Below are positions 1 to 64,000 of a stretch of 64,000 nucleotides of DNA, piece after piece. Below the pieces are notes generated by a model, which was not told the origin of the DNA, did no database searches, and saw only the letters and a program-made list of their open reading frames with translations. The translations under genes were made by a program, and so were the position numbers. Origin of the DNA: Gammaproteobacteria bacterium (GTDB taxonomy: Bacteria; Pseudomonadota; Gammaproteobacteria; Eutrophobiales; Eutrophobiaceae); contig OZ242265.1 in NCBI GenBank assembly GCA_965207165.1, positions 1,501,593 to 1,565,592 on the forward strand, read 5' to 3'. The number at the start of each line of letters is the position of its first letter. Positions within the stretch are counted from its first letter, which is position 1.

Positions 1-989
1 CAGCCAGTATGGATGCGCGCAAAACGGAATTCGGTTATGTGGTCACATACTGGGTGCGCGGCGGTGAGCTGCTTAATGTCTGGATGGGTTACTACGAGCC
101 GAATGCGGATGAATTCGAAGGAGATGAAGGCGACTGGTTTCCCGCAGACCGTGCGGAGATGATCAGAAACATGAAAACAGCCTTCAAGGACGATGTGCGC
201 ATGGGTGATGTGGTTGCATTGGCGGGTAGCGTTGTAAAGCCTACGAAGTGGGGGTTGTACGATCTCGACGCTTTTCCGAGCTGGCATAACGGACGGGTTG
301 CCGTATTGGGCGACGCCGCCCACGCGGTACTGCCGACGTTCGGCCAGGGCGCTGCGCTGGCGATCGAAGATGGCGCTGCTCTCGGCAAATGTTTCGAGCT
401 GCATGGAAAAGACGTCTACAGTGCGTTGCTGCACTATGAGCGGGTCCGTCATTACCGCGGCACACGGGTGCAGTTTGCCTCCAAGTTCCTGCTCAGGCAT
501 CTCGAGCCGGAAGATTCCCCGGAGCGGCAAAAGATACTGAAGGCTTTGAACGAACGTGATTATCCGGTTTTTGATCACGCTCAACGCGCGGGGGGCGATG
601 ATTCCTGGTTGTATGCTTTTGATGCCCGGGATATCGGCGGCGAGATACCTGCCAAGCGACTCGGCCCCTGGGATTTCCGCTCGGTGGAAGCAGTCCGTGA
701 GGCCAGGATCGAGGTGGTGCGCAATCTCTGGGTGCCCGAGGTGTCCCTGAAGGGCGATCGCAAGGTGACCCTGGAGGAAGTTCGGCAACATAACACCTTT
801 GACGATTGCTGGATCATAATTCATGGCAAGGTCTACGACTTCAGTGAGTGGAAGGACCACCATCCGGGAGGACCTTTTGTGGCCCGGATGTATGCGGGCA
901 AGGACGCCACAGCAGAATTCGGCACCTACCACAGCAGACTGGCTGAGAAGCACATGGCCCACTTTTGCGTGGGGGACGTCGTCTACTGA
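1..989 (+). CDS. FAD-dependent aromatic-ring monooxygenase (salicylate-hydroxylase-like) C-terminal part fused to a C-terminal cytochrome b5 heme-binding domain; 5' end lies outside the window
   Basis: ORF 9..989; FAD-monooxygenase signature GDAAHAVLPTFGQGAALAIEDGAAL but no N-terminal GxGxxG, so the gene starts upstream; C-terminus has canonical cyt b5 motif (DCWIIIHGKVYDFSEWKDHHPGG...AGKDATAEF). Confidence 0.7.
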   Translation, partial: ASMDARKTEFGYVVTYWVRGGELLNVWMGYYEPNADEFEGDEGDWFPADRAEMIRNMKTAFKDDVRMGDVVALAGSVVKPTKWGLYDLDAFPSWHNGRVAVLGDAAHAVLPTFGQGAALAIEDGAALGKCFELHGKDVYSALLHYERVRHYRGTRVQFASKFLLRHLEPEDSPERQKILKALNERDYPVFDHAQRAGGDDSWLYAFDARDIGGEIPAKRLGPWDFRSVEAVREARIEVVRNLWVPEVSLKGDRKVTLEEVRQHNTFDDCWIIIHGKVYDFSEWKDHHPGGPFVARMYAGKDATAEFGTYHSRLAEKHMAHFCVGDVVY

Positions 990-1167
990 TTCTAAAATGG
1001 TTTTGGGAACGGCCACCAGCCAGCTTTGACCTCCTTAACTCCCGGCCTGCGCATTGCCGGGCAGCATCCGAACGTGTTTGTGAATTTGAAATGAACAAAG
1101 TGGATTGACAAAAACGCCTCTATAGCCTATGCTATGGCCTATGCCATGACAATAAAGGAGGAGCAAC

Positions 1168-1407
1168 ATGTTGCCTGAACGCTATGTCAGTTTATTCCGT
1201 AACGGCCGTAACCAGGCCTTGCGCATACCCCGGGAGTTTGAGTTGCCGGCCGGGAAAGCTATTATCCGCAAGGATGGTGACAAACTCATCATAGAGCCTG
1301 TCAGGACTGACGGATTACTCACCTTGCTGGCTTCCCTGGAGAATATCGAGACTACCTTTCCGGAAATGGATGAAGCATTGCTGCCTCCCGACAACGTGGA
1401 GTTGTAA
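1168..1407 (+). CDS. vapB: AbrB/MazE/SpoVT-type antitoxin (VapB-like), module 1
   Basis: 79 aa; swapped-hairpin motif LFRNGRNQALRIPREFEL; strong RBS AGGAGG 6 nt upstream; immediately followed by PIN gene. Confidence 0.8.
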   Translation: MLPERYVSLFRNGRNQALRIPREFELPAGKAIIRKDGDKLIIEPVRTDGLLTLLASLENIETTFPEMDEALLPPDNVEL

Positions 1408-1409
1408 TC

Positions 1410-1826
1410 TTGAAGCCGGCTTATCTCCTGGATACCAATGTGCTGTCGGATTTGGTGCGCCGCCCCCATGGTGTCATCACAAAGCGAATTTCGCTGGAGG
1501 GCGAAGACAATGTCTGCACCAGTATCATTGTGGCATCCGAATTACGTTTCGGCGCCCGCAAGCGTGGTTCCGAACAGTTGACCCGGCAACTTGACCTGGT
1601 CCTCTCGGCCATACAAGTCATGCCGTTCGAGGCGCCTGCCGACCATCATTACGCAAAGATTCGCGTTTATCTCGAAGAACGGGGCACGCCCATAGGCCCG
1701 AATGATATGCTCATCGCAGCACAGGCACTTGCGCTGGACTGCACACTGGTCACGAGGAATGTAAGGGAGTTTTCCCGTGTGCCCGCATTGAAAGTCGATG
1801 AATGGTCAGGAACTTCCCCGCACTAA
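1410..1826 (+). CDS. vapC: PIN-domain ribonuclease toxin (VapC-like), module 1
   Basis: 138 aa; N-terminal LLDTNVLSD PIN acidic motif; TTG start 3 nt after vapB stop. Confidence 0.8.
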   Translation: MKPAYLLDTNVLSDLVRRPHGVITKRISLEGEDNVCTSIIVASELRFGARKRGSEQLTRQLDLVLSAIQVMPFEAPADHHYAKIRVYLEERGTPIGPNDMLIAAQALALDCTLVTRNVREFSRVPALKVDEWSGTSPH

Positions 1827-1912
1827 TCGCCAAGCGCGCCATGATTTGTTGATTGATTATTCCCATGATATTATGTGGTATATGCTGTCATATACCAATG
1901 TAGGAGAAGCTC

Positions 1913-2146
1913 ATGCGCACTGCAAAAATTTTCAGGAACGGCCGCAGCCAGGCTGTCCGCATCCCCAAAGACTTCGCCTTTGAAGGTGTGACTGAGCTTA
2001 CTGTACAGAAACTAGGGCAGAAGCTGATCCTGGAACCGGTTCATGAATCCTGGTTGACGTTAAACGATGAAAGCGCGCCGGTCGGCGATGACTTCCTGGC
2101 CGAACGTCCGGATATGTTCGCGATTGATGAAAGCCGGGTAACGTGA
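1913..2146 (+). CDS. vapB: AbrB/MazE-type antitoxin (VapB-like), module 2 (paralog of 1168..1407)
   Basis: 77 aa; IFRNGRSQAVRIPKDFAF motif; upstream inverted repeat tggtatatgctgtcatatacca (candidate operator). Confidence 0.8.
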   Translation: MRTAKIFRNGRSQAVRIPKDFAFEGVTELTVQKLGQKLILEPVHESWLTLNDESAPVGDDFLAERPDMFAIDESRVT

Positions 2147-2563
2147 ATGATCTATATGCTTGATACGGACACCTGCAGCTACATCATGCGGCAGCACTCC
2201 CGGTCCGTCCTTGAGGCCCTGCAGGACAGGGCAAGCAGGGGTTATATCCTTTGTATGTCAGTAATTACCTACCAGGAGTTGCGCTTTGGCGCCGAACGGG
2301 TTGGCTCTGAGAGTTACCATGATCGTATCGATAAGGTATGCGAACGACTTGATTACGTGGCGGATTGGACAACGGAGTGTGCGGATAAGTTTGCCGTTAT
2401 ACAGTCTGTGTTGCTGAACAAGGGCAACCCTATCGGCTTCACTGATGCGATGATTGCCTCACATGCCCTGATAGTCGATGCTACGCTTGTGACGAATAAT
2501 CAAAGACATTTCTCCCAGGTAGAAGATCTCCGGCTGGAAAACTGGTTCAAGGAGGTCGTATGA
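2147..2563 (+). CDS. vapC: PIN-domain toxin (VapC-like), module 2
   Basis: 138 aa; MLDTDTCSY PIN N-terminus; start overlaps vapB2 stop (TGAATG). Confidence 0.8.
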   Translation: MIYMLDTDTCSYIMRQHSRSVLEALQDRASRGYILCMSVITYQELRFGAERVGSESYHDRIDKVCERLDYVADWTTECADKFAVIQSVLLNKGNPIGFTDAMIASHALIVDATLVTNNQRHFSQVEDLRLENWFKEVV

Positions 2564-2618
2564 AGGTGCGGCTACACGGAGTCACAGAACCGAACCTGGC
2601 CCAGCCAGAACCAAAAGG

Positions 2619-2741
2619 TAATAAACGGTGCTGGAAGGGGGAATAGAAATACACTAATAACCTATTGTTCTTAAAGTGCTTTATATTATTCCCATGCTCT
2701 ATACCCAACGTTTATCCCAACAATATTTTAACCAATAAAGT
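2619..2741. repeat. Left copy of ~120-bp imperfect direct repeat bracketing the AbiE island (50-bp core ataaacggtgcYggaagggggaatagaaatacactaataacctattgttYtta)
   Basis: Near-identical core re-occurs at 6479..6531, with a diverged but alignable ~70-bp tail (tttatcccaac...ataaag) in both copies. Confidence 0.8.
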
Positions 2742-2932
2742 CAATATTTAATGCCTGAATTCTACCAAGCCGACCAGGGCAAAGAAATGTAGTCTGAAGT
2801 TGTACATAGTAACTATATCAAAATACAATATTTTTCGTTTTTCTTTCCTGTTACTGTTATTTATAGTAGTACTATACTATTTTTCATGATATCCTCTATT
2901 ATTAGAACTAATTTGTACTATGGTATAGCACT

Positions 2933-3727
2933 ATGGGTAGCCAACCTTCAAAAAGACAACAGCGATTAGCTGCATTAATACGCGCAACGTCCGGCACAAT
3001 CCGTGGGTCTGATGCCATGCGGGTTCTTGGCGTCGATCGGCAACATGCATCCAGATTGCTGGCGGGATGGCATAAACAAGGGGTTATCAGGCGGGTTGCA
3101 CACGGCTTGTATGTTCCTGTTCAGCCGTCTGCCCTGGGTCAAAAACAGGTGCTTGAAGACCCCTGGGTGCTGGTTCCCGAGTTATACACACCAGGTTACG
3201 TCGGTGGCTGGAGCGCCTTGGAACACTGGGGGTTGACAGAACAGCTTTTCCGGTCAGTCTGTGTACTTACTCCTAAGCGCGTGGCCAATGGTGTAATCAC
3301 TCATCAAGGTGTCAACTTCTTTATCAAACATGTCGCTGAAAAGCAATTATTCGGGACAAAATCCATATGGTTGGGAAATACGAAGATACTGATTTCAGAC
3401 CCATACAAGACACTGTTGGATTGTATCGATGACCCGGACCTGGGCGCAGGCTTGCAACATGTAACAGACTGCTTGCTCGAATTTGCGCGAGTGTTCAATA
3501 AACAGAGTGATCTTAATACATTATTGAAATATGCCATCCAATTAGGTAACGGCGCATTATTCAAAAAACTGGGTTACCTGGCTGAAACGCTTGAGTTCAA
3601 GCCTTCTTTTATCAATGCATGCCGGCAACGAATTACATCGGGTTATTCCACTCTCGATAAAAAGTCTGAAAAAAATCGTCTGGTTACACGCTGGAATTTA
3701 TGGGTACCGAGAGATAGGGCGAAATGA
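2933..3727 (+). CDS. abiEi: AbiEi-family type IV TA antitoxin/transcriptional regulator (AT-rich pair)
   Basis: 264 aa; N-terminal wHTH-like region plus HGLYVP / GGWSALEHWGLTEQ motifs typical of AbiEi (COG5340-like); stop overlaps the next ORF (ATGA). Confidence 0.65.
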   Translation: MGSQPSKRQQRLAALIRATSGTIRGSDAMRVLGVDRQHASRLLAGWHKQGVIRRVAHGLYVPVQPSALGQKQVLEDPWVLVPELYTPGYVGGWSALEHWGLTEQLFRSVCVLTPKRVANGVITHQGVNFFIKHVAEKQLFGTKSIWLGNTKILISDPYKTLLDCIDDPDLGAGLQHVTDCLLEFARVFNKQSDLNTLLKYAIQLGNGALFKKLGYLAETLEFKPSFINACRQRITSGYSTLDKKSEKNRLVTRWNLWVPRDRAK

Positions 3728-4101
3728 TTGTCAAGGATGAAATACTGGCTTTTGCCGACGAGACGGGTTTAACGCCGAACGTTGTAGAGAAAGACTATGT
3801 GCTCGGTTGGTTGCTCGCTGCAGTTAATTCGAACCCTGTCTTATCGCAATCGTGGGTATTCAAGGGAGGCACTTGTCTGAAGAAATGCTACTTTGAAACT
3901 TACAGATTTTCAGAAGATTTAGATTTCACGCTTCGAGATCAGAGTCATATCAATGAGACAGTTTTGAAGGAGCAATTCGTCTCCATTTCTGAATGGCTAT
4001 ATGAAGAAACAGGAATAGAAATTCCTTCTGACAGGCTTGTATTTGACATATATGCCAATCCCAGGGGCGGACAATCCTGTCAGGGGCGCGTATATTGCTG
4101 A
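3724..4101 (+). pseudogene. abiEii: AbiEii/AbiGii (DUF1814) nucleotidyltransferase toxin, truncated to 125 aa (full length would be ~300 aa)
   Basis: Has N-terminal VFKGGTCL nucleotidyltransferase motif but ends 2 bp before the stop of the convergent GC-rich AbiEii gene; C-terminal two thirds are missing. Confidence 0.6.
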
Positions 4102-4103
4102 AG

Positions 4104-5060
4104 TCATCTGAGAATATGCCGTCTCACATTTTCGATTTTCCATAATAGTGCCGGAGATCGCGCCAATCGACCTGCCAGTTTCTCATCGTCAGGAAACAGC
4201 AACTCAGGCGATAGTTCACCGGCATGCACCAGGTCAATATATTCCCGCTCGGCCTCATCAAGCGTAACCAGCGGTTTCATAACGAACCATGCCTGTTTCT
4301 TTAACTCATTTGCAACTGGCCACACATTACCCTGAAGCATCGGTACAAGCTGTTCCTCTATGCTTCTATCGGTGACACGCGCGAAGCGATCCTGTCCGTA
4401 TTGATAAAGCGGAAGCGGCAGTGTAACCGCCAGCGCCACATGAATACGTCGCAATCGTTGGCTACCCCAAATATCCGCTCCGTATTTTGGCAATCGAATG
4501 GTATCGAATAGATCACGCGGCAGCGCCCGATCCAGAGTCGCGCGCAGCTTACCGGCATACAGTTCTTCCATAGGCACGACCCGAGTTTCGGGGGATGAAA
4601 TTCCCGGTGGTTGCCAGAGCGGCCGTGTTGTGACTTCACCGAGTGGTACGCGAAATAAAAAGTTGAGATCGATCTCAATACGGTCTCGCGTACCGACCGA
4701 ACTTGTGTAGGTGAGATAGAACTTCCGTCCGGCATGGGCATCGCGTGATTGTTGTACTCGGTATCCCTGCCCCTCTCCGATATTAGCGAGAGCCCGTTCA
4801 ACCTTCGGGCGCTCAGCTTGCATACCCGCCGGATCCTCATGCCCGATATAATTAAAATCCAGATCAACCGAAAGCCGGGCCGGGGGGCCAAACAACAGAT
4901 TCAATGCCGTACCACCTTTCAATATCAATACACGTGATAGCAACGGATGACGCCCAACATCCGCGGCTAATTCACCCAGGCGGATCACTTTCTCCAATGT
5001 CTCCGTACGAAAACCAGTCTCCGTTGCGATTCCTTCAATGAATTCAGCGCTGAGATTCAT
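4104..5060 (-). CDS. abiEii: AbiEii/AbiGii-family nucleotidyltransferase toxin (DUF1814), full length, GC-rich pair
   Basis: 318 aa; LILKGGTALNLLFG motif and DLDF nucleotidyltransferase signature; start overlaps the upstream AbiEi gene by 17 bp. Confidence 0.75.
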   Translation of the reverse strand: MNLSAEFIEGIATETGFRTETLEKVIRLGELAADVGRHPLLSRVLILKGGTALNLLFGPPARLSVDLDFNYIGHEDPAGMQAERPKVERALANIGEGQGYRVQQSRDAHAGRKFYLTYTSSVGTRDRIEIDLNFLFRVPLGEVTTRPLWQPPGISSPETRVVPMEELYAGKLRATLDRALPRDLFDTIRLPKYGADIWGSQRLRRIHVALAVTLPLPLYQYGQDRFARVTDRSIEEQLVPMLQGNVWPVANELKKQAWFVMKPLVTLDEAEREYIDLVHAGELSPELLFPDDEKLAGRLARSPALLWKIENVRRHILR

Positions 5061-5847
5061 CCGGCTCCATACCCTCCAGTATTGCGCCCGGGACGATCAG
5101 ATTCCATCGTCGTACCAGTACGCCGCCACGTTGGTCCCTGGCAAGATAAAGCGGCGCCTTTGGGACGTGCTTTTCTATTAATGCAAGATCACCATCACTG
5201 ACATAAAAGGTCTTTCGATACAGCTCAAGGAACCAGCCGACCGCTGCCCACAACACCTTTTGTCCGAAAACATCCAGAAGCTCAAGCAACAGCGGCAACT
5301 CCAGAACAGGGAACCCCGCCGCCGACTCGACAAACTCCGCAAGCCCGCCCACCAGGTCCGGCCGACGGAAACCATCGATCAAAGTACGTTCGGGCCCGGT
5401 AACTCGTAATTCACGATCAAGCCGGTGGACGGAGCGTATGCCCCGATCAAAAGCCCGATGGTGCACCAGTGATTGCGGGTGGGACAGGAAGCGCAGTTCA
5501 AGGCCATCCAGATCGAACGACTGTGAACGCCTGGCGCTGTATGCGGTGCATAGCCGCCATTCGGAATGCGCGGCGCCCAGCAGTTCAAGCGCCGAATGAT
5601 GGGAAAAGACCGCATCGGGTCGCATCGCCACTGCCACTAGAAAACGATCCGGCTGAAATTTGGCAGCATCCACCCCCGGTGGCACCGAGGCATAGACCCC
5701 CCGTGTGAGCTTCTTCAGCTTGTTTCGTGCGGCTGCGTATTTCAGGCGCTCCAACGTTGCTTTACGCCCGCCGGACGGCGCCAATACTCGTGCGGCTTCA
5801 TCGAGATTGAAGACCCGGTGCGTTTGCAAGAAGGTGCCAGTATCCAT
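5044..5847 (-). CDS. abiEi: AbiEi-family antitoxin/transcriptional regulator (GC-rich pair)
   Basis: 267 aa; RGVYASVP and SHHSALELLGA motifs of the AbiEi_4-like N-terminal domain; translationally coupled to the toxin. Confidence 0.7.
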   Translation of the reverse strand: MDTGTFLQTHRVFNLDEAARVLAPSGGRKATLERLKYAAARNKLKKLTRGVYASVPPGVDAAKFQPDRFLVAVAMRPDAVFSHHSALELLGAAHSEWRLCTAYSARRSQSFDLDGLELRFLSHPQSLVHHRAFDRGIRSVHRLDRELRVTGPERTLIDGFRRPDLVGGLAEFVESAAGFPVLELPLLLELLDVFGQKVLWAAVGWFLELYRKTFYVSDGDLALIEKHVPKAPLYLARDQRGGVLVRRWNLIVPGAILEGMEPDESQR

Positions 5848-6048
5848 GAGTCAAAACTTGTCAATATTTGCGGATATTGGGAGGATATTCCCCTTTATAT
5901 GGCATATATGTCAAGTATTTTATGCTGAAATTACTTGCCTGACCGTCTATCGCAATAAAAATTGACCCGCCTGTTACTTGACCTCTCTGGCACGGGATTC
6001 ACCCATTACCTGCTACGCCAGATGCTATTACTGACCCTCGCCCCGGAA

Positions 6049-6317
6049 CTAGTACTCTTTCAACTTAATATTGACATGTTCAGCGGGTCGGGAAGCGGTT
6101 GCGCGCAAGGCGCGCCGCGCAGGGAATGGCGCGTCCTTGCCAAGCGGCGTAACGCCGCGGGCGACCGCTTCCCGGCCCGCCCGCAGGGAGCCACACAGCG
6201 ACGCCAATACGGCGTTGCAGCCCTTGACAAGGGCGCGCCATTCTCTGCGGGCTGCGCCTTGTCTTGGCGTCGCTGTGTGGCTCTGAACATGTCAATATTA
6301 AGTTGAAAGAGTACTAG
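6049..6317. repeat. 269-bp GC-rich palindromic element with perfect 35-bp terminal inverted repeats (ctagtactctttcaacttaatattgacatgttcag) and nested internal inverted repeats; MITE-like or structured-RNA-like
   Basis: TIR 6049..6083 is the exact reverse complement of 6283..6317; internal pairs B 6084-6099/B' 6164-6179 (15/16), D 6191-6207/D' 6264-6280 (17/17), X 6120-6144/X' 6223-6247 (22/25); interior ~70% GC in an AT-rich setting. Confidence 0.85.
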
Positions 6318-6478
6318 ACACCTGTAAATTCAAGATTTCCGGTAAGTGCGTTAGATATCACTTCATGGACGACCTCCATCGTGACAACGCCGGTTAGATT
6401 GAGGTTCTTGGCTTTCACAATTTTGCCTGTATCGTTGTCTGTAACGGATTTGACCTTGCTGTTTGCCGGTAAAGAAGT

Positions 6479-6598
6479 GATAAACGGTGCCGGAAGGGGG
6501 AATAGAAATACACTAATAACCTATTGTTTTTAATGTATTTAATATCATCTCCTTGCCTTTTATCCCACGATTTTCCCAACAAGATTTGGATTGATAAA
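6479..6598. repeat. Right copy of the ~120-bp imperfect direct repeat bracketing the AbiE island
   Basis: See 2619..2741; 49/51 identity in the core. Confidence 0.8.
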
Positions 6599-6629
6599 GA
6601 CGAGCGATTTCAGAGCCAGTACTGCTATC

Positions 6630-7400
6630 TTATTCGGTGAACCGTTGCCGCAAATCTTCCAGCATAGCGGCTGAAATTGAAAATCTTTCCTCCAGGTAGC
6701 GCTCAATTGTTCCGTGATTGTCTTCCATATAGTTCAGGGCGCCCAATATATATTCTGATTTTACGCCCAGCATGGCAAGGACAGAGGCCCTGTCCATCCC
6801 GGTGCCCTCCCCGCCGCCGTACCTGGCCGAAGCCTGGGCAACCTGCTGTTCAGGCACAAAATATTTGCCGGAAAGCAGGTAATCTTCAACAACAATTTCC
6901 CTGGGTACGCCCAGGGCCGATAGCAGGAGAGTTGAGCCAAAACCCGTGCGGTCCTTGCCGGCCGAGCAATGAATGAGCATCGCCCCATGCTCAAGCTCAA
7001 ACAGGCGCCGGAACATGCCGCTGAATTCATCAACATGGCTTGAAGCAAACTCAACATATATACCACGCATCATGTCGTCTATACACTGTATGGAGATTCT
7101 CTTTCCCGGTCCTGGTTTCACATAGGATTCCATTTGTCCCGGATCGATCGCCAACTGCATAACCTGAGCGTTATCGGGCAATCGGCTGGGATCCTTTCGT
7201 CTTTCACTTTGCCCCCGGAAATCACAGCAATAGACGATATCAAGACCGGAAAGATATTTGATGTCCCTGTCTGTCAGGTCACTCAATTGGCCTGACCGGA
7301 ATAACCGGTTCCACTTGACCCGCCGCCCGTCGACCGTCGGATAACCCCCAAGGTCGCGAAAGTTGACCCCGCCCTCCAGCGGTAATAATCGTCCCGGCAT
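6630..7400 (-). CDS. Protein tyrosine/serine phosphatase family protein
   Basis: Active-site loop HCSAGKDRTG (CX5R); likely start is the ATG at 7400 (MPGRLL...), 5 bp after the upstream gene stop; the longer ORF to 7490 overlaps the upstream gene. Confidence 0.7.
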   Translation of the reverse strand: MPGRLLPLEGGVNFRDLGGYPTVDGRRVKWNRLFRSGQLSDLTDRDIKYLSGLDIVYCCDFRGQSERRKDPSRLPDNAQVMQLAIDPGQMESYVKPGPGKRISIQCIDDMMRGIYVEFASSHVDEFSGMFRRLFELEHGAMLIHCSAGKDRTGFGSTLLLSALGVPREIVVEDYLLSGKYFVPEQQVAQASARYGGGEGTGMDRASVLAMLGVKSEYILGALNYMEDNHGTIERYLEERFSISAAMLEDLRQRFTE

Positions 7401-7404
7401 TCGG

Positions 7405-9288
7405 CTATTCAACTGTTGGTGTATACCAGATCGGTGATGTATAAGCGCGCTCCTGGAGAAACATCGGCGTTTCGGCTGCAGGTTCGTCACCGAAGATCTT
7501 TACATCGTAGGCCGTCCAGCGCGGGGTCGGAATCTCTATCACGCGCGCGTAGTACACCGCCGGCTGTGATGCATCAAATTCCGGGTCCTGCCAGAAACCA
7601 ACCAGTTGTGCATCACCTATCGAATCGGTCCAACTGGCATTGGCCACGTCCACTGTGTTCCCTACCGCAGGCAGCGTGCCGTCGTGCCTTGGTTCGCGCC
7701 GGTGCGCATCACCCCAGACCACGTTGAATATCTTCTCATGGGTCATGCCGCCGCCATCCAGCCAGCCCTTCACGATCTGGATACGGTCGAGATTACCGCT
7801 CAAGGGGTCTTTCAGCGCGGCTACCAGGAAGGTGGGGGCCTGTCGTCCCGTTTCAGGGTGCAGGGTGCCTCCCATGGGCACTCCCCCGGCATACCCCTTG
7901 GGTACCAGCATCGGCGAGTTCGCATCCTCTGCGGAAAAATGCCAACCGCCGAATAAGCGTACCGTCATGCGCGGCCCGGTGGTGGCATAGACTTCCTTGC
8001 GCTGCATCGCATCCCATATGGACTCCCGGGTATTCTCTTCCGCCCATACCGCCGCATAGCCGGACGCGCTGGTTTCCCACACCCGCCACTGAGGCAGATC
8101 CGGAGCCGCCATGGGCAAAGCCATGCGGGCCGGCTTCGGCTCGTAACTCGCGAACTTGCCGAAGAAGTTGTTTTCACCGGCAGTTGAAAGTGCTGTGTGA
8201 CTGTCCGTGGACCCCACCATACCGAATTGGTACGGGTTGACGCCGAGGGCGCGCGCCAGTTTGAGGCCGTTTTTCAGCGCCTCGCGGGCGTATTCGTATT
8301 GGAGCATGCCGGGTGTTTTCAACTTCGCTAAAGTGGCGTTGCCTCTGTCCCAGGTCTCGAAATCCGCGAATTCGTCTGTGGGAGAGAGATAGGGATGGGC
8401 CTCGCCGTCCCCTTTTATCTGAGTCACTTCGTAGAGCGGTTCCCAGCGGGCACGTGTCTGCACATATTCCGCGTCAATGGCAGCCCCCGTGTTGGGGTTG
8501 GTCTCTACCGGAAACATCTGGCCGTTGCTCAGGTTGCCGTTGTGAGCAAGCGCCAGCACCTTGCCGCCGGTCTCCTTCTCGTAGCGCTGCATCCATTTCC
8601 ACAGGTCCTGAGGATTAATGCTGTCGGCGGCCGTGAACGGTTGCGGTTTGCGCGCGCTATCCGCCCCGCCCCGGTAGAGCACATTGCGATGCAGCTTGTC
8701 TCCACCTTTCATCGGCGTCCATTCGTAACCGATAAGGGCGGTAAAGCGCCCGGGATCGTTGTACCGATCCGCCGTCTCTACGTAGCGTTCCCAGACCGAG
8801 CGCATGATCGTCTGGTCCAGGAGTGGTCCTGAATAGTCACCATCGAGCACGCGCATGATCACACGCATTGCACCCTTCGCCGCCTCGCCTCCCGCCTTGA
8901 GTCCGTTGTGCATATCCAGAAGCTCGGGATGCTCCAGCAGTGCCGGGTTGCCCAGGATCAATTGGTCCATGACCCCCAGCGCATCGGAATGATCGGATAC
9001 CACCAGAAAGTCCAGGGGACGGGCGAGGCGCACGGCCTGGCCGCTGCTGGAAACTACTTTTTCACCGCGGGCAAACCGGTACGCGTCTTCGACAGTCAAA
9101 GTTACTCCCGTCGCGCGGGCATCCAGAGAGTTGGTGGTATGCAGGTGAGTATCACCCCAGAGAGGTTGTGTCGGATAGTTCACATCTGCATAGGGCGAAT
9201 AGCGCAGCTCAGCGCCTGACGCCACAAAGGGGACAATGCAGAGCAACGAACACATGGCGACCGCTATTTTCCAGACTGCAAATTTCAT
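7405..9288 (-). CDS. Large secreted protein of unknown function (DUF3604-like)
   Basis: ATG at 9288 with RBS GGAG gives signal peptide MKFAVWKIAVAMCSLLCIVPFVASGAE; ~627 aa; HLHT metal-binding-like motif; family assignment is from memory, no domain search possible. Confidence 0.5.
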   Translation of the reverse strand: MKFAVWKIAVAMCSLLCIVPFVASGAELRYSPYADVNYPTQPLWGDTHLHTTNSLDARATGVTLTVEDAYRFARGEKVVSSSGQAVRLARPLDFLVVSDHSDALGVMDQLILGNPALLEHPELLDMHNGLKAGGEAAKGAMRVIMRVLDGDYSGPLLDQTIMRSVWERYVETADRYNDPGRFTALIGYEWTPMKGGDKLHRNVLYRGGADSARKPQPFTAADSINPQDLWKWMQRYEKETGGKVLALAHNGNLSNGQMFPVETNPNTGAAIDAEYVQTRARWEPLYEVTQIKGDGEAHPYLSPTDEFADFETWDRGNATLAKLKTPGMLQYEYAREALKNGLKLARALGVNPYQFGMVGSTDSHTALSTAGENNFFGKFASYEPKPARMALPMAAPDLPQWRVWETSASGYAAVWAEENTRESIWDAMQRKEVYATTGPRMTVRLFGGWHFSAEDANSPMLVPKGYAGGVPMGGTLHPETGRQAPTFLVAALKDPLSGNLDRIQIVKGWLDGGGMTHEKIFNVVWGDAHRREPRHDGTLPAVGNTVDVANASWTDSIGDAQLVGFWQDPEFDASQPAVYYARVIEIPTPRWTAYDVKIFGDEPAAETPMFLQERAYTSPIWYTPTVE

Positions 9289-9444
9289 CTCAAGCTCCGT
9301 GTTCAGGTACAGGGTTAATGTCATGCTGTGCGAAATTCCCAGCCCGGCCCACTTCAGTTGCTGCGGCTTGGAATTTGTATTATGCACATCCGCGCCTCTA
9401 CTACAAGTCACTTGATCTTAATTGCAGGTGAGCTTATACTTAAC

Positions 9445-9452
9445 GAACGTTC
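9445..9452. promoter_or_regulatory. 8-bp palindrome GAACGTTC just upstream of the TetR gene RBS; candidate TetR auto-operator
   Basis: Perfect palindrome 17 bp upstream of the TetR ATG in the divergent intergenic region. Confidence 0.3.
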
Positions 9453-9468
9453 AGTCAGGAGACGTTTC

Positions 9469-10050
9469 ATGAAAGCCACTGCTACACACATGCTCTCGGT
9501 CGCTGCAAAGCAGTTTGCCGAAAAGGGTTATTCAGGCGCTTCCATGCGCAACATCGCCAATGCTGTCGGGACGACCCAGGCAGCGATATACCACCATTTT
9601 CCAAACAAGAACGCCCTCTACCTGGCCGTGCTGGCCAGACATTTTGATGCTAAGTCCAGTGGCATGGCTGATGATCTGGCCCAGGTCAGTGATCCGGAAG
9701 AGCGTTTGAAAATCCTGGTGCACCGTTTGCTTGAACTGGTGGAGGAAGATGAACAGTTTCGCCAGCTCTATTTTCGCGAACTGCTGGAGAATGACGAAGA
9801 GCGTTTGCGCGTACTGGCAGACAACGTGTTTGGCGAACTGGCTGTCACCCTGACTGCTCTCCTGGAAGAACTGGCGCCGCGAATGGACTCTCACCTTATG
9901 CTGCTTTCACTCGGCGGCCTGGTTTGCCACCACCTTGAGGCGCGCAAGCTCAGTCCCTTCCTGCCGGGAGGCAAACGTAAACACCAACAGCTGGATGTGC
10001 TGGCTGAACACATTACGGAACTCCTCCTGCACGGAGTACAGCGGTCATGA
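9469..10050 (+). CDS. TetR/AcrR-family transcriptional regulator
   Basis: N-terminal HTH SMRNIANAVGTTQAAIYHHFPNK; ATG at 9469 preceded by AGGAG; stop overlaps the start of the MMPL gene (ATGA). Confidence 0.8.
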   Translation: MKATATHMLSVAAKQFAEKGYSGASMRNIANAVGTTQAAIYHHFPNKNALYLAVLARHFDAKSSGMADDLAQVSDPEERLKILVHRLLELVEEDEQFRQLYFRELLENDEERLRVLADNVFGELAVTLTALLEELAPRMDSHLMLLSLGGLVCHHLEARKLSPFLPGGKRKHQQLDVLAEHITELLLHGVQRS

Positions 10051-12488
10051 GGCAGGGAAAAAACGACTATCTGCACAAGGCCGATGAGATGTTCGGTCAC
10101 CTGGGCCTTTGGATGTATGGCCACAAACTCATCGTCCTGCTGTGCGCACTGGGATTACTGGTCACCGGTCTTTACTTCGCCGGCAAGACTCGTGCCGACA
10201 ACAGTCTGGACAGTTTTTTTGATGCGACAGACACTGCCTATAACGCCTATATAACCTACCAGGATGAGTTCGGTTCAGACGAGGTGGCTTATATCCTTTA
10301 CACGGTTCCCAACAGTCCCTACGGCCCCTTTGACCTGGACGCCATGCAGCGCATAGCGCAACTGACCGAGGCCCTGGAATACGAGGTGCCTTTCGTAAGG
10401 GACGTAACCAGCCTGAGTAACGTGGAGTTCATCACTGCGGATGGCGATTTCCTTGAGATCCACGAGTTGGCGCTGGATATGCCGGAGGACCAGGCCGGCC
10501 TGCTGGAACGCGGTCAGGCGATGATGCAAAAGCCCAGTTACCGTGGCGCCATCGTCAACAACGAGGCCACCCATGGCGCTATCATCCTGGAAATGACTAT
10601 TGCCATCAACGATCCGCTGGACGAAATAAGACTGGACCCGGAAGGTGGCGACGGGCTGGCCAACCTGTATCCGCAGGCGGCCAAACACAAGATCGACGAG
10701 ATCCTGTCCCGGCCGGAATACACCGGTATTGATTTTTACCTGGGCGGTGATGTCCAGATGAGCACGGCCTACAACGAGACCATCACACGTGACACGGTCC
10801 GGCAAACCCTGTTGACACTGGCCCTGGTCAGTATCATTGCCATGATATGCTTCCGCATGCAGCTTCTGGGGCTGGCCGGGCCGCTTTCAGTTGTGATTCT
10901 CGCCCTGATCCTGACCATAGGCTTCATGGGCCTGATCGGCTACGAGATGGGGATTCTGTTCCTTATTGTGCCCACCTTCCTGACCGCCATCGGTGTTGCG
11001 CAGTCGGTACACCTGATCACCGAATTCAACCTGATGCGCGCCCGGGGCCTGGACCGGCGAGAGGCAGTAAAACAGGCCATGGAACACGTGGCCATGCCCT
11101 GCCTCCTGGCAGCATTTACCACGGCGGCAGCGTTCCTGGTCATGGCGACCTCTAAACTGCGCGCCTTGTCGGAAATAGCCGTGTACCAGAGCGTTGGTGT
11201 GATGCTTGCCTTCCTTGCCAGCATCACCGTCATGGTCTGTTACATGTCCATGGGCAAAGACAGACCGCACAAATCACTCGATCCGTCGGAGAGGAAGTCC
11301 GGCCTGTTGTATTATCTCCTCCACCGCGTTGCAGCATTGAACCTTAAGCGTCCCTTCGCCATCATGGCGGTGTTCGGTGTAATTCTGACAGGTTCCATGA
11401 TCGGGATCGGCAAACTGCACGTAGGCTTCAACTTCCTGGAGGAATTCAAACCACATACCCGGTTCCGGCTGGATACCGACCACATACAAAACGTGATGGG
11501 CGGCATGCTTAACGTGGTTTTCATCTACGACAGCGGTAAGGCCGACGGCATCAAGAGCAGCGAGATGCTTGCTCACCTTGAAGGGCTCCAGGCCTATGCT
11601 GAGCGGTCAACCATTGTCGAAAAGAGCTACTCTGTGGTCGATATTCTCAAGGATATAAACCAGAGTTTTCACGGTGATGACCCGGCCTACTACCGACTGC
11701 CGGAAAGCGGCGAGTTAATCGCACAGTACCTGTTGTTGTATGAGATCTCCGGTGGCGAAGAACTCAGTGATTTCGTAAGTGGCGACTACCGCCGGACTGC
11801 CCTGGAACTGCGGGTGGATATTACTGATTCGAGACATATCAAGGCCTTGATCGACGACCTGGAGCGCTATATGGCGGCGCACCCTGTATCCGGCGCAGAG
11901 ATCCGGATCACAGGCATGGGTTTATTATGGGTCAGGTTAGCCAGTTATATCGCCGAGAGCCAGATGTGGGGCTACGGGCTTGCCTTCATCATCATCGCCC
12001 TGGTAATGTGCCTGGCTTTCCGTTCAGTGAAAGTTGGCCTGCTTGTCATGATTCCCAACCTGTTTCCTGCTGTTCTGGTTCTGGGCTTTATGGGCTTGAA
12101 CGGCATGCAACTGGACTATTTCAAGCTGATGCTGGCGACGGTAGCCATCGGTATCGCGGTTGACGACACGGTGCACATTTCCACCCGCATACGAAAAGAG
12201 TTCCACCGTTCCGGCAACTACGAGGAAGCCATTCGGACCAGCCTGTTGAGCACGGGCCGGGCTCTTGTCATTACCACTATCATCCTTTCACTGTCCTTCC
12301 TTGTATACACGGTTTCCGATATGGCAATACTGGCAGATTTCGGGATACTGCTATCTGCCACCATGGTTTCGGCATTGGTCGCCGACCTGTTCCTGTTACC
12401 TTGCCTGGTGCTGGTGCTGAAGCCCTTTGGGCCGGAATACGAACCGGCCACTGTCAGTGATCCGGCGCCCGCAACCCACACATTATGA
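10047..12488 (+). CDS. RND-superfamily MMPL-type transporter (two 6-TM bundles plus periplasmic domains)
   Basis: 813 aa; two repeated hydrophobic blocks with periplasmic loops in the MMPL/HpnN-like architecture; in an operon with TetR and a LolA-like protein. Confidence 0.75.
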   Translation: MRQGKNDYLHKADEMFGHLGLWMYGHKLIVLLCALGLLVTGLYFAGKTRADNSLDSFFDATDTAYNAYITYQDEFGSDEVAYILYTVPNSPYGPFDLDAMQRIAQLTEALEYEVPFVRDVTSLSNVEFITADGDFLEIHELALDMPEDQAGLLERGQAMMQKPSYRGAIVNNEATHGAIILEMTIAINDPLDEIRLDPEGGDGLANLYPQAAKHKIDEILSRPEYTGIDFYLGGDVQMSTAYNETITRDTVRQTLLTLALVSIIAMICFRMQLLGLAGPLSVVILALILTIGFMGLIGYEMGILFLIVPTFLTAIGVAQSVHLITEFNLMRARGLDRREAVKQAMEHVAMPCLLAAFTTAAAFLVMATSKLRALSEIAVYQSVGVMLAFLASITVMVCYMSMGKDRPHKSLDPSERKSGLLYYLLHRVAALNLKRPFAIMAVFGVILTGSMIGIGKLHVGFNFLEEFKPHTRFRLDTDHIQNVMGGMLNVVFIYDSGKADGIKSSEMLAHLEGLQAYAERSTIVEKSYSVVDILKDINQSFHGDDPAYYRLPESGELIAQYLLLYEISGGEELSDFVSGDYRRTALELRVDITDSRHIKALIDDLERYMAAHPVSGAEIRITGMGLLWVRLASYIAESQMWGYGLAFIIIALVMCLAFRSVKVGLLVMIPNLFPAVLVLGFMGLNGMQLDYFKLMLATVAIGIAVDDTVHISTRIRKEFHRSGNYEEAIRTSLLSTGRALVITTIILSLSFLVYTVSDMAILADFGILLSATMVSALVADLFLLPCLVLVLKPFGPEYEPATVSDPAPATHTL

Positions 12489-12497
12489 GAGATCGTC

Positions 12498-13295
12498 ATG
12501 TTTGCAAAGAAATACATGTATTTGATTACCCTGGCCATGAGCTCCCCGGCGCTTGCACAGGCGGTCCATGATCGGGACGCCGTGGAAAAAGGCATCGCCA
12601 TCGCCGCCGAAGCAGATCGCCGCGACAGCGGTTACGTGGACAGCGAGGAGTCATTCACCATGGTGCTGCGGGACAGCAAGGGGCGCGAACGTTTTCGTAC
12701 CCTGCGCACGAAAACCCTGGAACGCACTGATGACGGCGACTGGAGCCTGACCATCTTCGACGAACCGGCGGACGTTAAAGGCACCGCCATGCTCACCTAC
12801 AGCCACGGCCTGGAGCCTGACGACCAGTGGCTTTACCTGCCGGCCTTAAAACGCGTGAAACGAATTTCCTCCAAAAATCGCTCCGGGCCGTTCATGGGCA
12901 GCGAGTTTGCCTTTGAGGATTTGAGCGACTTCGAGTTGGAAAAATACAGCTATCGATACCTGCGTGATGAGCCGTGTGGCGAGCACAGCTGTTTTGTCTC
13001 CGAGTGGGTGCCCGCCTATGAGCACTCCGGTTACACCCGGATCGAAGTCTGGCACGACCGGGAGGAATACCGTGAGCAGAAAATAGAGTTCTACGATAAA
13101 GTCGGCAAGCACCTGAAAACACTGGTGCTTAACGACTACTCACTTTACCGGGAACGCTTCTGGCGCCCCCTGAAGATGGAGATGACCAACCACAAGACAG
13201 GCAAGGCCACCCTGCTCCACTTCAACAATATTGAGTTGGGAGCAGGTCTGACCGAGCGTGAGTTCGACCAGAACTCCCTCAGGCGTGCCAAGTAA
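12498..13295 (+). CDS. Outer-membrane lipoprotein-sorting (LolA-like) periplasmic protein
   Basis: 265 aa; signal peptide MFAKKYMYLITLAMSSPALAQA; LolA-like family usually paired with MMPL transporters. Confidence 0.6.
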   Translation: MFAKKYMYLITLAMSSPALAQAVHDRDAVEKGIAIAAEADRRDSGYVDSEESFTMVLRDSKGRERFRTLRTKTLERTDDGDWSLTIFDEPADVKGTAMLTYSHGLEPDDQWLYLPALKRVKRISSKNRSGPFMGSEFAFEDLSDFELEKYSYRYLRDEPCGEHSCFVSEWVPAYEHSGYTRIEVWHDREEYREQKIEFYDKVGKHLKTLVLNDYSLYRERFWRPLKMEMTNHKTGKATLLHFNNIELGAGLTEREFDQNSLRRAK

Positions 13296-14514
13296 CCGTT
13301 TCGGTACGGGCGCCAGGCTATCCGGCGCTATTCTGGCCGGTATCCTGGCTACACCCGCCGCCATTGCAATGGATCCGGAGAAAATGCAGTGGTCCGGCCA
13401 CGTGGGCGGGGAGTACCGGTATTTCACGGATGCCGGCGCCGGCGGGGCGCGCTACCAGCACAATGTTTCCCTTGTCGCCGAACCGGAGCTTTACTATCCC
13501 GTCCGCGCCTCCGGCGACAGCCTGCGTCTCACGGCGTTCCTGCGCCTGGACGAGCACGATGATGAGCGCTCCCATGGTGACATACGCGAAATGAAATGGC
13601 ACAAGGTGGCGGACCGCTGGGAATTGACCCTGGGAGTCGACCGGATATTCTGGGGTGTCACCGAGACCATTCACCTGGTCAATATCATAAACCAGCAGGA
13701 CTTTGTGGAGAACCCGGATGGCGAGGACCTGCTCGGGCAACCCATGATACGCCTCGATCTTGTGCGGGACTGGGGAACACTGGGTTTATTTGTCCTGCCC
13801 TACTTCCGTGAACGTTCCTATCCCGGCACAGAAGGACGCCCGGGATCCGCCCTCGTGGTGGACACCGACAATCCCGTTTATGAGTCCGGCACGGAACAAT
13901 GGCACACGGACTTTGCCCTGCGCTGGAGCCACTATATCGGCAACTGGGACCTGGGCGCTTCCTATTTCTACGGCACCAGCCGCGAGCCGCGCTTCGACCC
14001 GATGTTCTCAAGCATAACGAAGCAAGGCGTAACAACCCTGCGGCCTGTCTACGATATCATTCACCAGGCGGGGGTTGACGTGCAGGGCACCTTCGATGCG
14101 TGGTTGTGGAAGCTGGAGGCCATCTACCGGGATGGGCAGGACGATGCGTTTTTCGCCGGCGCCGTCGGACTGGAATACACCTTCTTCGATATCTCCGGCT
14201 ACGGTATCGATATCGGCCTGGTCACCGAGTATCTCTACGATGAGCGGAATTTTTTCATCAGTACCGATAATGATCTCAGCCTGGGCATGAGACTGACGTT
14301 GAACGATATCGATTCGACCGAATTTCTGGCCGCCGTGGTGCAGGACCTGGACAATCAGTCACGCTATTTCTTTGTGGAGGCCAGCCGGCGTATCGGGGAT
14401 TCCTTCAAACTCTCCGTGGAAGCCCGCGGCATTAACAACGTCGCTGAGGGTGACCCCCTGCAATTCTATGACGGCGACAATTTTGTCCAGGTGGAGCTGG
14501 CGTACTACTTCTGA
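13258..14514 (+). CDS. Outer-membrane beta-barrel protein, partner of the MMPL/LolA-like system
   Basis: Signal-peptide-like N-terminus (...AILAGILATPAAIA); alternating beta-strand pattern; C-terminal YYF; start ambiguous between GTG 13258 and GTG 13285. Confidence 0.55.
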   Translation: MSSTRTPSGVPSNRFGTGARLSGAILAGILATPAAIAMDPEKMQWSGHVGGEYRYFTDAGAGGARYQHNVSLVAEPELYYPVRASGDSLRLTAFLRLDEHDDERSHGDIREMKWHKVADRWELTLGVDRIFWGVTETIHLVNIINQQDFVENPDGEDLLGQPMIRLDLVRDWGTLGLFVLPYFRERSYPGTEGRPGSALVVDTDNPVYESGTEQWHTDFALRWSHYIGNWDLGASYFYGTSREPRFDPMFSSITKQGVTTLRPVYDIIHQAGVDVQGTFDAWLWKLEAIYRDGQDDAFFAGAVGLEYTFFDISGYGIDIGLVTEYLYDERNFFISTDNDLSLGMRLTLNDIDSTEFLAAVVQDLDNQSRYFFVEASRRIGDSFKLSVEARGINNVAEGDPLQFYDGDNFVQVELAYYF

Positions 14515-14530
14515 AATTATGCCTCCGGTT
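14508..14530. repeat. 22/23-bp direct repeat (tatgcctccggttggctcYcagt), left copy
   Basis: Second copy at 17245..17267; together they flank a lower-GC 2.7-kb cassette. Confidence 0.7.
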
Positions 14531-14728
14531 GGCTCTCAGTGTTCTTACAATGTCGTCAACGCCGAAATTTCTCTAAGTAGTGCCGACGAAAGGTGGAAAT
14601 TTAAAATTTGGGCAAAAAATCTGTTTGAAGAAGACTATTCCATATTTACCAACACAGGTCAGTTTGGTGATCTGGTGGCATTTGCACCACCACGCGTTGC
14701 GGGTGCCGGAGTACAATTTAATTTCTAA
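14520..14728 (+). pseudogene. C-terminal remnant (~69 aa) of a TonB-dependent receptor
   Basis: YNVVNAEISLSSADERWKFKIWAKNLFEEDY...AGAGVQFNF aligns with the C-termini of the intact receptors at 18258 and 46344 (xxIWGKNLxxEEY...F); no plug or barrel upstream; AT-rich. Confidence 0.7.
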
Positions 14729-14748
14729 TATTCTTACGACATCTTCAT

Positions 14749-15843
14749 CTATTCATCCATTTTTAATATAGGTTTGATTGTTTTACCGGAATGGGTGTCG
14801 GCAACCGCTTCGTTGATCTGCTCCAACGAATAAAAACCCGCGAGCTTGTCCATTGGGAATGAACCGTCAAGATACATTTCTATCAGTTGCGGAATAATTG
14901 CAACTGGATCGCAATCACCATTTACCACACCACGAATGACTTTACCGCTTATCAGTGGTAGCACATTTAGTGTAACCTGCGGTTCCTTCGAGGCACCAAG
15001 CAAGGTCAATGTTCCACGTGTTTTTAAAGCGTCAGCCGCAGTAGAGATAAGCGCCGGTACACCGCTGGTATCAACACCTTGATCAATCCCACCCAGTTCT
15101 GCCAGTTCGCTGGCAAGATCCTGGTCCGTAGTATTAATAGAATCACTGGCTCCAAGCTCACGCGCCAAAGCAAGACGGCTCTCAACTCGGTCCACTGCAA
15201 TAATTTTGCCTGTATTCGTGGCTTTCGCAGCCATCAAGGCCGCCATACCGACGGCACCGGTGCCAAATACAGCAAGTGTCGTGTCCGGCCCTGGTTTTAA
15301 TACATTCATCACTGTACCGGCACCTGTTAAATAACCACAGCCTAGTGGCCCCATGAGCTCCAGTGGTACGTCCTTACGGATCTTGATGGCATTCCGCGCC
15401 TGCGCCAGAGAGTAAGTTGCAAAGGAAGACTGGGAAAAAAAACCACCGCCAATGGCTTCTCCACTTTCGGCATGCAATGTGGGTGAACCATCCAGACGAC
15501 GCCCCATGAAATTTAAAGGCATGTACTGCTCACAATAGGCTGGGTGTGAATCGCTACAGGGAGCACAGGCCCCGCAGGTATTGAATGTAAGAACGACGTG
15601 ATCACCCGGCTCATAGCCGCTGACATTGGCCCCCACTTTTTCGACTACACCTGCACCTTCATGTCCAAGTACAAAGGGAAGCGGCAAAGGCATGATCTGG
15701 TCGACGATTGACAAATCCGTATGACAAATTCCAGTGGCGACGATCTGCACCAATAATTCATCGTCATTTGGGTCTGCCAGATCTATTCCTTCTACACTAA
15801 ATTGACCTCCTGCCTCCCGTGCAACAGCAGCTTTTATTTTCAT
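14749..15843 (-). CDS. Zinc-dependent alcohol dehydrogenase (MDR family; aryl/benzyl-alcohol-dehydrogenase-like)
   Basis: 364 aa; GHEGAGVVEKVG, Zn-ligand C/H pattern, CxxCxxC structural-Zn motif and GTGAVG NAD-binding motif. Confidence 0.8.
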   Translation of the reverse strand: MKIKAAVAREAGGQFSVEGIDLADPNDDELLVQIVATGICHTDLSIVDQIMPLPLPFVLGHEGAGVVEKVGANVSGYEPGDHVVLTFNTCGACAPCSDSHPAYCEQYMPLNFMGRRLDGSPTLHAESGEAIGGGFFSQSSFATYSLAQARNAIKIRKDVPLELMGPLGCGYLTGAGTVMNVLKPGPDTTLAVFGTGAVGMAALMAAKATNTGKIIAVDRVESRLALARELGASDSINTTDQDLASELAELGGIDQGVDTSGVPALISTAADALKTRGTLTLLGASKEPQVTLNVLPLISGKVIRGVVNGDCDPVAIIPQLIEMYLDGSFPMDKLAGFYSLEQINEAVADTHSGKTIKPILKMDE

Positions 15844-15869
15844 ATTACTTCCCCCTGAGTCCGTCTTGC

Positions 15870-17117
15870 TTAATTACGTTCGCTTATTATCATTGGTAGT
15901 GTTTCAAGACCCCGGAAGGTCATGGGCGGTGAAAAATCCAACTCATCATTTACCAAACTAAATTCAAAACGCTCGATAAAGGCAGGAAAAAATTCACTCA
16001 ATACCATCTTTGCAAGGCGAAGACCAATACAGTGATGCATGCCCGGTGCAAATACCAGGTTTTGGCCCTGATCCCGTTCAAAATTAAATTCATGAGGCTC
16101 AGCAAACACAGACGGATCCTGGTTTGCTGCACTTTGAAAAAGCAACACAAATTGTCCTTTCTTTATTATATTTCCATCCCACTCAAAATCTTCCGCGACA
16201 ACCCGAGACATGAAGGTCGACATCTGTGCGCGCCGTTGAATCTCCATTATCGCGTCTATGTCAATATCGTCGGATTGTCGTAACTTGTCGATAGCTTCAG
16301 GCTGACGAGCCAGTTCAGCCACACCCAATGCCATGGTATTCACAGTCGTGTCATGACCGGCAATCAACACAATATGGCAAACGCCAAGCATCTCTTCCTC
16401 TGTTAACTTATCTCCCGCATCAACCGCCAATACCAATTCGGAAATAAAATCGCCGGTGGGATTTTTGCGTTTTTCCTCAAACTTGGGTTTGAATAATTCG
16501 TTCAACTCATTGATGACGCCGTCAACCTTGAATAATTGCTCAAGCGGTACATTGATGTTACCGATGGTATTCAAGTCGATTGACCAGCGTTGCATCTCGT
16601 TAATCAATGTATCGTCAAAGTCACAGACCTTCAGGATCATGCGAGCCGGAATGATGCGTGCCACGTTTTCAACAAATTCAACCGGGCCATCTATTTCTGC
16701 AACCGCATCCAGCGCCTCCTTAATATAGCGCTGCACATCAGGACGAATCGCTTCTACCACTGCGCGCCCAAATGCCCTTTGAATCAAGCGACGTATTCTC
16801 TGGTGCTCGTCACCGTCCATGTTCAGCAGCCAGGTCTTCGGCGTCTGCATCACAGCAGGAATCTGCGTCCTCTCTTCATCGCTCAGGTGTGCGGTGGCAA
16901 AAAACGGCAACCTCTCATTGGATAGTGGGAGTTTTCCCGAATAACCCCTGAGAACTTCGCGATGACCCGTCACCATCCAGGCCTGGTTGATCTCACTCCA
17001 GTATATCGGGCTGGTCTTTCGTAAATCGTCCAGGCGTTCTGTCAGGGAACTACCCAGGCTCTGTATGTCCAGTGGGAAATCCAGCTCGCTGGCAACACTT
17101 TGACTAGGACCGGTCAT
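15870..17117 (-). CDS. Cytochrome P450 monooxygenase
   Basis: 415 aa; heme-binding FAPGMHHCIGLRLA, ExxR and AGHDTT I-helix motifs. Confidence 0.85.
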   Translation of the reverse strand: MTGPSQSVASELDFPLDIQSLGSSLTERLDDLRKTSPIYWSEINQAWMVTGHREVLRGYSGKLPLSNERLPFFATAHLSDEERTQIPAVMQTPKTWLLNMDGDEHQRIRRLIQRAFGRAVVEAIRPDVQRYIKEALDAVAEIDGPVEFVENVARIIPARMILKVCDFDDTLINEMQRWSIDLNTIGNINVPLEQLFKVDGVINELNELFKPKFEEKRKNPTGDFISELVLAVDAGDKLTEEEMLGVCHIVLIAGHDTTVNTMALGVAELARQPEAIDKLRQSDDIDIDAIMEIQRRAQMSTFMSRVVAEDFEWDGNIIKKGQFVLLFQSAANQDPSVFAEPHEFNFERDQGQNLVFAPGMHHCIGLRLAKMVLSEFFPAFIERFEFSLVNDELDFSPPMTFRGLETLPMIISERN

Positions 17118-17244
17118 GTCTAAAACTCCTTGCGGGATGTTTAGGAACGAATAATTTCAGCCCATATTATAACAAACGCTATACAAAAAAGTTATCACCA
17201 GCCCGGATGTTGTGCAAGTAACTTATAAGGCGCAGTAATTGGGT

Positions 17245-17267
17245 ATGCCTCCGGTTGGCTCCCAGTA
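17245..17267. repeat. 22/23-bp direct repeat, right copy
   Basis: See 14508..14530. Confidence 0.7.
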
Positions 17268-17358
17268 CGTTCGTTGAGTTTAACGGGCAGGCGTTCAAGG
17301 CCGCGCAACGACATGGCAGGAGAGAATACAAAGTCCAGACTATCCCGTATCCGGTCAG

Positions 17359-18129
17359 TCAAAGCTGCCAACCCCCATCGACGGCCAGGTTCACACCTGA
17401 TATGTACCTGCCTTTTTCTGATGCCAGGAAGACTACCGCATTGGCGATGTCTTCAGGTGTACCCAGGTTACCCAGGGGGACTTGCGCGGTAATCGCCTTG
17501 ATGGCCTTCTCGTCCATCTGGCCGTCCATACCTCTTGCCAGTTTTCCTCCTGCCAACCAGCCCGAACGGATGCTGTTTGCCCGGATGCCATAGCGACCAT
17601 TTTCCCTGGCCACCACCTCCAGCAGGTTCTCAATGGCTGCCTTGGGCGCGCTGGACAGCACACTCTTCGGCAGGTGTCGTGTCGCCTGGGTGGTGGTCAC
17701 TGCGGTAATACTGCCGCCGCCGGTATCCTTCAATACGGGAAGCGCAGCCTGGATCAGGTTGAAACAGGCATGGGTGTCCTGCGTAAAGATGTTTTTCCAG
17801 GCTTCCAGACTTGTGGAACCGACAAAATCTATGGGTATGGCCGGACCTGCTGCATACACAACGCTATGGACGGCGACGTACTTTTCCTTGACCTGCTGCA
17901 TAAATGTATGGGTTGCAGCCTCATCATGCAAAGCCAGTTGATAGTAGTCCACTGCAATGTCTGAAGAGCCACAGGATTGTATTACCTGTCGCGCCCCCTG
18001 CTCGTTCAGGTGATAGGTGAACGCCACCGGCGATCCCGACCTCGCAAACGCCTCTACGATTGCCGCGCCGATCCCCCCGCTACCGCCGGCAACAACCGCA
18101 ACCCCCTCTTTAAACTCCTTTACACCCAT
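17359..18129 (-). CDS. SDR-family oxidoreductase
   Basis: 256 aa; VAGGSGGIGAAIVEAFA Rossmann motif; catalytic YxxxK region. Confidence 0.7.
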   Translation of the reverse strand: MGVKEFKEGVAVVAGGSGGIGAAIVEAFARSGSPVAFTYHLNEQGARQVIQSCGSSDIAVDYYQLALHDEAATHTFMQQVKEKYVAVHSVVYAAGPAIPIDFVGSTSLEAWKNIFTQDTHACFNLIQAALPVLKDTGGGSITAVTTTQATRHLPKSVLSSAPKAAIENLLEVVARENGRYGIRANSIRSGWLAGGKLARGMDGQMDEKAIKAITAQVPLGNLGTPEDIANAVVFLASEKGRYISGVNLAVDGGWQL

Positions 18130-18199
18130 TATTCATTCAGCGCCAGATACGGCGATCAATCAGCATATACTATACCTACCATACTGAGATTTCGTTTAC

Positions 18200-18240
18200 A
18201 AAAAAAGCCACCAGTGTTGCTATTGGTGGCTTCGTTATTT
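18200..18240 (-). terminator. Rho-independent terminator for the TonB-dependent receptor gene
   Basis: Hairpin gccaccag-tgttgctat-tggtggc; on the minus strand it is followed by TTTTTTT (aaaaaaa 18200-18206 on plus). Confidence 0.6.
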
Positions 18241-18257
18241 CGGATTGCGAGTTCATA

Positions 18258-20747
18258 CTAGAAATCGTATGCAATATATCCTCCAAGCTGTCTCGGATCG
18301 CCCGGGACACCAAAAAGAAGGAAGCCGTTGCCGACCGCCCCGGTTTTGAAGTAGCCCTCGTCAAACAGGTTCCTGCCATAAAAACCAAGCTTCCAGTTGC
18401 CGTTGTTGGGTATGTACTGCATGTTCAGATTAACGGTCGCATAACCGGCATCTGTCGTGCCGCCGGAACCAACGCGGTTCTCTGCGTCATACCATGACCC
18501 AACGTTGTAGCGCAGCGAAGGTGTGATGCTCAGCTCACCGCTGGTGAGAAAAGGCACCCTGTAATCCAGTCCGGCTGCCAGTGTGAAGGGCGGGGCGCCG
18601 GCAAATTTCTTACCGTTCGTCGCCGCAAAGCCTGAAGTGCCGGCAAGGGTATTGAAAAAGGGTGAATCCTGCTCATATTCAGAATCCGTAATGGTCATGT
18701 TCACATACCAGGTCAGGCCGTCATTTATCAGGCCGCTCAGATCAAGTTCCGCACCGTACAGCTCACCCTCAGGCACGTTATAGATAACCTGGCCACCGAC
18801 GTTGTTATCAATGAAGCTGATGTGGGGATTTTCGTAATCATAGTACCAGACCGCACCATTAACGAGCAGGTTACCACCCATCCATTGCGACTTGAAACCT
18901 ATTTCATAGGATGTGACTTCCTCCGGTTCGGAAACACCAAATGCGGGGCCATCCGCATTCAGGTAGGCCGATTTGAAACCGGTGGAGGTACCACCGTAGA
19001 ACATCCAGCTATCCGTCTTGTATTCCAGCCGGGCCGTATAGGTAAATTTATCGTCTTCCCTTTCAATTAGTCCGGCATTGGCATTCAATATTACCAGAAC
19101 AGGGTTGGTAAAAGGGTTGGTCAGATCGGTATGATCCTGCAACTCCAGTTCGTCCCTGTTATAGCGGCCACCCAGGGTAACGCTCCAGTTACCGGTAAAC
19201 GGATAGGTAATCTGCCCATAGACCGCGTAGGAAGTGGTTTCCCATTCATTCCGGGTACTTATGTTAAAACCACCAAAGCTGTTGCCATCCACACCATGCA
19301 ACTGCTGCTCGTTAAAATAATTAAAGCCGATAAGCCAGTCCCAGTCCCAGGTATCATTCGACACCAGACGGATTTCCTCCTGAAACATGTCGTTTTCATA
19401 CTGGCCGGTAAATCCGAGGCCGAGATTTGGCAGGCCCAACAAGCCCAGGGTCACGGCCCCCGGACTGCTTGGATCGATATTACCCACACCTGCAGCGCCG
19501 AAATAGTCGATGTCCGCATACGCGGTAATGGATGTCAGGGTAAACCGTTCAAAATCGATGTCGATACGACCGCTGAAAGCGGTCTCTTCGACTTGATGGC
19601 CGGAACCGGAAAAGGGCGATGCACTACCAAGAGTACCCGCAACCAACGCCCCGCCAGCGCCGGCGCCTGCAATTTCATTGCTGTTAATCAAGTTGGCGTG
19701 AGTGCCGCCTCTCCCCCGGGAAAAGTCGATGCCGGCTGCGGTACCGATGGCAGTGGGTATCGGACCAATCGTAGGTATAACCAAAAAGGGTGTATTCCGG
19801 TCACCGGGCGGCAGTCCGAATCCGCCTCCCAGTATCCCGGCCATAAGGACTTCACCGCTGCTCAGACCGTTTGCCGCCAAGGTATCGGCATCAAGGCCAA
19901 TTGCTGCCAATGGACCACCCGGAGCCGTGCGTGGATCAATCTGCCGGATTTGTGCCGCAGAGGGTAGCTCCCGATCGGATAATCCATAGTAGACATTAAC
20001 CCCGTCAAGCTGGTCCAAATAGCTGCCCTTGAGCAGCACCGAGATATTGTCCTGTTCAAACAATAACTTGCCGGTCAACCCCCATTCTTCCAGATCATGT
20101 ATGCCACCCCTGGCTGGGTTCTGGCTGTCGGGCAGAAAGTCGTAAAACGGGTCATGTTCCTTGAAAAAACCTTCCAGACTGAGAGCAGTGTTATCCGTCA
20201 GGCCCGTTGCTGCATAAACACTCAGGTCTATTGCGTCATGTTCGCCATAGCCGACTTTAACATTACCGGACGGTCCAACGCCGACTTCCGGTCTCCTGGT
20301 CTCAATGACGATGGAGCCGCCGGTTGAGTTTTTCCCATACAACGCTCCCTGTGGACCTTTCAGAACCTGAACGCTGGACGTGTTAACACCGACATTGCTG
20401 GCATAAGAACGTGGTATATACACACCATCCACATTGATGGTGGAACCCATATACACAGCGCCGCCCGGTATGATACTGCCCATCCCCCGGATGACCGGTA
20501 TCAGGTAGCCACCCGTATTCATCATGTTAACACCGGAAATGGCAGTGCCAAGCTCTTCCGTACGAGTAATCGCCGCTTTTTCCAGCCCTTCCTCTGTGAG
20601 TGCAGAAATCGAAATGGCTACATCCTGGATGGATTCCTCACGTTTCTGGGCGGTGACAATGATTTCTTCCAGTTGTGCCAGTGCCGGTGTCATCGACAGG
20701 CACAGACCGGTTGTAATGACAGAAATGATGTATAGTTTAATTTTCAT
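18258..20747 (-). CDS. TonB-dependent outer-membrane receptor
   Basis: 829 aa; signal peptide, TonB box/plug (EEIIVTAQKREESIQDV), C-terminal ...IAYDF; contains an unusual Gly/Ala/Pro-rich ~100-aa segment. Confidence 0.85.
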   Translation of the reverse strand: MKIKLYIISVITTGLCLSMTPALAQLEEIIVTAQKREESIQDVAISISALTEEGLEKAAITRTEELGTAISGVNMMNTGGYLIPVIRGMGSIIPGGAVYMGSTINVDGVYIPRSYASNVGVNTSSVQVLKGPQGALYGKNSTGGSIVIETRRPEVGVGPSGNVKVGYGEHDAIDLSVYAATGLTDNTALSLEGFFKEHDPFYDFLPDSQNPARGGIHDLEEWGLTGKLLFEQDNISVLLKGSYLDQLDGVNVYYGLSDRELPSAAQIRQIDPRTAPGGPLAAIGLDADTLAANGLSSGEVLMAGILGGGFGLPPGDRNTPFLVIPTIGPIPTAIGTAAGIDFSRGRGGTHANLINSNEIAGAGAGGALVAGTLGSASPFSGSGHQVEETAFSGRIDIDFERFTLTSITAYADIDYFGAAGVGNIDPSSPGAVTLGLLGLPNLGLGFTGQYENDMFQEEIRLVSNDTWDWDWLIGFNYFNEQQLHGVDGNSFGGFNISTRNEWETTSYAVYGQITYPFTGNWSVTLGGRYNRDELELQDHTDLTNPFTNPVLVILNANAGLIEREDDKFTYTARLEYKTDSWMFYGGTSTGFKSAYLNADGPAFGVSEPEEVTSYEIGFKSQWMGGNLLVNGAVWYYDYENPHISFIDNNVGGQVIYNVPEGELYGAELDLSGLINDGLTWYVNMTITDSEYEQDSPFFNTLAGTSGFAATNGKKFAGAPPFTLAAGLDYRVPFLTSGELSITPSLRYNVGSWYDAENRVGSGGTTDAGYATVNLNMQYIPNNGNWKLGFYGRNLFDEGYFKTGAVGNGFLLFGVPGDPRQLGGYIAYDF

Positions 20748-20768
20748 CGAATTCCCCCGTCGTCAGAC

Positions 20769-20850
20769 ATTGATATACGTACACGCTCTTGACCTACGCA
20801 AGAGTATATAATAGTTGTAGAACGTTTGCTATACTAGCAGATGTTATAAG
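20769..20850. promoter_or_regulatory. ~82-bp promoter/operator module, copy 1: IR ctcttgacctacgcaagag + TATATAAT + degenerate palindrome operator
   Basis: ~85% identical to 23493..23575; lies 22 bp upstream of the receptor start. Confidence 0.55.
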
Positions 20851-20933
20851 AAAAAACAGCAGCTGAGCATGAGCATAGCCGAGCATGTTGTCAACAATTA
20901 GAATTGTCCGGTTTAGAGCGTTGTTGATGTGCG

Positions 20934-22106
20934 TCACAAACTTCTTGCGATTGTTGAACGCATAATTTCGGAGGTGCCTAAAAATATCCGGTGAACCCGT
21001 GCGAAAGAATACATTTTGGAAATCGGCATCTCGTCGCTGTACCCCATGCCTCCATGCAATTGCAAGCACTCATCCATAACCCTCGCCTCAAGTTCACTGC
21101 CCCAGAGCTTGGCAATCGCTGATTCATCAGCGCCGAGTTGATTCTTGTTCAGTTTCTTCAAATAACTGTCAATCAGGGCTCTCCCTGCCGCAATGTCAGC
21201 TCTTACGGATGCCAGTTTGAATTGGGTATTCTGGAACTCAAATATCCGTTGCCCGAAGGCCTTGCGCTCTTTTGTATAGTCTATCGTCAAAGCCATCGCC
21301 AACTCGCAGGCGGCGACACAACGTGCCGCTGTTGCCATCCTGCCCGTTGCGATAGAGCCCATGGCGCAGCGCAAGCCCCTCCCCTCCACACCCCCCATAA
21401 GGTTGCGGGCAGGAATACGGACGTCATCAAAAAATATCTCCGCCACACCACCGCAGCCCTTCGTCATCAGTGGTGTTGGTTTACTCACGGTTATACCTTT
21501 TGTTCCCTCAAACGGAACGATAAACATCGAAATAGCGTCGCTGTTGCCCTCTGTTTCCGTCTTGGCCACAACAAACAACACAGAAATGAGCGGCCCATTC
21601 GACATCCACATTTTTGAACCATTAATGACATAATCATCCCCATCTCTGCGGGCAAATGTCTTAATGGCTCGAGCATCACTTCCGGCGCCGGATTCAGAAA
21701 GGCCAACTTCAGCGATTCCCTTTCCTGATGCAAAAAATGGCAGCCATTCTTTCTTTTGCTCTTCGGTTCCTCCATCGAGCAGCACATAACTTGCTAATTC
21801 CGTACATAACCCAGCTTCAAGTGAAGCGCCGCTTGCAGAAAAACCGTGCTCTTCGTGAAGTATTACCTGATGCAGTAGATCACCACCGCCACCGCCATAC
21901 TCTTCAGGTATTCCGGCACAGAGAATCCCGTATTCGGCAGCTGTTTTGAACAGTGCTGCCGGGAAAAAGCCATCCTTCTCCCATTGCCGGTAATTCGGCT
22001 CAACCTCCTGTTGAAAAAATCGTCGCACTACTTCACGAAAGGCTTCGTGTTCAGGCTGAAATACTTCCCGGTTATAACCTAAGGATGCAACATCACTCAT
22101 TTTCAT
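20934..22106 (-). CDS. Acyl-CoA dehydrogenase
   Basis: 390 aa; ACAD N/M/C domains, catalytic-base region ...GGMGYSDEMPISKMYSFARVHRIFLGTSEI. Confidence 0.85.
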   Translation of the reverse strand: MKMSDVASLGYNREVFQPEHEAFREVVRRFFQQEVEPNYRQWEKDGFFPAALFKTAAEYGILCAGIPEEYGGGGGDLLHQVILHEEHGFSASGASLEAGLCTELASYVLLDGGTEEQKKEWLPFFASGKGIAEVGLSESGAGSDARAIKTFARRDGDDYVINGSKMWMSNGPLISVLFVVAKTETEGNSDAISMFIVPFEGTKGITVSKPTPLMTKGCGGVAEIFFDDVRIPARNLMGGVEGRGLRCAMGSIATGRMATAARCVAACELAMALTIDYTKERKAFGQRIFEFQNTQFKLASVRADIAAGRALIDSYLKKLNKNQLGADESAIAKLWGSELEARVMDECLQLHGGMGYSDEMPISKMYSFARVHRIFLGTSEIMRSTIARSL

Positions 22107-22190
22107 TACCGCTACCAGTCGTTCACCACGTTACAGGGAGGCCGAATCAACGACATAACCGTTATATCCATCGGAGACCTCATTTTTTTA

Positions 22191-23441
22191 TTACCGGGGA
22201 TGAAACCTGACATTAAGTTCATATAAACCCCGAAAAAAAGCCATGGGCATAAAATTAAGCTTATCGTCTTGAACATCAACACCTTTGAACATTTTGACCA
22301 TAGCCAATAAAAACTCGCCAACCTCCATTTTTGCCAGCATATGCCCTACACAGTGGTGTACTCCAGGAGCGAAAACCATGGAGTTGGTATTGTCACGACT
22401 AAAATCGAGACCTAAAGGGTTATCATAAACTCTCGGATCGCGATTAGCCGCCGCCACGCAAAGCATGACCATATCACCTGCTTTAATTTGTTTACCGTGC
22501 CATTCAAAATCGTAACTGGCCACACGTAATTGGCCCGCATTCATGCAAACATAGCGCATGAATTCATTAACAATGTCGGTGATTTTATCGGGGCACTCCT
22601 CGATATACTGCCATGCTTCGGGGTGTCGACTCAGTGCTTCAACGATCATGGTAATTGTGCTGGAGGTACTCTCATGACCGGCAACAATCAAAATCTGCAT
22701 CTGAGCAAAAAATTCATCTTCTGTGAGTTTTTCACCTTCATCACTTGCCTGGGCTAAGGCAGTAATGAGGTCATCCTTTGGCTCTAACAATCGCTTTTCT
22801 CTTTCAATTCGGCCAAGCTCATTCATTTCTGAGGCACATTTTTCAGCGCGTGTTATCTGTTTTTCTGTGGACCCAATCGAGGAAGTCACCTCCATTATGG
22901 CGTTAGACCATTCACGCATATTGGCGAACTGCTCTTCAGGAATTCCCAGCATTTTGAAAATAACAAAGCCGGGTAGGGGTCTTGAAATCTGTTCCTGAAA
23001 TTCAATTTCAGGGGAGTCAACTGCTTTTCTCAAGAGATCTCGAACCTTTTCTCGAACGATGGGGCGAATTTGTTCTACGGCTTTTTTGGTGACAGCTTTC
23101 ATCAACAACTTTCTAAGGCGTGTATGCTCAGGCGCTTCGGTATCGACAATAACCAGTGGAAGGTATTTTGAAAGCACTGGAAATTTCTTGGAGCGCTCAT
23201 CAGGGGGGATTTTCGACATTACGCTGGAAACCAAACGACCTTTACAGGACAAGGCGGGGTACTTGTAGTTAAAAGCATCAGCAACATCCTGATGGCGAGT
23301 TATCATCCAGCAATTGGCTGTTTTATTCCAATAGACCGGGTCATATTCACGCAATTCATCCAAAAGTGTCAGGAACTCATTTCCCATTTCTGCAGGCCCT
23401 GCTGAAAGATTGATATCAAAAACACCTTCATTTGTGCGCAT
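22191..23441 (-). CDS. Cytochrome P450 monooxygenase (paralog of 48662..49906)
   Basis: Heme motif FAPGVHHCVGHMLA, AGHESTS, ExxR; ATG 23441 with RBS preferred over GTG 23453. Confidence 0.85.
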   Translation of the reverse strand: MRTNEGVFDINLSAGPAEMGNEFLTLLDELREYDPVYWNKTANCWMITRHQDVADAFNYKYPALSCKGRLVSSVMSKIPPDERSKKFPVLSKYLPLVIVDTEAPEHTRLRKLLMKAVTKKAVEQIRPIVREKVRDLLRKAVDSPEIEFQEQISRPLPGFVIFKMLGIPEEQFANMREWSNAIMEVTSSIGSTEKQITRAEKCASEMNELGRIEREKRLLEPKDDLITALAQASDEGEKLTEDEFFAQMQILIVAGHESTSSTITMIVEALSRHPEAWQYIEECPDKITDIVNEFMRYVCMNAGQLRVASYDFEWHGKQIKAGDMVMLCVAAANRDPRVYDNPLGLDFSRDNTNSMVFAPGVHHCVGHMLAKMEVGEFLLAMVKMFKGVDVQDDKLNFMPMAFFRGLYELNVRFHPR

Positions 23442-23492
23442 AGAAAACTCCACTTAACTTGGTTAACACATCCGACATCAAAAATTAGTATG

Positions 23493-23575
23493 GATATACG
23501 TACAACAGCCTCTTGACCTGCGCAAGAGCATATAATAGGTTTATATCGATTGCTATACTAGCATATGCTATAAGG
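23493..23575. promoter_or_regulatory. ~82-bp promoter/operator module, copy 2 (IR ctcttgacctgcgcaagag, CATATAAT, palindrome site 23557..23572)
   Basis: Divergent intergenic region between the P450 (minus) and the dehydrogenase (plus). Confidence 0.6.
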
Positions 23576-23680
23576 ATAAAGGCCGATGAAAAGGCAGCTA
23601 ATGTTGCGGGTGCATTGCATTCACCTGCTAAAACCAGTTATATTTCAGAAAAAACAATCGGTTACGCGGGAGGATATAGC

Positions 23681-24571
23681 GTGGAAAGAGTAGGTTTTAT
23701 AGGCGTGGGTATGATGGGAGGCGCTATCGCTGCGCGAATGATCGAAAACGGGGTGCCCGTGCTGGCCTACGACAACAATCCCGGTACACTCAAGGCAGTG
23801 GCATCCAGCGGGGTGACACCCGCAGCATCCGTCAAGGAAGTTGCTGATAATGTTGAAATTATATTTGCCTGCCTGCCGGACGCAGGGATCTGCCGTAGCG
23901 TCGCGCTGGACCCCGGCGGCATCGCCGATGGTGACAGGGTGACAATTTATATCGAGACCTCCACCATGGGTGGTGAAGCGGTCATCGAAATTGCCGAAGG
24001 CCTCGCGAAACGCGGCATTACCCTGCTTGACTCACCAATCGTCGGTGGCGTACCGGCCCTGGAGGCCGGTACACTGGGCGTACTGGCCTCCGGGCCCGCA
24101 AAGGCCTTTGAACAAGCGAAATATGCGCTGGAAACGTTTGCCGGCCGACTGTTTCACCTCGGAGAACAGGCCGGCATGGGACAGGCCGGAAAAGTGGTGA
24201 ACAACTCCGTTGCCTACGCGGCCTTACTGGCCACCTGCGAGGCCGTTGCCGTCGGGATGAAAGCGGGCTTAAGCATGCAAACGGCCGTCGACATTATCAA
24301 TCAGGGCAGTGGCGCGAATTTCTTTTCCCAAATTGTTGTTCCCAATTTCATACTGCAGGGAAAATTCGAAGGCACCGGTGCAGTCGAAATCGGCGTGAAG
24401 GACGTCAAGCTGTTCCTCGCTGAGGCAGCGCGGCTGGGCATCGACCCGCCGGTGGCCAACGCAGTATCCGCCCTTCAGAAAGCAGTTGTCGAGTCCGGCC
24501 CCCCCGGACGGGACACCATGACCTACTTCCACTATTTCAGTGACCTGGCGGGTTTGCCTCGCCAGGGTTAA
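23681..24571 (+). CDS. NAD(P)-dependent 3-hydroxyisobutyrate-dehydrogenase-family oxidoreductase
   Basis: GTG 23681 after GGAGG; GFIGVGMMGGAIAARM Rossmann motif; 6PGDH-like NAD-binding and C-terminal domains. Confidence 0.75.
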   Translation: MERVGFIGVGMMGGAIAARMIENGVPVLAYDNNPGTLKAVASSGVTPAASVKEVADNVEIIFACLPDAGICRSVALDPGGIADGDRVTIYIETSTMGGEAVIEIAEGLAKRGITLLDSPIVGGVPALEAGTLGVLASGPAKAFEQAKYALETFAGRLFHLGEQAGMGQAGKVVNNSVAYAALLATCEAVAVGMKAGLSMQTAVDIINQGSGANFFSQIVVPNFILQGKFEGTGAVEIGVKDVKLFLAEAARLGIDPPVANAVSALQKAVVESGPPGRDTMTYFHYFSDLAGLPRQG

Positions 24572-24582
24572 CGTTGTAGCGT

Positions 24583-24876
24583 CTAGTCCAGCCCTTCAGC
24601 CAGTACGAACTGGACCTCGGCAGCATCTATCCGCGTATCCTTCGCTTCACTGTACTCAGGACTGTTATACCAGTTTACAGCCTGTTCATAACTGGGAAAT
24701 TTGTACACGATTACGCAAACGCCCTGTTTACCTTCAACGAACTGCTGATTGCCCCTCGATGTAACGAGCGCTTCCCCGCCAAACTGCTTTATAATCGGCA
24801 CAGCCGCTTCACGGTACAACTGCAGTTTCTCGATATCGTTGATACCTTGTATCGTTACTATTGCATAACCTGCCAT
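24583..24876 (-). CDS. DUF1330-family small protein
   Basis: ~97 aa; MAGYAIVT... pattern of DUF1330; start chosen at an ATG with RBS (the longer ORF begins with TTG). Confidence 0.5.
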   Translation of the reverse strand: MAGYAIVTIQGINDIEKLQLYREAAVPIIKQFGGEALVTSRGNQQFVEGKQGVCVIVYKFPSYEQAVNWYNSPEYSEAKDTRIDAAEVQFVLAEGLD

Positions 24877-24906
24877 TCTCATTTCTCCTGCAAGGTTTGA
24901 CAAACT

Positions 24907-25788
24907 CTATGCATCACTGCTTCTTCCTGAGCCGATGAATATCAGGATAAATGCCGTGGACATCATGACCAGGCTGTAAACACTCGGGACCACGGCCCAC
25001 TCAGGTTGCTCCAGGATATTCAGTGCGATCATGGCGCCCAATGCGACATTCTGGATACCGACTTCGATAGCAACGGTGAGCCGTCGTACTCTATCCAGAC
25101 CAAATGCAAAAGCCAGTGCATACCCGCCCAGTAAGGTTGCAAGGTTGAAGACCAGCAGCAAAGACCAGAGACGATTCAGGTTTTGCATGAAGAAGTCAAA
25201 TTCCAGCGCCACCGACCCAATGAGTAATACCAGCAGGATGAGAATACCCGCACCCCGCATCCAGCGGTCAGATCTGACTGCAAAGCCGCGCACATATCGG
25301 CGCACCGCCATCCCGGCCAGCAGCGGAACAAATACCAGTACGAGCAATTGTATTACGGTGCTCCGGACAGGCAACGCAACTATGTCTGCTTCACCTGCCA
25401 CCTGCCGCGCACTCTGGAGAAGGTCCAGTCCAAAATGCAGCACCAGTGGTACGGTGACCAGGGCCAGGATACTGGACATGGCTGTCAGCGTGACCGACAG
25501 GGGGATATCCGCACGGGCGAGATAGGAGACCGTATTGGAAACGACACCCCCCGGGCACACCGCCAGGATAAGAACACCAGCAGAAACGGCCAGCGGGAGT
25601 GACGTGCCGTAAAGCAGCACCATGGCAATGGCGGGTAACAATACAAACTGGCCAAACAAACCCACGAAAACCGCGCGCGGATAACGTACTACCCTGCGCC
25701 AGTCTTCGGGCACGAGTTGCATACCCATACCAAACATCAGAAGTATCAACCCTGAAGGCACAAAGATTTTATAGATCGATTCCAGCAT
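24907..25788 (-). CDS. Bile acid:sodium symporter (BASS/SBF) family transporter
   Basis: Multi-TM protein with CPGGVVSN signature; start uncertain (25788 or 25851). Confidence 0.65.
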   Translation of the reverse strand: MLESIYKIFVPSGLILLMFGMGMQLVPEDWRRVVRYPRAVFVGLFGQFVLLPAIAMVLLYGTSLPLAVSAGVLILAVCPGGVVSNTVSYLARADIPLSVTLTAMSSILALVTVPLVLHFGLDLLQSARQVAGEADIVALPVRSTVIQLLVLVFVPLLAGMAVRRYVRGFAVRSDRWMRGAGILILLVLLIGSVALEFDFFMQNLNRLWSLLLVFNLATLLGGYALAFAFGLDRVRRLTVAIEVGIQNVALGAMIALNILEQPEWAVVPSVYSLVMMSTAFILIFIGSGRSSDA

Positions 25789-25860
25789 ATATTGTCGCCC
25801 ATCGTGTGGTTGCAGACTTTGTATTAATTCCGGCTTGCAGGTTTCCAACAATAAGTTTAT

Positions 25861-25876
25861 TGTAGCATGTGCTATA
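25861..25876. promoter_or_regulatory. Palindrome operator site (tgtagcatgtgctata; 14/16 to TATAGCATATGCTATA)
   Basis: Divergent intergenic region between the BASS transporter and the CoA-transferase. Confidence 0.5.
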
Positions 25877-25912
25877 TTCGTTACAACCCGTGAGGCCGGG
25901 AGAAAAAATCAA

Positions 25913-26941
25913 GTGAGCCGTTCTGCATCAGTACTGGAGGGTCTTTCTGTTGCCGATTTCGGGCTGGGCATGCCGGCCGCCCTGGTGTGCAAGTTCCTGC
26001 GGGAGGCCGGCGCAAAGGTCAGCCGGATTGAACCCCCGGCGGGCGACCCGTTCTACGACATTTACCCGGCTTACCAGGTCTGGCAACAGCACAAGGAGAT
26101 ACTACCCGCCGGCGCGGGTGCTGATGCCGCAATACAACTTGCCGCAGATGTCGACATTTGCGTTATCGGCGGTGAGGGCCATCCGGACATGGAATGGAGT
26201 TTTGACCCGCTTGAACTTGTCGAGACCAATCCGCGCCTGGTGGTGGTCAACATCGAAGCCGCACCTGAAATCACAGGGGAAGCGCCCCTGCCCGCGGACG
26301 AATTGCTTGCACAGGCCCGGTCTGGCTTCAGTTACGAACATTTCAGTGATCGACCTGTAATGTTCAACTTTCCGGTGGCAACCTACGGGGCTGTTCTTAA
26401 TGCCTTATTCGGCGTATTTGCCGCACTTGTCCACCGTGAGCAAAGCGGCGAGGGACAGGTGGTTTCCGTCTCGCTGGTAGAAGGCGCTCTTGATGCATGC
26501 CGCTCCAGTTGGTTCACGGCTGAAAATCCAGACCGACGTTTCATGGCTGCCGTCCCCAAGAACTCGCGCATGACCATATTCAGATGTGCCGACGGAAAAT
26601 ACGTCCACCTGATGATGGGAACGCCGGGCGCGAAGGAACGATTTTACAAGCTGCTTGATCTTAAATCCGGCGAATTCACCGATACACTCGATGACCGGGG
26701 TATGCCGACCGGCATGGGCGACCCATCCACGTTCTGGGGCGATATTGACGCATTCTCTATGCCGATTTCGAAGTACAACAGTGACGAATTTATCAAGTTG
26801 TTATGGGACAACGGGTTCCCATGCTCTCTCGCACAAAAACCAGGCGAATGCTGGGACGATGCCCAGGTCGCTGCCAATGAAATTCTTGAGACAGATGAAG
26901 CCGATCGTCAGTACGTGGGATTTCCACTCAAGGGGCTATAA
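25913..26941 (+). CDS. Family III CoA-transferase (CaiB/BaiF)
   Basis: LSVADFGLGMPAALVCKFLREAGAKVSRIEP N-terminal signature; GTG 25913 chosen so the palindrome stays intergenic. Confidence 0.75.
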   Translation: MSRSASVLEGLSVADFGLGMPAALVCKFLREAGAKVSRIEPPAGDPFYDIYPAYQVWQQHKEILPAGAGADAAIQLAADVDICVIGGEGHPDMEWSFDPLELVETNPRLVVVNIEAAPEITGEAPLPADELLAQARSGFSYEHFSDRPVMFNFPVATYGAVLNALFGVFAALVHREQSGEGQVVSVSLVEGALDACRSSWFTAENPDRRFMAAVPKNSRMTIFRCADGKYVHLMMGTPGAKERFYKLLDLKSGEFTDTLDDRGMPTGMGDPSTFWGDIDAFSMPISKYNSDEFIKLLWDNGFPCSLAQKPGECWDDAQVAANEILETDEADRQYVGFPLKGL

Positions 26942-26987
26942 CGTTGAAGCGATCATTATCACAGACGGCTAGCGAGGATGGTTCCCG

Positions 26988-28145
26988 GTGAATGCACCTT
27001 TGAAAGGACTGCGTATTGTTGACCTTGGCATGTATGTGGCCGGACCATATGCCTCGGTACCCATAGCGGACCTGGGCGCTGACGTCATCAAGATCGAACC
27101 CCTGACCGGTGACCCCAACCGGGTCATGTGGCGCCCGTTTGCCAGTTGTAACCGGGGCAAGCGGTCCATTCTCATCGATCTGAAACAAGCGGGGGGAATC
27201 GAGATAGCCAAAAAAATCTGTATCGCTGCAGACGTGGTCTCCCACAATTTTCGGCCGGGAGTCGCCGAGCGCCTGGGACTGGGATACGAACAACTCAGCA
27301 AACAAAACCCGGGGCTGACTTACATGGAATCCTGTGCGTACGGCGATACCGGTCCCATGTCAAAGATGCCGGGTTTCGACATGATGATACAGGCCATGTG
27401 CGGCCTGGAAGCCCATTGCGGTGGTGAAGGTAACGAACCCCTGTGGATGCGCTGGGCGCCTGTTGATTTTACCTGCGCTTACCTGAGCACAATCGGTATG
27501 ATGGCAGGGCATTACCGAAAGTTGCGATCGGGCAAGGGCAGCCGCGTTACCACGAATTTACTCGACGCTGGGATATTCCTGTTCTCGGAGCTGCTGCGGG
27601 ACGGCCGGGATAAGGCCAGCCAACTGGCTCAGATGAATTCCAGCATGACAGGCGTCCACCCGGCGCGCTCGATTTACCGGACACAGGATGGCTGGGTGGC
27701 GATCGTTGCACGAACCGATGAACAAGGTTTGGCCCTGGCAGAAGCGCTGGGCGCTGCAACGGCATCCACTGCACTACTGGATGACTGGGGTGATGAAGAA
27801 TACCAGGAAATATCAACCGCTGCGGCCCGCCACAATAACCGGGACCTGATTGCACTATTGAATGAGGCCGGTGTGTGGGCAGAGGCATGCCGCGACGATT
27901 TCAATGACACATTGTTTAACTCCGGGGCATGGAAAGATTCCGGATTGCTGCGCGAATACCCGCACGGAGAGCGCGGCAACATCAAGCAGATAGGTAACTG
28001 CGTACGGTTTTCCGGCATGGAGCCTGACCTGGAAAGCACCGGCCGTGCGGCAATTCCGGGGGAGGACACCAGGGAAATACTTGCCGAATTCGATTATTCC
28101 GACGCACAGATCGACGATTTGTACAGCCGGAATATCGTTGCCTAG
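26988..28145 (+). CDS. Family III CoA-transferase (CaiB/BaiF)
   Basis: LRIVDLGMYVAGPYASVPIADLGADVIKIEP; GTG start. Confidence 0.8.
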   Translation: MNAPLKGLRIVDLGMYVAGPYASVPIADLGADVIKIEPLTGDPNRVMWRPFASCNRGKRSILIDLKQAGGIEIAKKICIAADVVSHNFRPGVAERLGLGYEQLSKQNPGLTYMESCAYGDTGPMSKMPGFDMMIQAMCGLEAHCGGEGNEPLWMRWAPVDFTCAYLSTIGMMAGHYRKLRSGKGSRVTTNLLDAGIFLFSELLRDGRDKASQLAQMNSSMTGVHPARSIYRTQDGWVAIVARTDEQGLALAEALGAATASTALLDDWGDEEYQEISTAAARHNNRDLIALLNEAGVWAEACRDDFNDTLFNSGAWKDSGLLREYPHGERGNIKQIGNCVRFSGMEPDLESTGRAAIPGEDTREILAEFDYSDAQIDDLYSRNIVA

Positions 28146-28155
28146 GAGTTGTCAT

Positions 28156-29298
28156 TTGGGACCGCTGGAAGGCATTAGGGTCATCGAGATGGCAGGCATC
28201 GGGCCCGGCCCGTTCTGCGCAATGCTGCTTGCCGACCTGGGGGCAGACGTGGTACGCGTGGACCGCATGGCCGGTAACAGCGATGCAGTTGATCGCGACA
28301 CCCGCTTCCAGCTCATGAACCGTAACCGCCGCTCAATCAAAATGGATATCAAGAATCCCGAGGCGGTTGCCACCGTGCTCGACATGTTCCGGAACGCGGA
28401 TGCGTTGCTGGAGGGGTTCCGGCCGGGCGTTATGGAGCGGTTGGGACTGGGTCCGGATGTATGCCTGGAAGCAAATCCCGCCCTGGTGTACGCACGCATG
28501 ACGGGCTGGGGGCAGGACGGGCCTCTGTCCAGGCGGGCCGGGCACGACATCAATTACGTGGCTATCTCCGGTATCCTCAGCATGCTGGGGCGCAGTAATG
28601 AAAACCCCCTCCCCCCCCTGAACATCATCGGCGACATGGCAGGCGGCGGACTGTTGATGGCTTACGGCATAGTCTGCGCGCTACTGAATGCAAAACTGAC
28701 CGGTAAAGGTCAAATCGTCGATACGGCCATGACCGAAGGATCGGCACTGATGGCGGCCGCAATTTATGGCCTTCGGGGTGCGGGAATCTGGCAGGACGAG
28801 CGGGGCGTCAATTTGCTTGACGGCGCCCCCCATTTTTACGATGTGTACGCAACTGCCGATGCTGGCTTCATGGCGGTTGGCGCAATCGAGCCGCAATTCT
28901 ATGCCGAGCTGCTGGATGGCCTCGAACTGGACCCGGCCGACTTGCCCAAACAAATGGACAGCACGCACTGGCCGGAAATGAAACGACGCTTCACGCACCT
29001 GTTCAGGCAAAAGACAAGAGACGAGTGGACCTCGATATTCGAGAACAAGGATGCCTGCGTTACCCCGGTTTTAAGTCTGACCGAAGCCGCTGAGCACCCC
29101 CACAACAGGCACCGGGGGACCTATGCAAGCCCGGATGGTGTACTGCAGGCAGTGCCTGCGCCCAAATTCAGCCGTACTCCCGGAGGCCTCGAGTCGCTTC
29201 CACCGCAACCCGGGGAGCACACGGAGTCCGTACTCCTGGCCTATGGCTTTGCGGACGCAGAGATCGCCAGGCTCAGGAGCGCCGGCGCAATCGGATAA
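28156..29298 (+). CDS. Alpha-methylacyl-CoA racemase-like family III CoA-transferase
   Basis: Near-collinear similarity to AMACR/Mcr (IRVIEMAGIGPGPFCAMLLADLGADVVRVDR ... AGHDINYVAISG ... FMAVGAIEPQFYAELL ... DACVTPVL); TTG 28156 after AGGAG. Confidence 0.8.
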   Translation: MGPLEGIRVIEMAGIGPGPFCAMLLADLGADVVRVDRMAGNSDAVDRDTRFQLMNRNRRSIKMDIKNPEAVATVLDMFRNADALLEGFRPGVMERLGLGPDVCLEANPALVYARMTGWGQDGPLSRRAGHDINYVAISGILSMLGRSNENPLPPLNIIGDMAGGGLLMAYGIVCALLNAKLTGKGQIVDTAMTEGSALMAAAIYGLRGAGIWQDERGVNLLDGAPHFYDVYATADAGFMAVGAIEPQFYAELLDGLELDPADLPKQMDSTHWPEMKRRFTHLFRQKTRDEWTSIFENKDACVTPVLSLTEAAEHPHNRHRGTYASPDGVLQAVPAPKFSRTPGGLESLPPQPGEHTESVLLAYGFADAEIARLRSAGAIG

Positions 29299-29307
29299 CG
29301 GCAAGGG

Positions 29308-29757
29308 TCAGTGTCCGCTTTTGGAATTATGAACATGCTTCAGGTACCAGTTGCCATCCTGTTTGATCCAGACGGAAGTGACGCGGGCAGTGTGCGGGGG
29401 CACATTGTTGTCTTTATCAGGGCGTTCTATCGTTCCGGTGCGATAATAGACGGCATAGGCCATGTTTCCGGATACATAGGTTTCGATATGCTGCAGGGCG
29501 ACATTTACCGCAAGTCCGTTTTCAATAAGGTTTTTCAGCAGGTTGACCGGGATGTCGATTATAACTCCACCGCGGCTGGAAAACTCGGTAAACCCTTCAG
29601 GTAACAGATAGCCTTCGACGGTCTTGAAGTCACCATTATTCAAGGCCGTATAAAAGTCAGACACTGCCTGCTGGACCTCTTCCTTGTCAGCAGCGGCGCC
29701 GGGAAATGAAAATGTTAATGAAAGAAAGAAACCTGTGAGCAGCTTTTTCAAATTCAA
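29308..29757 (-). CDS. Secreted NTF2/SnoaL-like (DUF4440-like) protein
   Basis: 149 aa; signal peptide; SnoaL-like pattern. Confidence 0.5.
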   Translation of the reverse strand: MNLKKLLTGFFLSLTFSFPGAAADKEEVQQAVSDFYTALNNGDFKTVEGYLLPEGFTEFSSRGGVIIDIPVNLLKNLIENGLAVNVALQHIETYVSGNMAYAVYYRTGTIERPDKDNNVPPHTARVTSVWIKQDGNWYLKHVHNSKSGH

Positions 29758-29876
29758 TCCCTATTGTCGGCCTCGCTCCAGAATAGCCATTGAATGCAGG
29801 GAATACAAGGAAGGAGGCTAAGCATTATACCCGGGGTGTAACAAATGATCGGTAGCGACACAGTAGTTTTACAGAC

Positions 29877-30626
29877 ATGAATAAGCAATTACAAACCTTG
29901 CCGGACAAACAGGCCATTGGTGAAATGATGTGTGTCTGGGCGGGGTTCGTCAGTATTACGCTCTTTGTAATTACATGGATAGTCGCTGTGGAATGGCTAT
30001 TTCCGCCACCGCCAGACTTGAACGCGACTGAAATAACGGATGTATACCTGAAAAATACAATCGGGATAAAAATCGGCACTGCGGTAATAACCAATTTTGC
30101 CGCACCGTTAACACTCGTATTTGCGGCAATTATCACAATTTACATGTTGCGAATGAAAGGCCCATCTCCCGTACTTGCGTATATTAACCTCGCTACCTCA
30201 GCCATACAGGTATTGATCTTTATTATCCCGACGGAAATTTTTGCAGCGACGGCATTTCGTCTCGACAGGACCCAGGAGATTACCCAGTTTGGCAATGACC
30301 TGGGCTGGCTCATTTTTGACAACGTGGTGGGCCCAACCCAGGTGCAGTGGCTGGCGATTGCCCTGGCAATCCTTTGGGATAAAAGTGAGCAGCCACTATT
30401 TCCCCGTTGGTTTGCCTGGTTCAACATATGGGGCGCCACGGTTATCCTGCTTAATAATCTTGTCCTCTTTTTTAAGACCGGGCCCTTTGCCTGGAATGGT
30501 TTACTCGGCTGGTGGCCAGGCGCCGGTATATTTTGTTTGTGGTACTACGTCGCTTTTTATGTCATGTTCAAGGCAGTGCAAAAGCACCATCGTCTAATCG
30601 CAAATCAAACAACGCATAAAAACTGA
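29877..30626 (+). CDS. Integral membrane protein of unknown function (~6-7 TM)
   Basis: 249 aa, strongly hydrophobic, no recognised motif. Confidence 0.5.
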   Translation: MNKQLQTLPDKQAIGEMMCVWAGFVSITLFVITWIVAVEWLFPPPPDLNATEITDVYLKNTIGIKIGTAVITNFAAPLTLVFAAIITIYMLRMKGPSPVLAYINLATSAIQVLIFIIPTEIFAATAFRLDRTQEITQFGNDLGWLIFDNVVGPTQVQWLAIALAILWDKSEQPLFPRWFAWFNIWGATVILLNNLVLFFKTGPFAWNGLLGWWPGAGIFCLWYYVAFYVMFKAVQKHHRLIANQTTHKN

Positions 30627-30845
30627 AGCTTAAGGAAAATATATAAATGTTTCGCCTGTAGTACGCATACCCACCTTTTTTTTGAGTAGTTTCCCGACTC
30701 TTGAAATCGGCAACAGCCTGGTCTTTTAATGTTCGGGGATTATATCCGTCACTAATATAACAACTGCTATATAATATTCCATCACTCGGTGAAAATAAGC
30801 AAAGTGACATTGCTCTCATAGAGCATTTGATATATTATTGTCCAG

Positions 30846-31463
30846 ATGAATGGAAGCACGATTATAAAGATATACGGTTCTGTCCTGTCTCGTGCGAATC
30901 GATGCCTATGGGTGCTTGAAGAGCTGGGGCTGGATTACGAACACCTAAACATTGACCCCCGGTCCGGGGAAACCCGGTCGGCAGCATACCTGGCGCTGAA
31001 TCCAAGCGGTAAGGTTCCGGTTATGGTGGAAGAAAAGTTTGTCCTGACCGAATCCATGGCCATTACCCGCTATCTTGCCGGCAAGTTACCCACACGGTTA
31101 TTGCCGGCCGATCCCGTGTCGCGGGCTAAGATTGATCAATGGACCCTCTGGGCCGTCACCGAAGTCGAACCATTTGCCACTTTGGTGGTACGGGAAATGA
31201 GACTTGGCGACTCAGCTGATCCGGGCCTCACCGGCAAATGCAAAGAACATGTAAGCAAGGCGCTTGAAACTATCGAATCCTGCCTGACGGACAGCGGTGA
31301 TTATTTAATGGGCGACAATTTCTGCCTGGCGGATCTGAATGTCGCCGCTGTGGTCTATATGGTCCCCGTGATCGGAATCGATATGGAGACAGCGCCGAGG
31401 ACTTCCGCATGGTTGCAACGCTGTCTGAAGCGTCCCGCCTGGCTCAAGCTCCAGGACCTGTAG
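30846..31463 (+). CDS. Glutathione S-transferase
   Basis: 205 aa; thioredoxin-like N-domain ...LNPSGKVPVMVEE... and GST C-domain. Confidence 0.8.
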   Translation: MNGSTIIKIYGSVLSRANRCLWVLEELGLDYEHLNIDPRSGETRSAAYLALNPSGKVPVMVEEKFVLTESMAITRYLAGKLPTRLLPADPVSRAKIDQWTLWAVTEVEPFATLVVREMRLGDSADPGLTGKCKEHVSKALETIESCLTDSGDYLMGDNFCLADLNVAAVVYMVPVIGIDMETAPRTSAWLQRCLKRPAWLKLQDL

Positions 31464-31524
31464 CACTTGCAGCACGCCTCGTTATGAGTCCCCCTGCGAA
31501 AAAACAATGACTCGGGAGGGAGTT

Positions 31525-31831
31525 ATGCCTGAATATAATCTTGCGGGTAAACGAGTCATCGTCACAGGCGCCGCCCGGGGGCTTGGGCGGCCCGGCAAAT
31601 ACACGAATGATTCCTGAAGATATGGGGCTGCCCAAGGATCAGTTAATCAGCGCAGACTGTTTGGTTGGGCCGGCATTATGGCTGGCTTCTGATTTTTCTG
31701 ACGGGGTGACCGCCTGCCGTTTTAGAGGTGTTGCCTGGGGCAGTAATGCTTCTTTGGAGGAAGCTTTGGCCGCATCCAAAGCGCCCATTGCCTGGGCCGG
31801 GTTCGGCGCACAGGCGATTATACCTGACTGA
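31525..31831 (+). pseudogene. SDR pseudogene: intact N-terminal TGAARGLG motif, then frameshift/internal deletion; C-terminal remnant in another frame
   Basis: MPEYNLAGKRVIVTGAARGLGRPGKYTNDS* then, in the +1 frame, ...VGPALWLASDFSDGVTA... (SDR C-terminal-like); central ~170 aa missing. Confidence 0.6.
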
Positions 31832-31931
31832 GTTATTTACCTGTTCCTAATAACAAAGCAGAACACAAATCACGAACCTGCGGCAAATGGGCTGTTGAAA
31901 GCGGCAACACTTTATCAGAGGGACCTGGAAA

Positions 31932-32921
31932 TCATGCAATTGCCCTGGTGGGACGGATCCGCTCCAGCCAGCCGTAGCCCGTTTCACCATCCCAGGTATA
32001 GATAGCGGGACATTCTATGGCCGTCATGTACCCGGCATTCGAAAGATCGAGACCGGGTCTCAGGCCCGTTGGCGGCAGCAGGTTGAACGGTACGAACCGG
32101 GCATTCGGCACTTCACACTTGAGCTCCGCCTGTCCGGCATCCGTTTGCAGTCGCACCACTCCGATATGTGGGTTGCCGGCGGTATCCACCAGGTCGGGAT
32201 AGCAATCGGAGGCGGCAATCCGCATCTGTCCTTTTTCAAATACCTGACCCTTCAATATCTGCACTTCCTGCCGGCTGACCTGCAACAGGCTGAAAACCTT
32301 TCCGCTGGGAAAGGCGCAATGTGCCCAGGTTTCGGAGTCCAGGGTCCTGAACGTTCGACGGCTGACCGAGTGATCGCGATAACCGGTACAGCTGACCTCG
32401 ATACGTTTACCTCCAATAACAAAGTATCCCCTGACCAGGGCACCCTGTTCCAGGTGCATACGTTCCGAGCCCAGGTTGGAATCGTGCATATTGTAAACAG
32501 GTTGGACTGCATCATAGACCAGGTGATACGACACGGCTTCTGACGGTTCGACACCAATCGGGCGCGTACGTAGCACGTTGGCATCCGCCCGCTGCATGGT
32601 GCCTTCAAAGCGGTATTGCCATACCTTGTTGGCGATGATCGGTTTACATTCGTATTCACTGTTTCGCGCCTGGCTTGTGTTGACGCCCAGGCTGCGATTG
32701 ACCAGCACCCCGCCTTCCGGCAGAAAGACCAGGGACAAGCCTTCCCACATGGACCGGTCCGGCTGCATCCGTCCCATATGACCATACAGGCAAATGCCGG
32801 TGCCGGGGTCGTGCATGGTCCAGCAAATATTCTCCGTCCAGTCAGGCTTATCTGACGGGATTTCGGTGCGGATCAGATCAATGGCAATGTCGACCTTGTT
32901 GTGTAATTCTGTACTGTTCAT
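31932..32921 (-). CDS. Conserved hypothetical protein; paralog of 35382..36386 (shared GYRDHSxxxRxW motif)
   Basis: 329 aa; the two ORFs align over most of their length; possibly lipocalin/AttH-CrtC-like hydratase family (low confidence). Confidence 0.5.
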   Translation of the reverse strand: MNSTELHNKVDIAIDLIRTEIPSDKPDWTENICWTMHDPGTGICLYGHMGRMQPDRSMWEGLSLVFLPEGGVLVNRSLGVNTSQARNSEYECKPIIANKVWQYRFEGTMQRADANVLRTRPIGVEPSEAVSYHLVYDAVQPVYNMHDSNLGSERMHLEQGALVRGYFVIGGKRIEVSCTGYRDHSVSRRTFRTLDSETWAHCAFPSGKVFSLLQVSRQEVQILKGQVFEKGQMRIAASDCYPDLVDTAGNPHIGVVRLQTDAGQAELKCEVPNARFVPFNLLPPTGLRPGLDLSNAGYMTAIECPAIYTWDGETGYGWLERIRPTRAIA

Positions 32922-33001
32922 CTGGATTAGACTTGTACTCCGTTATTTAAATGACAGTTTATTTGTTACTGACAGATCCTGACATCCCGCTTGACCGTGA
33001 G

Positions 33002-33017
33002 TATAGCATATGCTATA
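33002..33017. promoter_or_regulatory. Perfect 16-bp palindrome TATAGCATATGCTATA (operator candidate)
   Basis: In the divergent intergenic region 32922..33091. Confidence 0.65.
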
Positions 33018-33091
33018 TTTAATAAACGGCGGGACCAATCAGCGCATCCTCCACCGGACTTTATTTTACATGGCTTTCCCGGAGACAACTG

Positions 33092-33865
33092 ATGAACCAT
33101 ATCGAGACCTACGCGAAATTTGCCGTCCACGAAGGCTGCCTGACTGAGTTCCAGTCCCGTGTCAAAACCCTGGTTGATGTGGTGCAGGAGAAGGACCCCG
33201 GCACGCTGCGTTACGACTGGTTTATCAATAGCGATAAACTGGAGTGTGTGGCAATGGACGCCTACATCGATGAGGAATCCATGTACGCCCACCAGAGAAA
33301 TGCCGCAAAGTATATGGGGGCGGTGCTGGAATGCTCGGATATATCTGTCGTATTCCTGGGCCTGCCTTCTGAACCCGCGCGTGAAAAAGTCATGAAATTC
33401 AAGCCCCGTCTGTTTGATTTCCATAGCGGTCTGGGAAACGAGTCAGCCGCTTCAGGATTTTCACCCGTTGAGATACCCGGCGGCAGCAGTCACATCGAGG
33501 TATACGCCCAATTCACCGTTGAACCGGAGCATTATGATTTATTCAAACAAACCGCTTCAGAACTCCTTGAAATTGTAAAACGGGATGATTTGGAGACGCT
33601 ACGTTACGACTGGTTCTACGATGATGAAAACTTTCAGTGCACTACCATGGATATCTATAAGGACGCGGAAGGCATGTTCGCCCATATGAAAAACGCCCAT
33701 GAAAAGCACAGCGAACTCATGCAGTTCTCCACTCTCTATACTGAATTTCTGGGCGAACTGCCGGAGGAGGCCCGGTCAGCGGTCGCGAAGTATGACCCGA
33801 ATATCCTGCCGTTTTTTAAAGGACTGAAATCCTGCTCCTCGGGAGGGCTAAACCGGGCAGGTTAA
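33092..33865 (+). CDS. Tandem (di-domain) antibiotic-biosynthesis-monooxygenase (ABM/Dabb-like) protein
   Basis: 257 aa; two internally repeated ~95-aa units (IETYAKFAV...LRYDWF... / IEVYAQFTV...LRYDWF...). Confidence 0.6.
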   Translation: MNHIETYAKFAVHEGCLTEFQSRVKTLVDVVQEKDPGTLRYDWFINSDKLECVAMDAYIDEESMYAHQRNAAKYMGAVLECSDISVVFLGLPSEPAREKVMKFKPRLFDFHSGLGNESAASGFSPVEIPGGSSHIEVYAQFTVEPEHYDLFKQTASELLEIVKRDDLETLRYDWFYDDENFQCTTMDIYKDAEGMFAHMKNAHEKHSELMQFSTLYTEFLGELPEEARSAVAKYDPNILPFFKGLKSCSSGGLNRAG

Positions 33866-33927
33866 ATGGTCTGTTAAAATCACTGTCACTTTACAGCAAC
33901 CTTGAGGTAAGCACAGGTAAAACGAAT

Positions 33928-35337
33928 ATGGAAAATTTTCAATTATTGATTAATGGGAAACTCACTCCCGGCGCTTCCAGCATGGATGTTATCAATCCGG
34001 CAAACGGTCAGGTTATCGCCGAATGCCCCCGGGCGGATGAAAATCAGCTTAATGCAGCCGTGGCAGCGGCTAAAGCAGCTTTTCCCGCCTGGTCAATGCT
34101 GGATATCGGAGACAGGCGCCAAAAATTGATGGCCATCGCTGACGGTCTTGAGGCAAAGACCGGGCAGTTCGCGTCATTGCTGACAGCAGAGCAAGGCAAG
34201 CCGATTAAAGAGGCTACTGAAGAAATTATCGGGACGTCGATGATGATGCGGGCGCTTGCGAGCATGGAATTGCCGGAAAAAGTTGTGATGGACGATGAAT
34301 CAGGAAAATTTATCGAGCATCGCTCACCACTAGGCGTAGTGGCCGCGATTACGCCCTGGAATATGCCGGTAACCCTGCTGGCAATTAAAATGACGTCGGC
34401 CCTGCTCACCGGCAATACCGTGGTGGCAAAACCGGCTCCCACCACCCCGCTGACTTCATTGTTATTCGCAGAAATGGCGGACGCGCATCTGCCCCCGGGC
34501 GTGTTTAATATTATCACTGACCGGAACGACCTGGGTACGGCCCTCACACGTCATCCGGACGTGGCAAAAATTTCCTTCACAGGTTCTTGCGCTACCGGAA
34601 AGAAGGTAATGGAAAGTGGTTCACAAAGCCTGAAGCGGGTTACTCTCGAACTTGGGGGAAACGATGCTGCGATCGTGCTTGACGACGTCGACCCCAGGGA
34701 TGTTGCGGCGAAACTTTTCGCCGGCGCCATGTTCAACTGTGGCCAGATTTGCCTCGCCACCAAGCGAGCCTATGTCCCTGCATCTATCTATGACGAGGTC
34801 TGCGATGAACTGGCTCGCATGGCCAATGAAACCAGGGTAGGAGACGGCAGCCAGCCTGATACCGAGATGGGTCCTGTCCAGAATAAGATGCAATTCGAAA
34901 AGGTGAAAGACTTAATCGAATCCGCGAAGGCGGAAGGGACAATCATCGCCGGTGGTGAAACCATGGATGGCCCCGGTTACTTCATTCGCCCCACGATAGT
35001 CCGTGATGTCGACGAGGATGCACGTATCGTTAAGGAGGAACAGTTTGGGCCGGTTCTGCCGGTTCTCCGCTACGATGATCTGGAAGACGCCATCGCCAGG
35101 GCAAATGACACGCACTACGGCCTGGGTGGTACGGTCTGGACCTCCGATGCAACACGAGGCGCCGAGGTCGCCAGGCAAATCCACACCGGCATCTGCTGGG
35201 TGAATGCCCATCTGGCTGTCCATCCTGCTGTCTCGGTAGGCGGTGCCAAACAATCCGGCCACGGCACGGAACTGGGCGCTGAAGGCCTGGAAGAATTCAC
35301 GCAACGCCACATTGTCTACGTCGCCAAGCAGGGCTAG
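33928..35337 (+). CDS. NAD(P)+-dependent aldehyde dehydrogenase
   Basis: 469 aa; ELGGNDAAIV and FNCGQICLATKR catalytic Glu/Cys motifs. Confidence 0.85.
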   Translation: MENFQLLINGKLTPGASSMDVINPANGQVIAECPRADENQLNAAVAAAKAAFPAWSMLDIGDRRQKLMAIADGLEAKTGQFASLLTAEQGKPIKEATEEIIGTSMMMRALASMELPEKVVMDDESGKFIEHRSPLGVVAAITPWNMPVTLLAIKMTSALLTGNTVVAKPAPTTPLTSLLFAEMADAHLPPGVFNIITDRNDLGTALTRHPDVAKISFTGSCATGKKVMESGSQSLKRVTLELGGNDAAIVLDDVDPRDVAAKLFAGAMFNCGQICLATKRAYVPASIYDEVCDELARMANETRVGDGSQPDTEMGPVQNKMQFEKVKDLIESAKAEGTIIAGGETMDGPGYFIRPTIVRDVDEDARIVKEEQFGPVLPVLRYDDLEDAIARANDTHYGLGGTVWTSDATRGAEVARQIHTGICWVNAHLAVHPAVSVGGAKQSGHGTELGAEGLEEFTQRHIVYVAKQG

Positions 35338-35381
35338 TCACTCAACTCCGGAGTTGCCCAACACGCAATGGGTGGACCAGG

Positions 35382-36386
35382 CTACTCCGGGGGAAAACTC
35401 AACATTTCGAATGGGGAGAATCCCTCCCCGGTATCGGCATTGAGCGCCAAGTGTACCGGCCCGGTGCCACTTCGAGCATTGGAGGAGATCTCGGCATCGC
35501 AGTATCCCTGCATGCCATGGCCTTCCACCTCACACATCATCTCCACCATCACAACAGTACCGCGCTGGAACAGCACTCCGGCCATAGCAGTCAGTTCAAG
35601 GTAAATTTTCTCTCCACCTTCAAGGGTCAGGCGGATCTCACCCCCGCGGTGGGTCAACCCATCCGGTTCCATATAGGCAATCACGTCTATCCCGGTTGCT
35701 CTCGACAGCCGGTTATCACGCACAACATAACCTACACGAACCAGCTTGCCCGTGGGCGCCTGCGCAGTGATGGCCGCGAATGAGAAGGCTTCACCCATAG
35801 TGCCGGTGAACCAGCGATGGTTTAGCATGCCCCGTTCCCAGTCACGGGTTCCCCAGCTATGATCTCTGTAACCCAGACCTTTTATCGGGATTAATTGCCC
35901 CTGGTATCTGACCTCACCAGTGACCTGTCCTGCCACTTCAAAATGGTGGGGGAAGCGCCTGGCAGCCAATTCGTCGCCTGGCGGGAAAGGGTCCACGAGG
36001 TCAAAGAAATTACGGCATGACAGTCGGGCAATCAGGTCGCCATCGTTAATCAACCAGATGGACGCATCATCCTCATACTGGCAGCGGAGTCGTTCGCCGG
36101 CGCCGAACCCGTTGGCAAATTCGTCTCCTGCGGCCAAGCGCATATCGGTGCAGCAACGATACTGCCAACCGGTTTTGCTGAACAGGTAACTCCATATGAC
36201 CGCGCGACCGCCCTGGTTATTGGGTTCGTGGCCGACCCGGTGCCATCCGCCGATTCCGTGATCGCGGTCATACCAGTGCAACAAGGCACTTTCCTGCCAT
36301 ATGGACTCCTCTCCCGCCAGGTGGCGAAGTTCATCGCGCACAGTGAATGGAGAGTGTGTGAGAGGGGCAGCATTGGTCATTGGCAT
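35382..36386 (-). CDS. Conserved hypothetical protein, paralog of 31932..32921
   Basis: 334 aa; shared motifs GYRDHSWGTRDW etc. Confidence 0.5.
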   Translation of the reverse strand: MPMTNAAPLTHSPFTVRDELRHLAGEESIWQESALLHWYDRDHGIGGWHRVGHEPNNQGGRAVIWSYLFSKTGWQYRCCTDMRLAAGDEFANGFGAGERLRCQYEDDASIWLINDGDLIARLSCRNFFDLVDPFPPGDELAARRFPHHFEVAGQVTGEVRYQGQLIPIKGLGYRDHSWGTRDWERGMLNHRWFTGTMGEAFSFAAITAQAPTGKLVRVGYVVRDNRLSRATGIDVIAYMEPDGLTHRGGEIRLTLEGGEKIYLELTAMAGVLFQRGTVVMVEMMCEVEGHGMQGYCDAEISSNARSGTGPVHLALNADTGEGFSPFEMLSFPPE

Positions 36387-36423
36387 TCTCCCTGGGTTGT
36401 GGCAGCATAGCCACCAGGTTTAA

Positions 36424-36439
36424 ATATAACACATGCTAT
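36424..36439. promoter_or_regulatory. Palindrome operator site (tataacacatgctata; 14/16)
   Basis: Divergent intergenic region 36387..36456. Confidence 0.4.
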
Positions 36440-36456
36440 AGAAAGGGGAATATATC

Positions 36457-37968
36457 ATGCGGGACGTTTCTGCATTATTGCTGCGTGCAATCAGCGATCA
36501 ACTGAGGGAAAGGATTATTCCGGACCTCACGGCTGCCGACGCCATAGAACGAGCCACCCTTTCGACCCAGGTCCTTGAGTTACTGGCGTCTGATATCGAT
36601 ACACTGGCTGATGTAGCCGAGGTCCACACCCCTGAGTTTCGGAAAACGATTAAAACGGTACTTGGAACCCTGCCACGGGAGGTGTTTACGGAACTTCTGG
36701 AGAACTGGCTCAGCCGTCTTGACGCAATTGCACCTGAGACAGGCCTTGCCTGCCAACGGGAAATTCGCACCTTGCGCGATCTTTCCGCACATATTCTGCG
36801 AGCCTGCGCCGATCGATGCGATGAACTACCAGAGGGTGATACGCATAGCACGATATCAACCGTGGCGGCGACCCTGGGGGCGCAGGACCGGCGCTTGCTG
36901 GATGCTGTTGCCGCGGCCGGTTCCGTACGGGAAGAAAAGCAGCAGGATGTCAATGGCGGCCAGGACAAGGACTCTGCCGCACCGGCCGGTATCGAGTTAA
37001 GCCCCGAATCCGTTACGGGGTATCTCCGTCAACGCTACCCGGACTCTCCCGCCGTTAAGGCTACCGGTGTCGTAGCAATTCCCGGCGGCAGGTCGAAAAA
37101 AACCTGGATCATTTCCATTGAAAATACGGACGCCCTTCCGGGCGAAGTGGTCATGCGCCAGGATTATCAATTGCATTACGAGGGAACCAAGGTTCGGAAT
37201 GAATATGAGCCGCTGGCGACATTCTCTGGCCTTGGACTGCCAGTGCCGGCGCCACTGCTGTTGGAAACCGAAGAGACCAGCCTGGGACAGCCCTTTATGT
37301 TGATGGAAAAGCGCGCAGGCGCGCCGCCAGGCACCTATTTCGGCTTACGCGATAAATGTCCCGGCGCATTCGCCGACCTCGCCAATACCCTGGCCTGTAT
37401 TCATCAGACTGCTCCGGATGGATTGGGGTTTACTCCCGACGGGGACCCGGAACAAAGCCTCATGCGCCTCATCGGCAGCTACCAGGAAAAATGGCGAAAA
37501 TATTCCAATAAACCGTCGCCGATCATCGACTTCGCCTGTTGCTGGGCAAAACAAATGTGCCGCCAGGACCCGGGAACGGTTGCGGTTGTACATGGTGACG
37601 TCGGGCCTCACAATATGCTGGTGGCAAATGACCGGCTCACTGCGCTGTTGGACTGGGAGTTCTCCCACCTGGGTGATCCCGCGGAAGACCTGGGGATAGC
37701 GAGGGTCTATGCCGAAGATGTTATGGCCTGGGAGGAATTCATCCACCTGTACAGGGAAGCCGGCGGCCCGCCTGTGCCGGCGCGGCGAATTGAACTGGCG
37801 ATGGTTCTGCATTTTTTGAAAGGCGCCAGTCTTGTGGCCGTGTCGAGCCGTAATTTCGAGGAAGGCTGGACCAGTGAGTTCATTAAGGGAGCCACGTCAT
37901 TTGCCGGTTTGAGACAGATTGAACTTGTAATCGGATCCTTACTGCAGCGCTTTAATGCAATCCCGTGA
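36457..37968 (+). CDS. APH/choline-kinase-like phosphotransferase family protein with ~180-aa N-terminal helical extension
   Basis: 503 aa; VVHGDVGPHNMLV...LLDWEFSHLGDPAEDL kinase catalytic/DxD motifs; paralog at 50002..51339. Confidence 0.7.
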   Translation: MRDVSALLLRAISDQLRERIIPDLTAADAIERATLSTQVLELLASDIDTLADVAEVHTPEFRKTIKTVLGTLPREVFTELLENWLSRLDAIAPETGLACQREIRTLRDLSAHILRACADRCDELPEGDTHSTISTVAATLGAQDRRLLDAVAAAGSVREEKQQDVNGGQDKDSAAPAGIELSPESVTGYLRQRYPDSPAVKATGVVAIPGGRSKKTWIISIENTDALPGEVVMRQDYQLHYEGTKVRNEYEPLATFSGLGLPVPAPLLLETEETSLGQPFMLMEKRAGAPPGTYFGLRDKCPGAFADLANTLACIHQTAPDGLGFTPDGDPEQSLMRLIGSYQEKWRKYSNKPSPIIDFACCWAKQMCRQDPGTVAVVHGDVGPHNMLVANDRLTALLDWEFSHLGDPAEDLGIARVYAEDVMAWEEFIHLYREAGGPPVPARRIELAMVLHFLKGASLVAVSSRNFEEGWTSEFIKGATSFAGLRQIELVIGSLLQRFNAIP

Positions 37969-38011
37969 ACCAGGAGGCCGCTGCTGGGAAATACTTTGAT
38001 TGATTCCGGTA

Positions 38012-39244
38012 TCAGGCGTTTACCAAAACTGCCTTCTTTATATTGGCCTTGCTGTCCGCCAGGATAGCGACGTCGACCTGTGAACCGGACTTGATCACAT
38101 TCTGCGTCATGCGCATGAGTTTCGGCTGATTGACACCCAGCACCCCGACTACAACATCTTTTCGCAGGTAAAATATCATAAAGTTACCGGAGTCCATATC
38201 TCCCCGTATGACTTCCTGGTCCCCGGAGATGACCCCCGCCAACTGTAGCTTGAAATTATACTGATCGGTCCACAGAGACTGTATGTCGGTATACGGGTTT
38301 TTTTCACCATTCATATTCAAGGCAGCGCATTCGGCCTGCTTCTGGGCATGCATCCAGTTTTCACTACGCATGATCCTGCCCTCCCAGGCATCCGGGTAAC
38401 AGGCGACATCGCCGATGGCGAATATATCTTCGGCGCTGGTCCGGCAATATTCATCCACGATCACACCGTTATCGCATTCAATGCCGCATTCCCGGGCCAG
38501 CCGGGTAGCCGGCGCAACCCCCACGCAAATCAGCATCAGGTCTGCAGGCAGGCTCATTCCACTGGACAGTTGAAGGCGGGGACCCGCATTCTGATCCTGA
38601 ATCCCGGCAACCGAATCTTCCATGAAAAACTTCACACCCCGGTTCTCATGTTGTTCCTGCAACCATGCCGAGATATGTTCCGGCACCGACCGGGCCATGA
38701 CGCGGTCTGCGACCTCGATGACGGAAACCTCACTGCCGCATTGTCGCGCGCTGGCTGCCACTTCAAGGCCAATGACCCCGGCGCCTATCAACACCAAACG
38801 CTTGCCGGAGCCGAGTCCGGCTTTCAATGCAAGGGCATCCTGGTAACTGCGCAGGTAATGGTAAGGTATCCTGTCCTGCTCCAGTTCTGGTATTCGGCGC
38901 ACGTCCGCACCGGTCGCCAGCAGGAGCTTGTCGTATGCGAGGGCAGATCCATCTTCCAATACGAGTCGACGGGTACCTGGTTCAATACTCACAACCTGAG
39001 CGCCGGAAAGCAGCTCCAGGTTGTTTTCTTCATACCAGGTATCCGGCTTGAGATAGATGTCAGCCAAGGCATCGGCGCCCTGGAGAACGCTTTTAGAAAG
39101 TGGCGGGCGATCATAGGGTAATTCAGTCTCACCATTTATCAGAATTATGCGTCCGCTGTATCCCGCCTGCCTGAGCGCCCCTGCCGCCGCGACTCCGCCA
39201 AGCCCCGCACCGATAATTATTATGGTTTCCGGCTGATCCACCAA
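38012..39244 (-). CDS. FAD-dependent ferredoxin/rubredoxin-NAD(P)+ reductase (GR-type, putidaredoxin-reductase-like)
   Basis: 410 aa; two Rossmann motifs IIIIGAGLGGV and LVLIGAGVIGLE. Confidence 0.8.
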   Translation of the reverse strand: MVDQPETIIIIGAGLGGVAAAGALRQAGYSGRIILINGETELPYDRPPLSKSVLQGADALADIYLKPDTWYEENNLELLSGAQVVSIEPGTRRLVLEDGSALAYDKLLLATGADVRRIPELEQDRIPYHYLRSYQDALALKAGLGSGKRLVLIGAGVIGLEVAASARQCGSEVSVIEVADRVMARSVPEHISAWLQEQHENRGVKFFMEDSVAGIQDQNAGPRLQLSSGMSLPADLMLICVGVAPATRLARECGIECDNGVIVDEYCRTSAEDIFAIGDVACYPDAWEGRIMRSENWMHAQKQAECAALNMNGEKNPYTDIQSLWTDQYNFKLQLAGVISGDQEVIRGDMDSGNFMIFYLRKDVVVGVLGVNQPKLMRMTQNVIKSGSQVDVAILADSKANIKKAVLVNA

Positions 39245-39258
39245 CGTATTCCAGCTCC

Positions 39259-40281
39259 TTAGATTTCTTCTATGGCCTTGACAATGTCATACTGAATTTC
39301 ATTATCAACCAGCTCAAGATTACATTGAATGGTGTCAATAAAATCACCAAAGCGTTGTTTGACTACCGGCGCAATGTCTTTTGGTTCACCCCTGACCGTG
39401 AAGGTATCCATCATTTCATCAGTAATGGGCTTCCACAAGTCGTCCCATTTCCCTTCCTTGGTCATTTTCCTGCATTCCGGATGGATGTCGCTCCAGCCGT
39501 GCATATCGAGTACGACCTTGTAAGCCGGCGTAGAGGCATAAAAACCGAGGCGTTGGCGATGCCAGTCATCGTTAAACTTAAACTCATCCTCATTACTGCC
39601 GGTGACGATGTAAAGAGGCACCTGTATTTCAAATTCCGAGCGCGGTTTATTGTTCTTTTTCAGTCTTTCCCGTATTGCCGCATAGTTGATTTCCCGCAGG
39701 GTTTTTTCAGATACAAAAGAATGGGTCATCAGGCCATCTGCTACATCCACGGCAGCCCTGGTCATGCCCGGTCCCACGGCGCCAAGCATTACTTTGGGCC
39801 GCCCAAAACCACCAATCCACGGTTTAAATTCCGGGGTAATTAACGTGTGTCGATACGTCTCCCCGATAAAATTCAAGGGATCGTCACTCTCGAATGAGTC
39901 CCAGATAGCGTGTAAGGCATTTACATATTCCCGCATTTGACTCGCCGGTTTATCGCTCCATGGCATACCAAAGCGGCGGGAGATATGAGGTTTTATCTGG
40001 GAACCCAGACCTAAAGTAAAGCGCCCTTCGCAATACTGATTCAATGAATACGACTCCATAGCCATTACCATCGGCGGTTTTGAAAAAGCCACGGCAATGG
40101 CAGTCGCAAATTCGGCCTCTTTATCATGGCTTGCGCACATCAATGGAAGGAAAAACGGATTTGTTTTGTTTTCGAAACCGAAGAATGATTTATATCCCAG
40201 TTTTCTTTTGTGTAAAAAATCGGGCAACACATTGTTCAGATTGCCGGAGTGATTACTACGCAGCCTTTGTATCACTTTCAT
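39259..40281 (-). CDS. Luciferase-like (LLM) flavin-dependent oxidoreductase
   Basis: 340 aa; TIM-barrel LLM-like pattern; assigned from memory, moderate confidence. Confidence 0.55.
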   Translation of the reverse strand: MKVIQRLRSNHSGNLNNVLPDFLHKRKLGYKSFFGFENKTNPFFLPLMCASHDKEAEFATAIAVAFSKPPMVMAMESYSLNQYCEGRFTLGLGSQIKPHISRRFGMPWSDKPASQMREYVNALHAIWDSFESDDPLNFIGETYRHTLITPEFKPWIGGFGRPKVMLGAVGPGMTRAAVDVADGLMTHSFVSEKTLREINYAAIRERLKKNNKPRSEFEIQVPLYIVTGSNEDEFKFNDDWHRQRLGFYASTPAYKVVLDMHGWSDIHPECRKMTKEGKWDDLWKPITDEMMDTFTVRGEPKDIAPVVKQRFGDFIDTIQCNLELVDNEIQYDIVKAIEEI

Positions 40282-40312
40282 ACTCTCTACCTCGCTGTAT
40301 CTGTTGACTCAT

Positions 40313-41068
40313 TTATGCCGGCGAAGACGCCACAAGTATTCCGTTCAGCGCTCGTTTTAAATGTTGGAGGTCATCCGGCCCGGACAGGCGATGATCGCCG
40401 TTCTTAACCAGTTGCAAGACCACATCCCTACTTTCCAGTTTTTCCACCAGTTCCATGGAGCGCTGCCAGGGCACTTCCTGATCATCCAGCCCGTGCAATA
40501 TTTGCACAGGAATATTGAGCGGAATAGCACGGTGTAATACATAGTGTCTTTTTGCTTCTTCAAAAAAGGATTTCCTCACCCGATAGGGTGCCCTGTCATC
40601 ATAGTTATTGGGTATATCCAGCCACCCTTGCTCATCAAGCAATGCCTGTTGATGCCCGGGTAGGCGCCTTAACTGGAATCCTGTCATATCCGGGGCAGGC
40701 GCAATGCCCACTAATGCGGATATTTTCATCGGCCTGTTCTTCGCAGCCAGCAACATCAGCCAGCCACCCATGGAAGAGCCGACCAGGTGTTGCTCGCCTT
40801 CTGTAACCGTGTCGAGGATATCCAGCGTGTTTTGCAGCCAGAGTCCGATCGTACCGTCCTCAACATTTCCGGATGATTGCCCGTGGCCATAGTAATCGAA
40901 CCGGCAAAATTGGCGTCCCTGCTCCCGGCAATGTCGTTCGAGAAACAAGGCTTTATTACCCGACATCTCCGAATGAAAACCCGGGCAGAACACAACGCCG
41001 GGCGTTGTGCCTGGCGAGTGTTCATAAGCAAGGAAGTTATTATCCGGTTGATCCAGGAACAAGGGCAT
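40313..41068 (-). CDS. Alpha/beta-fold hydrolase
   Basis: 251 aa; nucleophile elbow GSSMGG, catalytic His near the C-terminus. Confidence 0.7.
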   Translation of the reverse strand: MPLFLDQPDNNFLAYEHSPGTTPGVVFCPGFHSEMSGNKALFLERHCREQGRQFCRFDYYGHGQSSGNVEDGTIGLWLQNTLDILDTVTEGEQHLVGSSMGGWLMLLAAKNRPMKISALVGIAPAPDMTGFQLRRLPGHQQALLDEQGWLDIPNNYDDRAPYRVRKSFFEEAKRHYVLHRAIPLNIPVQILHGLDDQEVPWQRSMELVEKLESRDVVLQLVKNGDHRLSGPDDLQHLKRALNGILVASSPA

Positions 41069-41228
41069 GACAGGGTTTAACGCGCAGTGTCCCCGCCTGG
41101 TCAGGCGACGGTAACGCCTGGTTCCGTGCTTCGGGCATTTCCATATCGTAAGGGGGATTGACGAGATTGAAATTCGGGGTCATGGGTTTTGCTCCTCGAT
41201 CACATGACCACGGGTTACGAGTACAGGT

Positions 41229-42041
41229 TCATACAGAATTGAAGTTCGCCTTGCGCTTTTCCAGGAATGCAGTTACACCCTCGACAAAGTCGGGATGTGC
41301 CGCGCAGTCACTGAATTTTTCGACTTCCAACTGCAGTTGCTCCGCCAGGACATTATGGAAAGACTGGCCAAACAGTGACTTGATGTTACGGACAGCCGAT
41401 GCAGGCAGTGCAACAATACGGGCAACCAGCGACTCGACTTCGGCATCCAGTTGTTCCGGAGTAACCAGGGTATTGACGAGGCCCCACTCGTAGGCCTCCC
41501 GGGCCGATACCTTCCTGCCCAGCATCGCCATTTCCAGCGCCCTGGCCGGACCAATCCTGCGCGGCAGCGCATAGCTGGTCGCGCCATCGGGACTGGTTGC
41601 GATATTCACGTGAGCGACCAGGAACAACGCAGTCTCATCGGCAATAACAAAATCACTGCTCGCGGCGAATCCCACGGCAGCGCCGGCACAGGCGCCCCGT
41701 ACCCGCGTAATGACCGGTTGCGGCATGGTCAGCAGGTTCCTGAAGATAGGTATCGAAGCGGCAACCTTCTGTTGAAATACTTCACGCCGCTCGTCCGGCG
41801 ACATTTCGAGGACCTGTCCAAAACCGGCAACATCACCACCCGCCATGAAATGGTCACCCGCCCCGGTCAACACCACACAGCGTATGCTGCCATCGGCGGC
41901 CACCCTGTCGAGAAATACCGCCATGTCCAGCACCATCTGCGAGGTGATGGCATTCCTTGCCCCCGGCCGATTAAAGGTGATGCGCGCGACCGGCCCGTCG
42001 ACGACGGTCAACAAGTCTGCATTCGGTCCCGATTTATCCAT
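41229..42041 (-). CDS. Enoyl-CoA hydratase/isomerase (crotonase)
   Basis: 270 aa; ARITFNRPGARNAI ... FMAGGDV crotonase motifs. Confidence 0.8.
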   Translation of the reverse strand: MDKSGPNADLLTVVDGPVARITFNRPGARNAITSQMVLDMAVFLDRVAADGSIRCVVLTGAGDHFMAGGDVAGFGQVLEMSPDERREVFQQKVAASIPIFRNLLTMPQPVITRVRGACAGAAVGFAASSDFVIADETALFLVAHVNIATSPDGATSYALPRRIGPARALEMAMLGRKVSAREAYEWGLVNTLVTPEQLDAEVESLVARIVALPASAVRNIKSLFGQSFHNVLAEQLQLEVEKFSDCAAHPDFVEGVTAFLEKRKANFNSV

Positions 42042-42070
42042 GAACTCTCCCCAATAATTGTGCTTTATGA

Positions 42071-42856
42071 TTAACGGCCGCTGAACCGGGGTCGGCGCCT
42101 TTCCTTGAAACCGGCCACCGCTTCCAGCACATCCTCCGAAGCCAGGGATATCTGCTCATAAGCCATCCCGATGGCAAATACCTCGTTCGCCCGGGCTTTG
42201 CTCAACTGATTGAGCGCCTTTTTGGTACCCTTGACGGCAAGCGGCGCCAGGGCGGCAATTTCCTCAGCCAGGGCCTTTGCCGCAGGCAATGCCTCCTCCG
42301 GCGTATCCACCAAGTCGGTTATCAGCCCAAACTCACAGGCTTCTTCCGCCGACAGCATCTTCCCGGTGAGAAGGTAGCGCTTGGCGCGATTCAACCCCAT
42401 GGCCATGGGCCAGGTCAGGCAGCCGCCATCACCGGCGACCAGCCCCACTTTCACATGGGTATCCGCCAGGTGCGCGGTCCTGCTTGCCACAATAATATCT
42501 GCGCACAAGGCCACGGACGCCCCAAGGCCGATGGCATCCCCCTGCAATGCTGCGACAACAGGTACGGGAGTGTCGAGCAATGCCTCGATTAACCGTATGC
42601 CGACATCACACGTCTGCTCCCGCAATTGCGCATCCTCCTGAAGACGCACAATCTGGTTGAGGTCACCACCCGCTGAGAATGCCCTTCCCTCGGCGGCCAA
42701 GAGTATCACGCGGACATCCGGGGAGTTGCGTACCTCCAGCAACGAATCGACCAGGGCGATATGCGTCGCTTCATCGATGGCATTGAGTGTGTCAGGGCGA
42801 TTCAAGGTGATGGTCGCCACATGGTCATCAACGGAATACAGCAGCGGTTCGTTCAT
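42071..42856 (-). CDS. Enoyl-CoA hydratase/isomerase (crotonase)
   Basis: 261 aa; ATITLNRPDTLNAID ... FSAGGDL. Confidence 0.8.
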   Translation of the reverse strand: MNEPLLYSVDDHVATITLNRPDTLNAIDEATHIALVDSLLEVRNSPDVRVILLAAEGRAFSAGGDLNQIVRLQEDAQLREQTCDVGIRLIEALLDTPVPVVAALQGDAIGLGASVALCADIIVASRTAHLADTHVKVGLVAGDGGCLTWPMAMGLNRAKRYLLTGKMLSAEEACEFGLITDLVDTPEEALPAAKALAEEIAALAPLAVKGTKKALNQLSKARANEVFAIGMAYEQISLASEDVLEAVAGFKERRRPRFSGR

Positions 42857-42934
42857 ATTAAACCTCGGAAACTATTAAACCAGGTACCATAAAAAATGCC
42901 CACGCAAGCACGGGCCGTCTTCGGTATGATTGTC

Positions 42935-43864
42935 TTACAGATCGTGGAACATGTCCCGTTCATAATGAACCGGCGTCTGTGAGTTACGCACAATCCCATG
43001 AACAGGCTCATTCAGGCTTGCCGGGTCGTCAAGCGTCGCATCACAGCGCGCACCGTGACTTGTTCCCTGTAATACTGAATAACCATTCCCCCAGGCTTCA
43101 AAGTAACGTCCGGTAATATCTGCAGATTCCGTACTTGCCAACCAGGTAACCAGGGAAGCAACGTAATCAGGGTTTCGACGGGCCAACTGCTCTTCCGTAC
43201 GCTCAATCAAACCTTCGGTCAAACGGCTTTCTGCACGAGGCGCCAGGGCATTAACGGTGACACCCATGCGCTTGAGCTCCAGGGCAGCCACAACACTCAG
43301 GATAGCCACACCCCCCTTCGCGGCGGCATAGTTGGTCTGGCCGATATTGCCGAACAAACCGGTACCCGAAGTTGTATTAATAATGCGGGCGTCTAATTTC
43401 TCGCCGGTCTTCTTGTACTGGCGGCGCCAGTAGTTCACCGCGTGATACATTGGGGCAAAAGTGCCTTTGAGGTTCACTTCTACAACGGCATCAAAATTCT
43501 GTTCCGAGACGTTCCACAGCATGCTGTCCCGAAGGATGGCGGCATTGTTTACCAGTACGTCCAGGCGCCCATAGGTATCGATCGCCTGCTGTATCATGGC
43601 CCCGGCTTCATCCCACTTTGCTACGTTGGCTCCATTGGCAACGGCCTCACCACCGGCGGAGGTAATTTCCTCGACTACCTCCTGCGCCGGCCCTTTATCC
43701 TGTCCTGTGCCGTCTTTCTCCCCACCCAGGTCGTTCACAACTACTTTTGCGCCATGCCTGGCAAGCATAAGCGCGTGCGCCCTGCCTACTCCTCTACCTG
43801 CACCGGTAACAACTGCAACTCTACCATCGCATAAACTCATTAATCTTCTCCTCTCCTGTGTCAT
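42935..43864 (-). CDS. SDR-family (hydroxyacyl-CoA-dehydrogenase-type, MFE-2-like) oxidoreductase
   Basis: 309 aa; VAVVTGAGRGVGRAHALMLARHGAKVVVNDLGG; YxxxK. Confidence 0.75.
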   Translation of the reverse strand: MTQERRRLMSLCDGRVAVVTGAGRGVGRAHALMLARHGAKVVVNDLGGEKDGTGQDKGPAQEVVEEITSAGGEAVANGANVAKWDEAGAMIQQAIDTYGRLDVLVNNAAILRDSMLWNVSEQNFDAVVEVNLKGTFAPMYHAVNYWRRQYKKTGEKLDARIINTTSGTGLFGNIGQTNYAAAKGGVAILSVVAALELKRMGVTVNALAPRAESRLTEGLIERTEEQLARRNPDYVASLVTWLASTESADITGRYFEAWGNGYSVLQGTSHGARCDATLDDPASLNEPVHGIVRNSQTPVHYERDMFHDL

Positions 43865-44004
43865 CAGGAATCATGGCTCTTTTAACTTCAACGTAACAAG
43901 GTGCAGTGATAGCCATACCAGCGCATGCGGCTCGGGCCATATTTAAGCCGGTATGCCACCTGACAGGCGAGAGATGCAATCCTGTCCGGGCCTTGTTTTG
44001 TTAA

Positions 44005-44020
44005 TATAGCATATGCTATA
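44005..44020. promoter_or_regulatory. Perfect 16-bp palindrome TATAGCATATGCTATA
   Basis: Divergent intergenic region between the SDR operon (minus) and the receptor (plus). Confidence 0.65.
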
Positions 44021-44148
44021 ATTATTGCGATAGTTAAGCAATCGTCTGGATAATACCAAACTTATTGCTGTATCAAATACCCAGGGGTACACAAGACGTT
44101 TAACGACAATGCATGGTTAATATATACAAAAGCAAATTGGGGGTTTAC

Positions 44149-46344
44149 ATGAAAACTAAAACGTCCGGAAACATAGTCGCTTCAGCTACCATACTTATTA
44201 CCTGCCTGTCAGTTTCCTTTAATGTGCCGGCGCAATTGGAAGAGATCATCGTCACGGCACAAAAACGTTCGGAAAATATCATGGCGGTACCGATCTCCAT
44301 TACCGCGATCAGCGGTGAAAGCCTGCTGGATGCCGGGGTCAGAACAACAGATGATCTGCAAGCAGTGGTGCCTGCTGCTTCATTTCGAAAGCAGATATCG
44401 GCCTTCGTACCGTTTATACGTGGTATTGGCTCTCAGAATACTGCAATCGGTACGGAAGCCTCGGTCGCGATGTATGTGGACGGAATATACCAGTCTTTAC
44501 CGGTTTCCAACGCAATCGGGTTTAATAACATCGAGCGCATCGAAGTTCTTAAAGGCCCGCAAGGCACCCTGTTCGGACGTAATGCTACGGGGGGAGCAAT
44601 CAATATATTCACCAAAGATCCGGAGCATGAGAGCTCGGGCACCCTCAAACTGGGTTATGGCAATTATGAAACGTTTAATGTTGACTTTTTTGGAACAACG
44701 GGCCTAACTGAAGATCTGGCCGTCAATGCCGCTGTACAATATGAAGATCAGGGTGAGGGATATTTTAACGATACCATTAACGACACCGATGTCAGTAAAA
44801 AAGACGGGTATTCCGCAAGAGTCAAACTGCTCTGGACGCCAGGCGAAAATACGGAAGTCAGGCTATCCGCAAGTTTTGAAGACACAGAAGGTGGCGTAGG
44901 AGGACAACGCGTCATTTCATCAGGGACAAATGTACTGGGAAACATGCCATTGGCCGGAAATAAACAGATCCAGCAGAACTACACGTACGGCACGAACACC
45001 GGATCAGAGTTTGAGGGAGCTGACCTGGAGCTCGAAAGCAGGGCTGTCACGTTGCGTATCGATCATGATATCGGCAACCATTCACTGGTCAGCATTACCG
45101 GCTGGCTTGACCAGGACTCATTTTACATCGTCGATCAGGACGTTGGCCCACTACCGGGCATTGATGCCGATCTTACTCACCGCAACAAACAAGTCAGCCA
45201 GGAGATCCAGGTGCTGTCAAATTATGACGGCCGGTTCAACTGGATTGCCGGTTATTACTTCTTGAATGCTGAACACGACTATGATCCGTTGCGGCTGAAG
45301 GGAATCTTCTTTCTGCCGTTGGACTTTATCGACATCAGAAATACTGCCGAGACAACATCCCATGCGGGTTTCGTGGAAGGTAATTATAAATTTACAGATG
45401 CAACCAACTTTACAGTTGGCTTTCGTTATACTGAAGACAAAAAGGAGTTGCGCGGACGAACTGACTACGGTGCAGGCGGTTTCATTGCCAACAGTGTCCC
45501 ATACTCAGGCAGCAAAACCTGGTCTGAACCGACATGGCGCGCCGTTCTCGATCACTGGATTACCGATGACGTCATGGCGTATGCCAGCTACACCCGCGGT
45601 TTCAAAGCAGGTTCGTTTAATGGTGTTGTTACATCCGGAGTGCTGGGTGCGCCGGTGAACCCGGAAACCATGGATGGTTACGAGATAGGTTTTAAAGGGC
45701 AATTTCTTAATAATTCATTGGCGCTTACGGGGGCTGTCTATTACTACGAAATTGATGATCTTCAATATTCGCAGCAGATTGTCGGTGGAAGCATACAACG
45801 TAATGCGGCAGAAGCCGAAGTTAAAGGTTTTGAATTATCGGGGCAGCTTGTTATGACTGGGGGTTTCAGTCTGTCCGGGGGGCTAGCCTATACCGACGCT
45901 GAATTTGTGGATTTCCCTAATGGCCTGGCGACAATCCCTAATCCCGCCGGTGTTGGAAATATCCCAGATGAAGATGTGCCGGGGCAGGGAAAGGATCTGA
46001 CTGGCAACACAGTACCAAGAACGTCTGACTGGACATTGAACCTGGCCCTTGGTCATGAGTGGGTCCTGGATAACAACGCTGGTGCCGTAAACTCTACGTT
46101 GACCTATTACTACAATGATGGCCACCCCTGGGAAGCGGATAACAGGGTTCGGGAGGATTCCTATTCACTGGTCAATGCCAAAATCGGTTATACCAATCCC
46201 ACCGGTAGGTATACTGTGGAAATCTGGGGCAAGAATCTTACTGAGGAGGAGTATTCATCGTATGCTACCTCGTCACTGCTTCAGGATGCTACAACGCCAT
46301 CTGTACCGAGAACCTATGGCGTCAGTTTGACGGTCAGTTTCTGA
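44149..46344 (+). CDS. TonB-dependent outer-membrane receptor
   Basis: ATG 44149 after GGGGG; signal peptide, plug (EEIIVTAQKRSENIMAVPISITAISGESL), C-terminal ...SLTVSF. Confidence 0.85.
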   Translation: MKTKTSGNIVASATILITCLSVSFNVPAQLEEIIVTAQKRSENIMAVPISITAISGESLLDAGVRTTDDLQAVVPAASFRKQISAFVPFIRGIGSQNTAIGTEASVAMYVDGIYQSLPVSNAIGFNNIERIEVLKGPQGTLFGRNATGGAINIFTKDPEHESSGTLKLGYGNYETFNVDFFGTTGLTEDLAVNAAVQYEDQGEGYFNDTINDTDVSKKDGYSARVKLLWTPGENTEVRLSASFEDTEGGVGGQRVISSGTNVLGNMPLAGNKQIQQNYTYGTNTGSEFEGADLELESRAVTLRIDHDIGNHSLVSITGWLDQDSFYIVDQDVGPLPGIDADLTHRNKQVSQEIQVLSNYDGRFNWIAGYYFLNAEHDYDPLRLKGIFFLPLDFIDIRNTAETTSHAGFVEGNYKFTDATNFTVGFRYTEDKKELRGRTDYGAGGFIANSVPYSGSKTWSEPTWRAVLDHWITDDVMAYASYTRGFKAGSFNGVVTSGVLGAPVNPETMDGYEIGFKGQFLNNSLALTGAVYYYEIDDLQYSQQIVGGSIQRNAAEAEVKGFELSGQLVMTGGFSLSGGLAYTDAEFVDFPNGLATIPNPAGVGNIPDEDVPGQGKDLTGNTVPRTSDWTLNLALGHEWVLDNNAGAVNSTLTYYYNDGHPWEADNRVREDSYSLVNAKIGYTNPTGRYTVEIWGKNLTEEEYSSYATSSLLQDATTPSVPRTYGVSLTVSF

Positions 46345-46371
46345 ATTATCATTCTTATTGGCGAAGCTACT

Positions 46372-47241
46372 CTACTCTTCCCGGAGCAAGTCCGAATGTC
46401 CGATTCTTTCCCGGGCAGGGTTGGGTCTCATCATAATGGACATGCCGCCATCTACGATGACCTCCGTACCGGTAACGTAGCTACCGGCGTCACTGGCCAA
46501 TAGCTGGACCTGGCCTTCAACTTCCTCGGGACGACCCAACCGGCCAAGGGCCGAATTACCGGCAAAATCCTTAACAAAAGCCTCGCCGGCGCCCGGGCCA
46601 TCCATTTGATCAAGGAGTTCAACTACGTTGGTTTGCATCATGTCTGTGTGGAAGGCGCCCAGGATCAGGCTGTTCACGGTAATACCATCATGGCCCAGTT
46701 CAGCCGCGGCCATCCGGGTGTAGGCATTAATCGCCCCTTTCGACGCTGCATACATCGACTGGCCGATTGATACAGCTCTGAGGGAAGATTCTGATGAACT
46801 GAAAATAATTCTGCCCCATTGTTTTTTTTTCATATGGGGTAGAAAACGTGTTACCAGGGAGACATTCGCGGCAAAGTTGACCTGCATCAGGTTTGCCATT
46901 ATTTTCTCCTGGTCATCACTGACGCCAAGTCTTGCTTCCTGTCCCGCATTACCGATAAAGATATCAACACCACCGAGTGTATCAATAACATAGTCCACCG
47001 AGTGCTCAATGTCTTCCCTGTCCGACAGATCGATCTTGCGGTAAATTACGGCATTGCCGGAATCCTCAGAAAGTTGTTTTGCCGCATCTTTAAGGACTGT
47101 TTCACGACGGGCGGCTATCATCACACCCGCACCGGATCGGGCCAGGCCCCTGGCCATATAATATCCCAGGCCGGTGGCTCCCCCGGTGACAAAGGCTGTT
47201 TTACCGGTCAGATCAAACTTTTTAAACGCATCGATATTCAC
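46372..47241 (-). CDS. SDR-family oxidoreductase
   Basis: 289 aa; KTAFVTGGATGLGYYMARGLARSGAGV. Confidence 0.75.
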   Translation of the reverse strand: MNIDAFKKFDLTGKTAFVTGGATGLGYYMARGLARSGAGVMIAARRETVLKDAAKQLSEDSGNAVIYRKIDLSDREDIEHSVDYVIDTLGGVDIFIGNAGQEARLGVSDDQEKIMANLMQVNFAANVSLVTRFLPHMKKKQWGRIIFSSSESSLRAVSIGQSMYAASKGAINAYTRMAAAELGHDGITVNSLILGAFHTDMMQTNVVELLDQMDGPGAGEAFVKDFAGNSALGRLGRPEEVEGQVQLLASDAGSYVTGTEVIVDGGMSIMMRPNPARERIGHSDLLREE

Positions 47242-47251
47242 GTTCGATTGA

Positions 47252-48418
47252 TCAGATTGTACGGCTGATTATCAAACGCATTATTTCGGATGTGCCGGCG
47301 AAAATACGGTGCAGGCGAGCCCCTGTATATAAACGGGAGACATTATATTCATCCATATAGCCTGCCCCACCATGGAATTGAACACATTGATCGATAATCC
47401 TGCCTTCCATCTCGCATACCCAGAGTTTCGCCATGGCACAAAGTTCCATGTCCAGCTTGCCATTTGCCCTGTAGTTGCGAATGATTTCGTCAAGGAAGGC
47501 GCGGCCAACAGCTAACTCCGTCTTGATTTCCGCCAGTTTGAACCGGGTATTCTGGAACTCAAAAACAGGTTGACCAAAGCTGTTGCGGTTCTTTACAAAT
47601 TCAACAGTTTCATGAAACGCCCGAGTCGCTGCAGCGTGACCAATGAGGGGCCATGTTATGCGATCCATGTTGACACCGCCGAGCAGAATACCCATACCCT
47701 TGCCTTCAACCCCCATCAAATTACCGGCTGGAACATGAACATTATCAAAAAATATTTCTGCCGTATTACTGGCATGATTACCCATCTTGTGCAGGTCACG
47801 TCCCAATTGAAATCCCCCGCGATCAGCCTCAACAATGATGACCGAGATACCCTGGGCGCCCGCTGCCGGATCGGTTTTACAACCCACCATAAAGAATTTG
47901 GCGTCCTTCGCATTGGAGATATAGGTTTTGGAGCCGTTGATTACCCATTCATCCCCTTTCCGCACAGCCGTGGTCCGCATGGAGGCAACATCGCTACCGG
48001 AAGCGGGTTCTGTGATGGCAAGACCGGCGCGCGCTTCCCCTTTGACCATAGCCGGCAACCATTTCCTGCGTTGTTCTTCGGTACCGTTTCGATAGAGAAT
48101 TTCACTGCAGCCATCGCCAATCAAAGCGGGACCCATGCTGGCCCCGGCCGGGCTGTATCCCAACTCTTCAGCAATCACCATCCGGTACATGAAGTCCCCA
48201 CCAGGTCCACCGTATTCTTCGGGAATATCCACACCTAAAATGCCGACCTCGCCGGCTTTCAACCAGAACTCAGGTTCCGGGCCACCAATTTCTATCCAAC
48301 GGTCAACGTTGGGCTCTACCTCTTCTTCCAGAAAGCGCCGGAATGTCTGGCGGAAAATTTCGTGTTCCTCATCCCAGAGAGCTGGGTTGTGTGGGTAATA
48401 CATTGCTGTTATCTCCAA
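47252..48418 (-). CDS. Acyl-CoA dehydrogenase (paralog of 20934..22106)
   Basis: 388 aa; ACAD domains. Confidence 0.85.
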   Translation of the reverse strand: MEITAMYYPHNPALWDEEHEIFRQTFRRFLEEEVEPNVDRWIEIGGPEPEFWLKAGEVGILGVDIPEEYGGPGGDFMYRMVIAEELGYSPAGASMGPALIGDGCSEILYRNGTEEQRRKWLPAMVKGEARAGLAITEPASGSDVASMRTTAVRKGDEWVINGSKTYISNAKDAKFFMVGCKTDPAAGAQGISVIIVEADRGGFQLGRDLHKMGNHASNTAEIFFDNVHVPAGNLMGVEGKGMGILLGGVNMDRITWPLIGHAAATRAFHETVEFVKNRNSFGQPVFEFQNTRFKLAEIKTELAVGRAFLDEIIRNYRANGKLDMELCAMAKLWVCEMEGRIIDQCVQFHGGAGYMDEYNVSRLYTGARLHRIFAGTSEIMRLIISRTI

Positions 48419-48527
48419 CTATTGAAATCGGCCCGGATACCGAGCTGTAATCAGTGTGCTACGCGTACATGGAGCACATTACCGCGTTTCCCTGTTCCAT
48501 TGTCTATTCCTGGTTGGCGGTTAATTA

Positions 48528-48543
48528 TATAGCATATGCTATA
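48528..48543. promoter_or_regulatory. Perfect 16-bp palindrome TATAGCATATGCTATA (embedded in the 18-bp ATATAGCATATGCTATAT)
   Basis: Intergenic region 48419..48661 upstream of the ACAD. Confidence 0.65.
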
Positions 48544-48661
48544 TTTAACAAGCAACAGGCTTAACAGGCAGACAGCCTGCTACGGCGGAATCCATACACA
48601 ACCGGGTTATCGGTAACCCGAAAATCAGTTCCTTTGTCAGGTAAAACCTTCGGGTTGCTAT

Positions 48662-49906
48662 TCAGGTACGCGGGTGAAACCTGACGTTCATGCCGTACAG
48701 GCCGCGAAAAACTCCCACAGGCATAAAATCCAGTTTCCTGTCCAGGATTTCCACCGACTCAAACCGGTTCACCAGTGCCGTGAAGAACTCAACCAATTGC
48801 AGCTTGGCCAGCAGATGCCCGATACAATGATGCACGCCAGGGGCAAAAACCTGTGAATTGGAATTGTTCCGGAAAAAATCCAGCTTGTCCGGCTCACTCC
48901 ATTCCCGCGGGTCGAAATTCGCTCCGATAACGGACAGGAACACGATATCGCCTTTTTTCAACTGTTTACCATGCCACTTGAAGTCTTCGCCGACAATTCG
49001 AGGCTGGCCGGATGACATGCCAATGTAGCGCATCAACTCGAGAATACAGTCCTGCATCCTGTCCGGGTGTTCATACATGTATTGCCAGGCCTCCGGGTGC
49101 CGGCTCAGTGCTTCGACACCCATGGTCATGGTATTGCTGGTGGTATCGTGCCCGGCGATAATCACGACATTCATTGTCGCGAGCAGTTCGTCCATGGTAA
49201 GCCTGTCACCTTCTTCCGTCGCCTGCAGCAACGCGGTCAATAAATCATCCTTAGGATCGGTCTTGCGCTTTTCCAGTTCCACCTTGCATACCTCCCCCAT
49301 TTCCACGGTTGCCTTCTCGGTTTTTTCTAGGACCTCAGGCGGCGGCATGGATGAGGTCATGCCTTCGACAACCGCGTTCGCCCATTCCCTCAGTGACGCA
49401 AAATGTTCTTCCGGGATCCCGGCCATTTTAAATATCACATAACCCGGCAGCGGACGGGCAATCTGCTCATTGAATTCGATTTCCGGGGATTCCATTGCCT
49501 TGTCCAAAAGAAAGTTGACACGCTCCCTTACATAGGGCCGCAATTTTTCCACCATTTTTTTGGTAAAGGCCTTCATCACCAGTTTTCTCAAACGCGCATG
49601 TTCTTCGCCATCTACACCGACAATCCAATGATTTACATAATGCGATATAGTCGGTATGCGCAGTTCTCGTTCCTCGACCGGGATGGACGCCAGTGAAAAT
49701 TCATTCCGGCCCGCATTTAACAACGGGACCCGGCATTCAAAGCCATCGCTGACGTCTTCGAACCGGGTGACTATCCAGCAATTGGAGGCTTTACTCCAAT
49801 GGACCGGCTCCATCTCCCGCAACTGGTTAACGTCATTGATAAAATCCAGACCGCCGCGCTGGGGATCGCTCAGCAGGTCGATATCGAAATCCTGTCGTGC
49901 CGTCAT
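48662..49906 (-). CDS. Cytochrome P450 monooxygenase (paralog of 22191..23441)
   Basis: FAPGVHHCIGHLLA heme motif; ATG 49906 with RBS GGAGAG. Confidence 0.85.
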   Translation of the reverse strand: MTARQDFDIDLLSDPQRGGLDFINDVNQLREMEPVHWSKASNCWIVTRFEDVSDGFECRVPLLNAGRNEFSLASIPVEERELRIPTISHYVNHWIVGVDGEEHARLRKLVMKAFTKKMVEKLRPYVRERVNFLLDKAMESPEIEFNEQIARPLPGYVIFKMAGIPEEHFASLREWANAVVEGMTSSMPPPEVLEKTEKATVEMGEVCKVELEKRKTDPKDDLLTALLQATEEGDRLTMDELLATMNVVIIAGHDTTSNTMTMGVEALSRHPEAWQYMYEHPDRMQDCILELMRYIGMSSGQPRIVGEDFKWHGKQLKKGDIVFLSVIGANFDPREWSEPDKLDFFRNNSNSQVFAPGVHHCIGHLLAKLQLVEFFTALVNRFESVEILDRKLDFMPVGVFRGLYGMNVRFHPRT

Positions 49907-50001
49907 AAATGCTCTCCAGAAAAATTGCCTAAACAATCCCCGTAACACCTGGTTTGTTTACCGGATATCACGGGTTTATCATTGTTCGATCAGGTCTGCG
50001 A

Positions 50002-51339
50002 TCAGTTCGTAAAACCGGCAAGATCCGATGCCAGGTCGTTCAATATCTTGGGGAACGAATTAAAGCCAATGGCGGCTATTCGCAGGTCCCGGTCAACACC
50101 GGATGTGTACATGGAATGAGCGCCACCCATTTGAATTGCAAGCATCACCGATCGCCAGATGGTGAAAAATTGCATGCGGATATCTGCTATCTTCCAGCCC
50201 CCATTGCTGCGATAGACCTCCATAAACTCGGACCACGGCATAATGGATTCAATCAGTCCCTTACAATAGCAGAGATCTTCTGCCGGGTCACCGGCGTGGG
50301 CGAACTCCCAGTCAAGAAGACCTGTCACTTGGTCGCCCTCCCCCATCACATTGTGCAACCCGGCATCACCATGCACCAGCTTGCGCTCATTGCCTATGTT
50401 ATTCATTTGCAGGTATAACCAGGCAAAAGCAGTATCGAGTATCGGCGTCGGGGCTACTTTTTCCGTGTAACGCCGGTAGAAACTGTCAACCATGGCCCTG
50501 ACGGGGTGTTGTTCCTCGCCCCAGTTCAAGTTGCCGGCGAGACTGCTGCGTTTTATATCAATTGAGTGTACCCGGGCCAATGTGGCGGCGAAAGCTCTTG
50601 CGATTGCCGGCGGGGCATCGCTCTGAAACAGGGTTCCCATGGCCTGGCCCGGCACCCTGGAAAAGGCGATGAATGCCCCCCCGATGACGGAGGTGTCCGT
50701 TTCAATCCACAGGGGTTCCGGGACCTGGATGCCGGCCTTCCATAATGCCACGATAACGGGGTATTCATAGGTGACGGAAACCCCTGTGACCATATGGGAG
50801 AAGTCGCGCCGAATGACGATGGAACGCGCGCCATTTTGATCCTGTACATCTAGTAACATCGTACCCTTTGACCTCCCGCCGGGTATCACTTTCACGCCGG
50901 AGACTTCGATAACAGGATCGTCCGGGAATTTCTCTTTAAGGTATTTACTGAAGGTTTCGTTCGGAATGTTCAGTTCGTCACCCGAACTGCCTTCGGGCGC
51001 GGTACTGTCGGCGATCTCCACCAGGCGTTGTTCAACAGCATCACGGCGGGTCCGGTCTGCAGCGGCAAACCGAGCGATGGTTGCCGCCAGTTCCGGGATT
51101 CTGCTCCGGTCGATTGATTTATCATAAAGCGCAGCGAGGTCTGCCGTAGATATGCCCTGGGGACAGTTGGCGCCATGTTCTTCCGATGAAACTTCAACCT
51201 CGGCGGCAACACGTACCAGCATCATGTCGATTAATTCTGCCCGGTGCCTGGCCTGCGCTGTAGTCACATTGGTTTTTATGTCTTCACGCAGGGCCGTTAA
51301 CAGGCTTCGTATCAGGTCAACCAGAACGGATGGGTTCAT
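50002..51339 (-). CDS. APH-like phosphotransferase family protein (paralog of 36457..37968)
   Basis: 445 aa; LVHGDAGLHNVM...LLDWEFAHAGDPAEDL. Confidence 0.7.
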   Translation of the reverse strand: MNPSVLVDLIRSLLTALREDIKTNVTTAQARHRAELIDMMLVRVAAEVEVSSEEHGANCPQGISTADLAALYDKSIDRSRIPELAATIARFAAADRTRRDAVEQRLVEIADSTAPEGSSGDELNIPNETFSKYLKEKFPDDPVIEVSGVKVIPGGRSKGTMLLDVQDQNGARSIVIRRDFSHMVTGVSVTYEYPVIVALWKAGIQVPEPLWIETDTSVIGGAFIAFSRVPGQAMGTLFQSDAPPAIARAFAATLARVHSIDIKRSSLAGNLNWGEEQHPVRAMVDSFYRRYTEKVAPTPILDTAFAWLYLQMNNIGNERKLVHGDAGLHNVMGEGDQVTGLLDWEFAHAGDPAEDLCYCKGLIESIMPWSEFMEVYRSNGGWKIADIRMQFFTIWRSVMLAIQMGGAHSMYTSGVDRDLRIAAIGFNSFPKILNDLASDLAGFTN

Positions 51340-51359
51340 ATAAACGATTTACCAGGGCT

Positions 51360-51899
51360 TTACAGAAGAATGGTCAAGGCCCCCATTGTGGCCAGACGAT
51401 ACAGGTCCAGTTCGACACGCTTTTTGACCAGACGCAGTCCGCCAGGTGTCCGGGCCAGCGTGGCCCGGACCAGGGATGGATAGATCACGGTCTCACTACC
51501 TTTACTGCGATAAACCGAAGCATTGAACTGAACTTCAGCCTGGCGCGCATCCTGGTGAATAATTCTTACATGCCCGTACATGTGACGGGTGCGAGACCGG
51601 ACATACTCGGCATGGAAACTGTTCTTCTTCATGCGCACGATGCGCTGTTCCAGACGATAGCGATTGTCCGAAATCAGGAACATGGTACTCGAAGATTCCA
51701 GGGATCCAGGGTCGTCTTCACCCGTCGGCGCCACCTGGTAGCTCAGTTCGCCGCTCTCCGACCAAAGCCCCAACCATTCGTCCAGTGCCCATTGGTCGAG
51801 ATGGTCCGCTTCAAGGTACAGAAAATCCTCTACTTCAGACCGGTTCAATCCACAAATTTGTTGTTGCACGTTCTGTTCACCCCGCTGATGTTCAGGCAT
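51360..51899 (-). CDS. Aromatic ring-hydroxylating dioxygenase beta subunit
   Basis: 179 aa; NTF2-like beta-subunit pattern; overlaps the alpha-subunit stop by 8 bp. Confidence 0.75.
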   Translation of the reverse strand: MPEHQRGEQNVQQQICGLNRSEVEDFLYLEADHLDQWALDEWLGLWSESGELSYQVAPTGEDDPGSLESSSTMFLISDNRYRLEQRIVRMKKNSFHAEYVRSRTRHMYGHVRIIHQDARQAEVQFNASVYRSKGSETVIYPSLVRATLARTPGGLRLVKKRVELDLYRLATMGALTILL

Positions 51900-53178
51900 T
51901 CATCATGCGGTCCCACTCGAGCCAGTAAGCACGCATCTGCAACTCATCGTACAGATCAGCCTCAGCGCCTTCACGGGTAATCTCTTCTGCACTGAAACCT
52001 TTTGAGAAATCATTCCATTCCACGTCCGTCGCCTCATAGGCCCGCTGGCATAATTCCAGCATGGCCACATCATCGGGGGTAGCAAAGCCTCCCGGGCCGA
52101 GGAATGACAACATGTTATCCAGCCGTATCTCTCGCAGGGTGTCCGATTCGTCAATGGGACCCAGTGTCCAGGCCCTCACCATCATCCTGTTATACGCCGT
52201 GGGTACAATCGAACGTACAAGCACTGACTGCTGATCATTGATGACGGAATTGGGAAAGATCACCATGTTGCGGTGGGTATCACAGATGACATTTCCGCGC
52301 TCCTCACCCACGCGTGCGATGACTTCCTCACGTTTGGCCTCTACCTCTTCCCTGACCTTTTCACCCATGCTGGGGATCCATTGCGCCACCGCCCTGCCCG
52401 CCTTGATGGCAATTTCAAAACAGGCATGTCCGTGACCAAATGAACGGGCGGCACCGACAGGCTTCAGCTCCATTCCGGAGCCCTTCATCGTTTCCACCAG
52501 GTACTCTACATAGCTTGCGTGAACAGATGAAAGGTGGTACCCGTCGTAACTGTTCTCGCACAGCAATTTATAGTTGGCATTAATTTCATATTCATGAACA
52601 CCGCTTATGACTTCCATCCCCACTGCGGAGTGTTCACTGATCATTTGCAGGCAGTCGGCTGCTCCACCCAGGAACGACTCCAGTGAGTGCGCATCCGGAT
52701 CGAAATTAACGAAGTAAAAACCCGCATACTGCTGCAGGTTCGGCACGCTCAGCAGTGTAGTACGGCCATCGCAGAAACCGTCGGGAAAGGCCGCGTCGGC
52801 TTCGGGTGAACCGGTGGAAACCAGAACACCATCATCGCGATAGACCCAACCGTGATACGGACAGACAAAGGATTTCCTGTTGCCGCCCCGGTCCCGGCAG
52901 ACCGCCGCTCCGCGATGCCGGCAACTGTTATAAAACGCACGAACCACCCCGTTTCTGTCGCGGTTCAAAACCAGGTCCTTGTCAACCACCGTTCGGGTTA
53001 TAAAATCACCCGGTTTGGCGATTTCCGCTTCGTGGGCCAGTGCGATCCAGCTCTTGCGCAGGACTTTTTTCTGCTCCAATGCAAAGACTTCCGGGTCCCT
53101 GTAGGCGTCGCGGTGAACCAGAAAAGTCTTTTCTGCCGGATTGATATTCAGGAAGCGTGATTTATAGCATTTATCCAT
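51892..53178 (-). CDS. Rieske non-heme-iron ring-hydroxylating dioxygenase alpha subunit
   Basis: 428 aa; Rieske CRHRG...CPYHGW and catalytic His/Asp domain. Confidence 0.85.
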   Translation of the reverse strand: MDKCYKSRFLNINPAEKTFLVHRDAYRDPEVFALEQKKVLRKSWIALAHEAEIAKPGDFITRTVVDKDLVLNRDRNGVVRAFYNSCRHRGAAVCRDRGGNRKSFVCPYHGWVYRDDGVLVSTGSPEADAAFPDGFCDGRTTLLSVPNLQQYAGFYFVNFDPDAHSLESFLGGAADCLQMISEHSAVGMEVISGVHEYEINANYKLLCENSYDGYHLSSVHASYVEYLVETMKGSGMELKPVGAARSFGHGHACFEIAIKAGRAVAQWIPSMGEKVREEVEAKREEVIARVGEERGNVICDTHRNMVIFPNSVINDQQSVLVRSIVPTAYNRMMVRAWTLGPIDESDTLREIRLDNMLSFLGPGGFATPDDVAMLELCQRAYEATDVEWNDFSKGFSAEEITREGAEADLYDELQMRAYWLEWDRMMNA

Positions 53179-53197
53179 ATTATCCTGTCCGATTCAG

Positions 53198-54034
53198 TCA
53201 TGAAAGATGCTCCGCCAGGTACGCCTGCAGTCCACAGGCCGGCCTCCCCAGTATTGCCGTTACGGTTTCGGTCACGTTTTCATAAAGCCCCTCACGCATG
53301 CCGCGCGCCATTTGCAGCATCTGCTCCACGCGATAAGGACGAAGCCCTGCTGAGAGCAACGTATCACGCCATTGTTTTTCTGTTACCTCTTCATAACAGA
53401 CTGTCCCGCCATAAGCAGCGGAGAGCAAACCGGTCGTTTCATCCCAGGAGAGTGACTCAGGCCCTGTCAATGTGAACTCGCCACCCAACAGGTCATCGTC
53501 GCACAAGGCAACTTTCGCAACGCCGGCGATGTCCCGGGTATCAATAAAGCTGAGCCTGCTCCCGCGTCCTGCAGGGAAGGCAATAAGACCGCTCTTGACG
53601 CTTTGACTGAGAAAGCCGCGGGTAAAGTTCTGCATGAACCATCCCGGTCGCAGGATCGTATATTCAAGACCGGATTTGATCAGGTGGTCCTCGGCAGCAC
53701 AGAGGACCCGCCAATCCTTATCGAGACCCATGGCAGTGGAAAACACGATCCTTTCTGCGCCGGCAGCGGCAGCCGCATCAATAAAAGGCAAAAGCGTCTC
53801 GTCCGGACAGGGATCGCCTGCCTTGGGAATCATGAAGATGCGCGTAACACCGGACAGGGCCGTAATCCAGCTGGTTGGATCATCGTAGTCAAAAACGACC
53901 TTATCCAGCGCGCCCTGTACATGGATTCCTTGTACGTTTCTTGACGCCGCACAAACATGCCGACCTTCCCCACTTAACTGCTCGGCGAGGCTTGAGCCGA
54001 TATTGCCGGTTGCCCCGATGACAAGAAATTTCAT
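53198..54034 (-). CDS. NmrA-like/atypical SDR NAD(P)H-binding protein
   Basis: 278 aa; MKFLVIGATGNIGSSLAEQL. Confidence 0.65.
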   Translation of the reverse strand: MKFLVIGATGNIGSSLAEQLSGEGRHVCAASRNVQGIHVQGALDKVVFDYDDPTSWITALSGVTRIFMIPKAGDPCPDETLLPFIDAAAAAGAERIVFSTAMGLDKDWRVLCAAEDHLIKSGLEYTILRPGWFMQNFTRGFLSQSVKSGLIAFPAGRGSRLSFIDTRDIAGVAKVALCDDDLLGGEFTLTGPESLSWDETTGLLSAAYGGTVCYEEVTEKQWRDTLLSAGLRPYRVEQMLQMARGMREGLYENVTETVTAILGRPACGLQAYLAEHLS

Positions 54035-54046
54035 TCCGGACCAGGA

Positions 54047-57000
54047 TCAGGCCGCCGAGGCCATAATCCGCTGCGGATACTTATCCCATTCCTTCAGTTT
54101 ATTACGCAATTGGGCGTCGTAGTGACGGATATTATCCTCCTTGATGTGGCCATAACCCTTTATCATTTCCGGTAGCGCGGCAATTTCTCCTGCCAGCGCG
54201 TAGTTGTCTTTGTTCAATGTCTCAATGATACGCTCAATATGCCTGCGGTACTCAACGACAAGCGCTCTTTCGCGTTGCCGTTCCTTGCTGTACCCGAAGA
54301 TATCGAAAGCCGTTCCCCGCAGCCGCTTTAGCTTTGCAAGAACACCGAATAGCGTGAACATCCATGGGCCAAACTCAATCTTCCCGGGCTGACCCGTGCG
54401 CTTGCTCCTGAATGATAGCAGGGGTGGCGCCAGATTGAATTTCAGCTTGTAGTTACCTTCAAACTGCTGCTTCAACCTGCGTTCGAAATCACCTGATGTA
54501 TACAGACGGGCAACCTCGTACTCATCCTTGTAGGCCATAAGTTTATAGAGATAGCGGCCCACGGATTCTGCCAGTTCCGTACTGTCACCGCCCAGGGCAT
54601 CTTCCGCAGCCCGCACCTTGTCAATGAGTTGTTTGTACTCACCGGCGTAGCCTGCTCCCTGATAGTCCGTCAGGTCACTGATACGCCGCTCGATCAATTC
54701 GTCCACAGATTCGGGTAACTGCAGTTCACCATCATCCAGAGATGATTCTGCTATATAACGCTCCACCGCCTCCGGATCATGGGCAGCCATTCTACCCCAC
54801 GCAAGGGTATGCAGATTGGTTGTAACGGCCACGCCATTGAGTTCAATTGCTGTCTCTACCGATTCTACGGTGAGGGGAACCAGTCCTTTTTGCAAGGCGA
54901 AACCCAGCATAAATACGTTGGTGGCAATGCTGTCGCCCGTCAGCCTGGTTGCCAGGGTGGTTGCCGCAACATCTGACAGGCTATCATCACCGACCAGTTG
55001 CCGTAGCACGGCCAGCATGGAATCCTTGCCGAAATCGATATTCATGTTGCGCTGGAACTGGGCGGTAGGAACAACATCATTATTAACAAGAATACTGGCG
55101 GACTCGGAACGTACCAGGTCGGTTACCTGGGCGCCGGATGTCACCACCAGGTCACAACCGATAACCAGGTCGGCTGCCCCGCTCCACAATCTTGGGGCAT
55201 TGATACTCTTTGTGTCGGGCGCAATACGTATGTGGCTCAATACCGCACCGCCTTTCTGGGCCATGCCGGTAATATCAAGAACGCTGCAGGCTTTTTCTTC
55301 CACGTGGGCTGCCATACCGAGAATTGCCCCGACAGTGAGTACTCCCGTACCGCCAATCCCGGTAATCAGGATGTTATAGGCGCCATCTCCTGACACGGTT
55401 TCCGGTGTAGGCAAGCCGGCAAAGATCTGTTCCTGTTCCGTGCGGGCTTGCTCTGCCTTGCGTAGCTGTCCTCCTTCCACGGTCACAAAGGAGGGGCAGA
55501 ACCCGTACTGGCAACTGTAATCCTTGTTACAACTGGATTGATCAATTCGACGCTTGCGGCCGTACTCGGTATCCACCGGCTGGATGCTTATACAATTGGA
55601 CTGCGTAGAACAGTCGCCGCAACCTTCACAGACATCCTGGTTGATATACAGCCGCTTGTCCGGATCGGGGAAAAGGCCGCGTTTGCGGCGGCGACGTTTC
55701 TCAGCCGCACAGGTCTGGTCATAGATAATGGCCGAAACACCTTTCTGTTTTTGCATCTCCCGCTGAACAGATTCCAGTTCATCACGGTGATAGACCCTGG
55801 TCTGGGGCGGCCAGTGCACGGATGCAGGGTATTTTTCGGGCTCATCGGTGACAACGGCAATCGGTTTGACCCCTTCCCAATAGATCTGGTTGGCCATCAT
55901 CTCCACCGTAAGCTCACCATCGATTGGCTGCCCTCCGGTCATGGCAACAGCATCGTTATACAATAGCTTGTAAGTGATATTTGCTCCGGCGGCCAGGGCT
56001 GAACGTATGGCCAGGAGGCCGGAATGAAAATAAGTCCCGTCCCCCAGATTCTGGAAGGAGTGTTCCAGATCCATAAAGTGGTGCAAACCTACCCAAAGTG
56101 AGCCTTCCGCTCCCATTTGCGCCGCGTATTCCGTTTCACGGTCAGGCATCACCAGGGGCACGATGCCATAACAACCCACACCCGTGAACGTCAGACTGCC
56201 ATCAATGGTTTTGGTGGATGTGTTGTGGGGGCACCCCGAACAGAAGTAGGCGGTGCGAAAAGCATTGACCGGAGGCAATTGTGCAACCTTGCTGCGACGA
56301 TTTTCAATTTCAGCCACCTTGGCATGCATTTGTGGATAGTTGATATCCAGTACCTTTAACCGGCGTACCAGTACGTCAACCATGAGGTTAACATTGGTTT
56401 CGCCGAACTCAGGGACCAGGGTGTTACCTTCATTATCCTTTTTACCGGTGATAACAGGACGCTGCGCCTGGGGTAATGCATAAAGCAGGCGCGTTAACTG
56501 ATCTTCAATAATCGGGTTTTTGTCTTCCACCACCATTATTTCATCGTGATCGAGACAAAACTCCCTGATGCCTTGCGGCTCCAAGGGCCATGTGACGGCC
56601 AATTTGTAGATGCGGATACCCAGGTCAGAAGCCATGGCCGTATCGATGCCCAGCTCATGTAATGCTTCCATCAGGTCAAGATAGGGCTTGCCGGCTGTGA
56701 CAATGCCTAACTTGCGCTTGGCGCTATCCTGCACCACCTTGTTCAAGCCATTGGCGTGGACAAATGCATCGACAAGGGGCAGCTTGAATTGAACCAGCCG
56801 GCGTTCCTGAACGAGGGGCATGAAGTCGTTGTGAACGGCATTGACACCTTCAGGCGGGAAGGTGCATCCTTCCGGTGTGATAATTTCCAGTTTTTCCGAA
56901 TCGGCCTCGGCAGTGGAAGTCAACTCAATTGTATCGGTCACGCCCTTAAGAGCTACCCAGAGCCCTGAAAACCTTGAAAGCGCCCAGCCGTACAGGCCGT

Positions 57001-57550
57001 ATTCAATATACTCCTGTGTGGAGGAAGGATAAAAAATCGGCACATAGGCGCCCACCAGCATGGGGTCCGATGAGGCAGAGGTAATCGATGACTTGGCGCC
57101 GATATCATCCCCCGTAAAAATCAGGGCACCGCCATACCTGGAAGTACCGGTAGTGAAGTTACCCGCTTTGATGGCCTCTATCGCCCGTTCTGTACCCAGC
57201 ATTTTTCCGTACCACAGGGAAAAAACACCATCGTATTTTTTCTTGTCCGGATAAAAATCCAGCCACTGGGAACCCTTGATGGCTGACGCAGCCAGTTCTT
57301 CGTTCACTGCGGGCATAAACCTGATGTGATGTTCCTCCAACAGATCGCCTGCAGACCACAATGCCGTATCATAAGTCCCGATGGGTGATCCCCGATAACC
57401 GCTGATAAAGCCTGCCGTATTCAACCCCGCGGCAACGTCACGCCGCCGTTGAATCATGGGCAAACGCGTCATGGCCTGCAGAGTGTTGAGGTAAATCCGT
57501 CCTTGAGTTCGGGTATATTTGTCGTTCAGTTGAACAGCTGTTTTAGTCAT
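54047..57550 (-). CDS. Indolepyruvate ferredoxin oxidoreductase-family (fused IorA/IorB) 2-oxoacid:ferredoxin oxidoreductase
   Basis: 1167 aa; TPP-binding and PFOR domains; 4Fe-4S CEGCGDCSTQSNC. Confidence 0.75.
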   Translation of the reverse strand: MTKTAVQLNDKYTRTQGRIYLNTLQAMTRLPMIQRRRDVAAGLNTAGFISGYRGSPIGTYDTALWSAGDLLEEHHIRFMPAVNEELAASAIKGSQWLDFYPDKKKYDGVFSLWYGKMLGTERAIEAIKAGNFTTGTSRYGGALIFTGDDIGAKSSITSASSDPMLVGAYVPIFYPSSTQEYIEYGLYGWALSRFSGLWVALKGVTDTIELTSTAEADSEKLEIITPEGCTFPPEGVNAVHNDFMPLVQERRLVQFKLPLVDAFVHANGLNKVVQDSAKRKLGIVTAGKPYLDLMEALHELGIDTAMASDLGIRIYKLAVTWPLEPQGIREFCLDHDEIMVVEDKNPIIEDQLTRLLYALPQAQRPVITGKKDNEGNTLVPEFGETNVNLMVDVLVRRLKVLDINYPQMHAKVAEIENRRSKVAQLPPVNAFRTAYFCSGCPHNTSTKTIDGSLTFTGVGCYGIVPLVMPDRETEYAAQMGAEGSLWVGLHHFMDLEHSFQNLGDGTYFHSGLLAIRSALAAGANITYKLLYNDAVAMTGGQPIDGELTVEMMANQIYWEGVKPIAVVTDEPEKYPASVHWPPQTRVYHRDELESVQREMQKQKGVSAIIYDQTCAAEKRRRRKRGLFPDPDKRLYINQDVCEGCGDCSTQSNCISIQPVDTEYGRKRRIDQSSCNKDYSCQYGFCPSFVTVEGGQLRKAEQARTEQEQIFAGLPTPETVSGDGAYNILITGIGGTGVLTVGAILGMAAHVEEKACSVLDITGMAQKGGAVLSHIRIAPDTKSINAPRLWSGAADLVIGCDLVVTSGAQVTDLVRSESASILVNNDVVPTAQFQRNMNIDFGKDSMLAVLRQLVGDDSLSDVAATTLATRLTGDSIATNVFMLGFALQKGLVPLTVESVETAIELNGVAVTTNLHTLAWGRMAAHDPEAVERYIAESSLDDGELQLPESVDELIERRISDLTDYQGAGYAGEYKQLIDKVRAAEDALGGDSTELAESVGRYLYKLMAYKDEYEVARLYTSGDFERRLKQQFEGNYKLKFNLAPPLLSFRSKRTGQPGKIEFGPWMFTLFGVLAKLKRLRGTAFDIFGYSKERQRERALVVEYRRHIERIIETLNKDNYALAGEIAALPEMIKGYGHIKEDNIRHYDAQLRNKLKEWDKYPQRIMASAA

Positions 57551-57597
57551 TGGTTGTTGTCATTGGTTTTTACTCGGTGGATATTCCGGTTACTGGC

Positions 57598-57960
57598 TCA
57601 CTTGACAGTAATGTAAACTTCGCCATCTATTACTGTGACGGGATACACCTTGATTGGCTCCGTACAGGGTAAGGCAACAGGTTCGCCAGTGCGGATATCG
57701 AACTTGCCATCATGCCATGTGCACTCGATAATGTGTCCTTCCAGGTAACCCTCATCACCCAGTGATGCCTTGCCATGAGTGCAAAAATCATCGCTGACAT
57801 AAATCTCATCTCCCTGGACACGGTAAACCGCGAGGGCAGACAGGTCTTCACCTTCTACTTCAACCTGTAAAGTATCTTCTTCATCGACGTCCTCAACTGC
57901 GCACACGCGCACGAGGCGCGTTTTTGCAGCGGATGTCGTTTTCATGTCGTCGTCAGTCAT
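57598..57960 (-). CDS. Rieske [2Fe-2S] ferredoxin component
   Basis: ~120 aa; CTHGKASL...CTWHDGKF Rieske motifs; start ambiguous (57960/57978). Confidence 0.75.
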   Translation of the reverse strand: MTDDDMKTTSAAKTRLVRVCAVEDVDEEDTLQVEVEGEDLSALAVYRVQGDEIYVSDDFCTHGKASLGDEGYLEGHIIECTWHDGKFDIRTGEPVALPCTEPIKVYPVTVIDGEVYITVK

Positions 57961-57989
57961 CAGGTTGCCCTCTCTCACGCATTTCCTGT

Positions 57990-58982
57990 TTACAGTGACA
58001 GGAGTTGCTTTGCATTTTCATGAGTGACCAGCGCACTTTCACTCGCTGACAGGCCAGCCCGGGACAGGAACCCGGGAAGATCTTTCTGCCCAATCTCGGT
58101 AGGTCCGTCGGTCCCTGCAACAAAACGACCTGCTCCCAGCCGGCGTACCAGGTAACCCAGATAGTCGGAACTGAATGTCACCGTGTCATAGTAAAACCGT
58201 TTGGCATAGTCCAGGGGTCTGATGTCTCCGTTTACTTTCATCACGTCGAACTTGTTCCAGACCATATCGAAACGATCCAGGACCGCGCCGATACCACCGC
58301 CTCCGTGGCTGAAAACAAGCTTCAGGCGCGGAAAGCTCCCTAAAATATCAGTCATGATAAAAGAGCCAATTAACGCTGTTGTCTCATGGGGCACACCCAG
58401 CACCGGTCCCATAAGCGGAGAACCCAGCAGCCTGTCCAGAGATCCCGGTTTGATCCCATGGATAAACAGGACAAGACCAAGATCTTCCGCTGTTTCAAAA
58501 ACGGGATAGAAACGCTCATCGGCCAGTGAGCAACCATTGATATGGCTGCCCAGGTGAACGCCCTTCAGACCGTGCTCGGAATGAAGACGTTCCAGTTGTC
58601 CAACCGCTTGCTGAGGATCCTGCATCGCAATGCAGCCAAGCCCCTGGAAACGGTCCGGCGCCTTTCGCACCATGTTTCCCACGAATTCATTCATAAAGTC
58701 CGTAAGGACTACGGCAGCGTCAGCATCCAGCCAGTAGGAAAGCAACTCAGGCAGGGGCGATAACAACTCCATGTCAATGCCATTATTTCCCATTTGCTCA
58801 ATGCGTGCGTCCACATCCCAGTAAAAACTCTCGAACTTTCGATATTCCTTGCCATTAATAATCATGCTGGACAGGCTTTCATTAACAGGCGCCATCTCAG
58901 GCCAGGCCGGCTCACTCACACCACCGGGCCGGGCAGGATAACTGTCCGGTACAATGTGTGCGTGAAAATCGATGATGGTCAT
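57990..58982 (-). CDS. Amidohydrolase-2-family metal-dependent hydrolase/decarboxylase
   Basis: 330 aa; N-terminal IDFHAHIVP. Confidence 0.7.
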   Translation of the reverse strand: MTIIDFHAHIVPDSYPARPGGVSEPAWPEMAPVNESLSSMIINGKEYRKFESFYWDVDARIEQMGNNGIDMELLSPLPELLSYWLDADAAVVLTDFMNEFVGNMVRKAPDRFQGLGCIAMQDPQQAVGQLERLHSEHGLKGVHLGSHINGCSLADERFYPVFETAEDLGLVLFIHGIKPGSLDRLLGSPLMGPVLGVPHETTALIGSFIMTDILGSFPRLKLVFSHGGGGIGAVLDRFDMVWNKFDVMKVNGDIRPLDYAKRFYYDTVTFSSDYLGYLVRRLGAGRFVAGTDGPTEIGQKDLPGFLSRAGLSASESALVTHENAKQLLSL

Positions 58983-59023
58983 GCCTGGCTTCCCCTGTCC
59001 GATGAATTGACTAAGCCTTTAAT

Positions 59024-59039
59024 ATAGCGCATGCTATAC
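59024..59039. promoter_or_regulatory. Palindrome operator site (tatagcgcatgctata; 14/16)
   Basis: Divergent intergenic region 58983..59080. Confidence 0.5.
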
Positions 59040-59080
59040 AAGTTACGCAAGCCATAAAATCGGAATGTCATTATCCGACA

Positions 59081-60268
59081 ATGAGTAAAGTCTTGAATAA
59101 CGTACGAGTGATAGATATCACCAGGTACGTGGCGGGTCCTATTTGCACAGCCCAGTTGGCTGATCTCGGCGCTGAAGTGATTCACATCGAAAATGTGGGT
59201 GGCAGTGAAGACCGCACCCCATTGCCATTTGATCCGGATTATCCCGCCGGTGTTGGCTTCGTACAGTGTAATCGCAATAAAAAAAGCCTTGGTCTCGATC
59301 TCGCCTGCCAGGAAGGAAGGGATATACTTTACAGGCTTGTGGAGAATGCCGACATCCTGGTGGCAAATATGCCCGGCAAAGCAATGGCCCGTCTGGGAAT
59401 TGACTACGACACAATTCAAGGCATCAAGCCGGATATTATCTTTACCCACGTGACTACCTTCGGTAATGAAGGACCATACGCCGACCGTACGGGATTTGAT
59501 GCCATCGCCCAGGTCATGTCCGGCGCTACCTATCTTTCCGGCTGGCCGGAAGAACCTATGAAGAATGCGGCTGCCTGGGTTGACATGACAACAGGAAACC
59601 ATGCAGTGACGGGCATTCTTGCTGCGCTTCTTCACCGGCAGAAAACAGGAAACGGACAAAAAGTTGAAGTCAATCTGCTGCAATCGGCCATGTCCATCAT
59701 CAATTACTTCCTGATCGAGGAAGAGCTCACCGGTATGGGCCGGACCGGAATAGGAAACCGCGCGCCATCAGGCGCCCCCTGTGACCTGATCAAAACCCGG
59801 GACGGCGCTTTTTATATTGCCATCCTCGGGCAGCCTATGTTCAAACGCTTCAGTAAAATGATCGGTCAACCTGAACTGTCCGAAGAACCCCGGTTCGCCA
59901 CGGATGAACTGCGGGCAGACAATGGTGTTGAACTCAGCGGGCTGGCCGCCGGCTGGGCGGCAGATAAATCGACTGACGAGTGTCTGGACATACTGGCTGA
60001 GTTTCGAATTCCGGCAGGGCCGATGTTGAGTCCGCGCCAGGCCCTGGACGACCCCCATGTTCAATCAGCCGGATTCCTGCACAAGGTAAATGTGCCGGGC
60101 ATTAAAAAACCCGTGCCTTATATCATGCCGCCTTACCGACTCAGCGACGCACCTGCAACCATTGAAAACGGACCGCCGCTTCCGGGCGAGCATACAGACG
60201 AAATACTGGCAGAGCTGGGATACTCGGGCGAAGAAATCGCCGGCTTACGGGACCGGGCTGTCGTTTAG
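59081..60268 (+). CDS. Family III CoA-transferase (CaiB/BaiF), fourth copy
   Basis: 395 aa; VRVIDITRYVAGPICTAQLADLGAEVIHIE. Confidence 0.8.
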   Translation: MSKVLNNVRVIDITRYVAGPICTAQLADLGAEVIHIENVGGSEDRTPLPFDPDYPAGVGFVQCNRNKKSLGLDLACQEGRDILYRLVENADILVANMPGKAMARLGIDYDTIQGIKPDIIFTHVTTFGNEGPYADRTGFDAIAQVMSGATYLSGWPEEPMKNAAAWVDMTTGNHAVTGILAALLHRQKTGNGQKVEVNLLQSAMSIINYFLIEEELTGMGRTGIGNRAPSGAPCDLIKTRDGAFYIAILGQPMFKRFSKMIGQPELSEEPRFATDELRADNGVELSGLAAGWAADKSTDECLDILAEFRIPAGPMLSPRQALDDPHVQSAGFLHKVNVPGIKKPVPYIMPPYRLSDAPATIENGPPLPGEHTDEILAELGYSGEEIAGLRDRAVV

Positions 60269-60340
60269 CGGTAATAATTTTATTAAGTCTCACACAAGGA
60301 AAATCACCAATGAGCTTACAAAATAAGGTGATAATCATAA

Positions 60341-60387
60341 CCTGGAGTAGACCGTCTCCAGGGAAACTCTGAGACTTAATCTCAGAG
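60341..60387. terminator. Two adjacent hairpins (ctggagtagaccgtctccag; tctgagacttaatctcagag) between convergent genes; likely bidirectional terminator
   Basis: Perfect 6-7-bp stems, no strong T-tract. Confidence 0.35.
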
Positions 60388-60392
60388 ATTCC

Positions 60393-60893
60393 CTAGATGA
60401 TAATTGTCATCTGCCCCGCATCGTTGAGGCTGTTAAGGTCCAGGGCAATGCGTTTACTCTTGATCCTGATGTCGGTCCCCTCCCGCACCAGCACATAACG
60501 CATCTCACCCATAAAATTCGTGGTTTTATCGTTGCCGGTGCGGTATACCACGACATTCGCCCGGACCCTGGTTTCATTACCCCGGGTACCGGCAATTCGA
60601 ACATTGGTGTACAGGTGTCGCGTTTTGGAGTGTGGATACTCACAGTGTGCGGCGCGCTTCATCAGGCGAACAGCCCTTGCGTCAATCCGGCTTTTCTTAT
60701 CGGCAAGCACGAACAGCGACCTGGCTGGATCGGCATTAAAAGGATCTTCACAGTCAGTTGATGCGACTTCATAACTGCTGTCATCTGTATATAGCTCTTT
60801 CCACTCCAGCAAACGCCAGTCATCCAGAAGCTCAGCTTCGTAGTAAAGGAAGTCTTCTGCTTCCTGGCGTGTAATCATATGATTCTGCGACAT
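60393..60893 (-). CDS. Ring-hydroxylating dioxygenase beta subunit (second system)
   Basis: 166 aa; paralog of 51360..51899. Confidence 0.75.
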   Translation of the reverse strand: MSQNHMITRQEAEDFLYYEAELLDDWRLLEWKELYTDDSSYEVASTDCEDPFNADPARSLFVLADKKSRIDARAVRLMKRAAHCEYPHSKTRHLYTNVRIAGTRGNETRVRANVVVYRTGNDKTTNFMGEMRYVLVREGTDIRIKSKRIALDLNSLNDAGQMTIII

Positions 60894-60910
60894 AATTTAC
60901 TCCTGATGGC

Positions 60911-62239
60911 TTATATCTGCTGTTCCAGGCTCACAGCGCCGCGCATCAGCATGTCCCATTGTGTCCAGTATCCCTGCATATGGGTCTCGTCGTCCGTCAT
61001 GCCGGATGCAACACGCAGGTCGTCGACACCCTGCATACCCTTGGATAATTCGGTCCACTCTGTCGGGCAGGCAGTTATGGATTTCTGGGCGCTGTTCAAC
61101 ATTGAACCATCGTCCGGGGACCCAAACCCGGAAGGGCCCAGGAAGGACACAAAATTGTCCAGCCGAATTTCCTTCAATTCATCGGATTCTTCCTTTGGCG
61201 CTAGGCACCAGGCATTGACTTTCATGGCTGTAGGCGAAACCGGCTCGATAACCCGTATGGTCAGGGCTAATATGTCGTTGATAACGAGATTGGGAAATAT
61301 CACCGAGTTTTTTTGCATATCGCAAATGTAGTCGGCCCTTTCCTGACCAAGCTGATCGGTCAACCGTTGCCTGTTGGCGCCGATCTCCTTCTTTATGTCC
61401 GGGCCCCATTCCTCGATCCAGTAACCGACGGGACGTCCGGTCGGCACATTAGATGACAACAGGAAATGTCCGTTGCCCATAGCATACGCCCCGCCCTTCT
61501 CCTGGAAGTTGGCCATCTTTGCGAAGACCCCGGATTCCTTGGTGCCGCTGTACTTATCGGCAAGAAACTCAAGATAGGTCTGGTGTACGGGACCAAGGTG
61601 ATAACCGTCCGCGCTGTTTTCTATCAGGAATTTGTAATTTGCATTGATCGAATAGGCGTGCTCACCCGGCAATATGATCATTTCTTCCGCCGACTGGGCA
61701 TTTATCGAGTCCAGCAAGTCTCTGACCTGTTCACCAAGGAAATCGTAGAGCGATATGGCATTGTCGTTAAAGTTTACGAAGTTGAGGCCACCGTATTCCT
61801 CTACTCGCACACGGGGCAGGTCCAGGTGCCCATCTGCGTTGATATCTTCCGGATAGCCTGTCTCGGTATTCATCGATTTCAGCTTTCCTTCCGTATCGTA
61901 TACCCACCCGTGATATCGACAGGAGTGTACCTTACTATTACCTTTTCTATCCCAGCAGACAGCCGCGCCACGATGGGTACAGGTGTTGTAGAAGGCCACC
62001 AGTTCCCCCTTCCGGCTGTGCTGGAATATCAGGTTTCGTCCCATGACCGTGCGGGTCAGGAAATCGCCCTTATTGGGAATTTCGGAGCGGTGCCCCAGAT
62101 ACAACCAGCATTTGTCGAATATCAGCGCCTTCTCCATTTCAAACACTTCCTGGCTGTAATATGCTTCCCTGTTGATACGGAAGGTCCTGCAGTCTTTGTC
62201 AACCTCTATCAGCGATTCTTGAATGGCTTTGGTATTCAC
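60911..62239 (-). CDS. Rieske ring-hydroxylating dioxygenase alpha subunit (second system)
   Basis: 442 aa; CTHRG...CRYHGW. Confidence 0.85.
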   Translation of the reverse strand: MNTKAIQESLIEVDKDCRTFRINREAYYSQEVFEMEKALIFDKCWLYLGHRSEIPNKGDFLTRTVMGRNLIFQHSRKGELVAFYNTCTHRGAAVCWDRKGNSKVHSCRYHGWVYDTEGKLKSMNTETGYPEDINADGHLDLPRVRVEEYGGLNFVNFNDNAISLYDFLGEQVRDLLDSINAQSAEEMIILPGEHAYSINANYKFLIENSADGYHLGPVHQTYLEFLADKYSGTKESGVFAKMANFQEKGGAYAMGNGHFLLSSNVPTGRPVGYWIEEWGPDIKKEIGANRQRLTDQLGQERADYICDMQKNSVIFPNLVINDILALTIRVIEPVSPTAMKVNAWCLAPKEESDELKEIRLDNFVSFLGPSGFGSPDDGSMLNSAQKSITACPTEWTELSKGMQGVDDLRVASGMTDDETHMQGYWTQWDMLMRGAVSLEQQI

Positions 62240-62262
62240 GGTTTGATTACCTTCTTTTCGAT

Positions 62263-63189
62263 TTATTCATCTGGACCGGCTGTGACTATATTTCCCGACT
62301 TTCCAAAAGCTTCATGGGGCCTGGCTCCCCAGAGATCATAATCCTCCGGGGCAGGGGACATATAGCGGGCGCGCCGGTAATTTTGCTCGGGAAACTGTTC
62401 CATACCCTGCGAATATTCCCAGGACATCCCATCAGGATCATGTATATAAGTGTGGACACTACCCGACGTGGGGTGTCGCCCGATACCAAAGCCAACGGTA
62501 ATCCCGCTGTTCTTGGCTCGATTGTAGAATCGACCTATGTCATCGATTGTCTTGACCTTCCAGGCCACATGGTTAAAACCGGGCGGACCGCCGAATGTGG
62601 GCAAGAACGCAAACGTATGGTGGTGCGGTATGGGGTACGCCCGGACCAGCGTGCCGATGTAATCACCCAGGATATCCGATACGACAAACCCCATGTTCTC
62701 CACCGCGAATTCGGTACTGGCCTTCACGTCCGGGACGTTTACAGCCGAATGAAGAAAACCCTCAAACTCGGTACCCCGGATAGGCAATGGTGAGGAAATC
62801 TTCAACATATCGGAATAATATTCGAAGTAAATGCCCGCAGTGGGTTCCCGTACGCGAAAGACCGGATTAAGGCCCAGGCCCAGCACCTGGCTTTCTTCCT
62901 TCGAAAGCCATTTTGGTTTGAGCCCGATACTTTCATAATGACGATAGGCCTTTTGCACATCCTCCTCAGATTCCATTTCCCAGGCATGTCGAACAAAACC
63001 GGGTTGGTCATTCTGGTGCAGCACGACATCGTGGTGTTGTGGCCCGCTGCGAAAAAAACGCTCTCCACCCGGTCCTTCTCCCGCGGGACTTATCCAGAAT
63101 ATATTGGTAAGAAATTCGCTGGTTCGATCCAGGTCCGTGACATTAAGTACCGTATAACCCGGTTTACCGTATCTGAAATCTACCGTCAT
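62263..63189 (-). CDS. Type I extradiol ring-cleavage dioxygenase (VOC superfamily, two-domain)
   Basis: 308 aa; GRHPTSGSVHTYIHDPDGMSWE matches the extradiol dioxygenase signature region. Confidence 0.7.
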   Translation of the reverse strand: MTVDFRYGKPGYTVLNVTDLDRTSEFLTNIFWISPAGEGPGGERFFRSGPQHHDVVLHQNDQPGFVRHAWEMESEEDVQKAYRHYESIGLKPKWLSKEESQVLGLGLNPVFRVREPTAGIYFEYYSDMLKISSPLPIRGTEFEGFLHSAVNVPDVKASTEFAVENMGFVVSDILGDYIGTLVRAYPIPHHHTFAFLPTFGGPPGFNHVAWKVKTIDDIGRFYNRAKNSGITVGFGIGRHPTSGSVHTYIHDPDGMSWEYSQGMEQFPEQNYRRARYMSPAPEDYDLWGARPHEAFGKSGNIVTAGPDE

Positions 63190-63242
63190 GGTTTTGCCCT
63201 CTTAATTGGTTTAAGTCACATTTTGTTCAATAAGGTCTTTCA

Positions 63243-64000
63243 TTACAGCGATTTTGCGATGGATATTTTGCCGATCTCGGTCGTACCGGCGTAAATAGTC
63301 TGCAACCGTGCATTGGTATAGATGCGCGATATGGTGTACTCGTCCATATAACCGGCGCCCCCATGTAACTGCAGGCACTCATTGGCCACTCGCTGTTCCA
63401 TCTCACAGATCCAGGTTTTTGCCATGGTAGCAATGTTTAAATCAAGTTCTGAATTGGCATAACGCACCAGGCAGGCGTCTAAAAAATCGCGGCCGACCGT
63501 AAGATCGGTCTTCATTTCCGCCAGCTTGAACTGAGTATTCTGAAATTCGAAAACCGTTTTACCAAATGCTTTTCGGTTCTTTACAAAATCCAGTGTCAGG
63601 TCGAATGCCAGTTCTGCGGCCGCCAGAGACCTTGCTGCAAGTTGTATACGATCCAGAGCGAATGTAGACAACAGGACTTTGAATGCACCATTTTCCCTGC
63701 CAAGCATGTCATCCGCACTCACGCGCACATCATCGAGGAAAATCTCGCCCACGGGATAGAGGGCGGCCCCCATTAATTTCAACGGCCGGATATCAACGCC
63801 CCTGGTACGTGTATCAACCAGGAAAATACTCATATCATGTGGGCCAGTGGCTGCCTCCGTCTTCACCACCACATAGAGCAAATCAGCAATCGGCGCATTA
63901 CTGATATAAGTTTTATTGCCATTGATCACAAACTCATCGCCGTCTCGTCGCGCTGTGGCAGTAATGCCCGACACGTCGCTACCCGCCCCCGGCTCAGTTA
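63243..64000 (-). CDS. Acyl-CoA dehydrogenase, 3' part (N-terminus lies beyond the window end)
   Basis: ACAD middle/C-terminal domains; ORF open to the window edge. Confidence 0.8.
   Translation of the reverse strand, partial: TEPGAGSDVSGITATARRDGDEFVINGNKTYISNAPIADLLYVVVKTEAATGPHDMSIFLVDTRTRGVDIRPLKLMGAALYPVGEIFLDDVRVSADDMLGRENGAFKVLLSTFALDRIQLAARSLAAAELAFDLTLDFVKNRKAFGKTVFEFQNTQFKLAEMKTDLTVGRDFLDACLVRYANSELDLNIATMAKTWICEMEQRVANECLQLHGGAGYMDEYTISRIYTNARLQTIYAGTTEIGKISIAKSL

Follow-up and report, generated by a model that had tools for sequence, protein, structure and literature searches.

Three-component Rieske oxygenase systems, such as BphA1-A4, TodABC1C2, HcaEFCD and AndAa-d, combine a GR-type reductase, a Rieske ferredoxin and the alpha and beta subunits of a terminal oxygenase. 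ACMSD (2-amino-3-carboxymuconate-6-semialdehyde decarboxylase), an enzyme with the Amidohydro_2 fold, takes an extradiol ring-fission product as its own substrate, and the decarboxylases DhbB (2,3-dihydroxybenzoate) and CmtD (p-cumate) of meta pathways are further comparators. The IOR family of 2-oxoacid:ferredoxin oxidoreductases includes the two-subunit IorAB of anaerobes and archaea and EdcC, or OAOR (KC8_05315, EGO55_13580), of the aerobic oestrogen 4,5-seco pathway of sphingomonads. The role that genetics gives to EdcC is the oxidative decarboxylation and CoA thioesterification of the meta-cleavage product; it acts on the intact ring-fission product, and deletion of edcC in N. tardaugens blocked growth on oestradiol (PMC7793797). 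The CoA ester that results was found in strain KC8 (see the review PMC7264893).

In the window, that is, the whole 64-kb stretch of DNA analysed, open reading frame calls together with Pfam and NCBIfam searches placed seven genes at 50002-58982 on the minus strand, in the order that the initial annotation had described. Their spacing, given there as 8-48 bp, was measured from the amidohydrolase gene to the APH-like gene as 11, 47, 12 and 19 bp, an 8-bp overlap between alpha and beta, and 20 bp, which is close to that claim. The seven genes are:

57990-58982, minus strand: ACMSD-like metal-dependent decarboxylase (Amidohydro_2), 330 aa; PDB human ACMSD 4igm, 7.7e-44
57598-57978, minus strand: Rieske-type [2Fe-2S] ferredoxin, 126 aa; Pfam Rieske
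54047-57550, minus strand: fused IOR-family 2-oxoacid:ferredoxin oxidoreductase, 1167 aa; NCBIfam PRK13030, Pfam POR and DUF6537
53198-54034, minus strand: NmrA-like NAD(P)-binding atypical SDR, 278 aa; Pfam NAD_binding_10, NmrA
51892-53178, minus strand: second Rieske oxygenase alpha subunit, accessory, 428 aa; Pfam Rieske and Ring_hydroxyl_A
51360-51899, minus strand: second oxygenase beta subunit, 179 aa; Pfam Ring_hydroxyl_B
50002-51339, minus strand: APH-family kinase-like protein, 445 aa; Pfam APH, 7.5e-26

The flanking genes are:

63243-64000, minus strand: acyl-CoA dehydrogenase, cut by the window end; Pfam
62263-63189, minus strand: type I extradiol (meta-cleavage) dioxygenase, 308 aa; Pfam Glyoxalase, two stretches
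60911-62239, minus strand: Rieske oxygenase alpha subunit, the primary conserved oxygenase, 442 aa; Pfam Rieske and Ring_hydroxyl_A
60393-60893, minus strand: Rieske oxygenase beta subunit, 166 aa; Pfam Ring_hydroxyl_B, best NCBIfam match HcaF
59081-60268, plus strand: family III CoA-transferase, divergent, 395 aa; Pfam CoA_transf_3, 2.7e-107
48662-49948, minus strand: cytochrome P450, 428 aa; Pfam p450
47252-48418, minus strand: acyl-CoA dehydrogenase; Pfam
46372-47241, minus strand: SDR; Pfam
44113-46344, plus strand: TonB-dependent receptor, 743 aa; Pfam Plug and TonB_dep_Rec
42935-43864, minus strand: SDR; Pfam
42071-42856 and 41229-42041, minus strand: enoyl-CoA hydratase pair; Pfam
40313-41068, minus strand: alpha/beta hydrolase; Pfam
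39259-40281, minus strand: LLM-class oxidoreductase; Pfam, TIGR03617 at 334 bits (cut-off 278)
38012-39244, minus strand: ferredoxin-NAD(P)+ reductase, GR-type, 410 aa; Pfam Pyr_redox_2 and Reductase_C
36457-37968, plus strand: APH-like kinase; Pfam
35382-36386, minus strand: DUF7065/DUF7064 protein; Pfam

The seven-gene region is the centre of a catabolic cluster for an aromatic substrate, itself probably carboxylated and hydrophobic. This cluster covers some 29 kb, from about 35.4 kb to 64 kb in the window, and runs past the window end. The APH-like gene at 36457-37968 and the DUF7065/DUF7064 gene form a conserved cluster end. The seven-gene region leaves out better-conserved partners of the IOR gene, namely the other, primary alpha/beta pair, the extradiol dioxygenase gene and the CoA-transferase gene (59081-63189).

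The reading that we prefer, at a probability of roughly 60%, is that the oxygenases depend on a classical reductase-ferredoxin-oxygenase chain and that the IOR would turn a ring-fission 2-oxoacid into an acyl-CoA in the manner of EdcC; the order of the steps and the substrate of each enzyme are what we infer. NAD(P)H would reduce the GR-type reductase (38012-39244), and the single Rieske ferredoxin (57598-57978) would carry the electrons to two terminal oxygenases (60393-62239 and 51360-53178). Dihydroxylation and rearomatisation, with the NmrA-like SDR (53198-54034) as the candidate dihydrodiol dehydrogenase for the second oxygenase, would be followed by ring opening by the extradiol dioxygenase (62263-63189). 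The ACMSD-like enzyme (57990-58982) may then take a ring-derived carboxyl group off the fission product, and the fused IOR (54047-57550) may decarboxylate its 2-oxoacid end oxidatively and attach CoA, presumably with a general cellular ferredoxin or flavodoxin as electron acceptor. The surrounding acyl-CoA dehydrogenases, hydratases and CoA-transferases would pass the acyl-CoA product through beta-oxidation; no thiolase was seen in the 64-kb window.

Gene content, intact motifs, synteny and co-occurrence are established directly. Both alpha subunits, which are 42% identical to each other, keep the Rieske CxH...CxxH and ExxxDxxHxxxxH motifs, in the 442-aa protein (60911-62239) as CTH...CRYH and ENSADGYHLGPVH. 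Among NCBIfam models this protein scores best (263 bits, below cut-off) against the large subunit of benzoate 1,2-dioxygenase, and the best matches of the extradiol enzyme, biphenyl-2,3-diol 1,2-dioxygenase and HpaD, are likewise both below cut-off (PDB 3b59, 1e-24). Since the scores of the oxygenase system fall below the equivalog cut-offs, substrate specificity is not transferable. The amidohydrolase matched no NCBIfam model; its residues 4-306 align to human ACMSD 4igm, and it keeps what we take, from the ACMSD literature, to be the metal ligands (H7, H9, the His of GSHING and the Asp of GTDGP), the catalytic His (SHGGG) and the substrate Arg pair (R48 and the Arg of LDRF). The IOR reaches 1492.7 bits against PRK13030 (cut-off 816), with partial matches to IOR_alpha (1.2e-39) and IOR_beta (1.3e-20). 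Its TPP motif GDG...N is intact at 503-532, and 11-12 cysteines are invariant across the family (437/440/460/614, 641/644/647/653 and 674/680/685); no solved structure for a fused IOR was detectable by sequence.

Conservation was assessed in 12 lineages, given here by our labels, whose IOR is at least 57% identical to that of the window, and neighbours were scored within 10 kb. Their common core consists of an alpha/beta pair of the 60393-62239 type, the extradiol dioxygenase, the ACMSD-like amidohydrolase and the IOR. The extradiol gene lies within 10 kb of the IOR in 11/12 lineages, the 442-aa-type alpha/beta pair is found in 11/12 (alpha identity 50-80%), and the ACMSD-like gene stands immediately upstream of the IOR, or of a ferredoxin-IOR pair, in 10/12. 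No extradiol or ACMSD-like gene was found within 10 kb in L165, which has the IOR and oxygenases, and no oxygenase near the IOR in L171. Four lineages (L003, L166, L168 and L169) have a compact operon of alpha, beta, extradiol, in some an SDR, amidohydrolase and IOR. Of the 12 lineages compared, only L164, L165 and L166 have an orthologue of the 428-aa alpha, and there its position differs from that in the window. The CoA-transferase gene has an equivalent place on the opposite strand in L002, L163, L171, L172 and L174, and the acyl-CoA dehydrogenase gene ahead of the extradiol gene is full-length in L001, L163 and L172; P450 genes are also close to the IOR in L164, L166 and L168, and TonB-dependent receptor genes in L002, L164 and L168. 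These links with ring cleavage (11/12) and with the ACMSD-like gene (10/12), together with the EdcC precedent (PMC7793797), support what the initial annotation had offered as a fallback, a decarboxylating step within the pathway.

The downstream part of the cluster is best seen in L172/L173, where a same-strand string runs from amidohydrolase through Rieske ferredoxin, IOR, LLM (directly after the IOR), APH, SDR and two enoyl-CoA hydratases (ECH) to the reductase, and beyond it come a divergent gene for a 503-aa APH and a DUF7064 gene; L173 shares this reductase/APH/DUF7064 end with the window. The window is colinear with this string, with the same ends and order plus insertions, one of which comprises the NmrA-like gene and the alpha/beta pair at 51360-53178; in L172/L173 the APH-like gene at 50002-51339 has a 68% orthologue that begins the stretch after the IOR at a distance of 1.1 kb downstream. 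The ECH-ECH pair also stands between IOR and reductase in L163 (IOR, ECH, ECH, reductase) and in L002, where, as in L172/173, an SDR precedes it (SDR, ECH, ECH, reductase). In L163, L172/173 and L002 the reductase has an orthologue on the strand of the IOR, 2.0-7.6 kb further downstream, and the identities of these orthologues, 59-68%, track IOR identities of 69-71%.

It had been claimed that no reductase adjoins the operon and that the only GR-type one in the window lies at 38012-39244, which is correct (14.8 kb separate it from the IOR and about 18 kb from the ferredoxin). That the system lacks a cognate reductase is contradicted by the nature of this protein, which is BphA4/TodA/HcaD-like (PDB BphA4 1d7y, 5e-76; TodA, 5e-71; NCBIfam HcaD, 383.6 bits against a cut-off of 450, and AndAa) and belongs, by conservation and synteny, to the same cluster; it is best read as the partner of the Rieske ferredoxin. 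The best NCBIfam matches of the latter (HcaC, MocE and AndAb) are all below cut-off, and its PDB matches are dioxygenase ferredoxins (2i7f, 6e-25; CarAc, the NDO ferredoxin and BphF). Its ligands C66/H68/C86/H89 are invariant and its N-terminal extension is poorly conserved; the start is possibly a few codons further in.

The order amidohydrolase-ferredoxin-IOR is conserved in one subclade (6/12 lineages), with the ferredoxin 28-51 bp upstream of the IOR (47 bp in the window), and is missing in the other six: L003, L168 and L171 have no ferredoxin within 10 kb of the IOR, in L165 and L166 the orthologous ferredoxin lies beside acyl-CoA dehydrogenase genes, and in L169/L170 (L169 is Aromatoleum) it is 55% identical and directly adjoins a reductase. 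The classical model leaves unexplained the position of the ferredoxin gene in the six lineages, next to the IOR and not beside alpha/beta or the reductase.

This adjacency bears on the lead hypothesis of the initial annotation, in which, for want of a reductase, oxidation of a 2-oxoacid by the IOR, perhaps of the pathway's own ring-fission product, would reduce the adjoining ferredoxin and thereby feed the oxygenase, replacing or supplementing the NAD(P)H reductase. Such an oxidation has a potential low enough to reduce a Rieske ferredoxin, the sole ferredoxin gene of the 64 kb adjoins the IOR, and L164 has the ferredoxin-IOR pair with no reductase within 10 kb; in addition, no conserved ferredoxin partner was found near 159 fused-IOR paralogues. 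However, a BphA4/HcaD-type reductase is kept in the cluster in 4/6 of the ferredoxin-IOR-adjacent lineages, including the string of L172/173, the ferredoxin of L169 pairs with a reductase, the IOR keeps its most constant linkage with the extradiol and ACMSD-like genes rather than with the ferredoxin gene, the ferredoxin has no special conserved feature, and we know of no Rieske ferredoxin that takes electrons from an OFOR. With an ordinary partner reductase in the same cluster, a new electron-supply route is unneeded. Given the conserved reductase and the adjacency in 6/12 lineages, the hypothesis is unsupported and we regard it as quite improbable, and electron transfer from the IOR to the adjoining ferredoxin as an additional route has a similarly slim chance.

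The preferred reading, in which the IOR acts on the opened ring, has to be weighed against two other placements of this enzyme. A C-C hydrolase could first free a small 2-oxoacid from the ring-fission product, for instance 2-oxopent-4-enoate (2-hydroxypenta-2,4-dienoate in its keto form), and the IOR, acting on it one step further down, would replace the usual hydratase/aldolase/aldehyde-dehydrogenase branch. No gene for the hydratase, aldolase or acetaldehyde dehydrogenase of a classical lower meta route was found in the window, alpha/beta-hydrolase genes are present there (40313-41068) and in L163 and L171, and the Amidohydro_2 family also includes the C-C hydrolase LigY (PDB 5vn5, 1e-11 to the window amidohydrolase). 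This placement is nevertheless unlikely: the alpha/beta hydrolase lies outside the conserved core and matches no meta-cleavage hydrolase model (its only NCBIfam match at E <= 1e-10 is a weak AcoC), the amidohydrolase is far nearer to ACMSD (8e-44) and keeps its residues, the abundant acyl-CoA dehydrogenase, ECH and CoA-transferase genes are more in keeping with a large acyl-CoA than with a C4 unit, and EdcC uses the intact product (PMC7793797).

The wider fused-IOR family (159 loci, 45-51% identity) almost entirely lacks oxygenase or ferredoxin neighbours, with one oxygenase locus and three weak Rieske-like matches. Its commonest neighbours are an Lrp/AsnC-like regulator and what we take, without a family search, to be 4-hydroxyphenylpyruvate dioxygenase, which points to aromatic amino-acid catabolism. 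The IOR might keep its canonical role before ring attack and make an arylacetyl-CoA-type thioester out of an arylpyruvate-type side chain, the oxygenases then acting on the CoA ester or acid; CoA-transferases and acyl-CoA dehydrogenases are plentiful in the cluster, and arylpyruvates are substrates of the IORs of archaea and anaerobes (cited in PMC7793797). We consider this very unlikely, since the compact gene order of the four lineages puts the IOR after ring cleavage, no aminotransferase or other arylpyruvate source is encoded nearby, and the tight link to an ACMSD-like enzyme, a handler of ring-fission products, would be hard to explain.

Compared with three-component systems, the window has all four components with intact motifs, and Hca, AndA and Bph systems provide the best family matches for its ferredoxin, beta subunits and reductase; unlike in those systems, the genes are scattered, the ferredoxin adjoins an IOR, and a single ferredoxin/reductase pair apparently serves two terminal oxygenases. 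The IOR shares with IorAB the TPP motif, the Fe-S cysteine motifs and a POR gamma-type domain, but it is one fused chain with an extra C-terminal DUF6537, scores far below the IorA/IorB equivalog cut-offs, and belongs to a host that is presumably aerobic, because the cluster encodes many oxygenases. The ACMSD-like gene is encoded alongside the extradiol gene, which fits an enzyme whose substrate is a carboxylated ring-fission product, whereas the tryptophan or nitrobenzoate pathway context of ACMSD is absent from the window and the proposed product would go to the IOR instead of a semialdehyde dehydrogenase.

Orthology of the window IOR with EdcC was rejected: over 1143 aa the window protein shares 47% identity with the EdcC orthologue of Novosphingobium ES2-1, which is no closer than housekeeping paralogues are, and EdcC forms a separate branch outside the window clade in the neighbour-joining (NJ) tree. 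Analogy and context, and not orthology, therefore underlie the role given to the window IOR. The window also differs from the edc pathway in activating the ring by Rieske dioxygenases and not by P450 alone, in inserting an ACMSD-like decarboxylase before the IOR step, and in having an extradiol enzyme unrelated to EdcB (27% over 126 aa) and a P450 unrelated to EdcA (21% identical to its orthologue); the edc cluster encodes neither a Rieske ferredoxin nor a reductase (PMC7793797), and the window cluster encodes both. Both IORs nevertheless share the fused architecture of about 1150-1170 aa and are encoded with an extradiol dioxygenase, acyl-CoA dehydrogenase, hydratases, P450, TonB-dependent receptor and TetR regulator (PMC7793797), and the edc-type cluster L167 follows a similar logic of extradiol, IOR, acyl-CoA dehydrogenase and MaoC hydratases, plus a P450. 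By this analogy, the likeliest substrate of the window IOR is the opened ring, as it is in bacteria that degrade oestrogens.

The seven genes that the initial annotation placed between 50002 and 58982 are all present on the minus strand, each with a strong family match. In the order listed, they are separated by 11, 47, 12 and 19 bp, by an 8-bp overlap and by 20 bp.

Genes of the seven-gene set
57990-58982, minus strand: Amidohydro_2 protein (family match)
57598-57978, minus strand: Rieske ferredoxin of 126 aa (family match)
54047-57550, minus strand: fused indolepyruvate-ferredoxin-oxidoreductase-family protein (IOR) of 1167 aa (PRK13030, 1492.7 bits against a curated cut-off of 816; Pfam POR and DUF6537)
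53198-54034, minus strand: NmrA-like protein (family match)
51892-53178, minus strand: Rieske oxygenase alpha subunit (family match)
51360-51899, minus strand: Rieske oxygenase beta subunit (family match)
50002-51339, minus strand: APH-like protein (family match)

These borders are too narrow. The directly upstream neighbours include an acyl-CoA dehydrogenase (ACAD) gene and the following features.

Features upstream of the seven genes
59081-60268, plus strand: family III CoA-transferase, divergent and directly upstream
60393-60893: beta subunit of a second oxygenase alpha/beta pair
60911-62239: alpha subunit of the second pair
62263-63189: extradiol dioxygenase

The downstream genes encode a P450, an ACAD, an SDR, a TonB-dependent receptor (TBDR), another SDR, two enoyl-CoA hydratases (ECHs), a hydrolase, an LLM-class oxidoreductase (LLM) and a GR-type reductase (38012-39244). 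A 234-aa ORF at 58979-59683 (minus strand), which adjoins the amidohydrolase on its upstream side, has no family match and is probably not a gene, since it is almost wholly overlapped by the strongly supported CoA-transferase. Scanning 46-64 kb for promoters and terminators returned sites no more numerous than in shuffled sequence, so the scan is uninformative about the operon limits.

The 64-kb window in its entirety is a catabolic island for hydrophobic compounds, with three P450s, two TBDRs, an RND/MMPL transporter with a sterol-sensing domain, a bile-acid-type symporter and many CoA-transferases and ACADs; the transporter and symporter genes hint at steroid- or terpenoid-like substrates.

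Other features of the window
2933-5060: AbiEi antitoxin and AbiEii toxin pair (type IV toxin-antitoxin system)
10047-14514, plus strand: RND/MMPL transporter (sterol-sensing domain), then a LolA-like protein, then a 418-aa ORF
15870-17117, minus strand: cytochrome P450
22191-23453, minus strand: cytochrome P450
24907-25851, minus strand: SBF (sodium/bile-acid symporter family) gene
48662-49948, minus strand: cytochrome P450

The AbiEi/AbiEii pair lies at the island's edge, in a patch of low GC content (0.456 at 2001-4000). An ORF at 9-989 (plus strand) joins a FAD_binding_3 monooxygenase domain, of which it has the C-terminal part, to a C-terminal cytochrome b5 domain; it begins 8 bases from the window edge, and its true start may be outside the window. 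Two APH-family kinase-like genes are present (50002-51339, minus strand, and 36457-37968, plus strand), and such genes recur in related loci (L172:14558-15898, L173:13687-15198 and L171:16721-18112), where they stand among ACADs, SDRs and DUF7064/7065 proteins (in the window, 35382-36386 and 31932-32921). This grouping resembles the pairing of kinase and ACAD in ACAD10/11, which act in 4-hydroxyacyl-CoA catabolism.

The IOR matches its family over its full length, exceeding the curated cut-off of PRK13029 (1484.1 against 952 bits) as well as that of PRK13030, and carries the TPP motif GDG-x(24-27)-N (GDGTYFHSG...YN at 503-532). It is a family member by sequence, and its predicted activity is to decarboxylate a 2-oxoacid oxidatively, in a CoA-dependent reaction that reduces a ferredoxin. 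Across 24 homologues, the cysteines at 437/440/460/614, 641/644/647/653 and 674/680/685 are invariant, as is Cys799 in the POR domain; 11-12 cysteines do not vary across the family. The ferredoxin-like region has one complete cysteine motif (641/644/647/653) and a second with three cysteines only (674/680/685); given this three-membered motif and the invariant Cys799, the family may hold a [3Fe-4S] cluster or use an unusual fourth ligand. No solved relative was found in the PDB with the single sequence, and a profile reached only the PFOR gamma subunit (4e-4). Our literature search found nothing on the C-terminal DUF6537 domain, and, to judge from PMC7793797 and PMC12507874, apparently none of the fused enzymes has yet been purified.

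Fused IORs are abundant, with more than 8000 matches at E <= 1e-50. Among the matches listed, a profile scan of genome contigs (built on an alignment) and a single-protein scan of metagenome contigs returned almost only paralogues of 45-51% identity, which we used as a background set (159 loci among the matches listed), while the orthologous loci came from exact-protein look-ups. Twelve lineages have an IOR at least 57% identical: that of the window, which includes locus L001 from the same species (the same locus, IOR 99% identical), and those of L002, L172, L163, L164, L174, L171, L165, L168, L166, L003 and L169. Their neighbourhoods were obtained from the exact-protein look-ups and one genome match, and their sources, with the window, are Halieaceae- and Aromatoleum-labelled MAGs, Sphingomonas formosensis and metagenome contigs. 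An exact look-up returned no recorded protein identical to the window IOR, and its nearest named relative is from a Halieaceae MAG (68% identity).

Several genes accompany the IOR across this set. An extradiol dioxygenase lies within 10 kb of the IOR in 11 of the 12 lineages, a 442-aa-type alpha/beta pair is nearby in 11/12, and an amidohydrolase is directly upstream of the IOR, or of the ferredoxin-IOR pair, in ten. Four lineages (L003, L166, L168 and L169) present a compact operon of alpha, beta, extradiol dioxygenase, amidohydrolase and IOR, in some cases with an SDR before the amidohydrolase, and in the relatives the IOR stands among ACADs, ECHs or MaoC hydratases. The alpha/beta pair at 51360-53178 is an accessory module, found at other positions in L164, L165 and L166. 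Sulfotransferase-family genes also flank some orthologous clusters (L168:2213-3406 and 20267-21430; L174:28-1197) and are absent from the window.

The commonest neighbours of the 159 paralogous IORs are an Lrp/AsnC-like regulator, a GNAT-like protein and a gene that we take, by eye, to be a 4-hydroxyphenylpyruvate dioxygenase (HPPD). Among the matches listed, these loci showed no conserved redox or ferredoxin partner, three weak Rieske-like matches and a single oxygenase neighbourhood, that of L093, where a reductase and an amidohydrolase are present as well. In this soil metagenome locus (295-8457), a divergently arranged block of beta, alpha and reductase adjoins an amidohydrolase-IOR pair whose IOR, at 50% identity, belongs among the housekeeping paralogues; here a fused IOR may have been recruited independently to a Rieske oxygenase cluster.

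Both alpha subunits contain the CxH-x17-CxxH Rieske motif and the E-x3-D-x2-H-x4-H mononuclear-iron motif, and Ring_hydroxyl_A and Ring_hydroxyl_B are matched. The ferredoxin is of the standard dioxygenase type as judged from its sequence: it aligns with PDB 2i7f, CarAc, the NDO ferredoxin and BphF at 6e-25 to 1e-21 with invariant ligands, and HcaC is its best family match. The reductase at 38012-39244 combines Pyr_redox_2 and Reductase_C domains with two GxGxxG motifs; among solved structures it is closest to BphA4 (5e-76) and TodA, and among families to HcaD (383.6 bits), reductases of the type that serve dioxygenase-type Rieske ferredoxins. The three-component system of alpha/beta, ferredoxin and GR-type reductase thus appears to be complete, with a predicted pairing of reductase and ferredoxin.

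The initial annotation had described the operon as devoid of a cognate reductase. Comparison with the relatives places this reductase in the same cluster. In L172/L173 (IOR 71% identical), one same-strand string runs through amidohydrolase, Rieske ferredoxin, IOR, LLM, APH, SDR, ECH, ECH and reductase, followed by a divergent gene for a 503-aa APH protein and a DUF7064 gene. In the window, the string starts in the same way with the amidohydrolase and ends in the same way with the reductase, the APH gene at 36457-37968 and the DUF7065/7064 gene at 35382-36386; NmrA-alpha-beta, P450-ACAD-SDR-TBDR and the hydrolase are insertions relative to L172/L173. L163 has IOR, ECH, ECH and reductase, 2.0 kb separating the IOR from the reductase, and L002 has SDR, ECH, ECH and reductase, with the reductase at 7.6 kb. 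The identities of the reductase orthologues (59-68%) parallel those of the IOR (69-71%), and in the Aromatoleum-labelled L169/L170 the ferredoxin orthologue (55%) directly adjoins a reductase, 7 kb from the IOR. Reductase genes of Rieske oxygenase systems are often unlinked or shared, so the distance of 14.8 kb in the window is no anomaly by itself.

A motif scan of all six frames of the 64-kb window identified the Rieske ferredoxin as the only ferredoxin gene, with no second ferredoxin for the IOR or the three P450s and none of the P450 type; the single reductase may consequently be shared by several systems. The LLM adjoining the reductase (39259-40281, minus strand) scores 334 bits against a cut-off of 278 in the 'F420-dependent' family TIGR03617. 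An LLM also directly follows the IOR in L172 (13528-14535), and L164 has an F420H2_quin_red protein (18672-19193); F420-type enzymes would be unexpected for a probable gammaproteobacterium.

With the reductase in the cluster, the premise of the earlier proposal, that the IOR supplies the oxygenase with electrons for want of a reductase, fails, and replacement of the reductase by the IOR is rejected. The conservation of the ferredoxin-IOR adjacency, the signature that the proposal predicts, extends to one subclade only. A Rieske ferredoxin is immediately upstream of the IOR in six of the 12 lineages, all within the 67-100% subclade; among the other six, three have a ferredoxin within 10 kb and not adjacent (between ACADs in L165, beside an ACAD on the opposite strand in L166, beside a reductase in L169) and three have none within 10 kb. 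Being confined to one subclade, the adjacency is inherited and not independent synteny. In its six lineages, the cluster's only ferredoxin is 28-51 bp upstream of the IOR; four of them retain the reductase, the contig of L174 ends too early to tell, and L164 has none within 10 kb. The IOR-adjacent ferredoxins are distinguished only by 10-14 extra N-terminal residues, which are poorly conserved, and by an insertion of two residues; we reject these features as evidence of an adaptation for docking. We regard it as improbable that the IOR additionally reduces the Rieske ferredoxin. An arrangement within the subclade by which the two electrons from decarboxylation of the ring-fission product pass to the ferredoxin, so that a later step pays for the initial dioxygenation and the reductase only primes the cycle, also seems to us a long shot. 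If true, it would be the first 2-oxoacid-fed Rieske oxygenase system and would give the first identified acceptor of an aerobic fused IOR; the subclade adjacency provides a concrete candidate acceptor for oxygen-exposed OFORs.

A role for the IOR within the pathway is more consistent with its neighbours, beginning with the amidohydrolase. This protein matches ACMSD at 7.7e-44, and its alignment to human ACMSD (4igm) conserves the residues that serve in ACMSD as metal ligands (His, His, His, Asp), as catalytic His and as the two substrate (carboxylate)-binding Arg. ACMSD decarboxylates a carboxylated extradiol fission product, and the amidohydrolase is predicted to be a decarboxylase for a carboxylated substrate of the muconate-semialdehyde type; a LigY-type hydrolase, matched at 1e-11, is the weaker alternative. 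The step may be analogous to those of DhbB and CmtD; a literature search on 2-hydroxy-3-carboxymuconate decarboxylase found nothing.

In aerobic ring degradation, the one role documented for fused IOR-family enzymes is that of EdcC in the oestrogen 4,5-seco pathway (PMC7793797). Deletion of edcC in N. tardaugens abolishes growth on oestradiol and leads to accumulation of pyridinestrone acid, an adduct that the cleavage product forms with ammonium; no ferredoxin gene belongs to the edc cluster (PMC7793797). As in that pathway, the window IOR is encoded with an extradiol dioxygenase and with beta-oxidation-type genes, and its most likely role, predicted by analogy with EdcC, is to turn the ring-fission product into an acyl-CoA with one carbon fewer. 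In the best model, whose step order and substrates are inferred from the edc-like gene logic and the ACMSD-like amidohydrolase, the Rieske oxygenase or oxygenases would dihydroxylate a carboxylated aromatic substrate, the extradiol enzyme would open the ring, the ACMSD-like enzyme would remove one carboxyl group (an added step compared with edc logic), the IOR would oxidatively decarboxylate the 2-oxoacid end and activate it with CoA, and beta-oxidation-type enzymes would break down the product.

The lack of classical lower-pathway genes would also suit an IOR acting on a short 2-oxoacid freed by a hydrolase, but this fits poorly with a hydrolase that is not conserved and an amidohydrolase with ACMSD-like residues. 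Action before ring attack, on an arylpyruvate-type side chain, would correspond to the canonical IOR role and to the paralogues near the apparent HPPD gene; the operon order and the linkage to enzymes for fission products fit it poorly. The earlier observation was largely right: its headline interpretation is without support, while the alternative that it offered, a decarboxylating step within the pathway, is supported by the extradiol and ACMSD-like linkage and by the EdcC precedent.

The window cluster is not an oestrogen cluster. Plasmid p3 of Novosphingobium sp. ES2-1 carries a complete edc-type cluster, whose IOR served here as the EdcC orthologue (KC8_05315 is EdcC in strain KC8). Against this protein the window IOR shows 47% identity, the level of the housekeeping paralogues (45-51%), and in an NJ tree the EdcC orthologue falls outside the window IOR clade; the extradiol enzyme reaches 27% identity in an alignment of part of its length, and the P450 reaches 21%, low values that argue against oestrogen cluster identity. 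The edcC gene has been proposed as a specific biomarker (PMC12507874). Given the abundance of paralogues, similarity alone is no marker of oestrogen degradation, and fused IOR genes should be read with caution as such markers (cf. PMC12507874).

In the literature searched, no paper brings together an IOR, an extradiol dioxygenase and ring-hydroxylating genes in this way. The components are of known kinds, and their combination, a Rieske dioxygenase, an extradiol dioxygenase, an ACMSD-like decarboxylase and an IOR outside the EdcC clade, appears to be undescribed there. IOR-family enzymes acting on meta-cleavage products are known so far only from oestrogen-degrading sphingomonads. The window cluster and its 11 relatives suggest that the strategy of decarboxylating and CoA-activating the fission product is wider, operating behind Rieske dioxygenases and in combination with an ACMSD-like decarboxylase; it would stand as an alternative beside the hydrolase route of the textbooks and would take the EdcC-type strategy beyond oestrogen degraders. 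The edc and window clusters share the logic of an extradiol dioxygenase, an IOR, an ACAD, hydratases, a P450, a TBDR and a TetR regulator, whereas the extradiol enzyme and P450 of the window are unrelated to EdcB and EdcA.
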